64,000 bases of DNA from an uncultured Verrucomicrobiota bacterium (GCA_937996795.1 CALKUH010000029.1:6366-70365); one strand, 5' to 3'. Shown: positions 1-64,000, counted from the first letter of the stretch. The notes: generated from the letters alone by a model not told the origin. Numbers and translations: made by a program.

Positions 1-212
1 GTTTCCTCGGCCGCCTCACGGGGCGCGGGGTGGAGGACCGGCTCGCGCCGTCCCTCGCGGCGCTCTCGTTTGCGGTCGTGCGCGGCGCGCACATTCTGCG
101 TGTGCATGACGTAAAGGAATCTTGCGAAACCGCCCGTTTGACGGCTATCCTGCGCTCCGGTCAGGTGCCCCCCGATGACGTTGCAGGATCGCATTTTGTT
201 TCCCGGATTTAA
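1..212 (+). CDS. folP: dihydropteroate synthase, C-terminal fragment (5' end lies outside the window)
   Basis: The frame-3 ORF enters from the left edge and reads ...LAALSFAVVRGAHILRVHDVKESCETARL..., matching the conserved C-terminal GA-I-RVHDV motif of FolP. folP directly upstream of cdaA is a common synteny. Confidence 0.6.
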   Translation, partial: FLGRLTGRGVEDRLAPSLAALSFAVVRGAHILRVHDVKESCETARLTAILRSGQVPPDDVAGSHFVSRI

Positions 213-1047
213 CGGCTTGCTGGAGATCGCCGTGCTGGCGGTCGCCATCTACTACATCCTGCTGTTTTTCCAGGGCACTCGCGGCGCCCAGGTGCTGTCC
301 GGCCTGGCGATCCTGTACGCCGCGCTGATCGCGCTGACCTACTTCTTCGAACTCGACACGCTCAACTGGCTCATCCAGCGCTTCACGGTGTACCTGTCCG
401 TCGCGCTGCTCATCATCTTCCAGCCGGAAATCCGTCGCGCGCTCGCGGAGCTCGGGCCGCGCCACCTGCTGGGCAACCATGTCGCGGAACGGTCGCTGGT
501 GGATGCGTTGATCGACGGCGTGCGCCGCCTGACGGAAAACAAGATCGGCGCGCTGATCGCCGTCGAGCGCGGCGTGAGCACCGCACCCTACCAGGGGGCC
601 GGCACGCCGCTCGACAGCCAGGTGACGCCGGAATTGCTGGCGACGATCTTCCACCCGAACACGCCGCTGCACGACGGCGGCGTGATCGTGCGCGGAAGCC
701 GCCTCGCGTACGCCGGCTGCGTGTTCCCGCTCTCGCAGAAGCCCGAGTTGAGCCGCGCGTTGGGCACGCGTCACCGCGCGGCGATCGGGTTGTCGGAGGA
801 GACGGACGCCATCGTGATCGTGGTCTCCGAGGAAACCGGGTCCGTCTCCGTCGCGTACAAGGGCCGGCTGCGGCGCGGGCTGGAAATCGACCGCCTCGAG
901 CGCTTCCTCGCCAACGTGCTGCTCCGCGCGCGCGTGGCTCGCGGACCGCAACCCTCGCGCCTGCGCCGCTGGATCGAGTACTTCCGTTCGCCGCGGCAGC
1001 GACAGCGCGCGTACAACCCCGCAAAGGCGGAGTCCCATGGCGCCTGA
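175..1047 (+). CDS. cdaA: diadenylate cyclase CdaA (membrane-anchored DAC domain)
   Basis: Three N-terminal hydrophobic helices precede a DAC domain with HDGGVIVRG and GTRHRAAIGLSEETDAIVIVVSEETGSVSVAYKG, which are diagnostic for CdaA/DisA_N. Confidence 0.85.
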   Translation: MTLQDRILFPGFNGLLEIAVLAVAIYYILLFFQGTRGAQVLSGLAILYAALIALTYFFELDTLNWLIQRFTVYLSVALLIIFQPEIRRALAELGPRHLLGNHVAERSLVDALIDGVRRLTENKIGALIAVERGVSTAPYQGAGTPLDSQVTPELLATIFHPNTPLHDGGVIVRGSRLAYAGCVFPLSQKPELSRALGTRHRAAIGLSEETDAIVIVVSEETGSVSVAYKGRLRRGLEIDRLERFLANVLLRARVARGPQPSRLRRWIEYFRSPRQRQRAYNPAKAESHGA

Positions 1048-1984
1048 AGCGTCCGAGCTCTGGCAGTCCGTCCGCAACAACCGCGGACTGAAACTGGTGG
1101 CCGTGCTGCTGGCGGCACTCGCGTGGTACGGCATCCGCGAGGTCACGAGTTTCACCTCCGTCGTCCAGGGCGTCCGCGTGGAGGTCCTGCTCGACGAGGG
1201 CTGGGCCGTGCTGGACCGTTCGGTGGACGAGGTGGATGTGTTGTGCCGGGGCTCGCAGAGCGACATCCGCTACCTGAGCCGCGACCAATTGCGCGTGGAG
1301 ATTGATTTGCGCGGTCGCTCCGTGACCGGTGCGCGGGAGGTGCGGATCAACCCGCAGTCGATCAAGGTGCCCGGCGGCGCGCGCGCCGTCAGCGTCGATC
1401 CGCCGGAACTCACGCTCACCCTGGACCGCGAGGGCGACCGGCTGGTCAAGGTGCGCGCCGAGATCATCGGCAATCCGCCCGAAGGGTATGAGCTCGCCGA
1501 GGTGGTGTGCACGCCGGAGGAAGTGCGCCTGCAGGGACCGCAGGGGCGCCTCAGCGGCGTGTCGGAGGTCAAGACGGCGCCGATCGATCTCGAGGGCCGG
1601 CTCAAGTCCTTCTCGCTCACGCGTGTCATCCAGCCGCCGAGCGACCTGTGGTCCGCGCGCGTCGAGCCGGACCGCGCGCGCATTGACGTGCGGATCGCGG
1701 AGCGCTCCTCCGTGCTCGATCTGTCCGGCATCCCGGTCCGGCTGCTCGTGCCGCCGGATACGCCGCCCGTCCGGCTCGCGCGCGCGGATGTCACGGTTTC
1801 GCTTTCGCTGCGCGGGCGCGCGGAGGCGCTCAAGGCGTTGTCCGCGACGAACATCAATGCGTTCGTGGATTGCACCGTGTTGAAGTCCGGCGACAACATG
1901 GAGTTGCCCGTGGTGGTGTCCATCCCGGGTGGCGTCGAAATCGTCAGCAAGGACCCGGAGTTTATCCGGGTGGAGTTGCCCTGA
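1037..1984 (+). CDS. cdaR: YbbR-domain protein, CdaA regulator
   Basis: It overlaps the cdaA stop by 11 nt. It has a single N-terminal TM helix followed by repeated beta-rich YbbR-like modules, and it sits in the canonical position after cdaA. Confidence 0.65.
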   Translation: MAPEASELWQSVRNNRGLKLVAVLLAALAWYGIREVTSFTSVVQGVRVEVLLDEGWAVLDRSVDEVDVLCRGSQSDIRYLSRDQLRVEIDLRGRSVTGAREVRINPQSIKVPGGARAVSVDPPELTLTLDREGDRLVKVRAEIIGNPPEGYELAEVVCTPEEVRLQGPQGRLSGVSEVKTAPIDLEGRLKSFSLTRVIQPPSDLWSARVEPDRARIDVRIAERSSVLDLSGIPVRLLVPPDTPPVRLARADVTVSLSLRGRAEALKALSATNINAFVDCTVLKSGDNMELPVVVSIPGGVEIVSKDPEFIRVELP

Positions 1985-1987
1985 GCC

Positions 1988-2650
1988 ATGCGGCGTCTCC
2001 GGTGTCTTTTCCCGCTGCTGGCCGCGCTGCTTTTCGCGGCGCCGGCGTTGTGTGCCGACGGACCCGCGGAGGAGTCGCTCGAGTCACTGCTCGAACAGGC
2101 CGGTCGCATCGCGGCGGCCCTCCCGTCGGCCCAGCCCGCGCAAGATCCCGAAATTGCCCGGGCGGCTGCGTTTCTCGAAAAACGCCAGTATCTCGAATCA
2201 CTCGCCGTCCTGCGCGACATCATCCGCAAGCAGCCCGATCACGCGCAGGCGCGCTTCATCGCCGCGAACGCCCTCATCCAGTTGCGCCGCTACGATGCGG
2301 CGCGCGTCCTGCTTGAGCAGTTGCTGGAAAAGCATCCGCATCACGCCGGGTTGCTCAACAACCTGGCCTGGCTGTATGCGACCAGCACCGACCCGCTGAA
2401 GCGCGATCCCGCCCACGCGGTCGAACTGGCCCGGCGCGCCATCCTGCTGGCGCCGGACGACTACCACATCTGGTCCACGCTCGCCGAGGCGCACTACGCG
2501 AACGGCGAGTATCCGCGCGCGCTCCGGGCCGCCGAGGAGGCGTTGAAGCTGGGCCACGAAAAATCGGCCTCGCCCCGCCAATTGCTCGCGTACGCTGAAC
2601 AGGTGAACAAATGCAGAAAAGCCGTCCTCGCCTTTACCATCGTGGATTGA
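1988..2650 (+). CDS. secreted tetratricopeptide-repeat protein
   Basis: Signal peptide MRRLRCLFPLLAALLFAAPALCA. TPR-like helical repeats are present (AQARFIAANALIQLRRYDAA..., WSTLAEAHYANGEYPRALRAAEEALKL). Confidence 0.6.
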   Translation: MRRLRCLFPLLAALLFAAPALCADGPAEESLESLLEQAGRIAAALPSAQPAQDPEIARAAAFLEKRQYLESLAVLRDIIRKQPDHAQARFIAANALIQLRRYDAARVLLEQLLEKHPHHAGLLNNLAWLYATSTDPLKRDPAHAVELARRAILLAPDDYHIWSTLAEAHYANGEYPRALRAAEEALKLGHEKSASPRQLLAYAEQVNKCRKAVLAFTIVD

Positions 2651-3288
2651 TCCTCGCCGCCGCCCTCGGCCTATTGAGCGGGTGCGCCACGCCGCGTCCC
2701 GTGGCGCCGGCCTTTGCGCCCGAGCGGCTCCGCGCGCTGGGCACCGTGCAGATTGATGCCGAGGCGCGGATGGTGGTCGCCACCGGCTTCGTGAACCAGG
2801 TGGAGGGCGCGATCGAATTGCTCGTGTGCGGGCCGGGTGGGAAGACCCACGAATCCGTGTTCGTCATGCAGGCGCACGCGATGGATCTCCAGGCGGCGCT
2901 GCTCCTGATCGGCCTCAAGCCGGGCGAGCCCCGACAGGAATTGGGCGAAGGCCCGCCCCGCGGGCCGCGCGTGGACCTGTGGGTCACGTGGATGGATGCG
3001 GAGGGCCGGCGCGTGGCGCAGCCCGCGGAATTTTTCGCGTACAACATCGAAACGGGAAAGGTCCTGCCCTTCACCGGCTGGGCGTTCACCGGCTCCGTGG
3101 TGATCGATGGCCAGTTCAAAGCCCTCGCCGAGGAGAGTTTCGCGGTGACGTACTGGGACCCGTGGGCGATTCTGAACATCCTCAACGACGTCGGCGCGAA
3201 TGACGAGGTGCTCGCCGTGAACCGGGCCGTGGTGCCCCCCCTGCATACGCCCGTCACCTTCCTGATGGTTCCGCACGATCGGCCCTGA
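2611..3288 (+). CDS. YdjY-domain-like lipoprotein
   Basis: Lipobox LLSGC after a basic N-terminus. The core GAIELLVCGPGGKTHESVFVMQAHAMDLQAALLLIGLKPG resembles the YdjY family as I remember it. Confidence 0.45.
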   Translation: MQKSRPRLYHRGLILAAALGLLSGCATPRPVAPAFAPERLRALGTVQIDAEARMVVATGFVNQVEGAIELLVCGPGGKTHESVFVMQAHAMDLQAALLLIGLKPGEPRQELGEGPPRGPRVDLWVTWMDAEGRRVAQPAEFFAYNIETGKVLPFTGWAFTGSVVIDGQFKALAEESFAVTYWDPWAILNILNDVGANDEVLAVNRAVVPPLHTPVTFLMVPHDRP

Positions 3289-3289
3289 C

Positions 3290-4906
3290 ATGCGCTTTTC
3301 CCCGTCCATCGCCACCCTCCTGCTGGCGCTCGCCATCATCGGCGCGGCCATGCCCGCGCGGGCGAATGATCGGGATGGACTGGTCCTGCTCGCAAACAGC
3401 GCCGTGCCGGCCTCGGTGGAACTTGCGCGTGAGTACTGCCGGTTGCGCGGTCTGCCGGAGGACCGGATCTGCGCGCTGCCCATGCCATCCACGGAGGTGA
3501 TCAGCCGCGCCGATTACGCGTCGCACCTGCGCGACCCGCTGCTGGCGTGGCTGCGGGCGAATGGGTGGGCGGACCAGGTCAAACGGCATCCCCGCCGCGT
3601 GCGCGCGCACGAGGCGGAATGGACCACGGTGAAATCGCGCCTCCGCATCCTGTGTTCGTTTTACGGTGTGCCGGTGCGCATTGAGGACACGCAGCCGCAA
3701 CTCGTGCGCAAACTGCAGGGGTGGATGGACCATGCGCCGCAGCGCGACGAGGCGGCGGTGGACTCGGAACTGACCCTGCTGCTGCAGGGGCCGTACGACG
3801 TGCGCGGGCGCTTCACGAATCCGTTCTACGGGCAGTTGCGCTGGACGCCCCCCGGCGCGCACAACCTGTTTCTCGTGATGGCCGCGCGCCTCGACGGACC
3901 CGATCCCGACACGGTGCGCCGCATGATGGCCTCCGCGCTGGAGGCCGAGCAGTACGGCCTGCACGGGCGCGCCTATTTTGATCTGCGCGGCCCGCACCAG
4001 GACGACTATCTAATGGGCGACTTCTGGCTCGCGGAAGCCGTGGCGCGGTTTTCGCGCGAGGGCTATGAGTGCGTCGTTGAGAACAGCGACCAGCTCTACG
4101 GACGGCATTTCCCGATGGACGAGGCCGCGCTTTACATGGGGTGGTACACGGACCGTGTCTCGGGTCCCTTTTTGCGGACCGGGTTCGTGTTCCGCGCGGG
4201 CGCGCTGGCGTATCACAACCATTCCGGCAACGCGAAACAGTTGCGCTCGCGCGACGAACACTGGGCGGGCCCGCTGCTCGCGTCGGGCGCGGCGGCGACG
4301 TGGGGCGCCGTGAGCGAGCCGTTCCTGGCCACCACGCCGCACCTGCATATTGTCGCGGACCGCCTGTGCCGCGGCGCAACCTTTGCGGAGGCGACCTATC
4401 TCGCGCTGCCCGCCCTGTCGTGGCAGGCGACGGTCGTCGGCGACCCGCTCTACCGTCCGTTTGCGATTCCGCTGGATGAGCAGATCAGGAAGCTGGAGGC
4501 CGAAGGGCGCCCGGAGGTGATCTGGGCCTGGCTGCGCCGGATCAACCTGCTCGTCAGCGAGGGCCGCTTCAACGTGGCGCTCGCCTATGCGCGCGACCGG
4601 CTGCGTGTGCGGGAGAATTACCTGCTGCACGAGAAAATCGCCGAGCTGCTGGCGCAAAATGAACTGCCGGACGATGCCGCGCCGCACTACGAAAAAGCGA
4701 TCGCGCTGGCGGAGAAACCGGAAACCGCCCTGCGCATCGGCGTGCGCTATCTCCTGATGTTGCGCGTCACGGACAAGCGTGAAAAGGCCGCCGCCGTCGA
4801 GGCGGGGCTCCGCGAGCGCTGGGGCGGCAGCCCGTTCCTGATGCTTCTCCAGCACGCGCACCCGCGCGCGGCCGCCCCGGTGAACGCCGGGCCGCCCGAT
4901 GCCTGA
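3290..4906 (+). CDS. secreted TIGR03790-like protein with C-terminal TPR-like tail
   Basis: Signal peptide ...IGAAMPARA. The N-terminal stretch LVLLANSAVPASVELAREYCRLRGLPEDRICALPMP...VISRADY fits my recollection of the TIGR03790 family found in Verrucomicrobia and Acidobacteria. Confidence 0.45.
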   Translation: MRFSPSIATLLLALAIIGAAMPARANDRDGLVLLANSAVPASVELAREYCRLRGLPEDRICALPMPSTEVISRADYASHLRDPLLAWLRANGWADQVKRHPRRVRAHEAEWTTVKSRLRILCSFYGVPVRIEDTQPQLVRKLQGWMDHAPQRDEAAVDSELTLLLQGPYDVRGRFTNPFYGQLRWTPPGAHNLFLVMAARLDGPDPDTVRRMMASALEAEQYGLHGRAYFDLRGPHQDDYLMGDFWLAEAVARFSREGYECVVENSDQLYGRHFPMDEAALYMGWYTDRVSGPFLRTGFVFRAGALAYHNHSGNAKQLRSRDEHWAGPLLASGAAATWGAVSEPFLATTPHLHIVADRLCRGATFAEATYLALPALSWQATVVGDPLYRPFAIPLDEQIRKLEAEGRPEVIWAWLRRINLLVSEGRFNVALAYARDRLRVRENYLLHEKIAELLAQNELPDDAAPHYEKAIALAEKPETALRIGVRYLLMLRVTDKREKAAAVEAGLRERWGGSPFLMLLQHAHPRAAAPVNAGPPDA

Positions 4907-5702
4907 CCCCGCCGCCGACATGCGTTTCATCGACACCCATTTGCACTTCGACAGCTTCGCCGCCGAGGGCGTCGTGCCGGAGCTGCTTGCGCGCGCGCGT
5001 GCCGCCGGGGTGGAGCGGATGGTTGCGATTGGCGGATCCCCGGATGCGAATGCGCTGGCGGTGCGGCTGGCCGGCGCGCATCCGGAGGTCCTGCGCGCCA
5101 CGATCGGCCTCGACCGGGATGAAATCGGGAAGCCGGTCGACCTCGCGTTGCTCACCGCGCAGGCGCGCGAACCCGTCGTGGCGGCGGTGGGGGAAACCGG
5201 CCTCGACTACCACTACGGGCCCGATACCCGCGACGCGCAGCGCGCGCTGTTTTCCGCCATGCTCGATCTCGCCGCGGACGCGCGCCGCCCGGTGGTCGTG
5301 CACAGCCGCGACGCGGATGAGGACACCCTCGCGCTCCTCGCGGCCCATGTGGCGCGGTCCGGCGTGGACGCGGCGCGGCCCGGCGTCCTGCATTGCTTCA
5401 CCGGCTCACAGGACTTTGCCCGCAGGTTGCTGGACCTGGGTTTCTTCATCAGTTTCAGCGGTATCGTGACGTTCAAGAATGCCGCCGACCTGCGCGCGGT
5501 GGCGCGCTACGTGCCGCGCGACCGGCTGCTGGTCGAGACGGACGCGCCGTATCTCGCGCCCGTCCCGCACCGCGGCAAACGGAACGAACCGGCGTGGGTG
5601 GTGGAGGTCGCCGCTGCGCTTGCCACTGAACGCGGGGATTCGCTACAAGAACTCGTCCACGCCGTGTGGGAAAACGCCAAACGGCTTTTCGCGTGGACGT
5701 AA
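4899..5702 (+). CDS. tatD: TatD-family metal-dependent hydrolase
   Basis: Motifs FIDTHLHFD, GETGLDYHY, VVVHSRDA and LVETDAPYLAPVPHRGKRNEP are present. The start could instead be the internal ATG at 4920. Confidence 0.85.
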   Translation: MPDPAADMRFIDTHLHFDSFAAEGVVPELLARARAAGVERMVAIGGSPDANALAVRLAGAHPEVLRATIGLDRDEIGKPVDLALLTAQAREPVVAAVGETGLDYHYGPDTRDAQRALFSAMLDLAADARRPVVVHSRDADEDTLALLAAHVARSGVDAARPGVLHCFTGSQDFARRLLDLGFFISFSGIVTFKNAADLRAVARYVPRDRLLVETDAPYLAPVPHRGKRNEPAWVVEVAAALATERGDSLQELVHAVWENAKRLFAWT

Positions 5703-5715
5703 AAAGGGGAATCAC

Positions 5716-6681
5716 ATGAAAGAGGCGGGTGTGCGGTATGCCCTCGGGATCGACTTCGGTGGAACGTCGGTCAAAATGGCGCTGGTCGATGAACGCGGTA
5801 AGATCATGGCCCGCCGCAAATTCGTCACGAAGGAGGTCAGCGGCCAGTCCGGCTGGCTCGACCGCGTCAAACGCGAGGTCGACGACATCCTCGCGAAGGA
5901 AGGCGCGGGTTGCGCGATTTCCGGCGCGGGCGTCGGCGTGCCCGGTTTCGTCGATTTCGAACGCGGATTCATCCACAACCTGACCAATGTGCCCGGCTGG
6001 ACGGCGGTCCCGCTGGGGTCGCTCCTGGAGGAGAAGCTGGGCATCCGTGCGCGCATCGACAACGACGTCAACGCGATGGCGCTCGGCGAATGCACCTTCG
6101 GCGCGGGCCGCACCTACCAGCACGCGGTGTTCGTCACGCTGGGCACCGGTGTGGGCGGCGGCCTGCTGATCAACAACAAGCTCTACCGCGGCGCGCATTC
6201 GATGGCGGGCGAAATCGGCCACGTCTCGATCGACATGAAGGGCATCCAGTCGCCCACGGGGTTCGGCGGCGTGGAGCAGTACGTCGGCAACAGTCGCATC
6301 GTCGAGCACATGGTCAAGGCCATCGATTCCGGGCGGCCGACCTGCATGCTCGACCTGGTGAAAGGCGACCGGTCCCAGCTCTCGCCCAAGGTACTCAAGG
6401 AGGCGGCGGACAAGGGCGATGCGGTGGCGCTGGAGCTGCTGGACTTCGTCACGGATTGCCTTGCGACGGCCTTCGCGTCGATCACCTACGTCCTGCAGCC
6501 GCAGGCCTTCATCGTCGGCGGCGGCGTGGCGGAAGAGGCGCAGTTGCTGTTCAAACTGCTGCGCAAGAACGTGGAGAAGCGCCTGAGCCCGCATTTCTCC
6601 CGCCAGCTGGAGATCAAACCCGCCGAGCTCGGCAGCGACGCCGGCGTCATCGGCTGCGCGACCCTCGCGCTGATCGAATAG
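5716..6681 (+). CDS. ROK-family glucokinase / sugar kinase
   Basis: ATG at 5716 follows AAGGGGA. Motifs LGIDFGGTSVKMALV, GAGVGVPGFVD and GVGGGLLINNKLYRGAHSMAGEIGH are present. The upstream 79 codons of the track ORF are Arg-rich shadow sequence. Confidence 0.8.
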   Translation: MKEAGVRYALGIDFGGTSVKMALVDERGKIMARRKFVTKEVSGQSGWLDRVKREVDDILAKEGAGCAISGAGVGVPGFVDFERGFIHNLTNVPGWTAVPLGSLLEEKLGIRARIDNDVNAMALGECTFGAGRTYQHAVFVTLGTGVGGGLLINNKLYRGAHSMAGEIGHVSIDMKGIQSPTGFGGVEQYVGNSRIVEHMVKAIDSGRPTCMLDLVKGDRSQLSPKVLKEAADKGDAVALELLDFVTDCLATAFASITYVLQPQAFIVGGGVAEEAQLLFKLLRKNVEKRLSPHFSRQLEIKPAELGSDAGVIGCATLALIE

Positions 6682-6690
6682 CGCCCGCGA

Positions 6691-7005
6691 TCACGCGGAG
6701 TAAAGCCGGTTTATTGGCAGATGACCGGCTCGGACGCGCACCGCCAACACCTTGTCCCGAGCGTTGAGCCCGTGGACGATTTCGACTGTGGCGCGCGGTA
6801 TGCCGAGAGTATCTGCGACGAATGCCACCAGTGCGGCATTGGCCTTTCCCTCCACAGGCGGCGCTTGCAGGCGGATTTTAAGGGCGTGACCGTGCAGGCC
6901 CGTGACCGTCGTGCGTGCGGCGCGTGGGGAAACGTGTACACGCAAGCGCACGCCCTCTGCGGTGGTTTCCCACCAGCTCTGCTTGCCTTGGTTCGCCGGG
7001 ATCAT
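6691..7005 (-). CDS. DUF167 (YggU-like) protein
   Basis: LRVHVSPRAARTTVTGLHGHALKIRLQAPPVEGKANAALVAFVADTLGIPRATVEIVHG is the typical DUF167 pattern. Confidence 0.75.
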   Translation of the reverse strand: MIPANQGKQSWWETTAEGVRLRVHVSPRAARTTVTGLHGHALKIRLQAPPVEGKANAALVAFVADTLGIPRATVEIVHGLNARDKVLAVRVRAGHLPINRLYSA

Positions 7006-7031
7006 TAAACACGGGGCCGGAGTTACACCCC

Positions 7032-7688
7032 ATGCCCTTTTTTATTGGCCGTATTGCCGAGGATCCATTCTACGTTGTGTCGTGGATCGTCGTCATTATT
7101 TTCTCCATCTGTGTCCATGAGTGCGCGCATGCGTGGACGGCGCTGCGCCAGGGGGATGACACGGCGGCGAATGAGGGACATCTTTCGCTCAATCCGATGG
7201 TGCAGATGGGCGGCATGTCGCTGCTGCTGCTCGCGTTGTTCGGACTGGCGTGGGGCGCGGTGCCGGTGGATCCGCGCCGGCTGCGCGGGCCGTGGAGCGC
7301 GGCGTGGGTCGCGGCCGCCGGGCCGCTGTCCAACCTGATGCTCGCGCTGGTCTTCTCGGCCTGCATGGTGGCCTGCGCGTTTTTGCCGGATGGTTCGCGG
7401 GAGATCCCGCTCGCGTTCTTCCGGCTGGCCGCGGTGGCGAACGGGATGCTGTGTGTGTTCAACCTGCTGCCGATCCCGATGTTCGACGGATGGACGATTC
7501 TCTCCTCGTTCGTGCCCCCGCTGCAACGCATCGACCCGGTCCAGACCCAGTCCTGGTCGTGGCTGCTGCTGCTGGCGGTCTGGGTGACCCCGGTGGGCGG
7601 CTACATCTGGAAACTCGGCGGCCTGCTGGCCGGCCTGATGATGCTCGGCTGGAGTTCACTGGCCGAGGCGCTGATGCGGCTGTTTTGA
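7032..7688 (+). CDS. site-2 protease family (peptidase M50) membrane protein
   Basis: An HExxH motif (VHECAHAW) lies in the first TM helix, the protein is polytopic and hydrophobic, and NLLPIPMFDG is present. The start was chosen at the internal ATG at 7032. Confidence 0.7.
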   Translation: MPFFIGRIAEDPFYVVSWIVVIIFSICVHECAHAWTALRQGDDTAANEGHLSLNPMVQMGGMSLLLLALFGLAWGAVPVDPRRLRGPWSAAWVAAAGPLSNLMLALVFSACMVACAFLPDGSREIPLAFFRLAAVANGMLCVFNLLPIPMFDGWTILSSFVPPLQRIDPVQTQSWSWLLLLAVWVTPVGGYIWKLGGLLAGLMMLGWSSLAEALMRLF

Positions 7689-7728
7689 GGAGCGGAGGTC
7701 GCGCCCAACGTGCGCGGCTACAGAAAAC

Positions 7729-8655
7729 CTACACCGCCCGGACGACCCACGCGTAGATGTCGGCGAGGGACTGGTCGAGCGTGTAGCGCGGCGACCAGCC
7801 GGTGTCACGGCGCAGTTTGTCCGCGACGATCATCGGCTGGCGGTCGGTGGGCCGGTAGCGCGCCGGGTCGGTTTCGAGTTCCGGCGTGACGCCCGCGATC
7901 TCGGAGAGCTTTCGCAGGATTTCCCCGACGGGGACCGCGCAGCCAGCGGAAATGTTGTACGCCTCGCCGGCGCGGCCGCGCTCGAGCAGCAGCCGGTAGG
8001 CGCTGGCGACATCGCGCACGTCCATGAACTCCCGCACGCTTTCCAGGTTGCCGACGCGCATGCGCGGCGGCTGGCGCCCGGCGGCGATGTCGGCGAGCTG
8101 TTTCGCGAAGGAGGGCGCCATGAAGTCCGCGGCCTGGCCCGGCCCGATGTGGTTGCAAGGGCGGGCGGTCATCAGGTGAAGCCCATACTGCTTCGCATAG
8201 AGCAACGTATTGAGGTCCGCGGCGACCTTGGAGACGGCGTACAGGCTCTGCGGGTCGAGCGCGGATTGCTCGTCGCGCGGGCGGTCCGGGTCGTTCGCGC
8301 CATAGACGAGCCCGCTGGAGACAAACACGAGCCGGCATGCGGGGGCGTGCGCGCGCAGCGCCTCCAGCAGGTTCAGCGCGCCGCCGACGTTCACGTCGAA
8401 CACGAGGCGCGGTTGCGACCAGCCGACGGGGACAAAGGCGATGCCGGCGAGGTGGATGCAGCCGTCGGGCCGCAGGTCGCGCATCACGCGCGCCATGGCT
8501 TCCATGTCGCAGATGTCCGCCACACAGTCGTTGGGTCCCGGGCGGGGGCAGTCCTGCGGGCGTGCGAGGGAGAAGACCTCATGGCCCGCGGCCTTGAGGT
8601 CCGCCGCCACATGGCCGCCTACGAAGCCACGCCCTCCCGTGACCAGCACGCGCAT
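7729..8655 (-). CDS. rmd: GDP-4-dehydro-6-deoxy-D-mannose reductase (NAD-dependent epimerase/dehydratase family)
   Basis: Motifs VLVTGGRGFVGGH, YAVSKVAAD and GNLESVREFMDVRDVASAY are present. It lies immediately downstream of gmd on the same strand. Confidence 0.6.
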   Translation of the reverse strand: MRVLVTGGRGFVGGHVAADLKAAGHEVFSLARPQDCPRPGPNDCVADICDMEAMARVMRDLRPDGCIHLAGIAFVPVGWSQPRLVFDVNVGGALNLLEALRAHAPACRLVFVSSGLVYGANDPDRPRDEQSALDPQSLYAVSKVAADLNTLLYAKQYGLHLMTARPCNHIGPGQAADFMAPSFAKQLADIAAGRQPPRMRVGNLESVREFMDVRDVASAYRLLLERGRAGEAYNISAGCAVPVGEILRKLSEIAGVTPELETDPARYRPTDRQPMIVADKLRRDTGWSPRYTLDQSLADIYAWVVRAV

Positions 8656-8659
8656 GGAA

Positions 8660-9622
<963 letters not shown>

Positions 9623-9633
9623 TCAGTGTCCTC

Positions 9634-10557
9634 TTATCGTTGTGCGCCGCCCCACGTTTTTTGCAGGTAGGCCAGCCCTTCCGCCACCTCCGCTGCCGGG
9701 GTGCGCGACGACGGCTCAATCACGCGCACCATATCGGAAACCGCGAAGCGTTGGAAACGGCTAAAATCGATGTGCCCACGCGGGGGCATGACATGGTCCG
9801 TCGCCGGCGGGGCGACATCGTGGACGTGCATGCCGGCGAGATAGGGCGTCAGGCGCTCCAGCCAGCGCTCGTGGTTGATGAATCCGATGTTCTGGCGGAT
9901 CTGGCCGTGGCCGATGTCGTGCCAGTAGCGGATGTGTTTCGCGCCGAACCGGGCGATGATCTGCTCGAATTCCACCTCGGTCGGGAACGCCTCCCACGTC
10001 GGCAGGTTCTCGATGCCCAGCAGGACGCCGGTCTCCTCAAGGACGGGCAGCAGGCGCTCCAGGCTCTTCAGCAACAACTCGAACTGGCGCGGGGCCTTGC
10101 GGTCGCGCTGCTCCTGCAACTTCAGGCGCAGCTTCTCGTAGCGCGGGCTGAACTGCTGCTGCGCGATGCACAGGTCGAACAACTGCGTGCTGATCATCGG
10201 CATCTCGACATTGCCGGAGTGGGTGACGACCACGCGCGCGCCGATTTCCGCCGCGAAGCGGATCGTGCGCAGGGTGTGGTGGATCGCGCTCTCGCGCTCC
10301 CGGTCGTCGCGGGCGGCGAGGGTCCAGATCTCCGGGTGCCCGCGCGTCGCGCCCATCGGGACCGGGCAGAAGTTGTGGACGCTGTCCACCTTCACGGACC
10401 CGTTGCGGATCATCGCCTGAACGCCGGGCACCAGCTCCAGGCGCAGGTCGTAGCCGAGTTCCAGCCGGCGGAAGCCGAGGTTGAGGATTTCCTCCACCAT
10501 CGTCTCGCCGGACCCGTGCCGTCCCGCATTCCAGTGTGTCGAAAGCGCAAATTCCAT
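9634..10557 (-). CDS. sugar phosphate isomerase/epimerase (xylose-isomerase-like TIM barrel)
   Basis: Its length and motif layout (LGFRRLELGYDL, VVVTHSG, LGIENLPTWE, HDIGHG) are typical of the AP-endonuclease-2/xylose isomerase-like fold. Confidence 0.65.
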   Translation of the reverse strand: MEFALSTHWNAGRHGSGETMVEEILNLGFRRLELGYDLRLELVPGVQAMIRNGSVKVDSVHNFCPVPMGATRGHPEIWTLAARDDRERESAIHHTLRTIRFAAEIGARVVVTHSGNVEMPMISTQLFDLCIAQQQFSPRYEKLRLKLQEQRDRKAPRQFELLLKSLERLLPVLEETGVLLGIENLPTWEAFPTEVEFEQIIARFGAKHIRYWHDIGHGQIRQNIGFINHERWLERLTPYLAGMHVHDVAPPATDHVMPPRGHIDFSRFQRFAVSDMVRVIEPSSRTPAAEVAEGLAYLQKTWGGAQR

Positions 10558-10646
10558 GAGAACACTTCACCCTACCACGAAGGGCGCCCATCCATTAAAT
10601 GCAAAACTCCCCGAGGGCGGGGAGTTCGCATATGCTCCGGGAGCAC

Positions 10647-10823
10647 TTACACGTTGGTGCGCATGCGGGCGCGCGCTTCCTTGCGGCGCTTCCGCTCGCT
10701 CGGCTTCTCGTAATACCGGTGAGACCGGATTTCGCGCATGATGCCTTCTTTATCGAGCTTCTTCTTCAGGCGGCGGAGGGCTTTGTCCACCGATTCGCCT
10801 TTGCGTACTTTCACTTCGGCCAC
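10647..10823 (-). CDS. rpsU: 30S ribosomal protein S21
   Basis: It is absent from the ORF track because it is only 58 aa with a GTG start. My translation is [64 protein letters not shown] lies about 12 nt upstream. Confidence 0.8.
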
Positions 10824-10957
10824 GTGTATGTGTCACTCCCTTCTCAGGTGCGGGATTCCAACCAACTCAAAGGGGCAGGAGGGTAGGTGGGCAACCGTCC
10901 GGTGTCAAACCCAACGACCGCGTTTGCAAGGAAGACGTCACACGCGGGCGGATGCGT

Positions 10958-12262
10958 TTAGCCGCGGCCGACGGAGTGATACGTAAACCCTTTGGCCCGA
11001 GCCACTTTTGGATCGAAGATGTTGCGCCCGTCGATGATGACGGGGCACTTCATCGCGGCTTTCAACTGGTCGAGGTCGAGTTTCTTGACCTCGGGCCAGT
11101 CGGTCAGGACCAACAGGAGATCCGCGCCGCGGGCGCACTCGATCGGGCTCTTGGCGTACTGCTGGCCGGGGTAGAGTTGGGCGAAGCGCTCCTCGGCGAT
11201 CGGGTCCCAGAGGCGGAGTTTGGCGCCGGCCTCGATGAGTTGCGGCACGAAGTAGAGCGACGGCGACTCGCGGACGTCGTCGGTGCCCGGCTTGAACGCG
11301 AGGCCCAGCACGGCGACGACCTTGTCCTGGATGACCCACAGCTCGCGCTGGATCTTCTGCATCACGTGCTCGCGCTGCGTCTTGTTCACGCGCTGCACTT
11401 CCTTCAGCAACTCGAAGTTGTAGCCGAGGTGATCGGCGATCTGGACGAACGCGTCCACGTCCTTCGGGAAGCAGGAACCGCCGTAGCCGACGCCCGCTTT
11501 GAGGAACTGCGGTCCGATGCGCCGGTCGAGGCCCATGCCCTGCGCGACCTGCTCGACGTCCGCGCCGGCGAGTTCGCACACGCGGCTGACGGCGTTGATG
11601 AACGAGATCTTCATCGCGAGGAACGAGTTGGACGCGTGCTTCGTCAGCTCGGCGCTCGGCGGGTTCATCACCAGCAGCGCGCACTTCGTCTTGTCCACAA
11701 TCGGCTTGTAGATGTCGCGCAGCAGCTTCTCCGCGCGGGGGCTTTCGACGCCGATCACGATGCGGTCGGGGTTGTATGCGTCCTCGATCGCCGTGCCTTC
11801 CTTGAGGAATTCGGGGTTCGACGCGACGTCAAACGGGATGTCGGCGCGCAGGTATTTCGTGACCGTGCGCTTGAGTTGCTCGTGCGTGTTCACCGGCACG
11901 GTGCTCTTCTCGACCAGCAGCTTGTAGTCGGTCATGTGCTCGGCGACCTGGCGGCCGACCTGCTCGACATAGGACAGGTTCGCCGCGCCGCGGTAGCCCG
12001 GCGGCGTGCCGACGGCGATGAAGATGACCTCGGCGAACTGCGTGCCTTCCGCGATGGACGTCGTGAAATGGAGGCGGCCCTCGGCGACGTTGCGGCGGAC
12101 GAGCTCCTCCAGGCCGTCCTCATAGATCGGCATCTGGAGCTGCTTGAGCTGCTTGATCTTGTTCTCGTCGTTGTCGACGCAGAGGACATTGTGGCCCCAA
12201 TCGGAAAAACAGGCGCCTGTGACCAGCCCCACATATCCGGTTCCTACGACGGTGATATTCAT
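10958..12262 (-). CDS. ugd: UDP-glucose 6-dehydrogenase
   Basis: Motifs MNITVVGTGYVGLVTGACFSDWGH, GGSCFPKD and LGLAFKPGTDDVRESP are present. Confidence 0.9.
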   Translation of the reverse strand: MNITVVGTGYVGLVTGACFSDWGHNVLCVDNDENKIKQLKQLQMPIYEDGLEELVRRNVAEGRLHFTTSIAEGTQFAEVIFIAVGTPPGYRGAANLSYVEQVGRQVAEHMTDYKLLVEKSTVPVNTHEQLKRTVTKYLRADIPFDVASNPEFLKEGTAIEDAYNPDRIVIGVESPRAEKLLRDIYKPIVDKTKCALLVMNPPSAELTKHASNSFLAMKISFINAVSRVCELAGADVEQVAQGMGLDRRIGPQFLKAGVGYGGSCFPKDVDAFVQIADHLGYNFELLKEVQRVNKTQREHVMQKIQRELWVIQDKVVAVLGLAFKPGTDDVRESPSLYFVPQLIEAGAKLRLWDPIAEERFAQLYPGQQYAKSPIECARGADLLLVLTDWPEVKKLDLDQLKAAMKCPVIIDGRNIFDPKVARAKGFTYHSVGRG

Positions 12263-12333
12263 GCGCGCAATGCCTCCATGCGGAAAAGGCTGAAACTGTA
12301 CCGGGGGGGCGCGCGCATTGCAACCCCCGGGAG

Positions 12334-13149
12334 ATGCGCTACACTGGACCCATGAAATGGCGTTTGTTCGCAGTGGGCCTCGCCTTTGTGCTGGGCGGGG
12401 TGGGGTGTTCCAAAAAGCCGGAGCCTGCCGCGGCCCCCGCGCCGCTGGTCGTCGGCATGGAGCTGGCCTACCCGCCGTTCGAGATGACCGATGCCGCCGG
12501 CAAACCCGCCGGCATCAGCGTCGAATTGGCCGAGGCGCTGGCCGCACACCTCGGCCGCCCGCTGCGCGTGGAAAACATCCCGTTCGACGGCCTTATCCCG
12601 GCGCTTAAGACGGGGCGCATCGACCTGATCCTGTCGTCCATGACCGCCACGCCGGAACGAGCGCAGTCGATCGACTTTTCCCACCACTACCTGCGCACCG
12701 GCCTCGCGCTGCTCGTCGCGAAGGACTCCCCGGTCGGCGGCTACCGCGACCTCGCCCAGCCCGGACGCCGGGTTGCGGTGAAGCTGGGGACAACCGGGGA
12801 ATTGTTTGCCCGCGACCGCATCCCCGAAGCCGAGGTCCATGTCCTCAAGGAGGAGTCCGCCTGCGTGTTGGAAGTCGTGCAGGGCAAGGTGGACGCGTTC
12901 ATCTACGACCAGATGTCCGTCTTCCGCCACTGGAGCCGGAACAAGGAGGCGACCCGCGCGCTGCTGGAGGCGTTCCAGAAGGAGGACTGGGCCATCGGCA
13001 TCCGGAAGGGCGACGATGCGATGCGCGAGTCGGTGAACGCATTCCTCGCGAAGTTCCGCGCCGACGGCGGCTTCGACCAGCTCGCCCGCAAACACCTCCC
13101 CGAGATGAAGCAGGCCTTCGACGAACTGGGCCATGATTTCGTTTTCTGA
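12334..13149 (+). CDS. amino-acid ABC transporter substrate-binding lipoprotein
   Basis: Lipobox LGGVGCS. Family-3 SBP motifs are present: VVGMELAYPPFEM, GRIDLILSSMTATPERAQSIDFS and AFIYDQ. Confidence 0.8.
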   Translation: MRYTGPMKWRLFAVGLAFVLGGVGCSKKPEPAAAPAPLVVGMELAYPPFEMTDAAGKPAGISVELAEALAAHLGRPLRVENIPFDGLIPALKTGRIDLILSSMTATPERAQSIDFSHHYLRTGLALLVAKDSPVGGYRDLAQPGRRVAVKLGTTGELFARDRIPEAEVHVLKEESACVLEVVQGKVDAFIYDQMSVFRHWSRNKEATRALLEAFQKEDWAIGIRKGDDAMRESVNAFLAKFRADGGFDQLARKHLPEMKQAFDELGHDFVF

Positions 13150-13154
13150 AGGCC

Positions 13155-13240
13155 AACCACGAATGGACACGAATCGACACGAATTCAGAGGGTGTCGCCC
13201 CGCGGTTTCCATTCGTGTGAATTTGTGTTCATTCGTGGTT
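13155..13240. repeat. REP-like imperfect hairpin (CACGAAT family) between the SBP and permease genes
   Basis: The left arm AACCACGAATGGACACGAATCGACACGAATTC (13155-13186) pairs with the reverse complement of 13209-13240 (AACCACGAATGAACACAAATTCACACGAATGG). About 26 of 32 positions match and the loop is 22 nt. Confidence 0.65.
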
Positions 13241-13245
13241 CTCCC

Positions 13246-14031
13246 ATGAACACTCAAGATTGGCTCATCGCGCCGCGGGGTGGGGCGGGGTCGTGGGGCT
13301 GGCGCGCGGCGCATACGGTGGTGATCCTCGCGGCGCTGGCGGCGGGACTCCATTTCGCGTTCGCGCAGATCGCGTATCACTGGAACTGGGGCGGCATCTG
13401 GACCTATCGCGCGCGATTCGTGGAGGGCTGGCTTGCGACGCTCGGGATCTCCGCCGCCTCCCTCGTCTTGAGTGTCGCCATCGGCCTCTGCGCCGCGCTT
13501 GCGCGCCGTTCGCGGCTGCTGCCGCTGCGCCAGGCGGCGCTGGTGTATGTCGAGTTGATCCGCGGCACGCCGTTGCTCGTGCAGATCCTGATCTTCTTCT
13601 ACGTCGTCGCGAACGCGTTCGGCGTGCATGACCGGTTTGCCGCGGGCGTGTTGATCCTCTCCCTCTTCGCCGGCGCCTACATCAGCGAAATCATCCGCGC
13701 GGGCATCGAGAGCGTCGGCGCGAGCCAGTTGGAATCCGCGCGCGCGATCGGCCTCACCCCGGCGCAGACGTATCGGTTCGTGATATTCCCGCAGGCGATC
13801 CGGCAGGCGCTGCCGCCGCTGTCCGGCCAGTTCGTGTCGCTTGTGAAGGACTCGTCCCTCCTCAGCATCATCGCCATCAACGAATTCACCCTGAGCGCGC
13901 AGCAGGTGAACAGCTACACCTACAGCACGCTGGAAAGCTACCTCCCCCTCGCGTTCGGCTACCTGCTTGTGACGCTGCCGTTGTCGTGGTTCAGCCGGTA
14001 TCTGGAGCATCGCTTCGCATATGAAGAGTGA
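13246..14031 (+). CDS. amino-acid ABC transporter permease (His/Glu/Gln/Arg family)
   Basis: LVYVELIRGTPLLVQILIFFY and EAARAIGL-like ESARAIGLTPAQTYRFVIFPQAIRQALPPL form the EAA loop. The start was chosen at the internal ATG at 13246, downstream of the hairpin. Confidence 0.85.
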   Translation: MNTQDWLIAPRGGAGSWGWRAAHTVVILAALAAGLHFAFAQIAYHWNWGGIWTYRARFVEGWLATLGISAASLVLSVAIGLCAALARRSRLLPLRQAALVYVELIRGTPLLVQILIFFYVVANAFGVHDRFAAGVLILSLFAGAYISEIIRAGIESVGASQLESARAIGLTPAQTYRFVIFPQAIRQALPPLSGQFVSLVKDSSLLSIIAINEFTLSAQQVNSYTYSTLESYLPLAFGYLLVTLPLSWFSRYLEHRFAYEE

Positions 14032-14034
14032 GGA

Positions 14035-14137
14035 AATGCAGAATGAAGAATGCAGAAAGCAGAAAATCCCCTCCTGGGAGGGGGCTGCGAAGCAGGGGGG
14101 GGCTCTTCCCTGACACCCGACACCTGACACCTTCTTC
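14035..14137. repeat. mosaic of short dispersed repeats in the permease-ATPase spacer
   Basis: AATGCAGAATGAAGAATGCAGAAAGCAGAAAAT (14035-14066) is followed by the small palindrome CCCCTCC..GGAGGGG and then a GACACC-family unit, CTGACACCCGACACCTGACACCTTCTTC (14110-14137). Confidence 0.55.
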
Positions 14138-14149
14138 CCCCCCATCCCC

Positions 14150-14881
14150 ATGCTGCTCGAACTCCAAAACCTCACCAAATCCTTCGATGGGCGCCCCGTC
14201 CTGCGCGACCTCAATTTGTGTGTCGAGGCGCGGGGCGCGCTGGTGTTGGTCGGGCCGTCGGGCGGCGGGAAATCCACGCTGCTGCGCATCCTCGCGGGCT
14301 TGGAATATCCCGATGCCGGCGCGGTGCGGGTGGACGGTGGCGCGCTGGTGTTTGAGGAGGCGGCGTTGCGGGCGCATCGACGCCAGGTGGGCGTCGTGTT
14401 CCAGGCCATGAACCTGTTCCCGCACCTCACCGCGCTGGAGAACATCACGCTCCCGCTGGTCCGCGTACACGGCCACGCACCCGCGCAGGCGCGCGACATC
14501 GCGCTGGACCATCTCGGCCGGTTTCAACTCGCGGACCACGCGCACAAACGGCCCGCGCAGATGTCCGGCGGCCAGCGCCAGCGCGTCGCCATCGTACGCG
14601 CCGTGGCCATCCGCCCGCGCCTGCTCCTCTTCGACGAACCAACCAGCGCGCTGGATCCCGAAATGACCGCCGAGGTCCTCGACATGATCGGCGAACTGCG
14701 CGCCGAGGGCCGCGACCTCGTCCTCGTCACCCACCACCTCGCCTTCGCCCGCACCGTCGCCGACCACGCCCTTTTCCTCGCCGACGGCCGCATCGTGGAA
14801 GACGCCCCCCGCGACACGCTCTTCGCCGCGCCCAACGACCCCACCGTCAAACGCTTCCTCGACCGCGTGCTGAAATACTGA
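14150..14881 (+). CDS. amino-acid ABC transporter ATP-binding protein
   Basis: Walker A GPSGGGKST, signature MSGGQRQRVAI and Walker B LLLFDEPTSALD are present. Confidence 0.9.
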   Translation: MLLELQNLTKSFDGRPVLRDLNLCVEARGALVLVGPSGGGKSTLLRILAGLEYPDAGAVRVDGGALVFEEAALRAHRRQVGVVFQAMNLFPHLTALENITLPLVRVHGHAPAQARDIALDHLGRFQLADHAHKRPAQMSGGQRQRVAIVRAVAIRPRLLLFDEPTSALDPEMTAEVLDMIGELRAEGRDLVLVTHHLAFARTVADHALFLADGRIVEDAPRDTLFAAPNDPTVKRFLDRVLKY

Positions 14882-15059
14882 CCGCAGGAAAGGGCCGAGC
14901 CCGCGAAACACGCGAACGGCGCGAACATGAAGCGTGAATTTTGTGAATGGGGAAAGGTACCCTTTCTCTGAAGTCCATCATTCCCCAAATCCCGAATTGG
15001 CAATCTCCTTATCATCTTCCAATCGGCTGAGTATCGGTTCGTATGGAATCCGATGGGGA

Positions 15060-15087
15060 TTGACATATTCGCTATTCGCGAATAGCG
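15060..15087 (+). promoter_or_regulatory. putative promoter (-35 TTGACA) overlapped by an 18-bp perfect palindrome, a likely operator
   Basis: TTGACA lies at 15060-15065. CGCTATTCG|CGAATAGCG lies at 15070-15087, ending 7 nt before the ATG of the wHTH gene at 15095. Confidence 0.4.
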
Positions 15088-15094
15088 TATCTCC

Positions 15095-15625
15095 ATGGTG
15101 TTGAAACCACAAGATGTTCTGGTTGTGCTTAAGTTGGTGGCGTCGGGGGGATTGAACTTTACGTTCGCACAGCTGGGTCAGCAGATTGGGATGAGTGCCT
15201 CGGAGTCGCATCAGGCCTTTCATCGGGCGCGCCGCGCGGGGCTCGTTCAGCCCGTGTTTAATCAGCCGGTTAAGGGCGCCGTTGCGGAGCTGTTGATTCA
15301 TGGGCTCAAGTACGTCTTTCCCGTGCATCCCGGTGGGCGGACCCGTGGGATGCTCACGGGAGTTGCCGCGCCACCCTTGAGCGCATCGTTCAACGTGGGG
15401 ACTGCCGACCGGGATGTATTTGTCTGGCCCGACCCTGAAGGGAGCCATGCGGGCCTCGAAATTAGACCGCTCTGTCGTTCTGTTCCCGTCGCAGCCAGGC
15501 AGGATGCCCGGCTGTACGAGTGGCTGGTTGTCGCCGATGTGCTGCGCGGCGCGGGACGCGCCCGTGAACGAGAGCTCGCGGAGGAATGGGTTCGCGGGAG
15601 ATTGGAGAACGATGCGAGCCGTTGA
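15095..15625 (+). CDS. winged-helix DNA-binding protein, AbiEi-like putative antitoxin/regulator
   Basis: The N-terminal FTFAQLGQQIGMSASESHQAFHRARRAGLV looks like a wHTH. The gene overlaps the downstream nucleotidyltransferase gene by 14 nt. The locus has lower G+C (33/60 in line 15121). Confidence 0.5.
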   Translation: MVLKPQDVLVVLKLVASGGLNFTFAQLGQQIGMSASESHQAFHRARRAGLVQPVFNQPVKGAVAELLIHGLKYVFPVHPGGRTRGMLTGVAAPPLSASFNVGTADRDVFVWPDPEGSHAGLEIRPLCRSVPVAARQDARLYEWLVVADVLRGAGRARERELAEEWVRGRLENDASR

Positions 15626-16331
15626 TCTTGATGCGGTTGCCAGGGTTGCCCGCCGACTGGAGCGACTCGGAATCGATCACGCCTTTACGGGTGGCGCGGT
15701 GGTCGGATTGCTGCTGGACAATCCGGAGCTTATCCAGATTCGTCCAACAAACGATGTGGATGCCATTGCAGCAGTCCTCACGCGCGCGGCCTACATCGAG
15801 ATGGAAGAACGGCTGCGCGGATTGGGGTTTCGCCACGACACCTCCGAGGGCGCTCCGGTTTGCCGCTGGATGTACGAAGGAATAAAAGTGGATGTCATGC
15901 CTGCTCGAGATCAGACCGGGCAGTTCGCCGATCGATGGTTTGAGTATGCCTTAACCACGGCTTGTCCCGTGATCCTTCCGGGAGTGACCGCGCGCGTTGT
16001 TCGCGCGACATCGTTTGTTGCGACAAAGCTTACCGCATTCGAGGATCGCGGCGAAAATGATTACCGCGGAAGCCATGATTTAGAGGATGTGTTGACCGTT
16101 GTTGATGGCCGTTTGTCGCTGGCGGCGGAACTTCAGGCCGAGCGCCCGGATCTGCGGCGCTATGTGGGCTCAACGCTGAGAGGCCTTCTTTCCCGCGCTG
16201 CCTTTTACGATGCAATTCCCGGCCATTTGCCGCCCGACCATGCGAGTCAGCAGCGTCTGCCTTTGCTGATCGGTCGGCTGGAAGAATTGGCTTCACTCGG
16301 GAACGAATTGGGCGAGGACTCCCCCTCGTGA
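15612..16331 (+). CDS. pol-beta-fold nucleotidyltransferase, AbiEii/AbiGii-like putative toxin
   Basis: FTGGAVVGLLL...IRPTNDVDAI matches the G[GS]...DxD NTase signature. KLTAFEDRGENDYRGSHDLEDVL resembles the conserved K..A...R....DxxD segment of AbiEii/DUF1814-type proteins. The start was chosen at the internal ATG at 15612. Confidence 0.55.
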   Translation: MRAVDLDAVARVARRLERLGIDHAFTGGAVVGLLLDNPELIQIRPTNDVDAIAAVLTRAAYIEMEERLRGLGFRHDTSEGAPVCRWMYEGIKVDVMPARDQTGQFADRWFEYALTTACPVILPGVTARVVRATSFVATKLTAFEDRGENDYRGSHDLEDVLTVVDGRLSLAAELQAERPDLRRYVGSTLRGLLSRAAFYDAIPGHLPPDHASQQRLPLLIGRLEELASLGNELGEDSPS

Positions 16332-16397
16332 GTTTCGCGGCGAAAGGGAGGGTTGTGAATTGCGCGGTGGGTTGAACTGATTTGGGAGAGGATTGAA

Positions 16398-17090
16398 TTG
16401 ATCAGCGCCGTACTCAACTGGCTGTTGCGTCCGTTCCGGAAAGCGCCGGCGCCTCGGCTGAATTCGTTTTTGGCGAAGGTGTCGGGGGTGGTGCATGTGG
16501 GGGCGAATGTGGGGCAGGAGCGGAATCGGTATCGGGCGGCGGGGCTGAAGGTGCTTTGGGTGGAGCCGATTCCGGAGGTGTTCGCGCGGCTTGCGGAGAA
16601 TCTACGGGGCTATGAGGGACAGGCGGCGGTGCAGGCGCTGGTCACGGATGTGGATGACAGGGAGTATGCGTTCCACATCGCCAGCAACGAGGGCGTGTCG
16701 TCGTCCATCCTCGAGCTGGCGCAGCACAAGGACATCTGGCCGGAGATCGACTTCACCTCGACGATTCGCCTCACGAGCGTGACGCTGGCGACGCTGTTCG
16801 CGCGGGAGGGTCTGAATCCCCGAGACTATCAGGCGCTGATCCTCGACACGCAGGGCTCGGAACTGCTCGTCCTGCGCGGCAGCGTCCCGCTGCTGCATTA
16901 CTTCGCCTACATCAAGGTCGAGGCGTCCGACTTCGAAGCCTACAAAGGATGCTGCACTGTCGCGGACATCGACGCCTTCATGCGGGAACACGGCTTCCGC
17001 GAAATCGCCCGCACCCCCTTCGCCACGCGCGCGGCGGGTGGAAGCTGTTTCGATTTGGTCTACCAGCGGATCGCCGCGGCGCAGGCCTGA
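16398..17090 (+). CDS. FkbM-family methyltransferase
   Basis: VVHVGANVGQERNRYRAAGLKVLWVEPIPEVFARL and LILDTQGSELLVLRG match the FkbM layout. The start codon is TTG. Confidence 0.7.
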   Translation: MISAVLNWLLRPFRKAPAPRLNSFLAKVSGVVHVGANVGQERNRYRAAGLKVLWVEPIPEVFARLAENLRGYEGQAAVQALVTDVDDREYAFHIASNEGVSSSILELAQHKDIWPEIDFTSTIRLTSVTLATLFAREGLNPRDYQALILDTQGSELLVLRGSVPLLHYFAYIKVEASDFEAYKGCCTVADIDAFMREHGFREIARTPFATRAAGGSCFDLVYQRIAAAQA

Positions 17091-17099
17091 CCGGGCGGA

Positions 17100-19205
17100 T
17101 CAGGGCGATTGCAGGATGCGGTAGTAGCCGGAACCGGGTCCGGTCTGGTGCCACGCATTGCTGACGGGGAACTGCTGCGGGTTGCCCGCGGTCCGCAGCA
17201 GGGTCCACGGACCCTCCGCGGCGTGGCCCGGTCCCGTCGCGTGCCAGAGCGTGGTGGTCTTGCCCTGCACGACAGGCCATTCGAGCGCGGACAGGAGCGG
17301 CGCGGATAGTTGGAAAACCGACAGGGGATCGGCGGGATCGGTGCAGGCCAGGTATTCGTGCCGGTTCCCGGCGCGATCGCCATCCGCGTCTCCCTCCGCG
17401 CCTTCCGCTCCTGCGGCAGACGCTGGATCCAGGCCGAACGCGTCCTCCCACGCATCGGGCAGACCGTCGCCGTCGCGGTCGGGGTCCGCGGCGTCGTTCA
17501 CCCCGTCGCCGTCGAGGTCGCCGGGGTCGAGGCGCACGAACTCATTGCTGCCGAGCAACTGCCCGTCGCCGTTGCCGGCGGGCGCCTGCGCCACGGTCAC
17601 CAGCGCGCCGCCATCGCCGCTCCCGTACGGCGCCGCGGCGAGGTACACCGCCGTGGTGAAGCCGGGGCCGAGCAGCGCCCCGAGATCGAGCACACCTTCC
17701 AGCCAGCCGCCGTTTTCGAAATACGTCGTCGCGCGCGCAAGGGCGAGGTTGGTGATCTGCGCGGACGCGGCGTCGAACCAGCCTCGGAACTCGTTGTCGT
17801 TTTCATCCGCAAGATACGCCAGCCACGCGGCGGCCTGGCCCGACTTGGCCCACGGCGCCGCGCGCGCCGCAGCGGGATTCGTCGCGATGAAGATGAAGTG
17901 GTCGTTGCCCTCGCCGGCATCCTGCGTCGCGACGTAGAGGTAGCGCCCATCGAACCGGGTGCGCAGCACCAGGCCGTTTTCGGCCACGACGGTGGAGAGC
18001 CGGTCGGCGAGCCCCTCCATCGGATAGTGGCGGACATCCGTCGGGTTCTGGGTCGCCGTCGCCTGCGCGGGATCGGTCTCGCCGCCCTCGACCTGGCCGT
18101 TGCCGTTGAGGTCCTCCTGGCCGTCGAGCAGGCCGTCGTTGTCCGTGTCGGGATCGGCCGGCAGTGTGTTCCCGTTGGCCGCCTCGCGCGCATCCGGCAG
18201 CCCGTCGCGGTCGTAGTCCGCCGCCGGGCCGGGCAGGCGCATCGTGGCGAGCACCGGGTAGTGGTCGGAGGGATACTGGAGGCGGGTGGCGCTGGTGTTC
18301 AGGTTCGTCGCGAGGGCCGCGTCGTAGACGACCTGCGCGGTGAGCGCGGTGAACCCGCCCCGGTGCAGGATCCAATCAATCCGCTCGTTCGCCGCGCGGA
18401 CGCCCCCGGCATATCCGTGCAGCGTGCCGGAATTATTCCACGAGCCGTGCACCTGCTGCCAGCTGTCGGTGAAATCGCCGGTGACGTTGTTGGTGGTGTG
18501 GCTGCCCGTGAACAGCCGCCAGGCCGCCGCGTCCTGGGTGCAGTTGAAATCGCCGCAGACGATGGCCAGCGGCGAGCGCGGATGCCGCTCCGCCCGCGTC
18601 CGCGCATCATCGGCGATCAGCGCCGCGCTGCGCGCCTGGGGATCGCTGTTGAAGTCGAAGTGCGTGGTGTAGAAAAAGAACGTCTGCCCCGTCGCCTGCC
18701 AGCGGAAGCGGCCCCACAGCGCGAGGCGCGGGAAGGCCAGCCCCATGTTGGGGAAATAGGCGTAGGGATTAAAATTCGTGCCCGGCGGATTATTCCAGTA
18801 GCCGCCGCCCGGCTGCGGGCCGAGCGCAAAGACCCCGCGGTCCAGCAGGTCGAGCGTCGCCGGGTTCCACGCGAAGGCCGCGTTCTCCAGGCCGCCCCCG
18901 CCGCTGGGCCGGTTGCGGTCGAACTGGTAGCCCGGCAGCAGCGACGCGAAGTCGTCCAGCTGCCCGGTCTCACCCTCCTGGAGCGCGACGAGGTCCGGCT
19001 GGTGCGCCAGCACGACGTCGCGGGCGACCAGTCGACGGGCCGGGGCCTGGTTCACATTCTGCCACGCGTTGTCGCCGTCCGGCGCGGAGGCGTACCGCAG
19101 GTTAAACGTCATCACCCGGATGACGTTGGTTGCTCCGCCCGCCGTGGCGAACCCGCCCACCAGGCCCGCCAGGACGACCGCCCGCAAGGCGCATCGATAC
19201 CCCAT
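17100..19205 (-). CDS. secreted endonuclease/exonuclease/phosphatase (EEP) family protein with thrombospondin-type-3-like Ca-binding repeats
   Basis: Signal peptide MGYRCALRAVVLAGLVGGFATAGG. EEP motifs are present: VMTFNLRY, LQEG, GDFN and SDHYPV. Asp-rich repeats are present: DYDRDGLPDAREA..DPDTDNDGLLDGQEDLNGNG and DLDGDGVNDAADPDRDGDGLPDAWE. Confidence 0.7.
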   Translation of the reverse strand: MGYRCALRAVVLAGLVGGFATAGGATNVIRVMTFNLRYASAPDGDNAWQNVNQAPARRLVARDVVLAHQPDLVALQEGETGQLDDFASLLPGYQFDRNRPSGGGGLENAAFAWNPATLDLLDRGVFALGPQPGGGYWNNPPGTNFNPYAYFPNMGLAFPRLALWGRFRWQATGQTFFFYTTHFDFNSDPQARSAALIADDARTRAERHPRSPLAIVCGDFNCTQDAAAWRLFTGSHTTNNVTGDFTDSWQQVHGSWNNSGTLHGYAGGVRAANERIDWILHRGGFTALTAQVVYDAALATNLNTSATRLQYPSDHYPVLATMRLPGPAADYDRDGLPDAREAANGNTLPADPDTDNDGLLDGQEDLNGNGQVEGGETDPAQATATQNPTDVRHYPMEGLADRLSTVVAENGLVLRTRFDGRYLYVATQDAGEGNDHFIFIATNPAAARAAPWAKSGQAAAWLAYLADENDNEFRGWFDAASAQITNLALARATTYFENGGWLEGVLDLGALLGPGFTTAVYLAAAPYGSGDGGALVTVAQAPAGNGDGQLLGSNEFVRLDPGDLDGDGVNDAADPDRDGDGLPDAWEDAFGLDPASAAGAEGAEGDADGDRAGNRHEYLACTDPADPLSVFQLSAPLLSALEWPVVQGKTTTLWHATGPGHAAEGPWTLLRTAGNPQQFPVSNAWHQTGPGSGYYRILQSP

Positions 19206-19270
19206 CCGGCCAGCATACGGGGGCGCCCGGCCGCTGGCAATCGTCCGGCCCGCGCCCCCCAGATTCTTCA

Positions 19271-19295
19271 CTGGACACCGGACACCGGTCACTGG
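19271..19295. repeat. GACACC-family repeat variant in a divergent intergenic region
   Basis: CTGGACACCGGACACCGGTCACTGG lies between the EEP gene start (19205) and the RmlD-like gene start (19312). Confidence 0.45.
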
Positions 19296-19311
19296 TTACC
19301 TCCTCCGCACG

Positions 19312-20166
19312 ATGAACATTCTTCTCCTCGGTTCCTCCGGCTTTCTCGGGCGCGAAGTGGTTCGCGCGTTTGGCGATCACGCGCTCACGGCGGTCAGCCG
19401 GCGCGGGGGCGGCGGCGCGCGCGCGGCGGATATCCGCGATCCGGATGTCGTGCGCGGGCTGGTCGACGAGACGCGGCCGGACGCCGTGTTGCTGCTCGCG
19501 GCGTATCGCGAGCCCGACGTGTGCGAGGACAACCCGGGCGAGGCGCGTCGGCTGAACGTCGAACCCGCGCGCGCGCTGCGCTCGTGCCTGCCCGCGGCGA
19601 CGCGCCTGTTGTTTGTCAGCACGGACTACGTGTTCGATGGCGAACACCCGCCGTACACCGAGACGTCGCCGCGGTCCCCGGTCAGCGTGTACGGGCTCAC
19701 GAAGGCCGAGGCGGAGGACGCGCTCGCCGGGCGCCCGAACACCACGATCCTGCGCGTGCCGCTGCTGATCGGCGGCGGCGCGACGCTGGCGGACTGCGGG
19801 TTCATCGGCCAGATGGTCGAGGCGGTCCGCGGCGGGCAGCCGCAGCTCGCGGACGACGTGTTGATGCGGTTCCCGACGTGGACGCGCGACGTCGCCGGCG
19901 CCATCCGGTTCCTCGTCGAGCGCGGGGCCGACGGCCTGTTCCACTACGGCGGCGCGCGCGGCGCGACCCGCTACGCGTGGACCGTCGAGACCGCGAACCT
20001 GCTCGGCCTCCCGCACGCCCACTTCACCCCGTCCAAAGCCATCATCCAGCGCAAGGCCCGCCGCCCGTTCAACAGCCAGCTCAACGACGACAAAATCCGG
20101 GCCCTGGGGTATACTCGCCACACCGACTTCGCGGACGTGGTGCGAACCGTGCTGTCGGAACTGTAG
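19312..20166 (+). CDS. SDR-family reductase, dTDP-4-dehydrorhamnose reductase (RmlD)-like
   Basis: MNILLLGSSGFLGREV, FVSTDYVFDG, PVSVYGLTKAEAE and TILRVPLL are present, typical of RmlD substrate-binding-domain proteins. Confidence 0.7.
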   Translation: MNILLLGSSGFLGREVVRAFGDHALTAVSRRGGGGARAADIRDPDVVRGLVDETRPDAVLLLAAYREPDVCEDNPGEARRLNVEPARALRSCLPAATRLLFVSTDYVFDGEHPPYTETSPRSPVSVYGLTKAEAEDALAGRPNTTILRVPLLIGGGATLADCGFIGQMVEAVRGGQPQLADDVLMRFPTWTRDVAGAIRFLVERGADGLFHYGGARGATRYAWTVETANLLGLPHAHFTPSKAIIQRKARRPFNSQLNDDKIRALGYTRHTDFADVVRTVLSEL

Positions 20167-20203
20167 CCGCGCGGCGGTGGGAAAATGGGGGGGGGGACGT
20201 TTT

Positions 20204-20260
20204 GCAACGTCTGTAAAAAATGGGTGGGCGCGTTTCCAACGTCTGTAAAATCTTTTTTGC
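20204..20260 (+). repeat. pair of CAACGTCTGTAAAA motifs (variant A then variant B) at the 5' end of the CBM20-esterase gene
   Basis: TGCAACGTCTGTAAAAA ends at 20220. CAACGTCTGTAAAATCTTTTTTGC lies at 20237-20260. The same two variants recur at 39950-39997. Confidence 0.55.
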
Positions 20261-21914
20261 CGCCGCCTGCCTTTCCGTCGCGGCGCGGGCGGAGGTGGCG
20301 TGGCGGACGCCGGTGTCATTTACCGCGGTGTCCAATACGGGGATTGGCCGGAGCCTGTACGTGGTGGGGAATCAGCCGGAGCTGGGCAACTGGCAGCCGA
20401 CGGGTGCGGTGCGGCTCTCGGTGGCGGCGGGCACGAACTGGTCCGGCCAGGTGGCGATCCGCTCGGGTGCGAGCGTCGAGTACAAGTTCATCAGCCGCGT
20501 CGATTCCAGCGGGCAGCATTGTGAGAACACGAATGTCGTGTGGACGGGCGGGGCGAACCTGACATCGTCCGTCCCGGCGCATCCGGTGGCGCCGTATGCC
20601 GGGAAGACGATGTACTACCACTCGTCGTGGACGAGCGCGTTCCTGTTGTTCTCCACGGACGGCACGAATTTTTCGTCGACGAACATGACGCAGGTCGGCG
20701 CGGGGCGGACGGGCGGGGAGTACCTCTATCGCGTCAGCGGGTTCGGCGTGGCGGGCGCGCCGGTGCAGTTTGTGCCCAGCGGCTTTCTCGGCGGCACGCA
20801 GTTCTATGACAACGCGCCGTATCCGGGCTACGGGTCGGGCGACTACTACACGCCGCTCGATGTCTTTTTCCTGCAGGGCGGCCAGATCTTCAACTACTGG
20901 CCGCCGGCCGCGCCATCGGCCAGCCAGATCGTCACGACGTTCGTTGGGTCATCGTTTGGCTCCATCCCGGCGCGGAATGTCCGTGTGTACCTGCCGCGCG
21001 GTTATACCAACAGCGCATGGCGGCGCTACCCGGTGCTGTACATGCACGATGGGCAGAACGTGTTTGCGCCGGGCGGCGCGTTCGGCTGCTGGGGGGTCGA
21101 GAGCACGATGGATCGTGAAATCAGCCAGGGGCGGGTGCGGGAGACGATCGTGGTGGGGGTGTTGGATGTGGGGAACCGGCTGTCGGAATACTGCCCGCCG
21201 GGCGACACGGCGGCGGGCAATCCGGGCAACGCGAAGGAATATGCGAACTTTCTCATTCACAATGTGCGGCCGCATGTGGATGCCGCGTTTCGCACGCTGA
21301 ACGATCCGGGCAATACGCTGACGATCGGGTCGTCCATGGGGGGCTTGGTTTCCGCCTATCTCGGGCTGGAGACCAATGTGTTCGGGAAAGTTGGGCCGAT
21401 GTCGCCCTCGTTCTGGACGGCGTCGAATTTTGTCGGACGGATCGCGACGAATGCGCTGCCGCTCGTTCGGTTTTACATGGATTGGGGCACGGGCAACGAA
21501 GCCAGTTCCATGTGGAATCCGTGCTGGGGGGTCGTCGCGGCGCTGGATCGCAACGGGTACAGCCGGGGTCAGGATTTGCTTCCCGTCGTCGGGTGCGGAC
21601 AGGATCACAACGAGGCGGCGTGGTCCAATCGCTTCCCGGTTGCCGCACGGTTCCTGCTCTCGCCGTGGGATGAACCAAACCGACTCGCGCAGGAGGAGCA
21701 TCCGCCGCGGGTGGGGTGGAGCGGGGCGACCGGGGTGGTGCATCGGTCGCTGGCGGGGTTCCGCTATCGGCTGGAGCAGGCGAGTGATCCGGGGGGGGCG
21801 TGGGCGTCGGTCCAGACCTCGGCGGTGGAAGCGCTGCCGTGGTCCAGCGTGGAGTTTGGGGCCTCCGGCGGGGCCGAAATCCGCCTGTTCCGCAGCGTGG
21901 CGGAAATGCCGTAA
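20220..21914 (+). CDS. secreted CBM20 (starch-binding) domain fused to an esterase-D/putative-esterase alpha/beta hydrolase
   Basis: The N-terminal VSFTAVSNTGIGRSLYVVGNQPELGNWQPTGAVRLS...WSGQVAIRSGASVEYKFI is CBM20-like. The C-terminal VYLPRGYTNSAWRRYPVLYMHDGQNVF...GSSMGG matches the PF00756-type esterase layout. Confidence 0.65.
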   Translation: MGGRVSNVCKIFFAAACLSVAARAEVAWRTPVSFTAVSNTGIGRSLYVVGNQPELGNWQPTGAVRLSVAAGTNWSGQVAIRSGASVEYKFISRVDSSGQHCENTNVVWTGGANLTSSVPAHPVAPYAGKTMYYHSSWTSAFLLFSTDGTNFSSTNMTQVGAGRTGGEYLYRVSGFGVAGAPVQFVPSGFLGGTQFYDNAPYPGYGSGDYYTPLDVFFLQGGQIFNYWPPAAPSASQIVTTFVGSSFGSIPARNVRVYLPRGYTNSAWRRYPVLYMHDGQNVFAPGGAFGCWGVESTMDREISQGRVRETIVVGVLDVGNRLSEYCPPGDTAAGNPGNAKEYANFLIHNVRPHVDAAFRTLNDPGNTLTIGSSMGGLVSAYLGLETNVFGKVGPMSPSFWTASNFVGRIATNALPLVRFYMDWGTGNEASSMWNPCWGVVAALDRNGYSRGQDLLPVVGCGQDHNEAAWSNRFPVAARFLLSPWDEPNRLAQEEHPPRVGWSGATGVVHRSLAGFRYRLEQASDPGGAWASVQTSAVEALPWSSVEFGASGGAEIRLFRSVAEMP

Positions 21915-22128
21915 GGCGTTTGGAATACGACTGATAGGACGGATAGGACCTATCCTCAAAAAGAATTAGCTCGGCCCTCACTTGACTTAAACGGTTTAGT
22001 TGTTAGCTTCGACCGTTTGTTGGGGCGAGGAAGGCTTGCCGTGCGGGAGTGTGCGGGGGCGTGATCGCTCGACAGACCGGCTGGGTGGCCAGCCGGCATG
22101 AAGTTCAAGGGTACAAGGGAGATCCTTC

Positions 22129-22788
22129 ATGAAGCAGGGTGTCGAGTTCAAGCGTGGGGTCTGGGTTGCGGTGGCCGTGCTGGGGACGTCCGTGTCGTTC
22201 GGTGCGCCGATCGGGGCGGGTGTGTTTTTCCCCGCGCCTGAGTCCCGGTATGAGGTCGCGGCGCGGTTGGCACTGCCGGTGCCGGCCCCCGCGCGTCCGC
22301 AGGCGCCGGTGTTGGACCAGCGGCTGATCGCCGATTTGCTGGTCGATTCCATCGTGCAAATTGAATCGGGCGGCAATCCGCGCACCGTCGGCTCCAAGGG
22401 GGAGCGCGGCCTGATGCAGATCAAGGCCGACACCTGGGGCGAAGTGACGCGCCAGGTGTTCGGAGCGCGTATCTCGTTTTCCCGGGCGTTCGAGGCGGAC
22501 CTGAACCGCACGGTCGGCGCGTCCTATCTCGCCCAGCTCCAAACATTCCTCCACCGCCATCGCGCCCAGTGGAAAGCCGATGAGCGCTCCCTGTTGCTCG
22601 CCTGCTACAACGCCGGTCCCGAGCGCGTGCGCCGCAGCGGGTTCGACCTGCGCCGGTTGCCCGCCAGCACGCAGGACTATGTGAAGCGGGGCGGCGCGCT
22701 GCACGACAGTTTCCTCGTCGAGCACAACATCTCGACCCGCCAGGTGCGCCTGGCGATGGATGCGACGCGTCGCTCGGGCGGCGCCTGA
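22129..22788 (+). CDS. lytic transglycosylase (SLT domain)
   Basis: IVQIESGGNPRTVGSKGERGLMQIKADTWGEV and LLACYNAGPERV are present. Confidence 0.8.
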   Translation: MKQGVEFKRGVWVAVAVLGTSVSFGAPIGAGVFFPAPESRYEVAARLALPVPAPARPQAPVLDQRLIADLLVDSIVQIESGGNPRTVGSKGERGLMQIKADTWGEVTRQVFGARISFSRAFEADLNRTVGASYLAQLQTFLHRHRAQWKADERSLLLACYNAGPERVRRSGFDLRRLPASTQDYVKRGGALHDSFLVEHNISTRQVRLAMDATRRSGGA

Positions 22789-22856
22789 GCGTGGCTCCGC
22801 CGCGCTTGTTTCCGCGCGGGGCCTGTGATAGGAGAGGGGCCGTTTAGGAGATCCGC

Positions 22857-23459
22857 ATGCAACCGAACATCGACATATCCGACGTCCTGCGCCGCAGTTT
22901 CGACCTCTACAAGGAAAACATCACGACGCTGCTGATCGCGACGTTCCTCGCGTTCGTCATTTCGCTGCTGTCCGTCGGCATCCTCGCGGGCCCGATGTTC
23001 GCCGGGCTCGTGCTGATCACGCTGGGGCTGATCGACAAAAAACAGCCGAAACCGGATGTCGGCGACCTGTTCAAGGGCTTCAACCACTTCCTGCCGGCGC
23101 TCGTGTATGTGATCCTGGTCTTCGTGGCCTCGTTCCTCGGCCAGATCATCCTGGGGATCATCCCGATCCTGGGCATGTTCCTGCCGACGCTGTTCTCGCT
23201 GGCGCTGGGCACCGTGACGCTGTTCGCGTTGTTCTACATCGTCGAAAAGCAGATGGACGTCGTCGCCGCGCTGCAGAAGAGCTACGAAGTCGTGAAGACC
23301 AACTTCTGGATCTTCTTTGCGATCTACATCGTGGCCAGCGTGATCAGCGCCATGGGCATGATCGCCTGTTTCATCGGCGTGTTCGTCACGGCGCCCATGT
23401 ACTACTGCATGGTTTCGGTGCTTTACCGCGACCTGCATCCCGCGCCCGCCTCCGCCTGA
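22857..23459 (+). CDS. polytopic membrane protein of unknown function
   Basis: Four to five hydrophobic helices are present and codon usage is good. I recognise no family. Confidence 0.5.
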   Translation: MQPNIDISDVLRRSFDLYKENITTLLIATFLAFVISLLSVGILAGPMFAGLVLITLGLIDKKQPKPDVGDLFKGFNHFLPALVYVILVFVASFLGQIILGIIPILGMFLPTLFSLALGTVTLFALFYIVEKQMDVVAALQKSYEVVKTNFWIFFAIYIVASVISAMGMIACFIGVFVTAPMYYCMVSVLYRDLHPAPASA

Positions 23460-23481
23460 CGGGGGGCAGCGCCTCGGGTCC

Positions 23482-23868
23482 GTGTCATCAAGCCATCAGT
23501 TGCGTTGGGTTTGGGGCGCACTGTGTGCGGTCAGCCTGCTCGCCGTTGTCCTCGGCATGGCGCTTCCGCTGGAATCCCGCGTCGGGCTGCGCTGCGGGTT
23601 CCTGTCCCTGACCGGGTGGCCCTGTCTGTTCTGCGGGATGACGCGCGCATTCCTTGCCGCGGGACACGGCGCGTGGGCGGAGGCCTTCCGGCAGTCGCCG
23701 GTGGGCGCGTTGCTGTTTCCCGCCACGGCGGCATTTGCCGTGTGGAGCGGGTGGCGCGTGTGGCGCGGACGTACGCCCGCGTTGCGCGTCCCGGCCGGCG
23801 CATGGATCGCGCTGGCCGTGGCGTTGCTGGCGAACTGGCTGTATCGCCTCGCCGCGGGGTTGAAGTGA
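23482..23868 (+). CDS. DUF2752 membrane protein
   Basis: WPCLFCGMTRAF matches the CP-x-CG-x-TR signature of DUF2752. Confidence 0.6.
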   Translation: MSSSHQLRWVWGALCAVSLLAVVLGMALPLESRVGLRCGFLSLTGWPCLFCGMTRAFLAAGHGAWAEAFRQSPVGALLFPATAAFAVWSGWRVWRGRTPALRVPAGAWIALAVALLANWLYRLAAGLK

Positions 23869-23882
23869 GCGGTGGGAGGATC

Positions 23883-23947
23883 GGTGTCGGGTGTCAGGTT
23901 TCAGGGAAGCGTATTAATCTTCCTGACACCTGACACCGGAACACTGA
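23883..23947. repeat. GACACC-family inverted repeat (hairpin) between convergent genes
   Basis: GGTGTCGGGTGTCAGGTTTCAGGGAAG ... CTTCCTGACACCTGACACCGGAACACTGA. It lies between the stop codons at 23868 (+) and 23952 (-) and may act as a terminator. Confidence 0.55.
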
Positions 23948-23951
23948 ACCC

Positions 23952-24377
23952 TCAAACGACCGTGACGCCGCGGCGTTTCAGGTCCGCGTCGATCTCGGAT
24001 TCCGCCGCCGACCAATGCTCGGACGAGTCGCCCTGGAATCCGTGCTTCTCGGCGCGGAAGTAGGCGGCCTGTTCGATCATGCGCTGGCGCTCGGCCTTGC
24101 TCACCATCGTCGGCTTCGGCGCGACCGGCTTGGCGGGCGCCACCGGAGCTGCGGGCTTCGCGACGACGGGCGTCGCGGGCGCCACGGGTTTGGCCGGGGC
24201 CGGGACGACCGGCTTGGCCGGGGGCGTCACCGCCGCCTTGACCGCTGCCGGGGCCGGCTGGCCCTTCGTTTCAGCCTCAGCCGCAGCCGCCGCTACCGCT
24301 TTGGCCGTCGGAACCTTGGAAGTTTTGGCCACAGGGGCCTTTTTCGTACGCACTGTCTTTTTGGATGTATCAGCCAT
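23952..24377 (-). CDS. DUF2934 protein with Lys/Ala/Pro-rich histone-H1-like N-terminal region
   Basis: The ATG at 24377 is preceded by GGAGGG. The C-terminus ERQRMIEQAAYFRAEKHGFQGDSSEHWSAAESEI is the DUF2934 signature. The N-terminus contains repeated PAKPVAP units. Confidence 0.6.
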   Translation of the reverse strand: MADTSKKTVRTKKAPVAKTSKVPTAKAVAAAAAEAETKGQPAPAAVKAAVTPPAKPVVPAPAKPVAPATPVVAKPAAPVAPAKPVAPKPTMVSKAERQRMIEQAAYFRAEKHGFQGDSSEHWSAAESEIDADLKRRGVTVV

Positions 24378-24559
24378 GATATTTCCCTCCTGATATAACC
24401 CGGCATGGCTTGGGTAATAGGGGCCGGTATAGGAAAGAAGCCCCGCCAATGCAAACGTTTTAGCGTTAGTTTTTTCTTTGCCTGCCGCACGTTCCCCGCG
24501 CACTATGAGCCCCCGTTTGACCCGTTGAGCCCCACGGCCTCGACTTTAGCGAATAAGAT

Positions 24560-26299
24560 ATGAGTAAGTCATTTATTGATAACACGTTGGAACAAACGTT
24601 TACGGCGTGGTCTCGCGCGCGGTTTGCCGAGGTCTTTCCGGACGCGGATTTGGCGGCGGTCAACCTGGAGGTGGTGCCGACGGCGGACGAGCGGTTTGGG
24701 GACTACCAGTGCAACGCGGCGATGGCGGTGGCGAAGAAAGTGAAACTCGCGCCGCGCGACGTGGCGAACCGGCTGCTGGACGGGGCGGCGTTGCCGGAGG
24801 GGGTGGCGCGGGCGGAAATCGCCGGCCCGGGCTTCATCAATTTCCATCTCGATGCGGCGGCGCTCGCCCGTCGCCTTGAACAGATGCAGGCGGATGCGCG
24901 GCTCGGTGTGCCCGCCGCCGGTTCGGGTCGCACGGTGGTCCTCGACTACTCGAGCCCGAACATCGCGAAGCCAATGCACATCGGCCACATCCGGTCCACG
25001 GTGATCGGCAATGCGCTGGACCGGCTGCACCGGTTCCTCGGCTATCGCGTGATCGCGGACAACCACCTCGGCGACTGGGGCACGCAGTTCGGCATCCTGA
25101 TCATGGGCTATCGGAACTTCCTCGACGCCGGCGCGCTCGCGGCGGACCCGATCGCGGAGCTGGAGCGGCTGTACGTCAAAAGCTACGAGAAGTCCAAGGA
25201 GGACGAGGGGTGGCTGAACCAGGCCCGCGCGGAACTGGTGAAGTTGCAGCAGGGCGACGCGGCGAACCGCGCCTTGTGGGAGCAGTTCGTCCGGCTGAGC
25301 CTCGGTGAATTCGAGAAAATCTACGCGCGACTCGGCGTCCGCTTCGACCTCGCCCGCGGCGAGAGTTTCTACAACGACCGCCTGCCCGGCGTCATCGACC
25401 AACTCACCGCGAAGGGACTCGCGGAGGAGAGCGAGGGCGCGCTGGTGGTGAAGCTCGATGACGAGAAACTGCCACTCTGCATCGTGCGCAAGAGCGACGG
25501 CGCGTTCAACTATGCGACGACCGACATCGCCACGGTGCAGAGCCGCGCGGAGGAGTTCGCGCCGGATGCGATCATTTATGTCACCGACGAGCGCCAGCAG
25601 CTGCACTTCAAGCAGTTCTTCGCCGTCGCGCGCAAGCTCGGCGTCGCGACGCGGCTCGTCCACGTGTGGTTCGGCCTGATGCGGCTGCCGGAGGGCACGT
25701 TCTCCACGCGGCAGGGCAACGTCATCAAGCTGGAGCGCCTGCTCGACGAGGCGGAGTCGCGCGCGCTCGCGATTGTGAAGGAGAGCAGCCCGCAGATGGA
25801 CGACGCCACGCACCGCGCCGTCGCCCGCGCGGTCGGCATCGGCGCGGTGAAATACGCCGATTTGAGCCAGAATCCGCAGAGCCTTGTGACATTCTCCTGG
25901 GACAAGGCGCTCGCGCTCGACGGCAATTCCGCGCCGTACCTGCAATATGCCTACGCCCGCATCGCGAGCGTGCGCGACAAGTACCGCGAGCAGTTCCCGG
26001 GCCGCCGGTTCGAGGAGGCGCCCATCGCGTTGGGCGAAGCCATCGAGCGGAAACTCGCCCTGCGCCTCGTGCGCTTCCCCGACCTGCTGATGCGGGCCGC
26101 GGGCGCGTACAAGCCGAACATGGTCTGCGAATACCTCTTCGACCTCGCGCAGGTGTACAGCACGTTCTACCAGACCGTGCCCTTCCTGAAGGCGGAGGAG
26201 GGCGTGCGCGAAAGCCGCATCCGCCTGTGCGACGTGACCGCGCGGGTGATCAAGCAGGGCCTGGAGCTGCTCGGCATCGACGCCCCCGAACGGATCTGA
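24560..26299 (+). CDS. argS: arginine--tRNA ligase
   Basis: SSPNIAKPMHIGHIRSTVIGNAL (the HIGH region), the KMS-type region and the C-terminal DALR anticodon-binding layout are present. Confidence 0.92.
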   Translation: MSKSFIDNTLEQTFTAWSRARFAEVFPDADLAAVNLEVVPTADERFGDYQCNAAMAVAKKVKLAPRDVANRLLDGAALPEGVARAEIAGPGFINFHLDAAALARRLEQMQADARLGVPAAGSGRTVVLDYSSPNIAKPMHIGHIRSTVIGNALDRLHRFLGYRVIADNHLGDWGTQFGILIMGYRNFLDAGALAADPIAELERLYVKSYEKSKEDEGWLNQARAELVKLQQGDAANRALWEQFVRLSLGEFEKIYARLGVRFDLARGESFYNDRLPGVIDQLTAKGLAEESEGALVVKLDDEKLPLCIVRKSDGAFNYATTDIATVQSRAEEFAPDAIIYVTDERQQLHFKQFFAVARKLGVATRLVHVWFGLMRLPEGTFSTRQGNVIKLERLLDEAESRALAIVKESSPQMDDATHRAVARAVGIGAVKYADLSQNPQSLVTFSWDKALALDGNSAPYLQYAYARIASVRDKYREQFPGRRFEEAPIALGEAIERKLALRLVRFPDLLMRAAGAYKPNMVCEYLFDLAQVYSTFYQTVPFLKAEEGVRESRIRLCDVTARVIKQGLELLGIDAPERI

Positions 26300-26340
26300 T
26301 TCGTCTGTAGCCGCGCGTGCCGAGCGCGGCCCGGCGGCGA

Positions 26341-26373
26341 AAAAAGGAGCGGGCACGAGGCCCGCTCCTTTTT
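26341..26373. terminator. bidirectional rho-independent terminator
   Basis: The structure is AAAAA-GGAGCGGGC-ACGAG-GCCCGCTCC-TTTTT: a 9-bp GC-rich stem flanked by A5 and T5. It lies between the convergent argS and redoxin genes. Confidence 0.7.
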
Positions 26374-26393
26374 CATCGTTTCCGAATCGGCGA

Positions 26394-26999
26394 CTATTTG
26401 TATTTCACCGAGCAGCCGTACGGCTTGGTCTGCGACGTCGCGACGGCGCGACCCGCGGCGATGTCGTCCAGCGCGGCCTTCACGTAGTTGAGCGAGCTCG
26501 GGATGTCCTCCGGGTCGGTGGACGGCTTGTTGTCGATCGCGCCCTGGTAGACCAGCGTGCCCTCGGCGTTGATGACATACATGTGGGGCGTGGTCTTCGC
26601 GCCATAGGCCTTGCCGATCGTTCCGTCTTCGTCGAGCAGCACGGCGGCGGCGGCGCCCTTCTTGTCGGCGTTTACCTTCTGCCACTTTGCGGCGTCATGA
26701 TGGCCCTGCTTGCCGGGCGCGGAAGAGCAGATCGAGAGCCAGACGATGCCCTTCTCCGCTGCTTCGCGCTGCATCGCGGGGATGTTGTCGCTGTCGTAGT
26801 GCTTCACGACGAACGGGCACCCGTGGTTGACCCACTCGAGCACGACGGTCTTGCCCCGGTAGTCGGTGAGGCTGTGCGTGTTGCCGTTGATGTCGTTGAG
26901 CGTGAAGTTCGGCGCGGCGGAGCCGGTCGCCACTTCCGCGTGCGCGATGCTGAAGGACGCGGCCAGGGCGGCCAGCGCCGTAAGGATGCTGCGTTTCAT
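26394..26999 (-). CDS. secreted redoxin/thioredoxin-fold protein (AhpC/TSA-like)
   Basis: Signal peptide MKRSILTALAALAASFSIAHA. APNFTLNDINGNTHSLTDYRGKTVVLEWVNHGCPFV shows the thioredoxin-fold peroxiredoxin-like layout. Confidence 0.7.
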   Translation of the reverse strand: MKRSILTALAALAASFSIAHAEVATGSAAPNFTLNDINGNTHSLTDYRGKTVVLEWVNHGCPFVVKHYDSDNIPAMQREAAEKGIVWLSICSSAPGKQGHHDAAKWQKVNADKKGAAAAVLLDEDGTIGKAYGAKTTPHMYVINAEGTLVYQGAIDNKPSTDPEDIPSSLNYVKAALDDIAAGRAVATSQTKPYGCSVKYK

Positions 27000-27094
27000 G
27001 TCAGAGGTCTCCTTCGCTCCCGTGTGTTCATCCGAGGGCCGGCGCCCGCGGGGCGCTCGAGTTCCGGCCAAAGTCGCCTAATCTACACCATCGT

Positions 27095-29188
27095 TCACTG
27101 AATTCCAGCGAGGGCGTCCAACACGAGGCCCGGGGTCAACACTTCCGGCAGGACGCTCGGCGGGGTGGCGGCGTCGCGGCCATACAGGACGTAGAGGGGC
27201 ACGCCGCTGCGGCCGAACTCCGCGAGCGCGCGGGTGATGACCTCGTCGTGGTCGGTCCAGTCCGCGCGGAGGGTTGCGACGCCGAGCGCGCGGAATTGCG
27301 CCTCGACCTCCTTGTTGTAGAGCGCGATGCGCTTGTTGGCCTGGCAGGTGATGCACCACGCGGCGGTGAAGTCGATGAAGACCGGCGTGCCCGCGGCGCG
27401 CAATTCGGCGACGCGTTCGGGGGAGAACGGTTCCCACGTCACGCCGCCCGCGGTGACGTGGGCGCCGCCGGACTCCGCGCGGGTCGGTTCGTGCGAGAGC
27501 GTGCCGGCGAGCGCCGCCACAGCGATGCCCGTCGCGACCACGCGCGCCCACAGCCGCGTGCGGAACGGGCGATGCAGCGCGCCCCATCGGCCCGCGATCC
27601 ACGCGGCGAGCGCCAGCGCCAGGAAGAGCACCGCCATCCGGATCACCGTGTCCGCGCTGGTTTGCAGGCTCAGCACCCACAGCAACCACACCACCGTGGC
27701 CATCATCAGGAAGCCCATGAACTGCTTCATCGACTCCATCCACGGGCCGGGCCGCGGGACCTTGCGAATCAAGCCCGGCATCGCGGAGAGCAGCACGTAG
27801 GGTGCCGCCATGCCGGCGCCGAGCGCTGTGAAGATGGCGAGCGCGCCGGCCGTGGGCAGGGCGAGCGCATACCCGAGCGCCGCGCCCATCATCGGCGCCG
27901 TGCACGGCGTCGCGACGATGGTGGCGAGCAGGCCGCTGAAGAAGGAGCCGCTCAATCCGCTTTTGGATTGCAGGCCCTGGCCCGCGCCGGTGAGCGACAG
28001 CCCGATTTCAAAAAGGCCGAAGAGGCTGAGGCCGAGCGCAAAAAACAACGCGGCCAGCGCCATGACGATCCGCGGCTCCTGCAACTGGAAGCCCCATCCG
28101 ATTTCCGCTCCGCCCGCGCGCAGCGCAAGCAGCGTGCCGGCGAGCGCCCAGAAGCACACCAGCACTCCGGCGGCAAACACGAACCCGTGCGCCAGCAGGC
28201 GTCCCCGCGATTCGCCCGCCTGTTCGACGAAGCCGAGCAGCTTGATCGAAATCACGGGGAACACGCACGGCATCAAATTGAGCACCAGCCCGCCGCCAAA
28301 CGCCAGCAGCAGGGCGAGGGGGAGGGTCATGGCGCCGGTTTCCGGCGCGGGCGCGACGGGGGCCGTTTGCAGCGGCACATCGATTCGCAACGCGGGACGC
28401 GTTCCGTCAGGCAGCCAGCCTTTTGTGGTTACGGCGACACCCTGGATGCGATCGGGCCACGCGCCTGCGGTCGCGGATCGGGGGACAGTCAGGGTGACCG
28501 TGTTGCCGTCACGTCCCACTTTTTGTTCCGCCGCGTGGTCAATCAGTTCATTGGAGTCGGGAAAGAAGGTCAGGTCGTCCAGCGCACCGGGTCCCCGGAA
28601 CGTGAGCACGAGCGCGTTGTCCTTTCGCGCGGCTTCGATCTGCCAGTCGTTTAGCTGATCGACCGGCAGGGCGGCGCGCGCAGCGGCGAAGGCCGGGGCG
28701 TGGCGGATGTCTGCTGGCGCCTCCGCGGCGACGGGCAGGGTCAGCTCCAGTTGCGCGCGGCCGGGGATGCAGACCTCCTTGCACATCAACCAGTCCGCGC
28801 GCGCGTTCAGCGTCACGGCCGTTTGCGTCAGCGTGGCGGGCGGCGTGATTTCGACCAGCAGCAGCACTTCACCCTCATAGCCGTAGCTCATCAGCGGCGG
28901 CGTGGCGATGGCTTGGGGATGGGGCCAGACGATGGGGCCGGCGGAAAACCCTTCGGACAGGCTCCACTTGAGTTTGGTTTCGAGTCCCGAGTCGCCCGCA
29001 TTCTTCCAATACGTGTGCCAGTGCTCATCCATCACGAGGCGCAGGCCCACCCAGAAGGGTTTGCCGGCCGTGACGGCCGTCGGCTCGGCGATCAGCTCCG
29101 CCTCCACGTGTTTATCGCGCACAGGCGCGGCGGGTGCGGACAGCGCCATCGCGAAAACAAAAAGTGAAAACAGAAACTTCATCATCAT
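27095..29188 (-). CDS. dsbD: thiol:disulfide interchange protein DsbD family (N-terminal periplasmic domain, DsbD TM core, C-terminal thioredoxin)
   Basis: Signal peptide present. LNLMPCVFPV and ATPCTAPMMG form the paired-Cys TM core. The C-terminal IDFTAAWCITCQ is a CxxC thioredoxin motif. Confidence 0.8.
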   Translation of the reverse strand: MMMKFLFSLFVFAMALSAPAAPVRDKHVEAELIAEPTAVTAGKPFWVGLRLVMDEHWHTYWKNAGDSGLETKLKWSLSEGFSAGPIVWPHPQAIATPPLMSYGYEGEVLLLVEITPPATLTQTAVTLNARADWLMCKEVCIPGRAQLELTLPVAAEAPADIRHAPAFAAARAALPVDQLNDWQIEAARKDNALVLTFRGPGALDDLTFFPDSNELIDHAAEQKVGRDGNTVTLTVPRSATAGAWPDRIQGVAVTTKGWLPDGTRPALRIDVPLQTAPVAPAPETGAMTLPLALLLAFGGGLVLNLMPCVFPVISIKLLGFVEQAGESRGRLLAHGFVFAAGVLVCFWALAGTLLALRAGGAEIGWGFQLQEPRIVMALAALFFALGLSLFGLFEIGLSLTGAGQGLQSKSGLSGSFFSGLLATIVATPCTAPMMGAALGYALALPTAGALAIFTALGAGMAAPYVLLSAMPGLIRKVPRPGPWMESMKQFMGFLMMATVVWLLWVLSLQTSADTVIRMAVLFLALALAAWIAGRWGALHRPFRTRLWARVVATGIAVAALAGTLSHEPTRAESGGAHVTAGGVTWEPFSPERVAELRAAGTPVFIDFTAAWCITCQANKRIALYNKEVEAQFRALGVATLRADWTDHDEVITRALAEFGRSGVPLYVLYGRDAATPPSVLPEVLTPGLVLDALAGIQ

Positions 29189-29247
29189 GGATTTGACCGG
29201 CGGCGCCGGGCCTTGCTCAAAGATGAGTCGATATTTGGCGGCATTCC

Positions 29248-30807
29248 TTACGATCCGCGGCTGTCCACGCCGCGCTCGTATTCACCGGCCTTCCGCAATT
29301 CGCGCTTGAGGATCTTGCCCGCCGCGTTTTTGGGCAGCTGCGGGATGAGGTTGAATTTGCGGGGGATTTCGTGGCGCCCGAGGTTGTCGCGGCAGTGCTG
29401 GCGCAGGTCCGCGGCGGTGGCGGCCGCGCCCTCCTTGAGCGCGATGAACGCGACCGGGATTTCCCCGTGCAACTCGTCGGGCTCGCCGACGACCGCCGCC
29501 TCGCGCACCGCCGGGTGCTTGTAGAGCACCTCCTCGATGACGCGCGGATAGACGTTCATGCCGTTGACGATGATCATGTCCTTCTTGCGGTCCACGATAT
29601 AGAAGTAGCCGTCGTCGTCCTCCGTGCCGAGGTCGCCGGTGCGGAACCATTCGCCGAAAAAAGCCTCCTTCGTTTCGGCTTCGTGGTTCCAGTAGCCCTT
29701 CATCACGTTCGGCCCGCGCACGACGATCTCGCCGATCGTGCCGTGCGGCACCTCCTGTCCGCGCTCGTCCACGATCTTCATGTCGACGCGCGGCACGGGC
29801 AGGCCGACGGACGCCGGTTTGCGCACCCCGCCGATCGGATTCACGCACGTCACCGGCGAGCATTCCGTGGGGCCGTCGCCCTCATAGACGAATTTGCCGA
29901 ACTTCGCCTCGAACTGGCGCATCACCTCCACCGGCATCGCCGCGCCACCGGAGACGGCATAGTGCAGCGACGCGAATTTCGGCACCTCGCTGTCCGGCAG
30001 GCGGAGCAGGACGCTGAACATGCTCGGCACCATCGGCAGCACGGTCACGCCGTGCGTCGCGACGAGGTCGGCCACGCCCTGCGGGTCGAATTTCGGGACC
30101 GGGACCACGGTGCAGCCATTCGTGAGCGGGAAGATCATGCATACCGTCGCCGCGAACGCGTGGAACATCGGGAGCACGCAGAGCAGCACATCCCGGCCCG
30201 GCGTGAGTTGCAGCGCCTCGCGGATGCTCGCGACGTTCGACGCGAGGTTGCGATGCGTCAGCATCGCGCCCTTCGGGTGGCCCGTCGTGCCCGAGGTGTA
30301 GAGGATCGCCGCGAGGTCATCCTGCGGGTGGATCGCCGGTTGCGGAACCGGCGCGGTCGACGCCAGCAATTCCGTGAACGGCATATCGCCCAGCGGATTG
30401 TTCGCGCCAATGCATACCCGACACCCGACACCTGACACCTGGCCTCCAATCGCCTTCACCGCCTCCGCGAACAACTCGAAATAGATCAGCCCTTTGACCC
30501 CCGCGTCGTTGAGGATGTAGGCCACTTCCTTCGGATTCAGCAACAAGTTGACCGGCACCACCGTCGCACCGGCCTTGAGGATGCCGAAGTACGCGAAGGC
30601 GAAGGCGTCGCTGTTCACGCAATACAGCCCCACGCGGTCGCCCGGTTGGATGCCGCGCGCGGCGAGGCCCGCGGCGACGCGATCCGTGAGCTGGTCGAAG
30701 ACGGCATGCGTCGTCGTCCGCCCGCCGAACACGATCGCCGGCAACGGTCCATAGGTGCGGGCGCTGGCCCGCGCGAGGTCGACAAGGGTCTGTTGGGGTT
30801 CAGTCAC
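29248..30807 (-). CDS. long-chain-fatty-acid--CoA ligase (AMP-dependent synthetase)
   Basis: AMP-binding motifs are present: YTSGTTGHPKGAMLTHRNL, YGPTE-like GDGPTEC, TGDLG and PKNAAGKILKRELR. Confidence 0.88.
   Translation of the reverse strand: MTEPQQTLVDLARASARTYGPLPAIVFGGRTTTHAVFDQLTDRVAAGLAARGIQPGDRVGLYCVNSDAFAFAYFGILKAGATVVPVNLLLNPKEVAYILNDAGVKGLIYFELFAEAVKAIGGQVSGVGCRVCIGANNPLGDMPFTELLASTAPVPQPAIHPQDDLAAILYTSGTTGHPKGAMLTHRNLASNVASIREALQLTPGRDVLLCVLPMFHAFAATVCMIFPLTNGCTVVPVPKFDPQGVADLVATHGVTVLPMVPSMFSVLLRLPDSEVPKFASLHYAVSGGAAMPVEVMRQFEAKFGKFVYEGDGPTECSPVTCVNPIGGVRKPASVGLPVPRVDMKIVDERGQEVPHGTIGEIVVRGPNVMKGYWNHEAETKEAFFGEWFRTGDLGTEDDDGYFYIVDRKKDMIIVNGMNVYPRVIEEVLYKHPAVREAAVVGEPDELHGEIPVAFIALKEGAAATAADLRQHCRDNLGRHEIPRKFNLIPQLPKNAAGKILKRELRKAGEYERGVDSRGS
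30416..30439. repeat. GACACC-family repeat unit embedded in-frame in the acyl-CoA synthetase CDS
   Basis: ACCCGACACCCGACACCTGACACC on the + strand is read on the - strand as ...GGQVSGVGCRV... within the protein. Confidence 0.6.
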
Positions 30808-31074
30808 GCGACAGTTCTCCTGGAGTGAGTGCGGCGCATTGAATGCCGCCCCTGAATGCGCGGATCAGCCATCCCGGCGGCACTTCCCATGGAGCATAGT
30901 GGGTCCGCACGGGCGTGGCAATCCGGGTGCGCCGGTTGAAAGCGCTATCGGCTGGGTTTCGGGCGGGGTATGATGCCGACGGAGGCCTGGGGCGCGCATA
31001 ACGCCCAGTCACTCATCGTCTGTAGAGCACCGTTGCGGGAGCGTGATAAGAATGGCTCATGGAACAGCGGGTTC

Positions 31075-31755
31075 ATGATGAGCGCGCAACTTAGAGAGTA
31101 CTTCGGCGGGCTGGTGCGCACGCAGCGCGGGTTACGGGGCATTTCCCAGGAGGAACTCGCGGGTCGCGCGGGCCTGCACCGGACATACCTCTCCGATATC
31201 GAGCGGGGCGCCCGCAACCCGTCGCTGGAAAGCATCAATAAAATTGCGAAGGCGCTCGGGGTTCCGCTGGCGATGCTGTTTTCGCCGCCCACATCCCTCA
31301 CGGCCGAACCGGCCGATGGGTCGTCCGCACCAGCCTGTCTGGACATTTTGCTCGTGGAGGACAATCCCCACGATGTGGCGTTGACGTTGCGCGCGTTTGA
31401 ACGCGCGCGCCTGTCCAATCCGGTGCAGGTCGTGCGGGACGGCGAGGAGGCGCTGGACTATCTGTTCTGCACCGGGGCCTATGCGTCGCGGTGGGGGGCG
31501 CCCCTGCCCGGCATCCTGTTGCTGGATCTTAACCTGCCCAAGGTGGAGGGCATCGAAGTCTTGCGCCGCGTGAAGGGGGATGAGCGAACGGCCGCGATCC
31601 CGGTGGTGGTGTTGACCGCATCCGCGCGGGAGCGGGATGCGCTGGCCTGCCGCCAGTCGGGAGCCGACGCGTACCTGGTGAAGCCCGTCAACTTTGCCGC
31701 ATTAAGCGAAATCGCGCCCAGGCTGAGTTTCTCCTGGACCCTGACCCATGTTTAA
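31075..31755 (+). CDS. XRE-family HTH fused N-terminally to a response-regulator receiver domain
   Basis: RGISQEELAGRAGLHRTYLSDIERGARNPSLESINKIAKALG is an HTH_XRE segment. ILLVEDNPHDVAL...ILLLDLNLPKVEGIEVL...PVVVLTAS...YLVKP is a REC domain. The start (31075 versus 30970) is uncertain. Confidence 0.65.
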   Translation: MMSAQLREYFGGLVRTQRGLRGISQEELAGRAGLHRTYLSDIERGARNPSLESINKIAKALGVPLAMLFSPPTSLTAEPADGSSAPACLDILLVEDNPHDVALTLRAFERARLSNPVQVVRDGEEALDYLFCTGAYASRWGAPLPGILLLDLNLPKVEGIEVLRRVKGDERTAAIPVVVLTASARERDALACRQSGADAYLVKPVNFAALSEIAPRLSFSWTLTHV

Positions 31756-31785
31756 ACCGGCGCCCGACGCCGGAGGGGAAGGCGC

Positions 31786-33342
31786 ATGAGCAATGAACGC
31801 GGTGATGCAGTAAAGCCCGACGAGGAGCACTTCCTCCGGAGCCTGGCGGAGCATACGCCGGACGCGCTGGTCGCGCTGTCGCCCGACGGGGTGGTGTTCT
31901 ACTGGAACCGCGCCGCGGAGACTGTTTTCGGGTATGCCGCCGCCGACGTGCTCCGCCGGCGACTGGACGAGGTTCTCGTGCCCGCGGATAGCATGGGCGA
32001 ACATCAACGCCACGTGCAGGAGACGCTGGCGAATGGGCAGTCTTCCTGCGAAGCGGAGCTGCTGCGCCGCGACGGCTCGCTGGTGGTCGTGAACATCACA
32101 TCGCGCGCCGTGCGTGAATCGGCGGACCGCGTGGACTATGTGCTGTCCACCATGCGCGATGTCACCGACCTCAAGGTGCGCAACGACAGCATGTTGCTGG
32201 AGGCCAAGTTCCGCGACCTGCTCGAATCCACGCCGGACGCCATCGTCATGGTGAATCGCACCGGTCGCATCGTGCTGGTCAACGGGCAGGCCGAACGGTT
32301 GTTTGGCTACGAACGGGGCGAGTTGAGGAACCAGCCCATTGAGGTGCTGCTGCCCGAGCGGTTCCGCCACACGCATATTGCCCACCGCGCCCGCTACATT
32401 GCGCAACCGCGCGTGCGCGCGATGGGCGCCGGCCTGGAGTTGTTCGGGCGGCGGCGCGATGGCGGCGAATTCCCGGTCGAAATCAGCTTGAGTCCGCTGA
32501 CCACCGAACACGGCACCCTGGTCATGAGCGCGATCCGCGATGTGTCGGAACGCAAGCGCGCAGAGCGCGCGCTGCAGAATGCGAACGAGGAACTCGAGTC
32601 GTTCGCCTATTCGATCTCCCACGATTTGCGCGCGCCGTTGCGGGCTATCGACGGATTTTCGCGGGCCGTGCTGGAGGATTGCCGCGATCAACTCCCGCCC
32701 GACAGCCGCAGGGATCTGGAGCGGGTGCGGGAGGGGGTTGTCCAGATGGCGGCGCTGATTGATGACCTGCTGACGTTTTCCCGGCTGAGCCGCCAGCCGC
32801 TGCAAAAGGCCGCGATCCGCCAGTCCGACCTTCTGGCGCGCGCGTGGGACCAGTTGCGCGGGGAGTGGAACGGGCGCCAGGTCGAGCTGCGGGCCGGCGA
32901 TCTCGGCGTGTGCACGGGCGATCCCGCCCTGTTACACCAAGTGTGGGTGAATCTCCTCTCCAATGCGTTGAAATACACGCGCGGCCGCGAAACCGCCGTT
33001 GTGGAGGTCGGCCGCACGGTCCTTCCCATGGAGGCCGTGCAGCGCAGCGCCGCGCACCACGCCGCCTGGAGCCCCTCCACGGACGCCGCCTTTGCGCCCC
33101 GGAATGAGGTGGTGGTCTATTTCGTCCGCGACAACGGGGTCGGATTTGACATGCGCTACAAGGGGAAGCTCTTCAGCGTGTTCCAGCGCCTGCATCGCGC
33201 CGAGGACTACGAAGGCACCGGGGTCGGCCTCGCGATCGTCCATCGCATCCTGCACCGCCACGGCGGCGCCGTGTGGGCCGAGGCGGAGGTGGACCGCGGC
33301 GCGACGTTCTACTTTACCTTGATGGAGGCGCCGCCACCGTGA
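31786..33342 (+). CDS. PAS-domain sensor histidine kinase
   Basis: Two PAS-like modules are present ([13 protein letters not shown]..., [18 protein letters not shown]). The H-box is [18 protein letters not shown]. The ATPase N/G boxes are NLLSNALKY and DNGVGFD...GTGVGLAIV. Confidence 0.8.
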
Positions 33343-33794
33343 GCACACCGGCGCCATTTGAGCTGTTGGTGCTTGAGGACAATCCGCTGGATCTCGAGTT
33401 GATCCTGCGCACGCTGCGTGGCGCCGCATTGGGCGGGCACTGCCGGGTGATGCGCGATGGCGCGGAAGCCCTCGAGTATTTGTTTGGCGGCGCCAACGGC
33501 GCGCCCGCCGCCGCGCCGCTGCCCCGCGTGGTGTTCCTGGATCTCAAGTTGCCCCGCGTGGACGGGCTGGAGGTGCTGAAGCAACTGCGGGAGAACGACC
33601 GCACGCGCACGCTCCCGGTCGTGGTGCTGACCTCTTCGCGCGAACTCAAGGACATCCAGGCCTGCTATGCGATGGGGGTCAACAGCTACATCGTAAAACC
33701 GGTCCAATTCGAGTCGTTTGCCGAGGCGGTGCGGCTCGCCGGGCTCTACTGGGTGAATGTCAACCAGCCGCCCGCGGGCGGGGGGGCGGCATGA
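33339..33794 (+). CDS. single-domain response regulator (CheY-like)
   Basis: The GTG start overlaps the kinase stop (GTGA). [13 protein letters not shown]...[16 protein letters not shown]...PVVVLTSS...SYIVKP is a REC domain. Confidence 0.75.
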
Positions 33795-35719
33795 CCCAGC
33801 CACTCCGCGCGCTGTTGCTGGAAGATCGGGAAACCGATGCCGAGCTCGTGAAGCGCGAGCTGCGCCGGTCCGGGTTCACCGGCGACTGGCCGCGCGTGCA
33901 GACGGAGGCGGATTTTCTCGCGCAGCTGAACGAAGGGCTGGAGATCATCCTGGCGGATTATGAAATGCCGCAGTTCAGCGCGCTGCGCGCCCTGGAATTG
34001 CTTCGCGAACACGGGCGGCACATCCCGCTGATCATCATCTCCGGCACCATTGGGGAGGAAACCGCGGTTTCCGCCATGCGCGAAGGCGCCGTGGATTATC
34101 TCCTGAAGGATCGACTGGGCCGCCTCGGCGCGGCCGTGCGGGCGGCGCTGCACCTGAAGGCGGAGCGGGATGAAAAACGCTCCATCGCGGAGGCGCTTCG
34201 CGAGAGCGAGGCGCGCTTCCGGCAGATGGCGGAGGCGATCCCGGATGTCTTCTGGCTCAGCGATCCGGAAACGCAGCGCATGCTGTACGTGAGCCCGGCC
34301 TATGAACGCATCTGGGGCCGCAGCCGTGAAAGCCTCTATGCCGCACCGCGCTCCTTTGGCGAGGCGATTCATCCGGAGGATCGCCATCAACTGGATGAAA
34401 TCATGCGTGCCAAAGAAAAGGGCGGTGGTTTTGACCTCGTCTACCGCGTGGTCCGGCCGGATTCCACGATTCGCTGGATTCACGACAGCGGATTCCCGAT
34501 CCAGGGTCCAGCGGGCGCGGTGTATCGTGTGGCCGGTGTGGCGCGCGACATTACGCGCCAGCGCGAGCTGGAGGCTCAGTTGCTCCAATCCCAGAAAATG
34601 GAGGCCGTGGGCCGGCTCGCGGGTGGTGTCGCCCACGACTTCAACAACATCCTGACCGTGATCAACGGCTATGGCGAATCCCTGCAGCAGACGCTGCCCG
34701 CACAGGACCCGCGGCGCGAAATGGTGGATGAAATCTGCGGGGCGGGCCGCCGTGCCGCCGCGCTGACGCGGCAATTGCTGGCCTTCAGCCGAAAGCAAAT
34801 CCTGGATGTGCAGTTGATGGACCTGAACACCATTGTGCTGGACATGGAAAAGTTGCTGCGCCGCCTGCTGGGCGAACGGGTGGAGCTCAAGCTTTCCCTC
34901 GGCGCTGATCTGGGGCGGGTGCGGGCCGATCGCTCACAGCTGGAGCAGGTCATCCTGAACCTGGCCGTCAACGCAGGCGATGCCATGCCGGAGGGCGGGC
35001 AGCTCCATCTATCCACGCAGCCGGTGCGCTCGACGGACCCGCTCATGGCCTCCATTTCCCATGCAGGTGCGCCAGCGGACTTCGCGATGTTGTCCGTGCG
35101 GGACACCGGCATGGGCATGAGCGCAGAGGTGAAGGCCCACATCTTTGAACCCTTTTTCACCACGAAGCCGGAGGGGAAGGGAACCGGCTTGGGGCTCGCG
35201 ACCTGCTTCGGCGTCGTCCAGCAGAGCGGCGGCCATATCCTGGTCGAGAGCCGGGTCGGGGAGGGCACGACCTTTCGCATTTTTCTTCCCGTGTCCTCGT
35301 CCGGCGCACCCGAACCACAACCTGTGCCATTGAGTCATGCGCCGAAAGGCTCGGAAACCATCCTGCTGGTGGAGGATAATTCCTCCGTGCTCGCCTTGAC
35401 GGCAAAACTGTTGCGGACCGCGGGGTATGATGTGTTGGAAGCTCCGGATGGAAACGAAGGGTTCCAGCTGGCGCTTGAGCGCGAGGGCCGAATCGACCTG
35501 TTGTTGACGGACGCCGTCATGCCCCGCATGAGCGGCAGGGAACTGGTGGATCGCGTGCGCCGGCAATGGCCCCACATCCGGGCCTTGCTCTGCTCCGGCT
35601 ATGTGCAGGACGAACTGTCTGTTGACCCCGAATGGTTGGGCGGGCTGGCGTTCCTGCCCAAGCCGTATACGTCCGTCGAGCTCCTGCAGAAAGTGCGCGC
35701 GGTGCTGGACGCGAAGTAG
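33791..35719 (+). CDS. hybrid sensor histidine kinase (REC-PAS-HisKA-HATPase-REC)
   Basis: It overlaps the upstream stop by 4 nt. It has an N-terminal REC ([23 protein letters not shown]), a PAS domain, the H-box [14 protein letters not shown], the G-boxes DTGMGM and GTGLGLA, and a C-terminal REC ([11 protein letters not shown]...[12 protein letters not shown]). Confidence 0.85.
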
Positions 35720-35750
35720 GCGCCTTGCCATGCGGCGCGGCCGACGCCGC

Positions 35751-37100
35751 CTAATATTTGTATGTGCTGCCCCCGATGAATTCGCGGATCAGCGAGTTCG
35801 ACGGGATGGGGCTGTCGTCGATGACGGGGTTCACGCCGTTGAGCAGCTCGAAGATGCGCTTGGCGCGGATGTAGGCGTCCTGGCGTTTCGGTTGTTCCCG
35901 GTACAGCTTCATCGCCTCCGGGAAGTGGTGGAACAGCTTGGCCTTGAGAATCGGGATCTCATACGGCATCGCGCTGTTCACGAGGTAGTCCACCGTTCCG
36001 ATGAACGGGATGATGTTCTTGAGCTCGCTGCGCCGCACGTAGTGCCAGTGGGCGAGGGTTTGCAGCGGCTGCAAATTGCGGTGCCAGCTGTCGCGGATCA
36101 TGCGCCGCATCAGCCGGTTGTCGGCCCAGCGCATGAAGTTGCCCTGGCCGTCGCGCAACTGGCCGAGCGTCTCGATGTAGAGGCGGAACTTCTTCGACGC
36201 CGGGATGGCCGAGGTCATCGCGTCGTAGAGCCCGTGCAGGCTGTCGATGAGCAGGATCTGGTTCGGCGCGAGCGACATTTCGTGCACGTCGAGCGTGCGC
36301 GTACCGGTCTTGAAGTCGTAGTGCGGCGTCTTGATCGTCCGGCCTTCCAGCAGATCAAAGAGATGCTGGTTGATGAGGGAGAGATCAAGCGCCTGCGGCG
36401 TTTCGTAGTCGTAATCCCCGAACTCGTCCTTCGGGTGCATCTCCAGGTTGAAGAAATAGTGGTCCACGTTGATCGCGACGAGCTCCATGCCCGCCGCCTT
36501 CAGGGCCTCGCTCATCTTGATCGTGGTCGTCGTCTTGCCGGATGACGACGGGCCCGCGATGATGACGATCCGCACGTCGGGCAGGCGCTCGATGACTTTT
36601 TGCGCGCCCTCGGCCACCTCCATCGAGTAGCGCTCGTCGCAATCGCGCACGAGTTGGGGGAAGCGTCCGCGCGCGATGATCTCGTTCAGCCCGTCCACGG
36701 TTTCGCACCCGTGGTTCATGTTCCAGCGCAGGACCTCGTAGATCTTCTTGTAGGGGATGTTGTCCGTCGCCTCGATCTTCGCATCGCGCCCGGAGCGCTG
36801 GCGTGAACGGTCGTGCCGGTAGACGATGTAGGCCTTGGCCGTCCGGACGTGGCCGTTCTTGATCAGCACCTCCTCGACGACGTCCTGGATCTCCTCGACG
36901 CTGGGCATCGAATAGGGGCCGTACACCTCGACCATCCGGCGTTCGACCTCGACGGCAAGCTCCTCCGCGAGGCGCCGGTCCGATCCCCCCACGGTGGAGG
37001 CCGCCTTGAATATCGCGGTGGCAATCCGATCCCGGTCATACGCGACAATGTTGCCGTCGCGTTTCACGATGCGCTCAATCGGGCAGGCCGGTGCAGTCAT
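35751..37100 (-). CDS. ATP-cone domain fused to a P-loop uridine-kinase/phosphoribulokinase-like nucleoside kinase
   Basis: The N-terminal IVKRDGNIVAYDRDRIATAIFKA...VEEIQDVVEEVL is an ATP-cone. The Walker A segment IVIIAGPSSSGKTTTT is followed by INVDHYF, giving a uridine-kinase-like layout. Confidence 0.65.
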   Translation of the reverse strand: MTAPACPIERIVKRDGNIVAYDRDRIATAIFKAASTVGGSDRRLAEELAVEVERRMVEVYGPYSMPSVEEIQDVVEEVLIKNGHVRTAKAYIVYRHDRSRQRSGRDAKIEATDNIPYKKIYEVLRWNMNHGCETVDGLNEIIARGRFPQLVRDCDERYSMEVAEGAQKVIERLPDVRIVIIAGPSSSGKTTTTIKMSEALKAAGMELVAINVDHYFFNLEMHPKDEFGDYDYETPQALDLSLINQHLFDLLEGRTIKTPHYDFKTGTRTLDVHEMSLAPNQILLIDSLHGLYDAMTSAIPASKKFRLYIETLGQLRDGQGNFMRWADNRLMRRMIRDSWHRNLQPLQTLAHWHYVRRSELKNIIPFIGTVDYLVNSAMPYEIPILKAKLFHHFPEAMKLYREQPKRQDAYIRAKRIFELLNGVNPVIDDSPIPSNSLIREFIGGSTYKY

Positions 37101-37223
37101 GTCCTCTTCTCCCCAAGCCGGTCCCACACAAGCGGAACCCGCCTGTTTGCAGGGGGATACCGTAGCGGGTCCAGCGTTGGGAAACAAGACGAAGACGACG
37201 AAGGGGATGCGCGAGGGGGGATG

Positions 37224-38684
37224 CTACTCCACCGTCTCCATCAGGATCGTGTCGATGAGGCGGCCGCCGACGTCGACTTCGGTGACGGCGACAACGCTGT
37301 TGCCGGCGTGGACGAGGCCGCGTTCCTTGAGGGTCTTGACGGCCCGCTCGAAATTGCTTTCCGGGTTCGCGCCGAATTCGATGAGGAACGGCGTGATGCC
37401 CCAGTGCAGCGTGAGCTGGTTGAGCAATTCCGGGTTGTCCGTGAAGGCGTAGATCGGGGAGTGCAGCGGGCGCAGCCACGCCGCGTTGCGCGCCATCGAG
37501 CCCTTGCGGGTGAAGACAATCAGCGCCTCGGCATTCACTTCCTTCGACAGCACGTAGGCCGATTTCACCATCTTCGCGCCGAGGCTGTCCATGCGCGCCA
37601 TCTCGGCGTAGTTCGCGCCGCCGCTGCGCTCCACGCGCTGCGCGATGCGGTCCATGATCTCGATGCACTTCACGGGATAGCGACCGACGGAGGTTTCGCC
37701 GGACAGCATGATGGCGTCCGTCTGTTCATAGACGGCGTTGGACACATCGGTGATTTCAGCGCGGGTGGGGGACGGATTCTCGATCATCGACTCCAGCATG
37801 TGCGTCGCCACGATCACCGGCTTGCCGCGGATGATGCACTGCTTCACCACGCGGCGCTGGATGATCGGCAGTTCCTCGAACGGACACTCCATGCCGAGGT
37901 CGCCGCGCGCGACCATGATGCCGTCCGCCGCTTCGATGATCGACGCGACGTTGCGGATGCCCTCCTGGTCCTCCAGCTTCGCGATCACGCGCTGCGGCGC
38001 CTTGCGGTACTCGAGAATGGCTTTCAACCGCATCACGTCCGCCGCCTCGCGGCAGAACGACATCGCGATGAAATCCACGCCGAGCTCGATGCCGAGTTCG
38101 ACGTCCTTGATGTCCTTCTCGGTCAGCGCGGGCAGGTTGACGCGCACGCCGGGCAGGTTGATGTGGCGGCGGCTGCCGAGCACGCCCTCGGTCAGCACCT
38201 CGCAGGTGAGCTGGTTGCGGCGCTTCTCCAGCACCTTCAGCTGGATCATGCCGTTGTCCACGACCACGACGTCGCCGACGCGGATGTCGTCCACGAGGTG
38301 GTCATAGTTCACGTCGACGGAATGTTGCTCCTCCGACTTCTCCCCGCGCACCGTCAGCGCGATGCGCTCGCCCGGTTTGAGGTTGAGCGACGTGGGCAGG
38401 TCCCCGGTGCGGATCGCCGGCCCCTGCAGGTCCATCAGGATCCCGACGCGGCGCTGGCAGCGCTCGGCGGCGTCGCGGATGCGCTGCACCGTCTCGCGCG
38501 TGGTCTCCGGCTTCGCGTGGCTCATGTTGATGCGCGCCACGTTGAGGCCCGCGCGGATCAGCGCGTCCAGCATCTCCGGGTTGTCCGTGGCCGGCCCGAG
38601 CGTCGCGATGATCTTGGTCCGGCGCCCGCGCGCCGTGTGCGCCGGCCGGTCGGCCAGCAACTCGGAATTCTCAGAAAGCGTCAT
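37224..38684 (-). CDS. pyk: pyruvate kinase
   Basis: RTKIIATLGPAT, NVARINMSH, IAKLEDQEGIRN, IMVARGDLGME and VIVATHMLESM are present. Confidence 0.92.
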   Translation of the reverse strand: MTLSENSELLADRPAHTARGRRTKIIATLGPATDNPEMLDALIRAGLNVARINMSHAKPETTRETVQRIRDAAERCQRRVGILMDLQGPAIRTGDLPTSLNLKPGERIALTVRGEKSEEQHSVDVNYDHLVDDIRVGDVVVVDNGMIQLKVLEKRRNQLTCEVLTEGVLGSRRHINLPGVRVNLPALTEKDIKDVELGIELGVDFIAMSFCREAADVMRLKAILEYRKAPQRVIAKLEDQEGIRNVASIIEAADGIMVARGDLGMECPFEELPIIQRRVVKQCIIRGKPVIVATHMLESMIENPSPTRAEITDVSNAVYEQTDAIMLSGETSVGRYPVKCIEIMDRIAQRVERSGGANYAEMARMDSLGAKMVKSAYVLSKEVNAEALIVFTRKGSMARNAAWLRPLHSPIYAFTDNPELLNQLTLHWGITPFLIEFGANPESNFERAVKTLKERGLVHAGNSVVAVTEVDVGGRLIDTILMETVE

Positions 38685-38779
38685 GCGTAGTCCCCCAAAA
38701 CAGCCGGAGCATACGCAGGCGCTGGCGACCGCGCAACCGCGACATCGTCATGAACAGATTAAGCCGGCGGGGGGCGGGC

Positions 38780-39874
38780 TCAGAGGCCGCCGATGAATTT
38801 GCCGTCTTTTTGCAGGAGCTTGCCGTCCACGTACACCGCGCCGCCCTGGCGCAGGTCCTTGATCATGTCCCAGTGCAGGCCAGACTTGTTCTTGCCGCCG
38901 GTTTCCGCGTAGGACTCGCCGAGCGCGAGGTGGATCGAGCCGCCGATCTTCTCGTCGAACAGGATGTTCTTGATGAAGCGCTGGATGTCGTAGTTCGTGC
39001 CGATGCCCAGTTCGCCGAGGCGCCGCGCGCCGGGGTCCATGTCGAGCATCTTGAGCAGGTAGTCCTGGTTCTTCGTCGCCGTGGCCTCGACCACGAGGCC
39101 CTTGCGGAACACGAGGCGGATGCCGTCGATTTCGCGCCCGCCCTCGCACACCGGGAAGTCGTAGCGGATATGGCCCTCCGCCGAGTCCTCGATCGGGCCG
39201 GTGAAGATTTCGCCGCTCGGTACGTTGTGCGTCGCGACGGACGGGATGAACGTCCGCCCCTTGATCGACATGCGCAGGTCGGTGTCCGGCCCGACGATGC
39301 GGACTTCATCCGCGCCGCGCAGCCGCGCGATGAGCTTCTTCTGCTTGCGCTCCTCCGCCTGCCACGCCTTCACCGGGTCGTCGAGGTGCAGCAGGTTCGC
39401 GCGGAACACGAAGTCGGAAAATTCCGCGAGGCTCATCTCCGCGTCCTGCGCGTACGACTCGGTAGGGAACAGCGTCAGCGCCCATTTTTTCGCGAGCAGG
39501 ATGCGGCGCACCGGGCGGCGCGCCTTCGCGAAGCGCGCCATGAGCATCGGGTCGATCGACGACAGCGCGCGCGTGTTCGAGCTGCCCATGATGCGCACCG
39601 TGCCGTCCACCGCCTTCGCGTAGGCCAGTTCAAACTTCGGGATGGAATCAAAGTGCAGCGGCTGGCCCTGCTTGAAAAACGCCTCCGTGAGGCCGACCGG
39701 CGTCATGCGGATCACCGGGTACGCGCCCGCGCGCAGCAGCTCCTCATACAGATCCTGGATCAGCGCAGCCGCCGTGTCGGGGCCCTCGACGCCGATCGTC
39801 TCGCCCTTCTTCGCGTAAATCGAGTAATGGGCCAGCAGTTGGGCAAATTTGCGGATGCGCGGGTCTTGGATCAT
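38780..39874 (-). CDS. aminopeptidase, M29 (AmpS/PepS) family
   Basis: Its length and motifs (NVPSGEIFTGP, GELGIGTN, HLALGESY) are typical of thermophilic-metalloprotease M29 aminopeptidases. Confidence 0.78.
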   Translation of the reverse strand: MIQDPRIRKFAQLLAHYSIYAKKGETIGVEGPDTAAALIQDLYEELLRAGAYPVIRMTPVGLTEAFFKQGQPLHFDSIPKFELAYAKAVDGTVRIMGSSNTRALSSIDPMLMARFAKARRPVRRILLAKKWALTLFPTESYAQDAEMSLAEFSDFVFRANLLHLDDPVKAWQAEERKQKKLIARLRGADEVRIVGPDTDLRMSIKGRTFIPSVATHNVPSGEIFTGPIEDSAEGHIRYDFPVCEGGREIDGIRLVFRKGLVVEATATKNQDYLLKMLDMDPGARRLGELGIGTNYDIQRFIKNILFDEKIGGSIHLALGESYAETGGKNKSGLHWDMIKDLRQGGAVYVDGKLLQKDGKFIGGL

Positions 39875-39949
39875 GATGCGGTCACTCCTTGCGTGCGCCT
39901 ACGATACAGGCCCGCCCGGAAAATTCCACCTTTCGCTGCGGCCCGGCTT

Positions 39950-39997
39950 GCAACGTCTGCAAAATCTTTTTTGCGGACCTGCAACGTCTGTAAAAAC
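39950..39997 (+). repeat. second pair of CAACGTCTGYAAAA motifs (variant B then variant A)
   Basis: GCAACGTCTGCAAAATCTTTTTTGC lies at 39950-39974 and GCAACGTCTGTAAAAAC at 39981-39997. The pair sits in the spacer between two minus-strand genes. Confidence 0.55.
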
Positions 39998-40002
39998 ACG
40001 GT

Positions 40003-40833
40003 TCAGATCAGCCGGACTTTGGGCTTGGGGGGCGGGGATGCGGTGGGAGCGGGGGGCGGGATGGGGGCGCCGGCGGATCGCAGCAGGATGTAGCGCTCGT
40101 TGAGGTCGCGGAAGGAGCGGGTGAGCGCGGCATGGTCGGCTTCGGCGTCCTTGAGCTGTTGCATGAGGCGCGCGATTTCGACGAGCGCCGCATCGTGTGC
40201 GGCCTGCAGCGTCTCCAGCTCCGCGGGTTTCTCTTGCGCCGGCGTTTCCGGCGGGCGCTTCGCCTCCGCGAGCTCCTCCTCGAGTTCGCGCACGCGGGCG
40301 AGCAGGCGGTCGTTGCGCATGCTCAAATCGAGAAATTCTTTTTCGCGGATTGCGCTCAACGGGGCGGAAGGCGAGGGCGTAGCCGGTTTCGGTTCCGGGG
40401 CTGGAGCGGGCGTCGGCGCCGCGGGTTGGGGCTCCGGCGCCGCGCGCACGAGCGGACCCGCGGCTTGCAGTTCCTCATAGGCGGCGCGCGCGGCGTCGAG
40501 TTGCTTGAGCAGTTCCGGGAGCAGGACGGCGGCGAGCGTGCGGCGCTCGCCGGTTGCGCGATGAACGAGGGGCTCGTCGCCCGTGAGTACGCGGTCGCGT
40601 ATCAGTTCGAGAAAGGCGAGCAGATGCAGGGGGCCCAGCGCCTTGTCGCCGGGCAGTTGCGCGATCCAATCGAGACCGAGTCCGGCCACGTCAATCGCGG
40701 GCCGCCAGGGGCCGTCCGCCTCCGCCACTTCATCGCCGGGGAAAACGCGGCCTTCCGCGGCCCAGCGAAGTAAATCGTTCCACTCCGCGGGCCCGTAGAG
40801 GGTTTGGTCAGCTTTGCGGAGGCGCCACGACAT
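40003..40833 (-). CDS. GYF_2 (DUF4339)-like domain protein with coiled-coil and Pro-rich tail
   Basis: The N-terminal YGPAEWNDLLRWAAEGRVFPGDEV..DGPWRPA is GYF_2-like. The central region is heptad-like (LLARVRELEEELAEAKR), and the C-terminus is PPPAPTASPPPKP. Confidence 0.45.
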   Translation of the reverse strand: MSWRLRKADQTLYGPAEWNDLLRWAAEGRVFPGDEVAEADGPWRPAIDVAGLGLDWIAQLPGDKALGPLHLLAFLELIRDRVLTGDEPLVHRATGERRTLAAVLLPELLKQLDAARAAYEELQAAGPLVRAAPEPQPAAPTPAPAPEPKPATPSPSAPLSAIREKEFLDLSMRNDRLLARVRELEEELAEAKRPPETPAQEKPAELETLQAAHDAALVEIARLMQQLKDAEADHAALTRSFRDLNERYILLRSAGAPIPPPAPTASPPPKPKVRLI

Positions 40834-40842
40834 GAAGAGGCC

Positions 40843-41439
40843 TCACGGCGCGGGGATGAAGAGTTTCTGGCCGACGCGGAGGGCGTTGGGATTGGTCAGG
40901 TTGTTCGCGTCGATGATGGATTTCGAACTGACGTTGTAGGCCGAGGCGATGGCGGACAGCGTCTGGCCGGCCTCGACAACGTGCTCGTAGCCTTCCTGAG
41001 GTCCCGAGGGGCGCGGGCGCGATGTGGACGCGGACGCGGCGGGGCGTGGTTTGCTGGAGGCGCCGACCACTTGCGAGATGCGCGTCGTGAGGGTGTCGAT
41101 CATTTCCTTGCGGTCGCGTTCGCGCGCGGCGTCGAGCGCGCGCAGCTGCGATTCGAGCGAGGCGATGCGCTGTTGCAGGGTCTGCACGTCGGACATCGTC
41201 GCGCCGCCGGGCGCGGCGCGGAGCGCCTCCAGGCTGCGGCTGAGGCGTTCGATTTCGAGGTCGTAGCCTTCGAGCCGTCCGCGCAGGCGGCTGTTCTCCT
41301 CCTGCAGGAGGCGCATGTCTTCGCGCAGCGCGGCTTCGGTCTGCTGCACGCCATAGGTGGCGAAGCAGCCGGTCAGCAACGGCGTCGCCAGCACGGCCGC
41401 CAGCGCCGCCGGGCGAAGAAGATGTTTTGCACAACGCAT
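40843..41439 (-). CDS. LysM-domain lipoprotein with coiled-coil
   Basis: Lipobox LLTGC. A coiled-coil is present (LQEENSRLRGRLEGYDLEIERL...). The C-terminal LysM is HVVEAGQTLSAIASAYNVSSKSIIDANNLTNPNALRVGQKLFIP. Confidence 0.65.
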   Translation of the reverse strand: MRCAKHLLRPAALAAVLATPLLTGCFATYGVQQTEAALREDMRLLQEENSRLRGRLEGYDLEIERLSRSLEALRAAPGGATMSDVQTLQQRIASLESQLRALDAARERDRKEMIDTLTTRISQVVGASSKPRPAASASTSRPRPSGPQEGYEHVVEAGQTLSAIASAYNVSSKSIIDANNLTNPNALRVGQKLFIPAP

Positions 41440-41540
41440 GACCAAATCTGCATAATCCATGCGCCCGGGGTTCTCAAGCAAATTGAGGCGGGAAGAGGGC
41501 GAGTAGCGAGGAGCGGGTAGCGTATAGCGAGGAGGAGCTT

Positions 41541-42857
41541 ATGGGGCGCGAGTTGTTGATCAAGAATGCGCGGGTCTGGCCGGCGGCGGGGCAGCCGGTG
41601 ATTGAAAAAGGATCCGTGCTCGTGCGCGACGGGCGTATTGCGAAGGTCGGGCGCTTTTCCGCGCGGGCCGACGAGGTGGTGGATGCGGACGGCCAGTTGC
41701 TGATGCCGGGCCTGATCCAGGGCCACATCCATTTGTGCCAGACGATCTTCCGCGGCGCGGGGGAGGACATGCCGCTGCTGCCGTGGCTGCGCAATGTGAT
41801 CTGGCCGCTGGAGGCGGCGCACGACGAGGAGTCCATCCGCGCCTCCGCGCTGCTCGCCTGCGCCGAGATGATCCGCGGCGGCACGACGGCGTTCCTGTCG
41901 ATCGAGACCGTCCGCCACACCGAGCACGCGTTCCGCGCGGTGCACGACGCGGGGTTGATGGGGGTGATCGGCCACTGCCTGATGGACATGACCGGCGGCT
42001 ACCGCCCGTTGTCGGTGGAGATCGACGACGCGCTCGCGGACCTCGACGTCCTGCAGGAGCGCTGGGGCGAACACCCGCGCCTGCGCGTCGGCGTCGCGCC
42101 GCGTTTTGCGTTGAGCTGCTCCGGAAAAAACATGCGGAAGGCGGCTGACTACGCGCGCGAGCACGGCCTGCTGCTGCACACGCACTCGTCGGAGCAGGTC
42201 GCGGAGGTGGAACTCGTGCGCGAGCGCACGGGCAAATACAACATCGACTACCTGCACTCCGTCGGCCTGTCGGGACCCGATGTCTGCCTCGCGCACTGCG
42301 TCCACACGCAGCCGGAGGAGCGCGAGCTGTTGCGGGAGACGGGGACCAAGGTGCTGCACTGCCCGTCGGCGAACTTCAAACTCGCGTCCGGCATCGCGCC
42401 GATCCCGGAATACCTGAAGATGGGCATCACCGTGTCCATCGGCGCGGACGGCACGCCGTGCAACAACCGGCTCGACCAGTTCATGGAGATGCGCGAAGCC
42501 GGGCTGATGCAGAAGATCCGCCTCGGCGCCGAGGCGCTGCCCGCGCGCGATGTGGTGATGATGGCGACCGAGGGCGGCGCAAAGACGCTGGGCTGGGAAA
42601 AGGAAATGGGCACGCTCGAGGTGGGCAAGCGCGCGAACATGATCATCGTCAACCAGGACAGCGTGCACACGATCCCCTCCACGGACCCCGCGACGAACGT
42701 CGTCTATTCCAACAACGCGTGCGACGTGCTGATGACGATCGTGGACGGCAGGATCCTGTACGAGGACGGCCAGCTCACAACGATCGACGAGGACAATTTG
42801 CGCGCCGACGTCCGCCGTCACCGAGCGAAGCTGATGAAGCGCGCGGGGCTCGGGTAG
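41541..42857 (+). CDS. amidohydrolase, MtaD/SsnA-type nucleoside/aminopurine deaminase family
   Basis: PGLIQGHIHLCQTIFRGAGEDMPLLPWL, LHTHSSE, LAHCVH and VSIGADG show the metal-binding H-x-H...H...H...D pattern of the chlorohydrolase/MTA-SAH deaminase family. Confidence 0.72.
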   Translation: MGRELLIKNARVWPAAGQPVIEKGSVLVRDGRIAKVGRFSARADEVVDADGQLLMPGLIQGHIHLCQTIFRGAGEDMPLLPWLRNVIWPLEAAHDEESIRASALLACAEMIRGGTTAFLSIETVRHTEHAFRAVHDAGLMGVIGHCLMDMTGGYRPLSVEIDDALADLDVLQERWGEHPRLRVGVAPRFALSCSGKNMRKAADYAREHGLLLHTHSSEQVAEVELVRERTGKYNIDYLHSVGLSGPDVCLAHCVHTQPEERELLRETGTKVLHCPSANFKLASGIAPIPEYLKMGITVSIGADGTPCNNRLDQFMEMREAGLMQKIRLGAEALPARDVVMMATEGGAKTLGWEKEMGTLEVGKRANMIIVNQDSVHTIPSTDPATNVVYSNNACDVLMTIVDGRILYEDGQLTTIDEDNLRADVRRHRAKLMKRAGLG

Positions 42858-42898
42858 AGCGGCAAGGGCCTGCCGCCCTCCACGCACAAGTGGCCACC

Positions 42899-43396
42899 TC
42901 AGGATGCGTCCGGCGCGGGCGGGGCGTAGACGATTTCCTCCGGAAGCAGGGCGACGAAGTCGGCCTCGAAATGCGCGGCGGGTTCGTTCTTTTCAAGGAG
43001 GGTGGCGAGCATCGCGAGGCGCGCCTTGCCCTTCTCGCGCAGCGAGCGGGCGAAGGCGGGCCAGTCGTCGGGATCGAACAGGATCGCGCGCGCGATCAGC
43101 GGGCCGGTGACGGGGCGCTGGTAGTCCATCGTGTGCCGCCGGATGACGAGGTGGTGCGCGATGCGTTCCTGTTTCAGGCGCGCGTGGATCAAGGACCACG
43201 CGGCGAGGATCGCCAGCGTGGACAGGCTGCCGCCGAAGGCGGTGCCCTGGTGGTTGCGGTTCGTCGCCAGCGGCGCGCGCAGGACGACGCGCTCGGGTAC
43301 GACCTCCATCACCTTCACGCGCATCGCCTTTGACACGGGAATGTGCCGGTGCAGGTAGCGCTCCAGCGCGAGCGCTGCGCGGGGCTTCGTCTTCAT
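42899..43396 (-). CDS. YiiD_C-type hotdog thioesterase domain protein
   Basis: LERYLHRHIPVSKAMRVKV...APLATNRNHQGTAFGGSLSTLAILAAW resembles the putative thioesterase DUF4442/YiiD_C pattern. Confidence 0.55.
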   Translation of the reverse strand: MKTKPRAALALERYLHRHIPVSKAMRVKVMEVVPERVVLRAPLATNRNHQGTAFGGSLSTLAILAAWSLIHARLKQERIAHHLVIRRHTMDYQRPVTGPLIARAILFDPDDWPAFARSLREKGKARLAMLATLLEKNEPAAHFEADFVALLPEEIVYAPPAPDAS

Positions 43397-43455
43397 GGTG
43401 TGCACAGGCCGGCGATGGCTTGGGGCATGGAACCGATCGCCCGGAGGAGACCGGA

Positions 43456-43881
43456 TCAGCGGGCCGCCGACCAGGTCCCTTCGGCGGAGCCGCCGACGGT
43501 GACGGTCCAGGTGCCGCTGATCGTTGCGCCGTCGCCGGCGGTTTCGCCGAACCAATCCACCACGAGGCCGCCTTGCGTCATCACCGTGGTGAACTCGATG
43601 TTGTCGCCATCCACACTGCCGGAGATGACGCCGTTGCCGATGCTGCTGTCGGTGTACGACCCGCCCAGCATGGCGCCGTTTTGGCTGAAGTTGAAGGTGA
43701 CGTTCGCCGAGCCGTTCGTGTTGCTGCGGGTTCCCGTGTACACGCCGTCGACGTTGACGGAGGCGACGGGCGCCCCGCCGCTGTCATTATCGTCGTCGTC
43801 ATCGCTGGAACTGCACGCGACGAGACCGAGTGAAGCCACCAACGCAGTGCAAACCATCCAACGCATCGAGCGACGCATCAT
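43456..43881 (-). CDS. small lipoprotein of unknown function
   Basis: A signal peptide and lipobox (LGLVACSSSDDDDDND) are followed by a beta-rich Gly/Thr/Ser sequence. I recognise no family. Confidence 0.45.
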   Translation of the reverse strand: MMRRSMRWMVCTALVASLGLVACSSSDDDDDNDSGGAPVASVNVDGVYTGTRSNTNGSANVTFNFSQNGAMLGGSYTDSSIGNGVISGSVDGDNIEFTTVMTQGGLVVDWFGETAGDGATISGTWTVTVGGSAEGTWSAAR

Positions 43882-43982
43882 CGGAACCTCCGGTCGAATT
43901 GCGAAAGAGTGTATCAGGGTGCGCCGCGGGGGTGAAGATTTTCTCTTGATGCGGCGCGCGTTGTCCTCATCCTGTCGCCCGC

Positions 43983-44527
43983 ATGGAAACACAGGTCCCG
44001 AAACTCAGCGGTTGGTGCCGGGCGATCGACGCCGTGAATGCGTGGCTGGGGCGCGCGGTCAGCGTGCTGGTCGTGGCGGTCACGCTGATCGGCGCGGCCA
44101 ATGCCGTGCTCCGCTACCTGGGCCGCTTTGCGGGCCAATCGCTCAGCTCCAACGCATGGCTTGAGTTCCAATGGTACCTGTTCGCGCTGGTCTTCCTCCT
44201 GGGCGCCGCGGTGACGCTGCGCGATGACGCGCATGTGCGGGTGGACGTGTTCCTGCACCGGCTTTCGCCGCGCGGCCGGGCCTGGGTCAACCTGCTCGGC
44301 ACGCTGCTGTTCCTCATTCCGTTCTGCGTGATGATGCTCTGGGTGTCGTGGAATCCGGTGTGGAATTCCTGGTCGATCCGCGAAGGGTCGCCCGATCCCG
44401 GCGGCCTGCCGCGCTGGCCCATCAAGGCCATGATCCCGGTCGCGTTCCTGCTGTTGATGGCGCAGGGCCTCGTCACGGCGGCGCGCGCGTGGGCCGTGGT
44501 GCGCGACCCGAACGCCAGGGGCGCCTC

Positions 44528-44531
<4 letters not shown>
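43983..44531 (+). CDS. dctQ: TRAP transporter small permease subunit
   Basis: It has four TM helices, is about 180 aa, and lies directly upstream of dctM with its stop overlapping the dctM start. Confidence 0.75.
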
Positions 44532-45847
<1,316 letters not shown>

Positions 45848-45851
45848 GTCG

Positions 45852-45965
45852 TTTCGCAGACCTCAGGGCCGATCCCGAATCTCCCCATCTGCGAAATCTG
45901 CGGTGGTCCGGAATGGAGCCGCAGCTATCCCGGATCCCATTCGCGCTAATTCGCGGAATTCGCGG
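45852..45965. repeat. two further REP-like elements downstream of dctM
   Basis: A 9-bp inverted repeat is present: TTTCGCAGA (45852-45860) and TCTGCGAAA (45888-45896). A direct-repeat unit CCCATTCGCGCTAATTCGCGGAATTCGCGG lies at 45936-45965. Confidence 0.45.
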
Positions 45966-46004
45966 AGAAAAATCCGGATGGCGCGCCCGCGGATTTCGAC
46001 ACGG

Positions 46005-47288
46005 TCAGGGAAGCGCGCCCTCGGCGCCGAGTTCCAGCAGCTTCGCGTGCAGTTGCGCCGCGATGAACTTCAGGCCGGGTTGTTCGAAGTGGATGCCGTC
46101 CCCGGAAAACATCGCATCGTATTTCGGGTCCGCCATGAGCTCCGCGAGGTCGAGCAGGGGCGTGCCGGTTTCCGCGGCGACCTTGCGCGTGAGGTCCAGG
46201 TATTCCGCGTGCACGCGGTGGACTTCCTCCACGCTGCGCGCGTGGCCGGAGCGCACCACCGCCTCCGTGAGGTCGCGGCGCGGCGCGGTGATCAGCACCG
46301 GCACGGCGCCGATGCCGCGAATTTCGCGCACGAATTCCTTCAGGGTGGCTTCATACACCGGATGGGGGACGCGGTACGTGCGATGATCCGCACCCGTCTC
46401 GACGCTGCCCTTCGGGCGCACGCTGCGCGTCATCGCGCCATAGAAGCGTTTCTTTTGCAGCCCGCTCATCACCGCCGCGCGGAGCGGGCTCACGCGCACC
46501 GCCATGCGGAGGTGATCCGGTTTGTCGTAGAGCCAGTGGTCGTTCCACCCGTAGTAGAGCGTCACGACATCCGGCTGCAGGTGGCGCACGACGTTCTGGA
46601 ACTGGCGCAGGCCCTGCATGGAGGAGTAGCCGAAGACGCCGGTGTTGAAGGCGTGCCACGGCTCATCGGTCGGCCCCTGCTGTTGCAAGAGGCGGTTCAG
46701 TTCCGTGCTGTACGGCGGACGGCCCTGCGCGGTGCAGGAGTCGCCCATCACGATCACGCGGCGCGTGCCGTCCGGTTTTTGCGCGGGAAATTCGTCGTCG
46801 CGGAACCCCAGGGCATTGATGCGGATGCCGTCCCATCCCTTGCCCGGCGCGAAGCGCCAGAGCAGCTCGGGGTCGAGGATGACCTTGCTGTCGCCCTCCT
46901 TCGCTTTGGTGTCGATGTCCTCCTCGCCGCGGATCACGATCGGCGACGAGGCGCCGGGTTGCACGCGGGCCAGCGCCAGCGCGCCCTCGATGCCCATGAA
47001 GAAGCCCCAGGTCACGAGCCACGATGCGGTGAGTTTCTTTATCACGCTGAACTGGTAGAGCCCGCTCCCGCGCGTCGCGCCGCGGGCCAGCGCCAGCCGC
47101 GCCGCCAGCAGCAGCGCGGGGACCAGCACCGGCTTCCACCCCCAGCTGACCGTCGTGTTCAACGGACCCCACGTGAGGCGGAGCGGATCGAACAGCCACG
47201 CCAGCGGCAACGCGACCACACCCGCGAACAGCAGGACGTCCAGCAGGGCAATCAGCGCGCGCTGCACGGCAGACGAAGAGGCATCCAT
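46005..47288 (-). CDS. membrane-anchored SGNH/GDSL-family hydrolase
   Basis: N-terminal TM helices are present. RRVIVMGDSCTAQG is the block I GDS motif. LYYGWND and DGIHF are blocks III and V. Confidence 0.6.
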   Translation of the reverse strand: MDASSSAVQRALIALLDVLLFAGVVALPLAWLFDPLRLTWGPLNTTVSWGWKPVLVPALLLAARLALARGATRGSGLYQFSVIKKLTASWLVTWGFFMGIEGALALARVQPGASSPIVIRGEEDIDTKAKEGDSKVILDPELLWRFAPGKGWDGIRINALGFRDDEFPAQKPDGTRRVIVMGDSCTAQGRPPYSTELNRLLQQQGPTDEPWHAFNTGVFGYSSMQGLRQFQNVVRHLQPDVVTLYYGWNDHWLYDKPDHLRMAVRVSPLRAAVMSGLQKKRFYGAMTRSVRPKGSVETGADHRTYRVPHPVYEATLKEFVREIRGIGAVPVLITAPRRDLTEAVVRSGHARSVEEVHRVHAEYLDLTRKVAAETGTPLLDLAELMADPKYDAMFSGDGIHFEQPGLKFIAAQLHAKLLELGAEGALP

Positions 47289-47359
47289 GCGCCGGACAAT
47301 GAGTTTTTATGCGGAAAACTCAAGCCGGTTTTTGCGGGATTCCAGAGGGTGTCGTCCGC

Positions 47360-48937
47360 CTAATAGACTGACTGCGCCGAGGTTTGGGCGCCGAATGCGC
47401 CGGTCATTCCAAAACGAAGCGGGGACATGTCGTTCACGGGATGCAGATGGACTTCGATTTGCTTCCGGGCAAAGTGCGTGAGCGCCTCCCCAAGTGCCGG
47501 CGTCTCCGGCTCACGGAGAAAGATGATCGCCTGTTCGCGCTCGGGATCGATTTTGCGAAGGACATCCTCCAGCGCATCTCCGACCAGCGGGATGCCTGCG
47601 TGCCCTGGAAGGCGTGTCAGGCTGAGGTTCTGTTGCAGCGAGGCCTTAAGGTTCACGGCGTAGGAGCCAACGTGAAGGGGTGTGTTCGTCAATAGCGCGA
47701 TATGCTCAATCGTTACGCCGCCGGTTTGCGCGCGCAATTCACGGATCAGCGGGATCATCCGCGACTTGGCCTCCTCGACCGGAATCGTGTAGAGCTGATC
47801 GGCGGAAAACTCGAGGTAAACCGGCTTTTTCCGGGTGCGTCCGGTCCACGCTTCTTCCGCGAACCCGTCCCATGCCGGTTTGGATTCGCCCTTCGGGTCG
47901 AACAACGCAAAGGCCTTCCACATGCCCTCGCCACACCACTCGGGACTCCAGTAATACACCGAGGCGATGTCGGGATGCGCATCGCAGAAGGCGAGAAAAT
48001 CGGCGATCCATCGTTTCTGTCCGTCCGGTGTCAGTGGATAGCCCGGCACGTCGTACTTCCAGCGCGAGAACTGGCCGGAAAATTCGCGCGTGCTCGGATA
48101 CGCTGTTTCGGGAATCGAAATGGGCCGGTTGATGGCGCGGGCCAGTCGCGTGACGGTTTCACCGAAGAGCGCCATTTCGAGCGAGCCGCCGATGTTGGAG
48201 GAGGGAAAATACGAAAGGCCTGCGTAGTCCACCTGGATGCCTTGTTCAATCATGAAGCGGAAGAACGCAACGCAGAATTCCGTGTCCCACCAGTGCGCGA
48301 TGTGCAGCATAAATTTCGCGTCGGGGTCTGATTCGAGCACGCCGGCCTGGCTTGCGCGGATCAGTTCGGCGGTTCGCGGCCACAGCCGGCGGCTCAGGGC
48401 CTCCGGATTCTTTTTTGCGCCCTTGCGTGGGTACTCACCGCAGATGCCGTAATCAATTTCGTTGCCGATTTCATAGAGATGGTTGCGCAAGCCCTCCTTT
48501 CGGAAGTGCGCCACGATGTCGCGCGAGTAGATGCGAACGGCCTCGACGCGCTGTTCGAAGGTGAGATCCTTCCACGCCGTCGGCACCGGCTGTTTCATCA
48601 TGTCCGCCCAATCCTCGCTGAGGAAGATGACCAGGTAGGGATTCATCCCCGCCGCGAGCGCGCGCCTTGCGACTTCCGTGGCGTAGTGTTTCCCGTTCGG
48701 GCCTTCGTCCTTCGTCCAGAGGCGAACGCGGAAATCCGTCACCCCTTTTTGCGCCATGCCCTTGAAGAGATCTTCCGCACGCCCATCCCAGGTCCACACG
48801 ATGCCGTTCGTTTCCATGCCGAGCGAATAATTGGCATCCACGCCCACGATCAGCGGCGGTTTTTCGGACGGCGCTCCCGCGAACGCCGAAAATACCGCAC
48901 CCACAACGCCCACCGCCCAGCACGTTCGTAACTTCAT
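47360..48937 (-). CDS. secreted glycoside hydrolase, GH53 (endo-beta-1,4-galactanase)-like, with a C-terminal domain of unknown function
   Basis: Signal peptide present. IVGVDANYSLGMETNGIVWTWDGRAEDLFKGMAQKGVTDFRVRLWT and YEIGNEIDYG resemble the GH53 (beta/alpha)8 layout. The last roughly 170 aa are unassigned. Confidence 0.45.
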   Translation of the reverse strand: MKLRTCWAVGVVGAVFSAFAGAPSEKPPLIVGVDANYSLGMETNGIVWTWDGRAEDLFKGMAQKGVTDFRVRLWTKDEGPNGKHYATEVARRALAAGMNPYLVIFLSEDWADMMKQPVPTAWKDLTFEQRVEAVRIYSRDIVAHFRKEGLRNHLYEIGNEIDYGICGEYPRKGAKKNPEALSRRLWPRTAELIRASQAGVLESDPDAKFMLHIAHWWDTEFCVAFFRFMIEQGIQVDYAGLSYFPSSNIGGSLEMALFGETVTRLARAINRPISIPETAYPSTREFSGQFSRWKYDVPGYPLTPDGQKRWIADFLAFCDAHPDIASVYYWSPEWCGEGMWKAFALFDPKGESKPAWDGFAEEAWTGRTRKKPVYLEFSADQLYTIPVEEAKSRMIPLIRELRAQTGGVTIEHIALLTNTPLHVGSYAVNLKASLQQNLSLTRLPGHAGIPLVGDALEDVLRKIDPEREQAIIFLREPETPALGEALTHFARKQIEVHLHPVNDMSPLRFGMTGAFGAQTSAQSVY

Positions 48938-49141
48938 GGATACCTCCCCGGTCCACGCGCGACGCAATATCATGAGAATAGAGTTAGCCGCCGGGACCCG
49001 GGGAATCCAATCAGTTTTTTGTTAGGCGCGGTGGTCGGGGGGACCACCCGCTTGTCAGGCGGCCCCGCGCGTTTTGCCGGATGTCCGCGTGTTGCCGCGG
49101 CCTTTGGCGGGCGGGGATTTCCGCGTGGTCGTTTTATACGC

Positions 49142-50242
49142 TCACCCGCGCGGGAAGGCGAAGGACTGGTAGGCCTGTTCGGCGGTGTTGAACCACTTGA
49201 AGCTTTCGGCGCGGAAGGCTTTCCAGTGGGTGTAGACTTTCGCGTAGGCCGGGTCTTTGCCGGCGCGTTCTTCCATCAACGCGAAGGCCAGCTTCTCGGC
49301 CTCGGCCATGACGTCGTCGGGGAAGCGGCGCAGCTGGGTGCCCTGCGCGATCAGCCGCGTGAGGGCGGCGGGGTTGAGCTGGTCATAGGTCGTCATCATC
49401 AGCTGGCCCGATTCGGCGGCGGCGGCGCGGAAGGCGGCCTGATACGACGAAGGCAGCGCGTCCCATGCGCGGCGGTTGAGGTAGTAGCCGATGCTCGCGC
49501 CGGGTTCCCACCAGCCGGGGTAGTAGTAGTACTTCGCGATCTTGTGCAGGCCGAGTTTCTCGTCGTCCGCCGGGCCGACCCATTCCGTGGCGTCGATCGC
49601 ACCGCGCTCCAGCGCCATGTAGATGTCCGACCCGGCGAGCACCTGCACGGTGACGCCGAGCTTGCTCATGATTTCGCCGCCGAGCCCGGGAATGCGCATC
49701 TTGAGCCCGCGCAGGCTCTGCAGGTTCGGGATCTCGCGCCGGAACCAGCCGCCCATTTGCGCGCCGGTGCCGCCGCCGTAGATCGGGACGATGTTGAAGT
49801 CGGCAAGCACTTCGCCGATCAACTCGAGGCCGCCCGCGCGCGTGAGCCACGCGGCCTGCTGGCGCGCGGTGAGGCCGAAGGGCACGGTGGTTTCAAACGC
49901 GAGCGCGGGGTGTTTGCCGGTGTAGTAGTAGCCCGCGGTCTGGCCGACCTGCACGGTGCCCTGCTGCACGGCGTCCATGACCTGCAGGCCCGGCACGAGC
50001 TCGCCCGCGGGGTAGGGGCGCATCGTGAAGCGGCCGTCGGTCAGCTCCGCCACGCGTTTCGCCAGGAACTCGCCCGCGCCAAAGAGCGTGTCGAGGCTGC
50101 GCGGGAAACTCGACGCGAGCCGCCAGTCGACCCGCGGCTGCGTGATCACCGCCGGGGCGGTCGATTCGCTCCGGCACCCCATCAGGAGTCCGCCCGTCAC
50201 CGCCGCCGGAATGGCCTTTTGTAAAAACGCGCGTCGCTTCAT
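49142..50242 (-). CDS. dctP: TRAP transporter substrate-binding protein (DctP family), Tat-type signal and lipobox
   Basis: MKRRAFLQKAIPAAVTGGLLMGC contains a twin-Arg motif and a lipobox. WRLASSFPRSLDTLFGAGEFLAKRVAELTDGRF is typical of DctP. Only the last 366 codons of the 963-aa track ORF are real. Confidence 0.85.
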   Translation of the reverse strand: MKRRAFLQKAIPAAVTGGLLMGCRSESTAPAVITQPRVDWRLASSFPRSLDTLFGAGEFLAKRVAELTDGRFTMRPYPAGELVPGLQVMDAVQQGTVQVGQTAGYYYTGKHPALAFETTVPFGLTARQQAAWLTRAGGLELIGEVLADFNIVPIYGGGTGAQMGGWFRREIPNLQSLRGLKMRIPGLGGEIMSKLGVTVQVLAGSDIYMALERGAIDATEWVGPADDEKLGLHKIAKYYYYPGWWEPGASIGYYLNRRAWDALPSSYQAAFRAAAAESGQLMMTTYDQLNPAALTRLIAQGTQLRRFPDDVMAEAEKLAFALMEERAGKDPAYAKVYTHWKAFRAESFKWFNTAEQAYQSFAFPRG

Positions 50243-50254
50243 ACTGTCGCCTCC

Positions 50255-52042
50255 ATGGGTGTGCGGCGTGAAAAATGGGTGCGGGTGCGATGGCTGGCAA
50301 GGCCGAAATGGCTGGTGTGTGCGCTGGCGCTGCTCGCGTCGGCGGGCGGCGCGGTCGCCGATGTGGGCTATGAGGTCCGGTTCCGCGACGTGCCCGGGTG
50401 GCGGATGCGCGACACGCTCCGGCAGCACAGCGAAACCTACGCGCTGCGCGCGCACGCCCCGCCCAGCGACACGCTGCTGCTGCGCCGCGCGGAACTCGAC
50501 CTGCCCGCGCTGCGCGATGTGCTGCGCGCCGCCGGCTACATGGGCGCGGCGCCCGCGGTGCACCTGGTGACGTCCACGCCGCGCCGCGTGGTGTTCCGCC
50601 TGAATCCCGGCCCGCGCTACCGCCTCGGCGAGGTCCGCCTCCACGCGGGCCCGCTGCCCGTTCCCGACGCGCGACGCCTGGGCTGGGAACCGGGCATGCC
50701 CGCGCGGAGCGATGCCCTGCTCGCGGCGGAACAGGAATGGCTCGCGCAGGTGCGGGCCCGCGGCCATCCGTCGCCGCGTTTCGCGAAACGCGCCTATCGG
50801 CCCGACCACGAACGCCGCCTCGTGCACGTCGACCTGGAATTGGACCCCGGCCCCGCCGCCGTATGGGGCGACATCTCCATCACGGGACTCGTCCGCGTGG
50901 AGGAACGGTTCGTCCGCAACGAACTGTCGCTGCCGCCGGGCGCGCCCTACAGCCCGGAGCAGCTGGACGAAACACGCGCGCGCCTGATCCAGCTGTCGCT
51001 GTTCTCCTCCGTCGGCCTCTCGGTGGCGGAGACGCCGGACGAAGCCGGTCGCCTGCCGGTCGAGCTGTCGTTGCGCGAGCGGCGTCCGCGCACGGTCTCC
51101 GCCGGCGTGCGTTACACGACGGATGAAGGCGCCGGCGCGCGCGCGGAATGGGAGCATCGCAACCTCGCGGGCCGCGCCGAGCGGATCCGCTTCACCGCCG
51201 ACGTCGGCGAGTCGGCGAATGCCCTCGAAGCGCGGGTCACGCTCCCGCAGTTCGGCGGGCCGCGCCAGCGCCTGCTGCTCAGCACACGCGCCGCGGAGGA
51301 ATCGCCCGAGGCCTACGACAGCCGGAGCGTTCGCGCGGCGGCGCAACTGGAGCGCGAGTGGCGGCAGCGCTTTTGGGCGCGCGGGGGCGTCGCCTTCCGG
51401 CTCAGCGACGTCGACCAGCTCGACGCCGAAGACAACTTTGTCTTTCTGTCGTTCCCGCTGGAGGCCGACTGGAATACCAGCCGCTCGAGGCTCGACCCGC
51501 GCGGCGGCTTCCGCCTCCTCACGCGCGTGGAGCCGTTCTATGACCTCGAGCAACAGGATCGCGGCTTCGTCAAATCCGGCGCGACGCTGAACCGCTACCA
51601 ACGCCTGAACCGCGAGCGCACCTGGCTGCTCGCGGGCCGCGTGACGGCGGGCGCGATCAGCGGCGCAGGTTCGGGTTCGATCCCGGCGGACGAACGGTTC
51701 TACGCCGGCGGCGGCAGCTCCGTCCGCGGCTACGCCTACCAGACGGTCGGTCCGCTCAAGGAGGGCGAACCCGTCGGCGGGCGCTCCCTGCTGGAGACCT
51801 CGGCGGAACTGCGCGGACAGGTCTCGGAATCGCTGGGCGTCGTGGCCTTCGTGGATGGCGGCACCGCCTACGAGGCGAACACGCCGGATTTCGACGAGCC
51901 GTTCCGCTGGGGCGCCGGCGTCGGGCTGCGCTATTTCACCGCCGTCGGCCCGCTCCGCGCCGACATCGCGTTCCCGCTCGATCGCCGACCCGACGTGGAC
52001 AAGCATTACCAGTTCTACCTGAGCCTCGGGCAATCCTTCTGA
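50255..52042 (+). CDS. tamA: BamA/TamA-family outer-membrane protein assembly factor
   Basis: POTRA-like N-terminal repeats precede an Omp85 barrel with RFYAGGGSSVRGY and a C-terminal ...YQFYLSLGQSF. It is directly followed by tamB. Confidence 0.75.
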   Translation: MGVRREKWVRVRWLARPKWLVCALALLASAGGAVADVGYEVRFRDVPGWRMRDTLRQHSETYALRAHAPPSDTLLLRRAELDLPALRDVLRAAGYMGAAPAVHLVTSTPRRVVFRLNPGPRYRLGEVRLHAGPLPVPDARRLGWEPGMPARSDALLAAEQEWLAQVRARGHPSPRFAKRAYRPDHERRLVHVDLELDPGPAAVWGDISITGLVRVEERFVRNELSLPPGAPYSPEQLDETRARLIQLSLFSSVGLSVAETPDEAGRLPVELSLRERRPRTVSAGVRYTTDEGAGARAEWEHRNLAGRAERIRFTADVGESANALEARVTLPQFGGPRQRLLLSTRAAEESPEAYDSRSVRAAAQLEREWRQRFWARGGVAFRLSDVDQLDAEDNFVFLSFPLEADWNTSRSRLDPRGGFRLLTRVEPFYDLEQQDRGFVKSGATLNRYQRLNRERTWLLAGRVTAGAISGAGSGSIPADERFYAGGGSSVRGYAYQTVGPLKEGEPVGGRSLLETSAELRGQVSESLGVVAFVDGGTAYEANTPDFDEPFRWGAGVGLRYFTAVGPLRADIAFPLDRRPDVDKHYQFYLSLGQSF

Positions 52043-54678
52043 TGAAACGGTTCCTCAAGGTCCTGCTCCTCCTGCTTCCCGTGCTTGCCGCGGCGGCGCT
52101 GTGGCTGCTGCGCAGCGAGTCGGGACAGGCGCAGCTGGAGCGCTGGCTGCGCCCGCGCCTGCCCGGGGAGGTCCGCATCTCCGGGCTGGGCGGCGCGCTT
52201 CCGTTCCGCGGCCATCTGGATGTGATCGAGCTTCGCGACGAGCGCGGGGTGTGGTGCGTCGCGCAGGATGTGCAGTGGACGCTACAGCCGCGCAGCCTCT
52301 TGCGCCGTGAACTTGTCCTGCGCAGCGCTTCGGGCGCGCGCGTGGACCTACTGCGCCTGCCCGCGGGCGACGGGGCGCGCCCGGACGTGACGCCGCGAGC
52401 CGCGTCGCGCTGGTCGTTCTGGGTCCAGTCCGCGCGCGTCGACGATCTGGTGGTGGACGCCTCCATTCTCGGCGAGCGGTTGTCGGTCCAACTGGAGACC
52501 GCGCTGCGCGGCGATGCGCGCGCGTGGACCGCCGCCGCCTCGGCGTCCACCACCTGGCGCGACGAGGCGTTGCTGCTCGTGGGGTCCGCACGCGCCGCCC
52601 CCACCGGGTCCACCTTTGAAATCCGGCGGCTCGCCGGCGATGGATTCGAAGCGCAGGCCCAGGGCGGGTGGGCGCCGGAACGCCGCATCGAAGTGACCGG
52701 CGCCTTCACGAACGCGCCGCTGCTCGCGCGGCTGGCGCGTCTTGAACACAGTGGCGCAGGCCGGTTCAACGGCGCGCTGGTGTGGCGCGGGGATGGACCG
52801 AGCGCGGGGCTGAAGGCGTCGGTCTCGGATGCGCGGGGCTTCGGCATCGAACTCCAACACGGATGGGGGTCCGCCGTGTGGACGCCGAACGGCTGGCAGA
52901 CGACCGTGGTCGAAGCGGACGGCCGCTGGCGCGGCGAACCGTGGCGGCTGGCGCAGCCGGTGGAACTGTCGGCAGGTGCGGGCGGCCTCCGCTGGAACGC
53001 GCCCGCGTTCGCGTGGGCGGGCCTCGCGGCGGAAAGCCGGGGCGTGTGGTCGACGGCGCGTGTCGATGCCGTGGTGCGCCTGCCCGCGGTGGACCTCGGC
53101 GCGTCGCCGGTGTCGAATCGCCTGCGCGCCGGCATCGCGCGCGCCGAACTGCGCGTGTCCGGCACGCCGGATCAGCCGCACTGGCTGCTGGAAGCGGAGG
53201 CGGATGGCGTGGCGCCGCGCGTCGACTCCACGTTCCAATTGAACCCCGCGCAGGTGCGCCTGCGCGCGGAAGCCGTCGACGGCGAGGCGCGCGTCGCCGG
53301 GCGGGTGGAGGGATGGACGCGCGAGCCGATCCGCCTTCAGGCCTCGATGCCGCTCCATGCGCCGCTGGACGGGCGTCCGGTTTCCATCGCGCCCACGGGC
53401 GCCGTCGCGGGCGCGCTGGCCTTTGAGGTGGACCTCGCCCAGGCGGGCCGCTTTGCCGATCTTCGCGGCGCGAGCCTTGAAGGCCGGGTCGCGTGCGACC
53501 TCACGGTCGGCGGGACGTGGTCCTCGCCCGCAGTAAACGGACGCCTCACGCTGGAACGTGGCCGCGCCGAGTTCCCGGATAGCGGCACCGTGTTGCAACA
53601 CATCGAGATCGACCTGCGGGCGGATCGCGATCAGCTCGTGATCGCGCGCGCGGAGGCGGACGATGGCGCGGGCGGTCGCATCGCGCTGGACGGCGCCCTC
53701 CGATTTCTTCCCGCGGAGGGCTTCCCGCTGGAGGCCGGCCTGCGGCTGCATCGCGCCGCCCTGTGGCGGCAGGATGGAACGCAGATGCGGCTCGACGGAC
53801 GCGTGGCCGTGCGCGGTCCCGTCACCCGCCCGGTCGTGACGGGGCGGCTGGATCTGGTGGACGCCGAACTCCGCCTGCGTCCCACGCCGCCCACGCTTCG
53901 CCTCGTGCCCATCGACGACCCCGCGGGCCCGGTGGCCGCCCCCGCGACGACGTCGGCGTGGCTGCAGGCCATCGCGCTCGACGTGGCGGTGCGCGGGCGC
54001 GACATCCGCGTGGCGGGTCGCGGCCTGGACTCCGTGTGGCGCGCGGATCTGCGCGTGGACGGGGTCGCCGCGTCGCCCCGGCTGCGCGGGCCGCTGACCG
54101 TGGAGCGCGGCTATTTCCTCTTCATGGGCCGTCGTTTCACCCTCGACCGCGCCGTGCTTTCCTTCGACGGACGTACCCCGCCGGCGCCGGTGATTGACCT
54201 CGCCGCCTCCGCGCGCGCCGGGGACATGCAGGCGCGCCTCTACGCGGCGGGTCCGATCGACGCGCCCGCGCTGCACCTGGAGTCGGACCCCGCGTATCCG
54301 GCGGATGAGATCCTCGCGCGCCTGCTGTTCGGCCGCTCGACCGATGCCATCAGCCCGTTCCAGGCGGTGCGCCTGGCGCACGGGCTGAACGTCCTGCGCG
54401 GGCGCGGCCGTACGCTGGACGTGCTGGAGCGGGGACAATCGATCCTGCGCGTGGACCAGCTGGAACTCGTGCAGAGCGATGAGGCCGCGGAGATTTCCGC
54501 CATCAGCGTCGGCAAATACGTCGGGCGCAACATCTACGTCGAAGGCGAAAAAGGCCTCGGCGAATCCGCCGACCTCATCACCGTGGAAGTCGAACTCACG
54601 CCCTCCCTCATCCTCACCACCGAATCCAGCCCCCGCATCCGCGAAGGCATCGGCCTCAAATGGCGGCGGGATTATTAG
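52042..54678 (+). CDS. tamB: translocation and assembly module protein TamB (DUF490)
   Basis: An N-terminal anchor helix is followed by a long beta-rich body and a C-terminal DUF490-like segment: PRLRGPLTVERGYFLFMGRRFTLDRAVLSFDG...LESDPAYPADEILARLLFGR. Confidence 0.75.
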   Translation: MKRFLKVLLLLLPVLAAAALWLLRSESGQAQLERWLRPRLPGEVRISGLGGALPFRGHLDVIELRDERGVWCVAQDVQWTLQPRSLLRRELVLRSASGARVDLLRLPAGDGARPDVTPRAASRWSFWVQSARVDDLVVDASILGERLSVQLETALRGDARAWTAAASASTTWRDEALLLVGSARAAPTGSTFEIRRLAGDGFEAQAQGGWAPERRIEVTGAFTNAPLLARLARLEHSGAGRFNGALVWRGDGPSAGLKASVSDARGFGIELQHGWGSAVWTPNGWQTTVVEADGRWRGEPWRLAQPVELSAGAGGLRWNAPAFAWAGLAAESRGVWSTARVDAVVRLPAVDLGASPVSNRLRAGIARAELRVSGTPDQPHWLLEAEADGVAPRVDSTFQLNPAQVRLRAEAVDGEARVAGRVEGWTREPIRLQASMPLHAPLDGRPVSIAPTGAVAGALAFEVDLAQAGRFADLRGASLEGRVACDLTVGGTWSSPAVNGRLTLERGRAEFPDSGTVLQHIEIDLRADRDQLVIARAEADDGAGGRIALDGALRFLPAEGFPLEAGLRLHRAALWRQDGTQMRLDGRVAVRGPVTRPVVTGRLDLVDAELRLRPTPPTLRLVPIDDPAGPVAAPATTSAWLQAIALDVAVRGRDIRVAGRGLDSVWRADLRVDGVAASPRLRGPLTVERGYFLFMGRRFTLDRAVLSFDGRTPPAPVIDLAASARAGDMQARLYAAGPIDAPALHLESDPAYPADEILARLLFGRSTDAISPFQAVRLAHGLNVLRGRGRTLDVLERGQSILRVDQLELVQSDEAAEISAISVGKYVGRNIYVEGEKGLGESADLITVEVELTPSLILTTESSPRIREGIGLKWRRDY

Positions 54679-54686
54679 GGGGAGGA

Positions 54687-54716
54687 TTCACCACGGAGGC
54701 ACGAAGCGCGCGGAGG
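54687..54716. repeat. REP-type element (CACGGAG family), upstream flank of the low-GC cassette
   Basis: TTCACCACGGAGGCACGAAGCGCGCGGAGG. An inverted, longer copy lies at 58321-58366. Confidence 0.55.
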
Positions 54717-55082
54717 GGAGGGTGGTGAAGGAACAACAAGCGCCCTTAAAGCGGCGCCGACGGCGCGGCGCCCTCCAACATAATGCAGCCTGCGCTTGGA
54801 GGGCGGCAGGCCATTGCGCTGAGGTACGCTGGAGAACCCCGTGGCGCGACCCCATCGACAACTCCGGCACCCGCAAACGCCCCATTCCCCGCCGAAATTC
54901 GCATTGCATCGCCCCCGGAATATTCTTCACAGTCGCTCCGCCTAAGCGATGCTTCCTTGCATCTTGTCGTTTAAGATGATAGCAAAAAGCACTTTTACGT
55001 AACTCGATTCAAATCAGGGCGGCCTTTTCAGAACGGCGGGATAGTGGGAAACCGACTAATCACTTGTTCGGCGGAGCAAGCT

Positions 55083-55997
55083 ATGAGCCACATCATAACA
55101 CGCAAGATGATAACCACAAAGAGCGACGTCTTCGGCCGCAAGTGGTGGTATGCCTTTCGCGATCTACCAGAGATAGCCGACGAGGTTAAGGCAAAGCAGT
55201 ACGTCGATTCGCTATTCCAACAGTGCGGCGCAATTACGAAGTCATGGAATGCCGACGTGAACTCCGAATGGATTGTGCGCTGCTACCTCGCCGCACGTCT
55301 GATAATGGCGAGCACCCTATACATCAATAGTTATCGCCACTGCATGACGGTCAATCAACGAGTTCCCGCGACATTTCTTCAGTACTACGCCGTACTATTC
55401 GCCATGCGCGCCAGCGTCCTTACCTCGCCGATGCAATCATGGAGCAACGGCGAACTCGTCGGCATGACGCATAGCAAGGCGATCAACGTCAGTTGCGACA
55501 TTCTCAAATGCATCACATTATCTGACTACGCTGACACAATAAAGGGACAAATAGCCGAAATGAAAGGTAAGCGAGAATTGATATCGTACATCGCCCCGTC
55601 TCGGGGCGATGGAGATATTCTACTTCTCGACGATACTGGACTGATCGCGTTGTGCACGCGCTTTTCCGAGATGGCCCAACTTCAATCCGAGGTGATGGAG
55701 GCTTCTCTACACAAGAAGGCACCCGACAAGTCCACCCTTGTTTTCAAAGATGAATTCTTCAGACAAGCATGCTCGGCTGTGTGCGAGGAATGCGAATATC
55801 TCGATCACGAAGATGCATACCGCCTTGATTATCTGCGTCGAAAGCATCCATTGATGACCAATGTGTGTCACATCATTTCGGAGGGTCACTCGGAAGACTT
55901 CTTTGGTGCCTGGCTGCCAAAAGACGATGACGAAGTGAGGTCGGACGCGGTGTTCGATCCGGATAAGGAATGGGATGTCATATTCGATATTCCATGA
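55083..55997 (+). CDS. orphan 304-aa protein, predicted helical, possible UPF0332/HEPN-like core
   Basis: The ATG at 55083 lies 6 nt after GGAG. The ORF is clean, in about 50% GC DNA. I recognise no family. The segment QYYAVLFAMRASVL...GMTHSKAINV...KRELISY is weakly HEPN/UPF0332-like. Confidence 0.55.
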   Translation: MSHIITRKMITTKSDVFGRKWWYAFRDLPEIADEVKAKQYVDSLFQQCGAITKSWNADVNSEWIVRCYLAARLIMASTLYINSYRHCMTVNQRVPATFLQYYAVLFAMRASVLTSPMQSWSNGELVGMTHSKAINVSCDILKCITLSDYADTIKGQIAEMKGKRELISYIAPSRGDGDILLLDDTGLIALCTRFSEMAQLQSEVMEASLHKKAPDKSTLVFKDEFFRQACSAVCEECEYLDHEDAYRLDYLRRKHPLMTNVCHIISEGHSEDFFGAWLPKDDDEVRSDAVFDPDKEWDVIFDIP

Positions 55998-56079
55998 AGG
56001 AATCGCCTTCACCGTATTCCTCACCCGCGGCGGGTTCGGAATCCGGTGAGGCGTAACGTTAGCAGAGAAGAATGAAAGA

Positions 56080-56754
56080 ATGAAAAAGAGCGACAGCTTC
56101 ATATTGCTCACAGTCGTAGTCGGGGTTATACTCAACTTGGGTGCCGCCCATATCGACCGTCGATTCCCTCCCGTGTCCGCCTATGCGTCCACGCTTCTGG
56201 CGGCCGCGTTACTGCTCTATTTGTGTTATCGGGTTTTTGACGGGCTTCTGCATTATCTCCGCTTTGGCCGTTACGCAGTGCTAATCTTTTTCCTGAACAG
56301 CAAGAACCAACTACTCTTGATTCGCCATCCGTATCACAAATGTTACTTGCCGCCGGGCGGGCGTCTTTCCCAGTGGGAGCTTCCTCACGAAGCTGTTTCC
56401 AGGAAGCTAAAGGAAGAAGTCGGCGTTACGTCTTACGAACTTCATCCCACGTTTCATAATCCTCCTGTGGTGATAAGCGAAAAGGTCGAGGATGTTCCAC
56501 GTCCATACACGGTTCATATGGAGCACCGACGACAGCGGAACCTGATACGATTCCATTATGCCTTTGTATACGTGTGCCGCTTTAAGGGGAACGACGAAAC
56601 GCTTCCGCGTGTCGCGGACTACGAACCGCACTTCTTCGACCTCGAATCCATCTATAACATGCCACGTGGCACGATCCCATATGATGACATTATACGCCGC
56701 TACGAAGACATCCTAATACAGCTCGGAGTTCCACACTATGTCGACAAAGCATAA
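56080..56754 (+). CDS. membrane-anchored Nudix hydrolase (two N-terminal TM helices)
   Basis: The TM helices are ILLTVVVGVILNLGAA and TLLAAALLLYLCY. The Nudix box GGRLSQWELPHEAVSRKLKEEVGV aligns with MutT GGKIEMGETPEQAVVRELQEEVGI, with RK in place of RE. Confidence 0.75.
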   Translation: MKKSDSFILLTVVVGVILNLGAAHIDRRFPPVSAYASTLLAAALLLYLCYRVFDGLLHYLRFGRYAVLIFFLNSKNQLLLIRHPYHKCYLPPGGRLSQWELPHEAVSRKLKEEVGVTSYELHPTFHNPPVVISEKVEDVPRPYTVHMEHRRQRNLIRFHYAFVYVCRFKGNDETLPRVADYEPHFFDLESIYNMPRGTIPYDDIIRRYEDILIQLGVPHYVDKA

Positions 56755-57682
56755 GCTGCTGATCGTCGGCTGCGGCAAGCACCTCCTGAACACGATGAGC
56801 CATCATCTCCTTCGCTTGAAGTCTGCGGCGTTGGTTTGTTGCGTTGACCCTATTACACATGCGCGGCACGCGGCACGCGACCTGTTACGATGCGGCTCTT
56901 CATGTGCCGCCATCGAAGAAGTAGACTTCTCCACCGTCTCGGCTGCCATCGTTGCAACCCCACCATACGCGTCGTTTGCAATCACAAATCATCTAATCGA
57001 GAGACATATTCCCGTTCTTGTTGAGAAACCTCCAGCCATGAATAGTGCCGATATCGCGACCTTGGACGAGAAGGCGCAAAGGCTTGGTGTTCGCGTTCAG
57101 GTAGGTTTTAATTTCAGGTTCGCGGCAGCCTATAGAGCACTGCGAAACGTTTGTGAGAAGCATCCGCCGGCACTCTTGTCATGCCACTTCGTTAGCCGTC
57201 ATCCCGCTTCTTCCGAGTGGGGCGTTAGCGATCCACGCGAGGCTTGGCTGCGCCACAACGGAGTTCACCTCCTCGATATGGTCCGATCCGTGAGTGGCGC
57301 ACTGGTGTTAACCAATGCTGAGCGCACCAGTAGTGGAGAAGGCAGGCACTTGGCATGCGTGGCTCTGCACTCCGCATCGACTATCATTCAGGTCATCGTC
57401 GGGAATATGACATCCGGGTTCTCACTTGGAATGACCGCAATTCTAGAAGATGGAAGGACCTTTCAAATGAGAGGTCTTGGCTCATGCGTAGAAGTTGCAT
57501 ATCCTGACGGCCCTGTTGTCTCGACACTTTATGCGACCAAGAGTATGGATGATGGATGGGATCGGTTAGGCTACGGAGCAGAACTCGATGCGTTTCTTAG
57601 CGATGACCCGAATATTGAACGGCCGAATCTTGGAGATGCGCTAAACGCGTCGCTCATGTGTGACGCGCTTTGCAGGGAGTAA
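56738..57682 (+). CDS. Gfo/Idh/MocA-family NAD(P)-dependent oxidoreductase
   Basis: It overlaps the upstream gene by 17 nt. It has the Rossmann start KLLIVGCGKH, AAIVATPPYASFAITNHLIERHIPVLVEKP (the EKP motif) and VQVGFNFRF. Confidence 0.75.
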   Translation: MSTKHKLLIVGCGKHLLNTMSHHLLRLKSAALVCCVDPITHARHAARDLLRCGSSCAAIEEVDFSTVSAAIVATPPYASFAITNHLIERHIPVLVEKPPAMNSADIATLDEKAQRLGVRVQVGFNFRFAAAYRALRNVCEKHPPALLSCHFVSRHPASSEWGVSDPREAWLRHNGVHLLDMVRSVSGALVLTNAERTSSGEGRHLACVALHSASTIIQVIVGNMTSGFSLGMTAILEDGRTFQMRGLGSCVEVAYPDGPVVSTLYATKSMDDGWDRLGYGAELDAFLSDDPNIERPNLGDALNASLMCDALCRE

Positions 57683-57686
57683 TCAC

Positions 57687-58262
57687 ATGACAAATGACAA
57701 TTGCGCGCTTCTTAAGGCAAGCGCCCTCAAACTGCTCGACGTATATGCGAAGACTTATCATAATGAGTCGGAGCAAATCGAGAGATGCCGCTTGCTGCTG
57801 CAATCACTTCCTGACCCATTCTCGGATAGGGAGGCTCGCGGGCACATTACCGCTTCGGCCGTAGTTGTCGCCGGGCCTCCATATTGCGCACTTCTCATCT
57901 TGCACGAGAAGTTGAATCGCTGGTTTCAGCCGGGTGGCCATGTTGAGACAGCGATTGACGGTTCAATCGTGGATGCCGCCCTGCGCGAGTGTTTGGAGGA
58001 GACAGGAGAGCACGCGCACACTGCTGGCACTGGTCCCATTCTTATCGACATTGATATCCACCGTATTCCTCAATCCAGCAAAATGCCATCGCATGAGCAT
58101 TATGACATGCGCATACTGTTCCGCTTGGATCCCAAGCCGCTTCGGTCCGCAGCAATGAAGTGGGTGCCGCTATCAGAACTTGCCAAAGATTCTGATATTA
58201 CGCTTTCGCGCTTTTCACAGAAGGCAATAGATCTGCTAACCAGAGGGTCCTGCTTATCGTGA
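57687..58262 (+). CDS. Nudix hydrolase with N-terminal helical extension
   Basis: It starts 4 nt after the upstream stop. GHITASAVVV...LLILHEKLNRWFQPGGHVETAIDGSIVDAALRECLEETGE is a Nudix box. DIDIHRIP...HEHYDMRILF follows. Confidence 0.8.
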   Translation: MTNDNCALLKASALKLLDVYAKTYHNESEQIERCRLLLQSLPDPFSDREARGHITASAVVVAGPPYCALLILHEKLNRWFQPGGHVETAIDGSIVDAALRECLEETGEHAHTAGTGPILIDIDIHRIPQSSKMPSHEHYDMRILFRLDPKPLRSAAMKWVPLSELAKDSDITLSRFSQKAIDLLTRGSCLS

Positions 58263-58320
58263 CCCCGAAGCGGGTTCACGAACGCATACCCTAGTCGTTA
58301 GGGGGGATTTGCCGCAGCTG

Positions 58321-58366
58321 CACGGAGCGCGCTTCCTCTCCGTGCCCTCCGTGTCTCCGTAGTGAA
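58321..58366. repeat. REP-type element (CACGGAG family), downstream flank of the low-GC cassette, inverted relative to 54687-54716
   Basis: Its reverse complement, TTCACTACGGAGACACGGAGGGCACGGAGAGGAAGCGCGCTCCGTG, shares TTCAC[C/T]ACGGAG[G/A]CACG and GAAGCGCGC with the upstream copy. Confidence 0.55.
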
Positions 58367-58381
58367 CTCTTCCCCCCTCGA

Positions 58382-58966
58382 TCAGAACTGCGTGAAGCGG
58401 AGGAAGATGGAGACGACGGGGGCGCTCAGGTCGCTGCTGGAAAGGTTGTCGTAATCGTTGTCCGACACGTCGGCGAAGCGGTAGGCGGCGGCGGCGCCGA
58501 ATTCGGTGGATTCGGTGATGTTCAGGATTACGCTGAGCTGCGGCTCCAGCGCGAAGAATTCGATGTCCTCGTCGGGGACGCCGCCCTTGCTGTTCAGCGA
58601 GATCTGGCCGCCGCCGATCAGGGCGCCGAGGGACGCGTGGACCAGCTTGTTGGCGAAGAAGCGATACTCCAGCGCCAGCCCGCCATACACGATGTCGAAA
58701 TCATCCGGGTTGTGGTAGCCGTTGGGGGCCACGTCCACTTCGCTCAGCAGCGTGTGCACGCCGAGGCCGATGGCGAGTTTGTCGTTGAGGATGCCGCCGA
58801 TGCGCAGGCCGCCGAACGCGCCGTCATCCTCGCCGACTTCGGAGTAGCTCACGTCGACCCGCGTGAACAGGTTCCAGACGTCATCTTCGCTGAATACCGT
58901 TTCATCGGCGGCGAAGGCGGGGAGGGCGAGCGAGCAACCGAGCAGGAACGCAAGTATGTGGCGCAT
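58382..58966 (-). CDS. small outer-membrane beta-barrel protein (porin/OmpA-beta-barrel-like family)
   Basis: Signal peptide MRHILAFLLGCSLALPAFA. The sequence has an alternating amphipathic beta pattern and ends with the C-terminal motif ...SIFLRFTQF. Confidence 0.6.
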   Translation of the reverse strand: MRHILAFLLGCSLALPAFAADETVFSEDDVWNLFTRVDVSYSEVGEDDGAFGGLRIGGILNDKLAIGLGVHTLLSEVDVAPNGYHNPDDFDIVYGGLALEYRFFANKLVHASLGALIGGGQISLNSKGGVPDEDIEFFALEPQLSVILNITESTEFGAAAAYRFADVSDNDYDNLSSSDLSAPVVSIFLRFTQF

Positions 58967-59035
58967 GGCGATCTCCTTGACTGGTGCAAGCATACTCCAG
59001 CGGGCGCGGTTGAAAAGGGGAAAGCGGCGCGGCGC

Positions 59036-59422
59036 TCAGGGCGCCGGCGGGATCGGCGGGGGCGTCCGCCACGCGCGCAGGCTGCGGTACCACGCGTACC
59101 AGGTGTCGTAGAGGCTGGCGACGTACACGCCGAGGAAGAACCCGCAGGCCTTGAGCATCGGGATCAGCGAGGCGCGCCATTCGTCGGGGCTGATCTCGCG
59201 GGACCACGCCTCGCGCGCGAGGCGAAACAGGTCCATGCCGTGGCGCGCGAGCATCGCGCCGAGGACGAAGGTCGCGATGAGCGCCGCGCCGCCATAGAGC
59301 ATCGCGGGGCCGAGGCGGCGCTGTTTGTACTGGCCGAGTCCGGGGAAGATGACGGCGGAGCAAATGACGGGATCGAGGCTGGGCTCGGATTCCGGACGCT
59401 TGGCTGGCGAGACGAAAAACAT
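59036..59422 (-). CDS. small membrane protein of unknown function
   Basis: Two to three hydrophobic helices are present, with a PGLGQY motif near the first helix and a Pro-rich C-terminus. Confidence 0.4.
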   Translation of the reverse strand: MFFVSPAKRPESEPSLDPVICSAVIFPGLGQYKQRRLGPAMLYGGAALIATFVLGAMLARHGMDLFRLAREAWSREISPDEWRASLIPMLKACGFFLGVYVASLYDTWYAWYRSLRAWRTPPPIPPAP

Positions 59423-59439
59423 GCGGCGTGGCCTGCGGG

Positions 59440-60810
59440 TTACACCACCATGACCGGCACTTCGCGCGTGGCCGCGCCCGCGGGCCGGCCGATCATCGAG
59501 AAGGGACCGGTCCAGTCGAGGGTCACCGCGACTTCCTGCCCGCGCAGACCCGGCGCGCCGTCGAAAAACACCAGCTTGCCGTGCGGCGTGCGGCCGCGCC
59601 AGCGGCCCTTGAAGAGATCCTCCACCAGCACCGAAACGGTTTGCCCGCGCAGGAGGCGGTTCTTCTCCTCCAGGATGCCCGCCTGCAGGTCCTCGATCAT
59701 CTGCCAGCGTTCCTGCTTCTCCTCCTCGGAAATGTCGTCCGGGAATTTGCGCTGGGCGATGGTCTTGGGCCGCTCGGAGTATTTCGAGAGATGCACCTTG
59801 TCGAACCGCAGCTCCTCGACCAGGCGGTGGGTGTCCATGAACTGCCCGCGCGTCTCGCCGGGGAAGCCGACGATGAGGTCGGTGTGGATGGCCGCGTCGG
59901 GAATGAACGCGCGGATGCGGGCGACCAGCTCCCGATAGTGCTGCACGGTGTAGCCGCGCCGCATGTTCTCCAGCACGGTGTCGTTGCCGGCTTGGATCGG
60001 CACTTCGATCTGCGGGCAGATTTTCGGCGTGGACGCGACGGTCTCGAGGATCGCGTCGGTCATGTAGTTCGGGTGGCTCGTCAGGAACCGCACGCGCGCG
60101 AGCCCGTCGATCGCGGCGACCTCGCGCAGCAGGCGGCTCAAATCCGTGCCGTCGGAAAAATCCGTGCCGTAGCGGTCCACGATCTGGCCGAGCAGCATCA
60201 CCTCGCGCACGCCCTGCGCCACGAGCGAACGCGTCTCGGTCAGGATGTCCGCCAGCGGCCGGCTGCGTTCCGCGCCGCGGCGATAGGGGATCACGCAGAA
60301 GGTGCAGGCGTGCGAGCAGCCGAGCACGACCGGCACGTTCGCGAGCACCGCGCCCTGCTGGCGCGCGGGCAGCGGCAGGTCCTCGTCCTGCACCGCGTCG
60401 CGCACCGACCGGTCGCGCGCCTCCGCGTCGCGGATTTCCTCGAACAGCCCGCGCGACTGGAGGAAATCGAGCAGCGGGGCGGTTTCCGACGGCGGCATGA
60501 AGACATCCACGTACGGGAATTTTTTGCGGAGCGCCGGCTCCTCCTTCATCCCCACCATGCAGCCCATCAGCGCGACGGTGAGGTCGGGGCGCGCCTGCTT
60601 GACGGCTTTCAGCGCGCCGAGCCGGCTGACGGCCTTGTCCTCCGCCTGCTGGCGCACGACGCAGGTGTTCAGAACGACCACGTCCGCGCCATCCGCCTGT
60701 TCCACCGGGCGGTAGCCTGCGAATTCAAGCTGCTGCGCGAGGCGGCGCGAATCCGCCTCGTTCATCTGGCAGCCGATCGTCCAAATATGATAGGTGCGCG
60801 ACGTGGTCAT
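59440..60810 (-). CDS. miaB: tRNA-2-methylthio-N6-dimethylallyladenosine synthase
   Basis: YHIWTIGCQMNEADS is the UPF0004 Cys motif. GCSHACTFCVIPYRRG is the radical-SAM CxxxCxxC motif. A C-terminal TRAM domain is present. Confidence 0.9.
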   Translation of the reverse strand: MTTSRTYHIWTIGCQMNEADSRRLAQQLEFAGYRPVEQADGADVVVLNTCVVRQQAEDKAVSRLGALKAVKQARPDLTVALMGCMVGMKEEPALRKKFPYVDVFMPPSETAPLLDFLQSRGLFEEIRDAEARDRSVRDAVQDEDLPLPARQQGAVLANVPVVLGCSHACTFCVIPYRRGAERSRPLADILTETRSLVAQGVREVMLLGQIVDRYGTDFSDGTDLSRLLREVAAIDGLARVRFLTSHPNYMTDAILETVASTPKICPQIEVPIQAGNDTVLENMRRGYTVQHYRELVARIRAFIPDAAIHTDLIVGFPGETRGQFMDTHRLVEELRFDKVHLSKYSERPKTIAQRKFPDDISEEEKQERWQMIEDLQAGILEEKNRLLRGQTVSVLVEDLFKGRWRGRTPHGKLVFFDGAPGLRGQEVAVTLDWTGPFSMIGRPAGAATREVPVMVV

Positions 60811-60840
60811 CGGGGCAGGAACGTACACGAAGGGGCGGAC

Positions 60841-60914
60841 GGTGTCAGGTGTCGGGTTTCGGGGTCGCCAAAAATCCGCCGCCCTGCGCCACCCGACACC
60901 TGACACCTTCTTCG
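60841..60914. repeat. GACACC-family inverted repeat in the miaB / gltD-like divergent intergenic region
   Basis: GGTGTCAGGTGTCGGGTTTCGGGG (60841-60864) and CACCCGACACCTGACACCTTCTTC (60890-60914). The right arm shares 22 identical nt with 14115-14137. Confidence 0.6.
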
Positions 60915-60935
60915 CCTCCGTGCTATCGTGCGCGC

Positions 60936-62756
60936 ATGAGTTTCCGATCTTCCACGTCCGACGCGTTCCGCAAGTACCAGGAAAAGAAGTCCGCGCCCAA
61001 GGCGCCGCCGCCGCGGCCGAAGCACAGCGCGTTGAGTGTGGGCGTCGGGACCGCGCGGGAGGCGAAGGATTTCCACTGGGTCGACGCGAACATCCCGTGC
61101 CAGGCGGCCTGCCCGGCGAAGACGGACATTCCGGGCTATCTCGACGCGATTTCCAGGGGCGATTTCGCCGGGGCCTATCTCATCAACCTGCGCGACAACG
61201 TGTTTCCCGCCGTGCTCGGCCGCGTCTGCACGCGTCCGTGCGAGCCGGCATGCCGGCATGGGTGGGAGGGCTTGGGCGAGCCGGTGGCGATCTGTTTTTC
61301 GAAGCGGTCGGCGTCCGATTTCCAGCAGCGCGGCGCGCCGGTTGTCCTGGAAAAATGGTTCGAGCCGTCGGGCAAGTCCGTCGCGATCGTCGGCGCGGGC
61401 GCCGCGGGCCTCGCGACCGCGCGGGAGCTTGCCCTGTGGGGCCATGCGGTGACGGTGTATGAGAAGGAGGCGCTGCCCGGCGGCATGATGGTGCAGGGGA
61501 TTCCCGAATTCCGCCTGCCGCGCGACATCGTCGCGCTGGAGATCGAGCAGATCCGCCGCCTGGGCGTGGAGATCCGCTGCGGCGTCGAGGTGGGGCGCGC
61601 GGTGGCGCTGGACGAAATCCGCGCGCAGCACGACGCGGTCGTGCTCGCCGCGGGCACCGCGTTGCCGGCGTGGCCGGACCTGCCGGGCCGCGACGCGGCG
61701 GGCGTCGAGCATGGATTCAGTTTCCTGCGCGAGGTCAACGCGGGCCGGCGCGCGGACATCGGTTCGCGCGTGGTGGTCATCGGCGGCGGCTTCACCGCGG
61801 TGGACTGCGCGCGCACGGCGCGGCGGCTGGGCGCGACGAGTGTCGGCATGTACTACCGGCGCACCGAGGCGGAAATGTACATCACGCCCGGTGAGGTGGA
61901 GGAGATGGCGCACGAAGGCATCGCCTTCCAGACGCGCGTGAATCCCGTCGCGATTCTCGCGGAGAACGGGCGCGTGACGGGCGTGCGCTTTGTGCGGACG
62001 GAGGCGGGCGCGCCGGGCCCGGACGGACGCCGCGCGTTCCGCGTGATTCCCGGCAGCGACCTCGACGTGCCGGCCGACGCGGTGCTGCTGGCGACCGGCC
62101 AGCGCGCGGACCGCGCGTGGATGCCGGAGGCGTGGGTCGCGGCCATCCACCGCTCAACGGGCGGCATGGTGCAGGTCGAGCCCGGGGTGTTCGTGGTCGG
62201 CGATTTCGCCGCGGGCGCGCGCTCGCTGATTGACGCGATCGCCGACGGGCGCAACGGGGCGCGCGCGGTGGATGCGCACCTGGTCGGGCGCAACCGCTTC
62301 GAGGACGTCGTGCGGATCGAGCCCGCGGAGGAAACCGGGCGCACGCGCGAGATGGACGCGTGGCCGCGGAACCCGATGCCGGTGCTGCCGGTTGACCGGC
62401 GCGACCGGGCGGCGGAGGTCGAAACGGGCTTCGATGCGGAGGCCGCAAAAAAAGAAGCGAAACGTTGTTATTTGTGCCACTTCAAATACGAAATCGACAA
62501 TGAGCTGTGCATCTATTGCGATCGATGCCTGAAGGTGAAGCCGGTTGAACACTGCATCGTAAAGGTCAGTTCGCTGATCTACGACGGGCAGGGCCGCATC
62601 ACCGGGTACAACCGGTCGACGGGAGCGAAGGACTACAACTTGCTCTACATCGACCAGTCACAATGCATCCGCTGCGGGGCGTGCAAGGACGTGTGCCCCG
62701 TGGAGTGCATCGATTTGCAGAAGGTGTCGCGGCAGACGTGTGCGATCCAAACCTAA
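60936..62756 (+). CDS. GltD-like NAD(P)H-dependent FAD oxidoreductase with C-terminal 4Fe-4S ferredoxin domain
   Basis: IPCQAACPAKTDIPGYL...VCTRPCEPACRHGW is the GltD N-terminal Fe-S region. VAIVGAGAAGLA and VVVIGGGFTAVDCA are the dinucleotide folds. CIYCDRC and CIRCGACKDVCP are ferredoxin motifs. Confidence 0.8.
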   Translation: MSFRSSTSDAFRKYQEKKSAPKAPPPRPKHSALSVGVGTAREAKDFHWVDANIPCQAACPAKTDIPGYLDAISRGDFAGAYLINLRDNVFPAVLGRVCTRPCEPACRHGWEGLGEPVAICFSKRSASDFQQRGAPVVLEKWFEPSGKSVAIVGAGAAGLATARELALWGHAVTVYEKEALPGGMMVQGIPEFRLPRDIVALEIEQIRRLGVEIRCGVEVGRAVALDEIRAQHDAVVLAAGTALPAWPDLPGRDAAGVEHGFSFLREVNAGRRADIGSRVVVIGGGFTAVDCARTARRLGATSVGMYYRRTEAEMYITPGEVEEMAHEGIAFQTRVNPVAILAENGRVTGVRFVRTEAGAPGPDGRRAFRVIPGSDLDVPADAVLLATGQRADRAWMPEAWVAAIHRSTGGMVQVEPGVFVVGDFAAGARSLIDAIADGRNGARAVDAHLVGRNRFEDVVRIEPAEETGRTREMDAWPRNPMPVLPVDRRDRAAEVETGFDAEAAKKEAKRCYLCHFKYEIDNELCIYCDRCLKVKPVEHCIVKVSSLIYDGQGRITGYNRSTGAKDYNLLYIDQSQCIRCGACKDVCPVECIDLQKVSRQTCAIQT

Positions 62757-62769
62757 CGGGAGCGAAAAG

Positions 62770-63300
62770 ATGAAACTGTTTGCGCTGGTGATGCTGGTGA
62801 CCGCGATGTCGATGACCCTGTCCGCCCACGCGTTGCAGGCCGGGGATGCCGCGCCGGATTTCAAGGCGATGTCCACGGCGGGCGCGGAGGTCAGCCTCGC
62901 GGACTTCAAGGGGTCGTGGCTCGTTCTCTATTTTTATCCCAAATCGTTTACGCCCGGCTGCACGGCGCAGGGATGCTCGCTGCGCGACGGGTTTACGCCG
63001 ATCAAGGAAGCCGGGGCCACGATCCTCGGGGCCAGCGTGGACAAGCTGGAGACGCAGCAGAAATTCAAAGCCGAGCACCGCCTGCCGTTCGAGTTGCTGG
63101 CGGACGCCGATGCCGTCGTGGCCAAGGCGTATGGCGTGAGCACGCTGATGGGGAAGATGGCGCGCCGCGTCACTTTCATCATCAGCCCCGAAGGCCGCAT
63201 CGCGCGGGTCATGGAAGACATCAAGACCGGTTCGCACGACCAGCAGGTGCTGTCCGCGCTCAAGGAATTGCAGGCGGCGGCCGCGCCCGCGACGCCGTGA
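62770..63300 (+). CDS. bcp: secreted peroxiredoxin (Bcp type)
   Basis: Signal peptide present. GDAAPDFKAMSTAGAEVSLADFKGSWLVLYFYPKSFTPGCTAQGC follows. Confidence 0.85.
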   Translation: MKLFALVMLVTAMSMTLSAHALQAGDAAPDFKAMSTAGAEVSLADFKGSWLVLYFYPKSFTPGCTAQGCSLRDGFTPIKEAGATILGASVDKLETQQKFKAEHRLPFELLADADAVVAKAYGVSTLMGKMARRVTFIISPEGRIARVMEDIKTGSHDQQVLSALKELQAAAAPATP

Positions 63301-63380
63301 GCAAACCCTAATCCGGCGCTCATCCGGGCTTAACATTTGCCCGGAAACATGGACACTTCGTGCATGCGCGAGGTGTGTTC

Positions 63381-64000
63381 ATGGCCGTACCGGATAAATC
63401 CAAGCGCCTGATCCAGCTGCAGTCGTTTTTCAAGAATCCGCTGCAGCGGAAGGTCTTCTCCGTCGTGGGCGGCGCCGTTGAAAAGGCGCTCGCGCTCGAC
63501 CGCATCAACCAGATTTATTACGCGGCGGCCACGAAGGAGGACGACCGCCATTTCATGGACCGCGTGCTCGAGGTGATGAACATCGAGCTGGCGGTGGCGG
63601 AGTCGGACCTGGCCCGCATCCCGCGGAACGGCCGCCTTGTGGTGGTGGCCAACCACCCGTTCGGCGGCATCGAGGGCATCATCCTCGGCGCGCTGCTGCG
63701 CGCGGCGCGGCCGGATGTGAAGCTGATGGCCAACTTCCTGCTCAAAGCCGTGCCCGACCTGCACGATGCGATGATCTTTGTGGACCCCTTCGACCGGGAC
63801 GAGTCCGCCCGGGTGAATCTGCGCCCGATGAAGGAATCGCTTCGCTGGCTGAAGCAGGAAGGCGTGCTCGGCGTGTTCCCCGCGGGCGCGGTGTCGCACA
63901 TCGACCTTCGGCGCGGCGGCATCCGCGACCCGGAGTGGAGCACGACCATCGCGCGGCTGGTCCAGATGACGGAATCGCCGGTGCTGCCGGTTTTCTTCAA
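63381..64000 (+). CDS. lysophospholipid acyltransferase (PlsC/LPLAT) family protein, 3' end lies outside the window
   Basis: It is absent from the ORF track because it has no stop in the window. My translation gives MAVPDKSKRLIQLQSFFKNP...GRLVVVANHPFGGIEGIILG...GVFPAGAVSH, which contains the H-x4-D-like NHPFGG and FPAG blocks. Confidence 0.65.
   Translation, partial: MAVPDKSKRLIQLQSFFKNPLQRKVFSVVGGAVEKALALDRINQIYYAAATKEDDRHFMDRVLEVMNIELAVAESDLARIPRNGRLVVVANHPFGGIEGIILGALLRAARPDVKLMANFLLKAVPDLHDAMIFVDPFDRDESARVNLRPMKESLRWLKQEGVLGVFPAGAVSHIDLRRGGIRDPEWSTTIARLVQMTESPVLPVFF

What the first reader, a model, noticed from the sequence alone, without database searches (positions are those of the whole stretch)
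54950..58300. Compositionally foreign four-gene cassette: orphan helical protein, membrane Nudix, Gfo/Idh/MocA oxidoreductase and a second Nudix
Hand counts of 60-nt lines give 30/60 G+C at 55081-55140 and 29/60 at 57001-57060. The same count gives 45/60 at 54001-54060 inside tamB, so this segment is clearly foreign to the host composition. It carries four same-strand genes. A (55083-55997) belongs to no family I recognise. B (56080-56754) has two TM helices and a Nudix box. C (56738-57682) is a Gfo/Idh/MocA oxidoreductase with the EKP motif. D (57687-58262) is a second Nudix. B and C overlap by 17 nt and C and D are 4 nt apart, so at least B-C-D form one operon. No glycosyltransferase, sugar-nucleotide synthase, transporter or regulator accompanies them. 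The neighbours (tamAB, an OMP, miaB) are unrelated housekeeping genes. Two Nudix pyrophosphohydrolases plus an NAD(P) oxidoreductase imply processing of a nucleotide-linked small molecule, such as an NDP-sugar, an ADP-ribose/NAD derivative or a signalling nucleotide. Pairing with an orphan protein on a horizontally acquired cassette fits the pattern of nucleotide-centred conflict or defence modules. I do not recognise it as any named defence or biosynthetic system.
Basis: partly seen in the sequence, partly recalled or inferred. Interest (0 to 1): 0.75.

Follow-up and report, generated by a model that had tools for sequence, protein, structure and literature searches.

The report
Rare Nudix–dehydrogenase–Nudix defence-island module
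A 3.6-kb piece of foreign DNA in a Kiritimatiellae-like genome carries two separate mobile units: a lone gene with a protein fold not seen before, and a rare three-gene enzyme set that usually sits among anti-phage genes elsewhere and is a credible but untested candidate for a new bacterial immune system.

Summary
Bases ~54.7-58.3 kb are the strongest compositional outlier in the window (GC3 0.55-0.60 vs 0.86-0.91). They carry four same-strand genes with the stated domains and lie between tamAB and an OMP/miaB block. The "four-gene cassette" is really two units.

A is a solitary gene from a small unannotated family. Its model is confident (pLDDT 92.5) but has no structural neighbour. It recurs alone in prophage, plasmid and conjugative-transposon accessory regions, never next to B-C-D.

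B-C-D is a conserved, self-contained triad. It occurs in six independent loci with the same order, overlapping genes and congruent C and D trees. It matches no PADLOC model and no paper found. In three of four loci with long flanks it abuts Lamassu, PDC-S19/HerA or SIR2+STAND/subtilase genes.

B's Nudix box is degenerate. Across the family this domain sits behind interchangeable N-terminal domains (2TM, TIR, PNP-like, DNPH1-like, protease), a sensor-effector layout. C and D are an older enzyme couple whose sister lineage sits in amino-sugar-type biosynthetic clusters.

Best reading: a new candidate defence module acting on a nucleotide-linked sugar. Function is untested.

The parts
54678..54719 (.). 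Left arm of a 42-nt imperfect inverted repeat that brackets the island. It starts at the last base of the tamB stop codon.
   Evidence: Local alignment with the reverse complement of 58334-58376 gives 35/43 matches and score 44, against shuffles of 16.3 +/- 2.6 (max 27). The repeat is unique in the window. Joined to the right arm it folds into a ~40-bp hairpin, -72.9 kcal/mol.
54720..55082 (+). Non-coding leader of the insert. GC is still ~0.6 and falls to ~0.5 by about 54950.
   Evidence: Sequence and composition. No Rfam family. No convincing sigma-70 promoter.
55083..55997 (+). Gene A: a 304-aa solitary, island-hopping gene of an unannotated family with a confident all-helical model that has no structural neighbour. 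It is an independent unit, not part of B-C-D.
   Evidence: 53 homologue clusters with no Pfam. 24 invariant, mostly polar or aromatic residues. pLDDT 92.5, pTM 0.92. Best Foldseek E is 0.56 in PDB and 0.59 in BFVD. Contexts. No recurrent partner.
56080..56754 (+). Gene B: 224 aa, an N-terminal two-helix transmembrane hairpin (residues ~3-60) plus a degenerate Nudix domain (~61-216). It is the signature gene of the triad and the proposed sensor-effector.
   Evidence: Pfam NUDIX 9e-11. Hydrophobic windows and the model (helices 3-28 and 30-60, pLDDT 84.7). Box G94-x5-E100-x7-R108-K109-L-K-E112-E113-x-G. Family of 38 clusters at E<=1e-30 among 1.84e9 representatives. N-terminal domain swapping.
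56738..57682 (+). Gene C: a 314-aa Gfo/Idh/MocA NAD(P)-dependent dehydrogenase with its catalytic motifs intact.
   Evidence: Pfam 6.5e-13. VGCGKH, VEKP, GFNFR and NG[VI]H..D are invariant in six loci. The profile matches 3m2t end-to-end at 5.4e-39, then sugar/cyclitol dehydrogenases.
57687..58262 (+). Gene D: a 191-aa Nudix hydrolase with an intact RExxEETG box and an N-terminal helical extension.
   Evidence: Pfam 1.2e-6. 32 invariant columns, including R100 E101 E104 E105, D121 D123 H125 and H136 H138 D140 R142. Profile to 3fcm at 5.5e-19.
58334..58376 (.). Right arm of the inverted repeat. It ends 6 nt before the stop codon of the convergent OMP gene (58382-58993, minus strand).

Best explanation
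The low-GC segment (about 54720-58333) is a horizontally acquired insert that split a palindromic terminator between the convergent tamB and OMP genes. It carries two unrelated pieces of 'defence-hotspot' cargo.

Unit 1 is gene A, a solitary gene of unknown activity.

Unit 2 is the B-C-D triad, a self-contained three-gene conflict module, most likely anti-phage. It is built from an old enzyme couple plus a sensor-effector.
- C is an NAD(P)-dependent sugar-type dehydrogenase. D is a canonical Nudix pyrophosphohydrolase. Together they act on one nucleotide-linked sugar-like metabolite: C oxidises a hydroxyl and D cuts the pyrophosphate link.
- B is a paralogous Nudix domain that has lost the key catalytic Glu. 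It binds that metabolite, or its product, instead of turning it over efficiently. Through its N-terminal two-helix membrane hairpin it damages or gates the membrane to stop an infected cell. In relatives the N-terminal domain is instead TIR, PNP-like, DNPH1-like or a protease.

Shown:
- The insert is foreign, and the inverted repeat brackets it.
- The triad is conserved and its genes have co-diverged.
- It neighbours known defence genes.
- B's box is degenerate and its N-terminal domain is swapped across the family.
- C and D keep their catalytic motifs.
- The C/D sister lineage lies in amino-sugar-type clusters.

Inferred:
- Defence function.
- Ligand sensing by B.
- The identity of the metabolite.
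- Which of C and D makes the ligand and which removes it.

Confidence by level: a conserved conflict-related module, ~0.6. The specific sensor-effector mechanism, ~0.3.
For: Foreign insert:
- GC3 is 0.55-0.60 vs 0.86-0.91, and the island is the top tetranucleotide outlier.
- The 42-nt inverted repeat refolds into a -72.9 kcal/mol hairpin exactly between the two stop codons.
- The Kiritimatiellae relative keeps DctP-tamA-tamB but has no A-D.

Triad conservation:
- Six independent loci (window, L008/9, L021/22, L023, L032, L033) show invariant B-C-D order, with gene gaps from -17 to +13 nt and host GC from 0.38 to 0.63.
- Pairwise identities are only B 36-62%, C 24-38%, D 33-46%, and no fourth gene is shared.
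- The C and D trees are congruent.

Defence context:
- L023: LmuA 7e-68 and LmuB 4e-186 upstream.
- L021: PDC-S19 2e-94 directly downstream, plus HerA, an integrase and a D12 MTase.
- L008: ThsA-like SIR2 plus nSTAND1 upstream and an IetS-like subtilase 5e-48 downstream.

B as sensor-effector:
- The 'RE' Glu is never Glu in the family, and hhalign aligns B's R108-K109 to D's invariant R100-E101.
- The same Nudix domain follows 2TM, a DNPH1-like domain (12/12 weak PDB hits, best 0.02), PNP_UDP_1 (8.5e-11), Trypsin_2 (1e-6) or TIR_2 (to 6e-15).
- In the TIR-fused forms only one box Glu is kept, while family-specific E148, R153, H159, Y160 and D203 persist.
- Non-catalytic Nudix sensors of ADP-ribose are known in NrtR-type regulators (PMC9503650).

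C and D competent: motifs are invariant.

Substrate class:
- C's characterised structural relatives are all sugar/cyclitol secondary-alcohol dehydrogenases.
- The sister C/D pairs sit with DegT aminotransferases, HAD phosphatases, GTs and MFS exporters. That matches the RifL/K/M and NtdC/A/B logic (PMC8788734).
Against: - No experiment bears on the function.
- In the window itself the flanks are housekeeping genes. Two triad loci (L032, L033) are short contigs with no recognisable defence neighbours.
- Only four loci have long flanks, so the defence-island association rests on three lineages.
- The neighbourhoods of the TIR-, PNP- and protease-fused B relatives could not be retrieved. It is therefore unknown whether they keep C and D, which the model predicts.
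- Triad-type B proteins still keep E100, E112 and E113, so they may be active hydrolases. Modified Nudix boxes can be active (UDP-X diphosphatase, PMC3655063).
- Some of B's 'family-specific' residues (the HY motif) are shared with D, 3f6a and 1jrk, so they mark the subclade rather than proving a sensor pocket.
- The module has no obvious signal synthase of a known kind.
- The 2TM segment could be a simple membrane anchor.
Confidence: 0.4

Rival explanations
1. Purely enzymatic conflict module. B, C and D are all catalysts that together destroy or convert one nucleotide-linked metabolite. Examples would be draining an NDP-sugar or ADP-ribose/NAD-derived compound that a phage needs, or producing a reactive keto-sugar nucleotide as a chemical defence. 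The 2TM segment only anchors B at the membrane.
For: Triad-type B keeps three of the four box acidic residues, and modified Nudix boxes can be active. TIR, PNP-like and DNPH1-like partners are all nucleotide N-glycosidases (from established knowledge), so a Nudix could process their ribose-phosphate products. C and D are intact enzymes. The defence-island context is as.
Against: The trypsin-like fusion, and 2TM being the commonest partner, do not fit substrate channelling. The TIR-fused relatives have lost nearly the whole catalytic box. It is unclear why two Nudix paralogues would be kept for one pathway in every locus.
Confidence: 0.25
2. Not an immune system. The triad is a stripped-down or specialised sugar-nucleotide/cyclitol metabolic module (salvage, detoxification or small-molecule biosynthesis) that is merely mobile and lands in the same variable regions as defence genes.
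For: C/D-like pairs without B are the sister lineage and lie in biosynthetic-looking clusters on Pantoea and Rhizobium plasmids. One C clade nested among triad C proteins pairs with a GT2-like protein. In the window the neighbours are housekeeping genes.
Against: None of the six full triads has an aminotransferase, glycosyltransferase, transporter or regulator. Three independent lineages abut PADLOC-recognised systems. B's relatives carry TIR, PNP and protease domains typical of immune effectors. The family is extremely rare and patchy: 38 clusters, with no hit to the B-derived search patterns in 185,579 species genomes.
Confidence: 0.18
3. Counter-defence or mobile-element-benefit module. The enzymes degrade a host immune signal or NAD-derived messenger to protect the mobile element that carries them.
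For: Nudix enzymes of phages are proposed to destroy ADP-ribose-derived signals (PMC9503650). The closest B homologue (L017-20) sits on an element with ArdC, Imm_superinfect and HipA genes.
Against: B was not found on any IMG/VR viral contig or PLSDB plasmid. Triads lie beside, not opposite to, defence systems. A membrane-anchored degenerate Nudix is an odd signal scavenger.
Confidence: 0.1
4. One reading: A-B-C-D is one four-gene cassette whose orphan protein A works with the three enzymes.
For: The genes are on the same strand with the same foreign composition. A and B are 82 nt apart within one insert bracketed by one inverted repeat.
Against: About 15 A loci examined carry no B, C or D, and five other triad lineages carry no A. 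A has no recurrent partner at all.
Confidence: 0.04

Closest known systems
Effector proteins of nucleotide-signalling defence systems (Pycsar, CBASS, Thoeris, type III CRISPR accessory effectors). These have a constant ligand-sensor domain joined to interchangeable killing domains such as 2TM, TIR, nucleosidase or protease (domain repertoire cited from established knowledge).
   Same: B's family shows the same architecture: one conserved C-terminal domain behind 2TM, TIR_2, PNP_UDP_1, DNPH1-like or Trypsin_2 N-termini. It also shares the defence-island setting.
   Different: The constant domain is Nudix-derived, not SAVED, CARF, cNMP-binding, SLOG or STING. The module contains no cyclase, CD-NTase or TIR signal synthase. 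The partner genes are a dehydrogenase and a Nudix hydrolase. There is no PADLOC hit.
NrtR-type regulators, where a catalytically inactive Nudix domain senses ADP-ribose (PMC9503650, section 3.8)
   Same: A Nudix fold with a degraded catalytic box is used as a small-molecule sensor in conflict-related loci. B has lost the 'RE' Glu, and its TIR-fused relatives have lost most of the box.
   Different: NrtR couples the sensor to a DNA-binding HTH, whereas B couples it to a membrane hairpin or enzymatic effector domains. No sequence-level membership was shown. The ligand is unknown.
Kanosamine-type keto/amino-sugar pathways: RifL-RifK-RifM on UDP-glucose and NtdC/KabC-NtdA-NtdB on glucose-6-P (PMC8788734)
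   Same: An NAD(P) sugar dehydrogenase is coupled to a phosphohydrolase acting on the same sugar-nucleotide or sugar-phosphate. The sister lineage of the C/D pair sits with DegT aminotransferases and HAD phosphatases on Pantoea and Rhizobium plasmids.
   Different: All six triads lack the aminotransferase, and also lack GTs and exporters. The phosphohydrolase is a Nudix, not a HAD. The third gene is the degenerate membrane Nudix B. C scores far below the NCBIfam cut-offs for every named dehydrogenase.
Uncharacterised structural-genomics proteins 3m2t (Gfo/Idh/MocA, for C) and 3fcm, 3f6a and 1jrk (Nudix, for D and B)
   Same: These are the nearest solved relatives by sequence profile and by fold.
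   Different: None has a known substrate, so they provide no function.

Membership tests
Nudix hydrolase superfamily (gene B) | Nudix alpha/beta/alpha fold | tested here: met
   Pfam PF00293 at 9.3e-11, above the cut-off. The AF2 model (pLDDT 84.7) gives Foldseek hits to 3f6a at 7e-9, 1k2e, DR1025 and RppH.
Nudix hydrolase superfamily (gene B) | Canonical Nudix box GX5EX7REUXEEXGU with the R-E pair | tested here: not met
   B reads G94-x5-E100-x7-R108-K109-L-K-E112-E113-V-G. The Glu position is K, R, V, L or F in all 21 family members, and the Arg position is variable. hhalign places B's R108-K109 on D's invariant R100-E101. TIR-fused relatives retain only E113.
Nudix hydrolase superfamily (gene D) | Nudix fold and the REUXEEXG catalytic helix | tested here: met
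   Pfam at 1.2e-6, above the cut-off. R100, E101, E104, E105 and T106 are invariant in six loci. G84 is also invariant, but the G-to-R spacer is about 2 residues longer than canonical. Profile to 3fcm at 5.5e-19.
Gfo/Idh/MocA oxidoreductases (gene C) | N-terminal Rossmann domain with the dinucleotide loop and EKP motif, plus a C-terminal substrate domain with the catalytic His/Asp | tested here: met
   PF01408 at 6.5e-13. VGCGKH, VEKP, GFNFR and NG[VI]H..D are invariant. Pfam does not call the C-terminal domain, but the profile aligns over residues 5-293 to 3m2t at 5.4e-39.
Any named dehydrogenase equivalog (IolG, UDP-GlcNAc 3-dehydrogenase, levoglucosan dehydrogenase and others) for gene C | Score above the curated NCBIfam cut-off | tested here: not met
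   The best hit is TIGR04380 iolG at 41.8 bits against a cut-off of 355. All others are lower.
Known or candidate anti-phage systems in PADLOC-DB v2 | Profile match of the component proteins | tested here: not met
   A, C and D have no hit. B has only a 29-residue match to PDC-S07 at E=0.0015, confined to the Nudix box.
Defence-island cargo (guilt by association) | Recurrent placement next to recognised defence systems in unrelated genomes | tested here: met
   Lamassu LmuA/LmuB (L023), PDC-S19 plus HerA (L021), and SIR2 plus nSTAND1 plus subtilase (L008). This was not seen in the window, L032 or L033. The sample is small.
Signalling-type defence systems (CBASS, Pycsar, Thoeris, type III CRISPR) | A dedicated signal synthase (CD-NTase, cyclase, TIR or Cas10) | tested here: not met
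   The triad has only Nudix, Gfo/Idh/MocA and Nudix, and no fourth gene is conserved.
Signalling-type defence systems (CBASS, Pycsar, Thoeris, type III CRISPR) | An effector made of a constant sensor domain plus interchangeable toxic domains | tested here: met
   B-type Nudix domain with 2TM, DNPH1-like, PNP_UDP_1, Trypsin_2 or TIR_2 N-termini.
Signalling-type defence systems (CBASS, Pycsar, Thoeris, type III CRISPR) | Ligand binding by the sensor domain that activates the effector | not testable with these tools
   This needs binding and activity assays.
Kanosamine-like amino-sugar pathway | Sugar 3-dehydrogenase plus PLP aminotransferase plus phosphohydrolase in one operon | tested here: not met
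   No aminotransferase is present in any of the six triads. One is present only in the B-less sister clusters of Pantoea and Rhizobium.
Classical integrase/tRNA-associated genomic island | Integrase or transposase gene, a tRNA target and direct repeats | tested here: not met
   There is no tRNA in the window and no recombinase domain in the island. The flanks are an inverted repeat, not a direct repeat.
Any known protein family or fold (gene A) | A sequence-profile or structural match | tested here: not met
   No hit in Pfam, NCBIfam, PADLOC or PHROGs. Foldseek best E is 0.56 (PDB, TM ~0.2) and 0.59 (BFVD), despite pLDDT 92.5.

The most novel reading that the evidence does not exclude
B-C-D is a new class of small-molecule-signalling immune system. 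The messenger is not a cyclic nucleotide or ADP-ribose isomer. It is an oxidised nucleotide-linked sugar, set by a dehydrogenase (C) and cleared by a Nudix hydrolase (D). It is read by a Nudix-derived pseudoenzyme domain (B) that gates interchangeable effectors: a membrane hairpin here, and TIR, PNP-like nucleosidase, DNPH1-like N-glycosidase or protease in relatives. Gene A would separately be a single-gene defence or counter-defence factor with a new fold.
Probability: 0.2. Interest if true: 0.85.

Novelty: new variant of a known kind. Interest (0 to 1): 0.62.

Why it matters
If the triad protects against phages, it would add an immune module built from enzyme families not previously implicated together in defence. 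These are a sugar-type NAD(P) dehydrogenase, a Nudix hydrolase, and a Nudix-derived putative sensor.

It would show a biosynthetic enzyme couple, whose relatives sit in amino-sugar clusters, being recruited into immunity. It would also give a concrete, testable example of a Nudix pseudoenzyme acting as the ligand-reading part of effectors that carry 2TM, TIR, nucleosidase or protease domains. That would point to a new class of immune metabolite.

Independently, gene A defines a compact, confidently modelled fold with no structural relative. It recurs in prophage and plasmid hotspots, which makes it a cheap single-gene candidate for phage-challenge screens.

Even if the module is not defensive, the split-hairpin insertion site is a clean example of cargo landing in the apex of a terminator palindrome with no recombinase left behind.

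Tried and rejected
- **A linked to B-C-D:** rejected by the neighbourhoods of about 15 A loci and 5 other triad lineages.
- **A as HEPN or AbiV-like:** the only hint is a Foldseek hit to AbiV at rank 47 (probability 0.23), and reading the family consensus by eye shows no R-x4-6-H motif. Dropped.
- **Border motif as a genome-wide REP element:** the 12-mer core is not enriched (11 matches vs 15.5 expected), and the long arms occur only at the two borders.
- **Inverted repeats as a property of the module:** no other triad locus has flanking repeats above shuffles.
- **Non-homologous displacement of the oxidoreductase (MDR in L014, GMC in L015) and of the phosphate enzyme (HD, kinase):** downgraded. 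The L014 kinase passes the curated Gmk cut-off and is probably housekeeping, and each context was seen only once.
- **L017 radical SAM as a viperin:** no PADLOC or NCBIfam hit.
- **Second Nudix of the Pantoea cluster as B-like:** hhalign probability 0.2%.
- **Clean empty-site comparison:** the only species-level relative (a Kiritimatiellae MAG with TamB 50% identical) loses synteny right after tamB.
- **Searches for B that found nothing:** 185,579 species genomes, IMG/VR and PLSDB.
- **Other negative results:** no Rfam family, tRNA, or promoter/terminator signal above background in the island.
- **Literature:** searches for Nudix + MocA + phage defence and related term sets returned no description of the module.
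- **GDP-mannose mannosyl hydrolase as a model for B's altered box:** I could not retrieve the signature from the held papers, so no claim is made.

Full report

GC falls from 0.72-0.76 inside tamB to 0.50-0.55 between ~54.8 and ~58.3 kb, then recovers. Third-codon-position GC is 0.55-0.60 for the four island genes. It is 0.86-0.91 for every flanking gene. The island is also the strongest tetranucleotide outlier of the whole 64-kb window, at 0.046 against a median of 0.015.

The ATG starts at 55083, 56738 and 57687 match the N-termini of homologues. B and C overlap by 17 nt, and C and D are 4 nt apart.

The domain calls hold:
- A hits nothing in Pfam, NCBIfam, PADLOC or PHROGs.
- B is a Nudix protein (9e-11) with two N-terminal hydrophobic helices.
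- C is Gfo/Idh/MocA (6.5e-13) with VEKP.
- D is Nudix (1.2e-6).

The neighbours are Omp85/POTRA (TamA-like), TamB and a MiaB-type enzyme. There is no tRNA, integrase, GT, transporter or regulator.

The host is related to Kiritimatiellae. The only species-representative hit for its TamB is 50% identical, and that genome keeps DctP-tamA-tamB synteny but has no A-D.

**2. The insertion site.** A 42-nt imperfect inverted repeat brackets the island.
- The left arm (54678-54719) starts at the last base of the tamB stop codon.
- The right arm (58334-58376) ends 6 nt before the stop of the convergent OMP gene.
- It shows 35/43 matches, score 44 against shuffles of 16.3 +/- 2.6 (max 27), and it is unique in the window.

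Joined in silico, the arms form a ~40-bp hairpin of -72.9 kcal/mol exactly between the two stop codons. The simplest reading is that a palindromic, terminator-like hairpin between convergent genes was split at its apex by a 3.6-kb insert. The alternative is that the arms are the terminal inverted repeats of a non-autonomous element, and this is not excluded. No other triad locus has such repeats, so this is a feature of this insertion event and not of the module.

**3. Gene A is a separate unit.**

A belongs to a small family (53 clusters, down to 30% identity) with no annotation. It has 24 invariant, mostly polar or aromatic residues. Its AlphaFold model is very confident (pLDDT 92.5, pTM 0.92). 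Even so, it has no structural neighbour in the PDB (best E 0.56, TM ~0.2) or in BFVD.

Its relatives sit:
- after a TIR gene in an AIPR/HNH island (L001);
- beside an integrase in Janthinobacterium (L002);
- between TraQ and ParB/ArdC in a Bacteroidota conjugative transposon (L006);
- on three plasmids next to a recombinase, TA pairs or an ABC-three-component system;
- on five IMG/VR contigs. One lies between the P2-type replication gene A and a SIR2 gene, an interval I recall as a known P2 defence hotspot. One lies between SMC/AAA ATPases, and one lies next to a WYL regulator.

None of these loci has B, C or D, and A has no recurrent partner. A is therefore solitary hotspot cargo of unknown activity. 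It could serve defence or counter-defence.

**4. B-C-D is a conserved, rare, self-contained triad.**

The nearest relatives of C are only 33-38% identical. One of them (L008/L009) lies in the same Nudix-Gfo-Nudix arrangement. There the flanking Nudix genes are true counterparts of B (62% over the Nudix domain) and D (37%), while B and D themselves are only distantly related.

Following B homologues gave further triads in L021/22, L023, L032 and L033. That makes six independent loci with these properties:
- invariant B-C-D order;
- gaps of -17 to +13 nt;
- host GC from 0.38 to 0.63;
- pairwise identities of B 36-62%, C 24-38% and D 33-46%;
- no shared fourth gene.

Neighbour-joining trees of C and D have congruent topology, so the genes have co-diverged as a unit.

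The B family is tiny. The word-indexed search found 20 clusters. An exhaustive HMMER scan of 1.84 billion representatives found 38 at E<=1e-30. Pattern-based scans with B-derived motifs found nothing in 185,579 species genomes or in IMG/VR, and tblastn found nothing in PLSDB.

**5. Genomic company.**
- In L023 the triad follows a Lamassu pair (LmuA 7e-68, LmuB 4e-186) and a UPF0489 gene.
- In L021 it is followed directly by PADLOC candidate PDC-S19 (2e-94). It lies between an integrase/excisionase pair and HerA plus D12-methylase genes.
- In L008 it follows a ThsA-like SIR2 plus an nSTAND1 NTPase and precedes an IetS-like subtilase (5e-48).

So three of the four loci with at least 10 kb of context are embedded in recognisable defence islands. 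The window, L032 and L033 show no such neighbours. None of the six triads is accompanied by an aminotransferase, glycosyltransferase, transporter or regulator. The triad proteins match no PADLOC model. Literature searches found no description of such a module.

**6. What the proteins say.**

*D* keeps an intact RExxEETG helix and a set of invariant His/Asp residues.

*C* keeps the dinucleotide loop, EKP, GFNFR and the NG[VI]H..D catalytic motif. After the uncharacterised 3m2t (5.4e-39), its characterised structural relatives are all sugar or cyclitol secondary-alcohol dehydrogenases (DgpA, inositol dehydrogenases, glucuronide 3-dehydrogenase).

*B* is different in two ways.
- Its box reads G-x5-E-x7-[variable]-[K/R]-L-x-E-E-x-G. 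The Glu of the 'RE' pair is never Glu in the family. hhalign puts B's R108-K109 on D's invariant R100-E101.
- B and D share the same nearest solved relatives (3fcm, 3f6a, 1jrk). They look like an intact and a degenerate pair from one Nudix subclade.

More telling, the B-type Nudix domain is a constant C-terminal module behind interchangeable N-termini:
- a 2TM hairpin in most members;
- a DNPH1/nucleoside-deoxyribosyltransferase-like domain in L008, L033 and P0085-87 (all 12 weak PDB hits go to that family, best E 0.02);
- a PNP/UDP-phosphorylase domain (8.5e-11);
- a trypsin-like peptidase (1e-6);
- TIR in more distant relatives (to 6e-15).

In the TIR-fused forms only one box Glu survives, while E148, R153, H159, Y160 and D203 persist. 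This is the architecture of sensor-effector proteins in signalling-type defence systems (from established knowledge). A non-catalytic Nudix sensor has a precedent in ADP-ribose-sensing NrtR-type regulators (PMC9503650).

**7. Where C and D came from.**

D-like Nudix genes are fairly common as stand-alone genes. On a Pantoea ananatis plasmid a D-like gene (37%, 1e-34) overlaps a C-like gene (26%, 6e-19). These are followed by three aminotransferases, a monooxygenase, HAD phosphatases, MTA phosphorylase, an unrelated Nudix, an MFS exporter and GalE.

On a Rhizobium plasmid the order is C-like, then DegT aminotransferase, then D-like. This set lies opposite three GTs, two MFS transporters and phosphatases.

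In both trees these two pairs are the sister group of the triad proteins. One compact C clade nested among the triad C proteins pairs with a GT2-like protein instead.

This matches the dehydrogenase-transaminase-phosphohydrolase logic of kanosamine formation (RifL/K/M on UDP-glucose, NtdC/A/B on glucose-6-P; PMC8788734). The inference is that C oxidises a hydroxyl of a nucleotide-linked or phosphorylated sugar and D cleaves the pyrophosphate carrier. In the triad the transaminase is replaced by B.

**8. Mechanism and rivals.**

My preferred model is that the C/D couple sets the level of a sugar-nucleotide-derived metabolite. B's degenerate Nudix domain reads that level and triggers its membrane hairpin, giving an abortive-infection-type outcome. 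I put ~0.6 on 'conserved conflict module' and ~0.3 on this specific mechanism.

The main rival (0.25) is that all three are catalysts that deplete or convert a metabolite, with the hairpin acting as an anchor. Next is a non-immune metabolic module that simply travels with islands (0.18). After that is a counter-defence role (0.1). The four-gene-cassette reading is essentially excluded (0.04).

The weakest points are the small number of long-flank loci, the unknown neighbourhoods of the TIR-, PNP- and protease-fused B relatives, and the absence of any experiment.

**9. Verdict.**

The finding is best described as two independent hotspot cargo units. One is an undescribed, rare three-gene candidate defence module with an unusual component set. 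The other is a solitary gene with a novel fold. This is a new variant of a known kind (defence-island multi-gene systems). Interest is moderate to high because the hypothesis is specific and cheap to test.

Noticed in passing
window 54678-54719 and 58334-58376: A 42-nt inverted repeat sits exactly at the stop codons of the convergent tamB and OMP genes. Joined, the arms form a ~40-bp, -72.9 kcal/mol hairpin. This suggests the 3.6-kb insert landed in the apex of a terminator palindrome and left no recombinase behind.
   Followed up: yes
L017-L020 (about 5605-8657 in L017): The closest B homologue (P0076, 66%) lacks C and D. Instead it lies about 400 nt downstream of a different, full-length Gfo/Idh/MocA gene that overlaps a 311-aa radical SAM gene (not viperin-like by PADLOC). 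The element also carries HerA, Imm_superinfect, DndE, SMC, ArdC and HipA. It was seen on 24 contigs of one sample series.
   Followed up: partly
L010-L012 (e.g. L011 1329-5982): A compact clade of C-like dehydrogenases nested among triad C proteins forms a different conserved trio. It comprises a ~650-aa protein (weak MerR hit), a ~537-aa GT2_3-like protein and the dehydrogenase, with no B or D.
   Followed up: no
L037 = Pantoea ananatis plasmid NZ_CP020945.2, 9531-22829: A 14-gene same-strand cluster. In order: D-like Nudix, C-like Gfo, two DegT and one class I/II aminotransferase, FAD monooxygenase, two HAD enzymes, desaturase, MTA phosphorylase, SBP, a second unrelated Nudix, MFS and GalE. 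It looks like an uncharacterised amino-sugar or nucleoside-type natural-product cluster on an onion-pathogen plasmid.
   Followed up: partly
L021 2435-4897: An 820-aa protein with no Pfam, PADLOC, NCBIfam or PHROG hit overlaps the start of B by 4 nt in this triad locus only. It could be a lineage-specific fourth component.
   Followed up: no
P0085 residues 1-145 (also L008 and L033 B proteins): The DNPH1-like N-terminal domain matches four PHROG families of unknown function (best phrog_3634, 2.8e-25). The same domain is therefore common in phage proteins.
   Followed up: no
L027 about 4999-11013: An A homologue sits between a P2-type replication gene A (1.9e-101) and a SIR2_2 gene on an IMG/VR contig. 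From memory, this interval is a defence hotspot of P2-like prophages.
   Followed up: partly
L013/L014 (3177-6685 in L014) and L015 (9383-11686): More distant B homologues (47% and 40%) lack C and D. One lies between an HD phosphohydrolase and a guanylate kinase (which passes the Gmk cut-off and is probably housekeeping) plus a Zn-ADH. The other lies before a GMC-family oxidoreductase. Whether these oxidoreductase neighbours are functional substitutes for C is open.
   Followed up: partly
window 58382-58993 and 59036-59422 (minus strand): The two host genes right of the island have no significant Pfam match. One is a 203-aa putative OMP with a signal-peptide-like N-terminus. The other is a 128-aa membrane protein.
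   Followed up: no
window 15001-17000, 48001-49000 and 62400-62800: There are milder GC dips (0.56-0.61 against a window mean of 0.66). I did not examine them.
   Followed up: no
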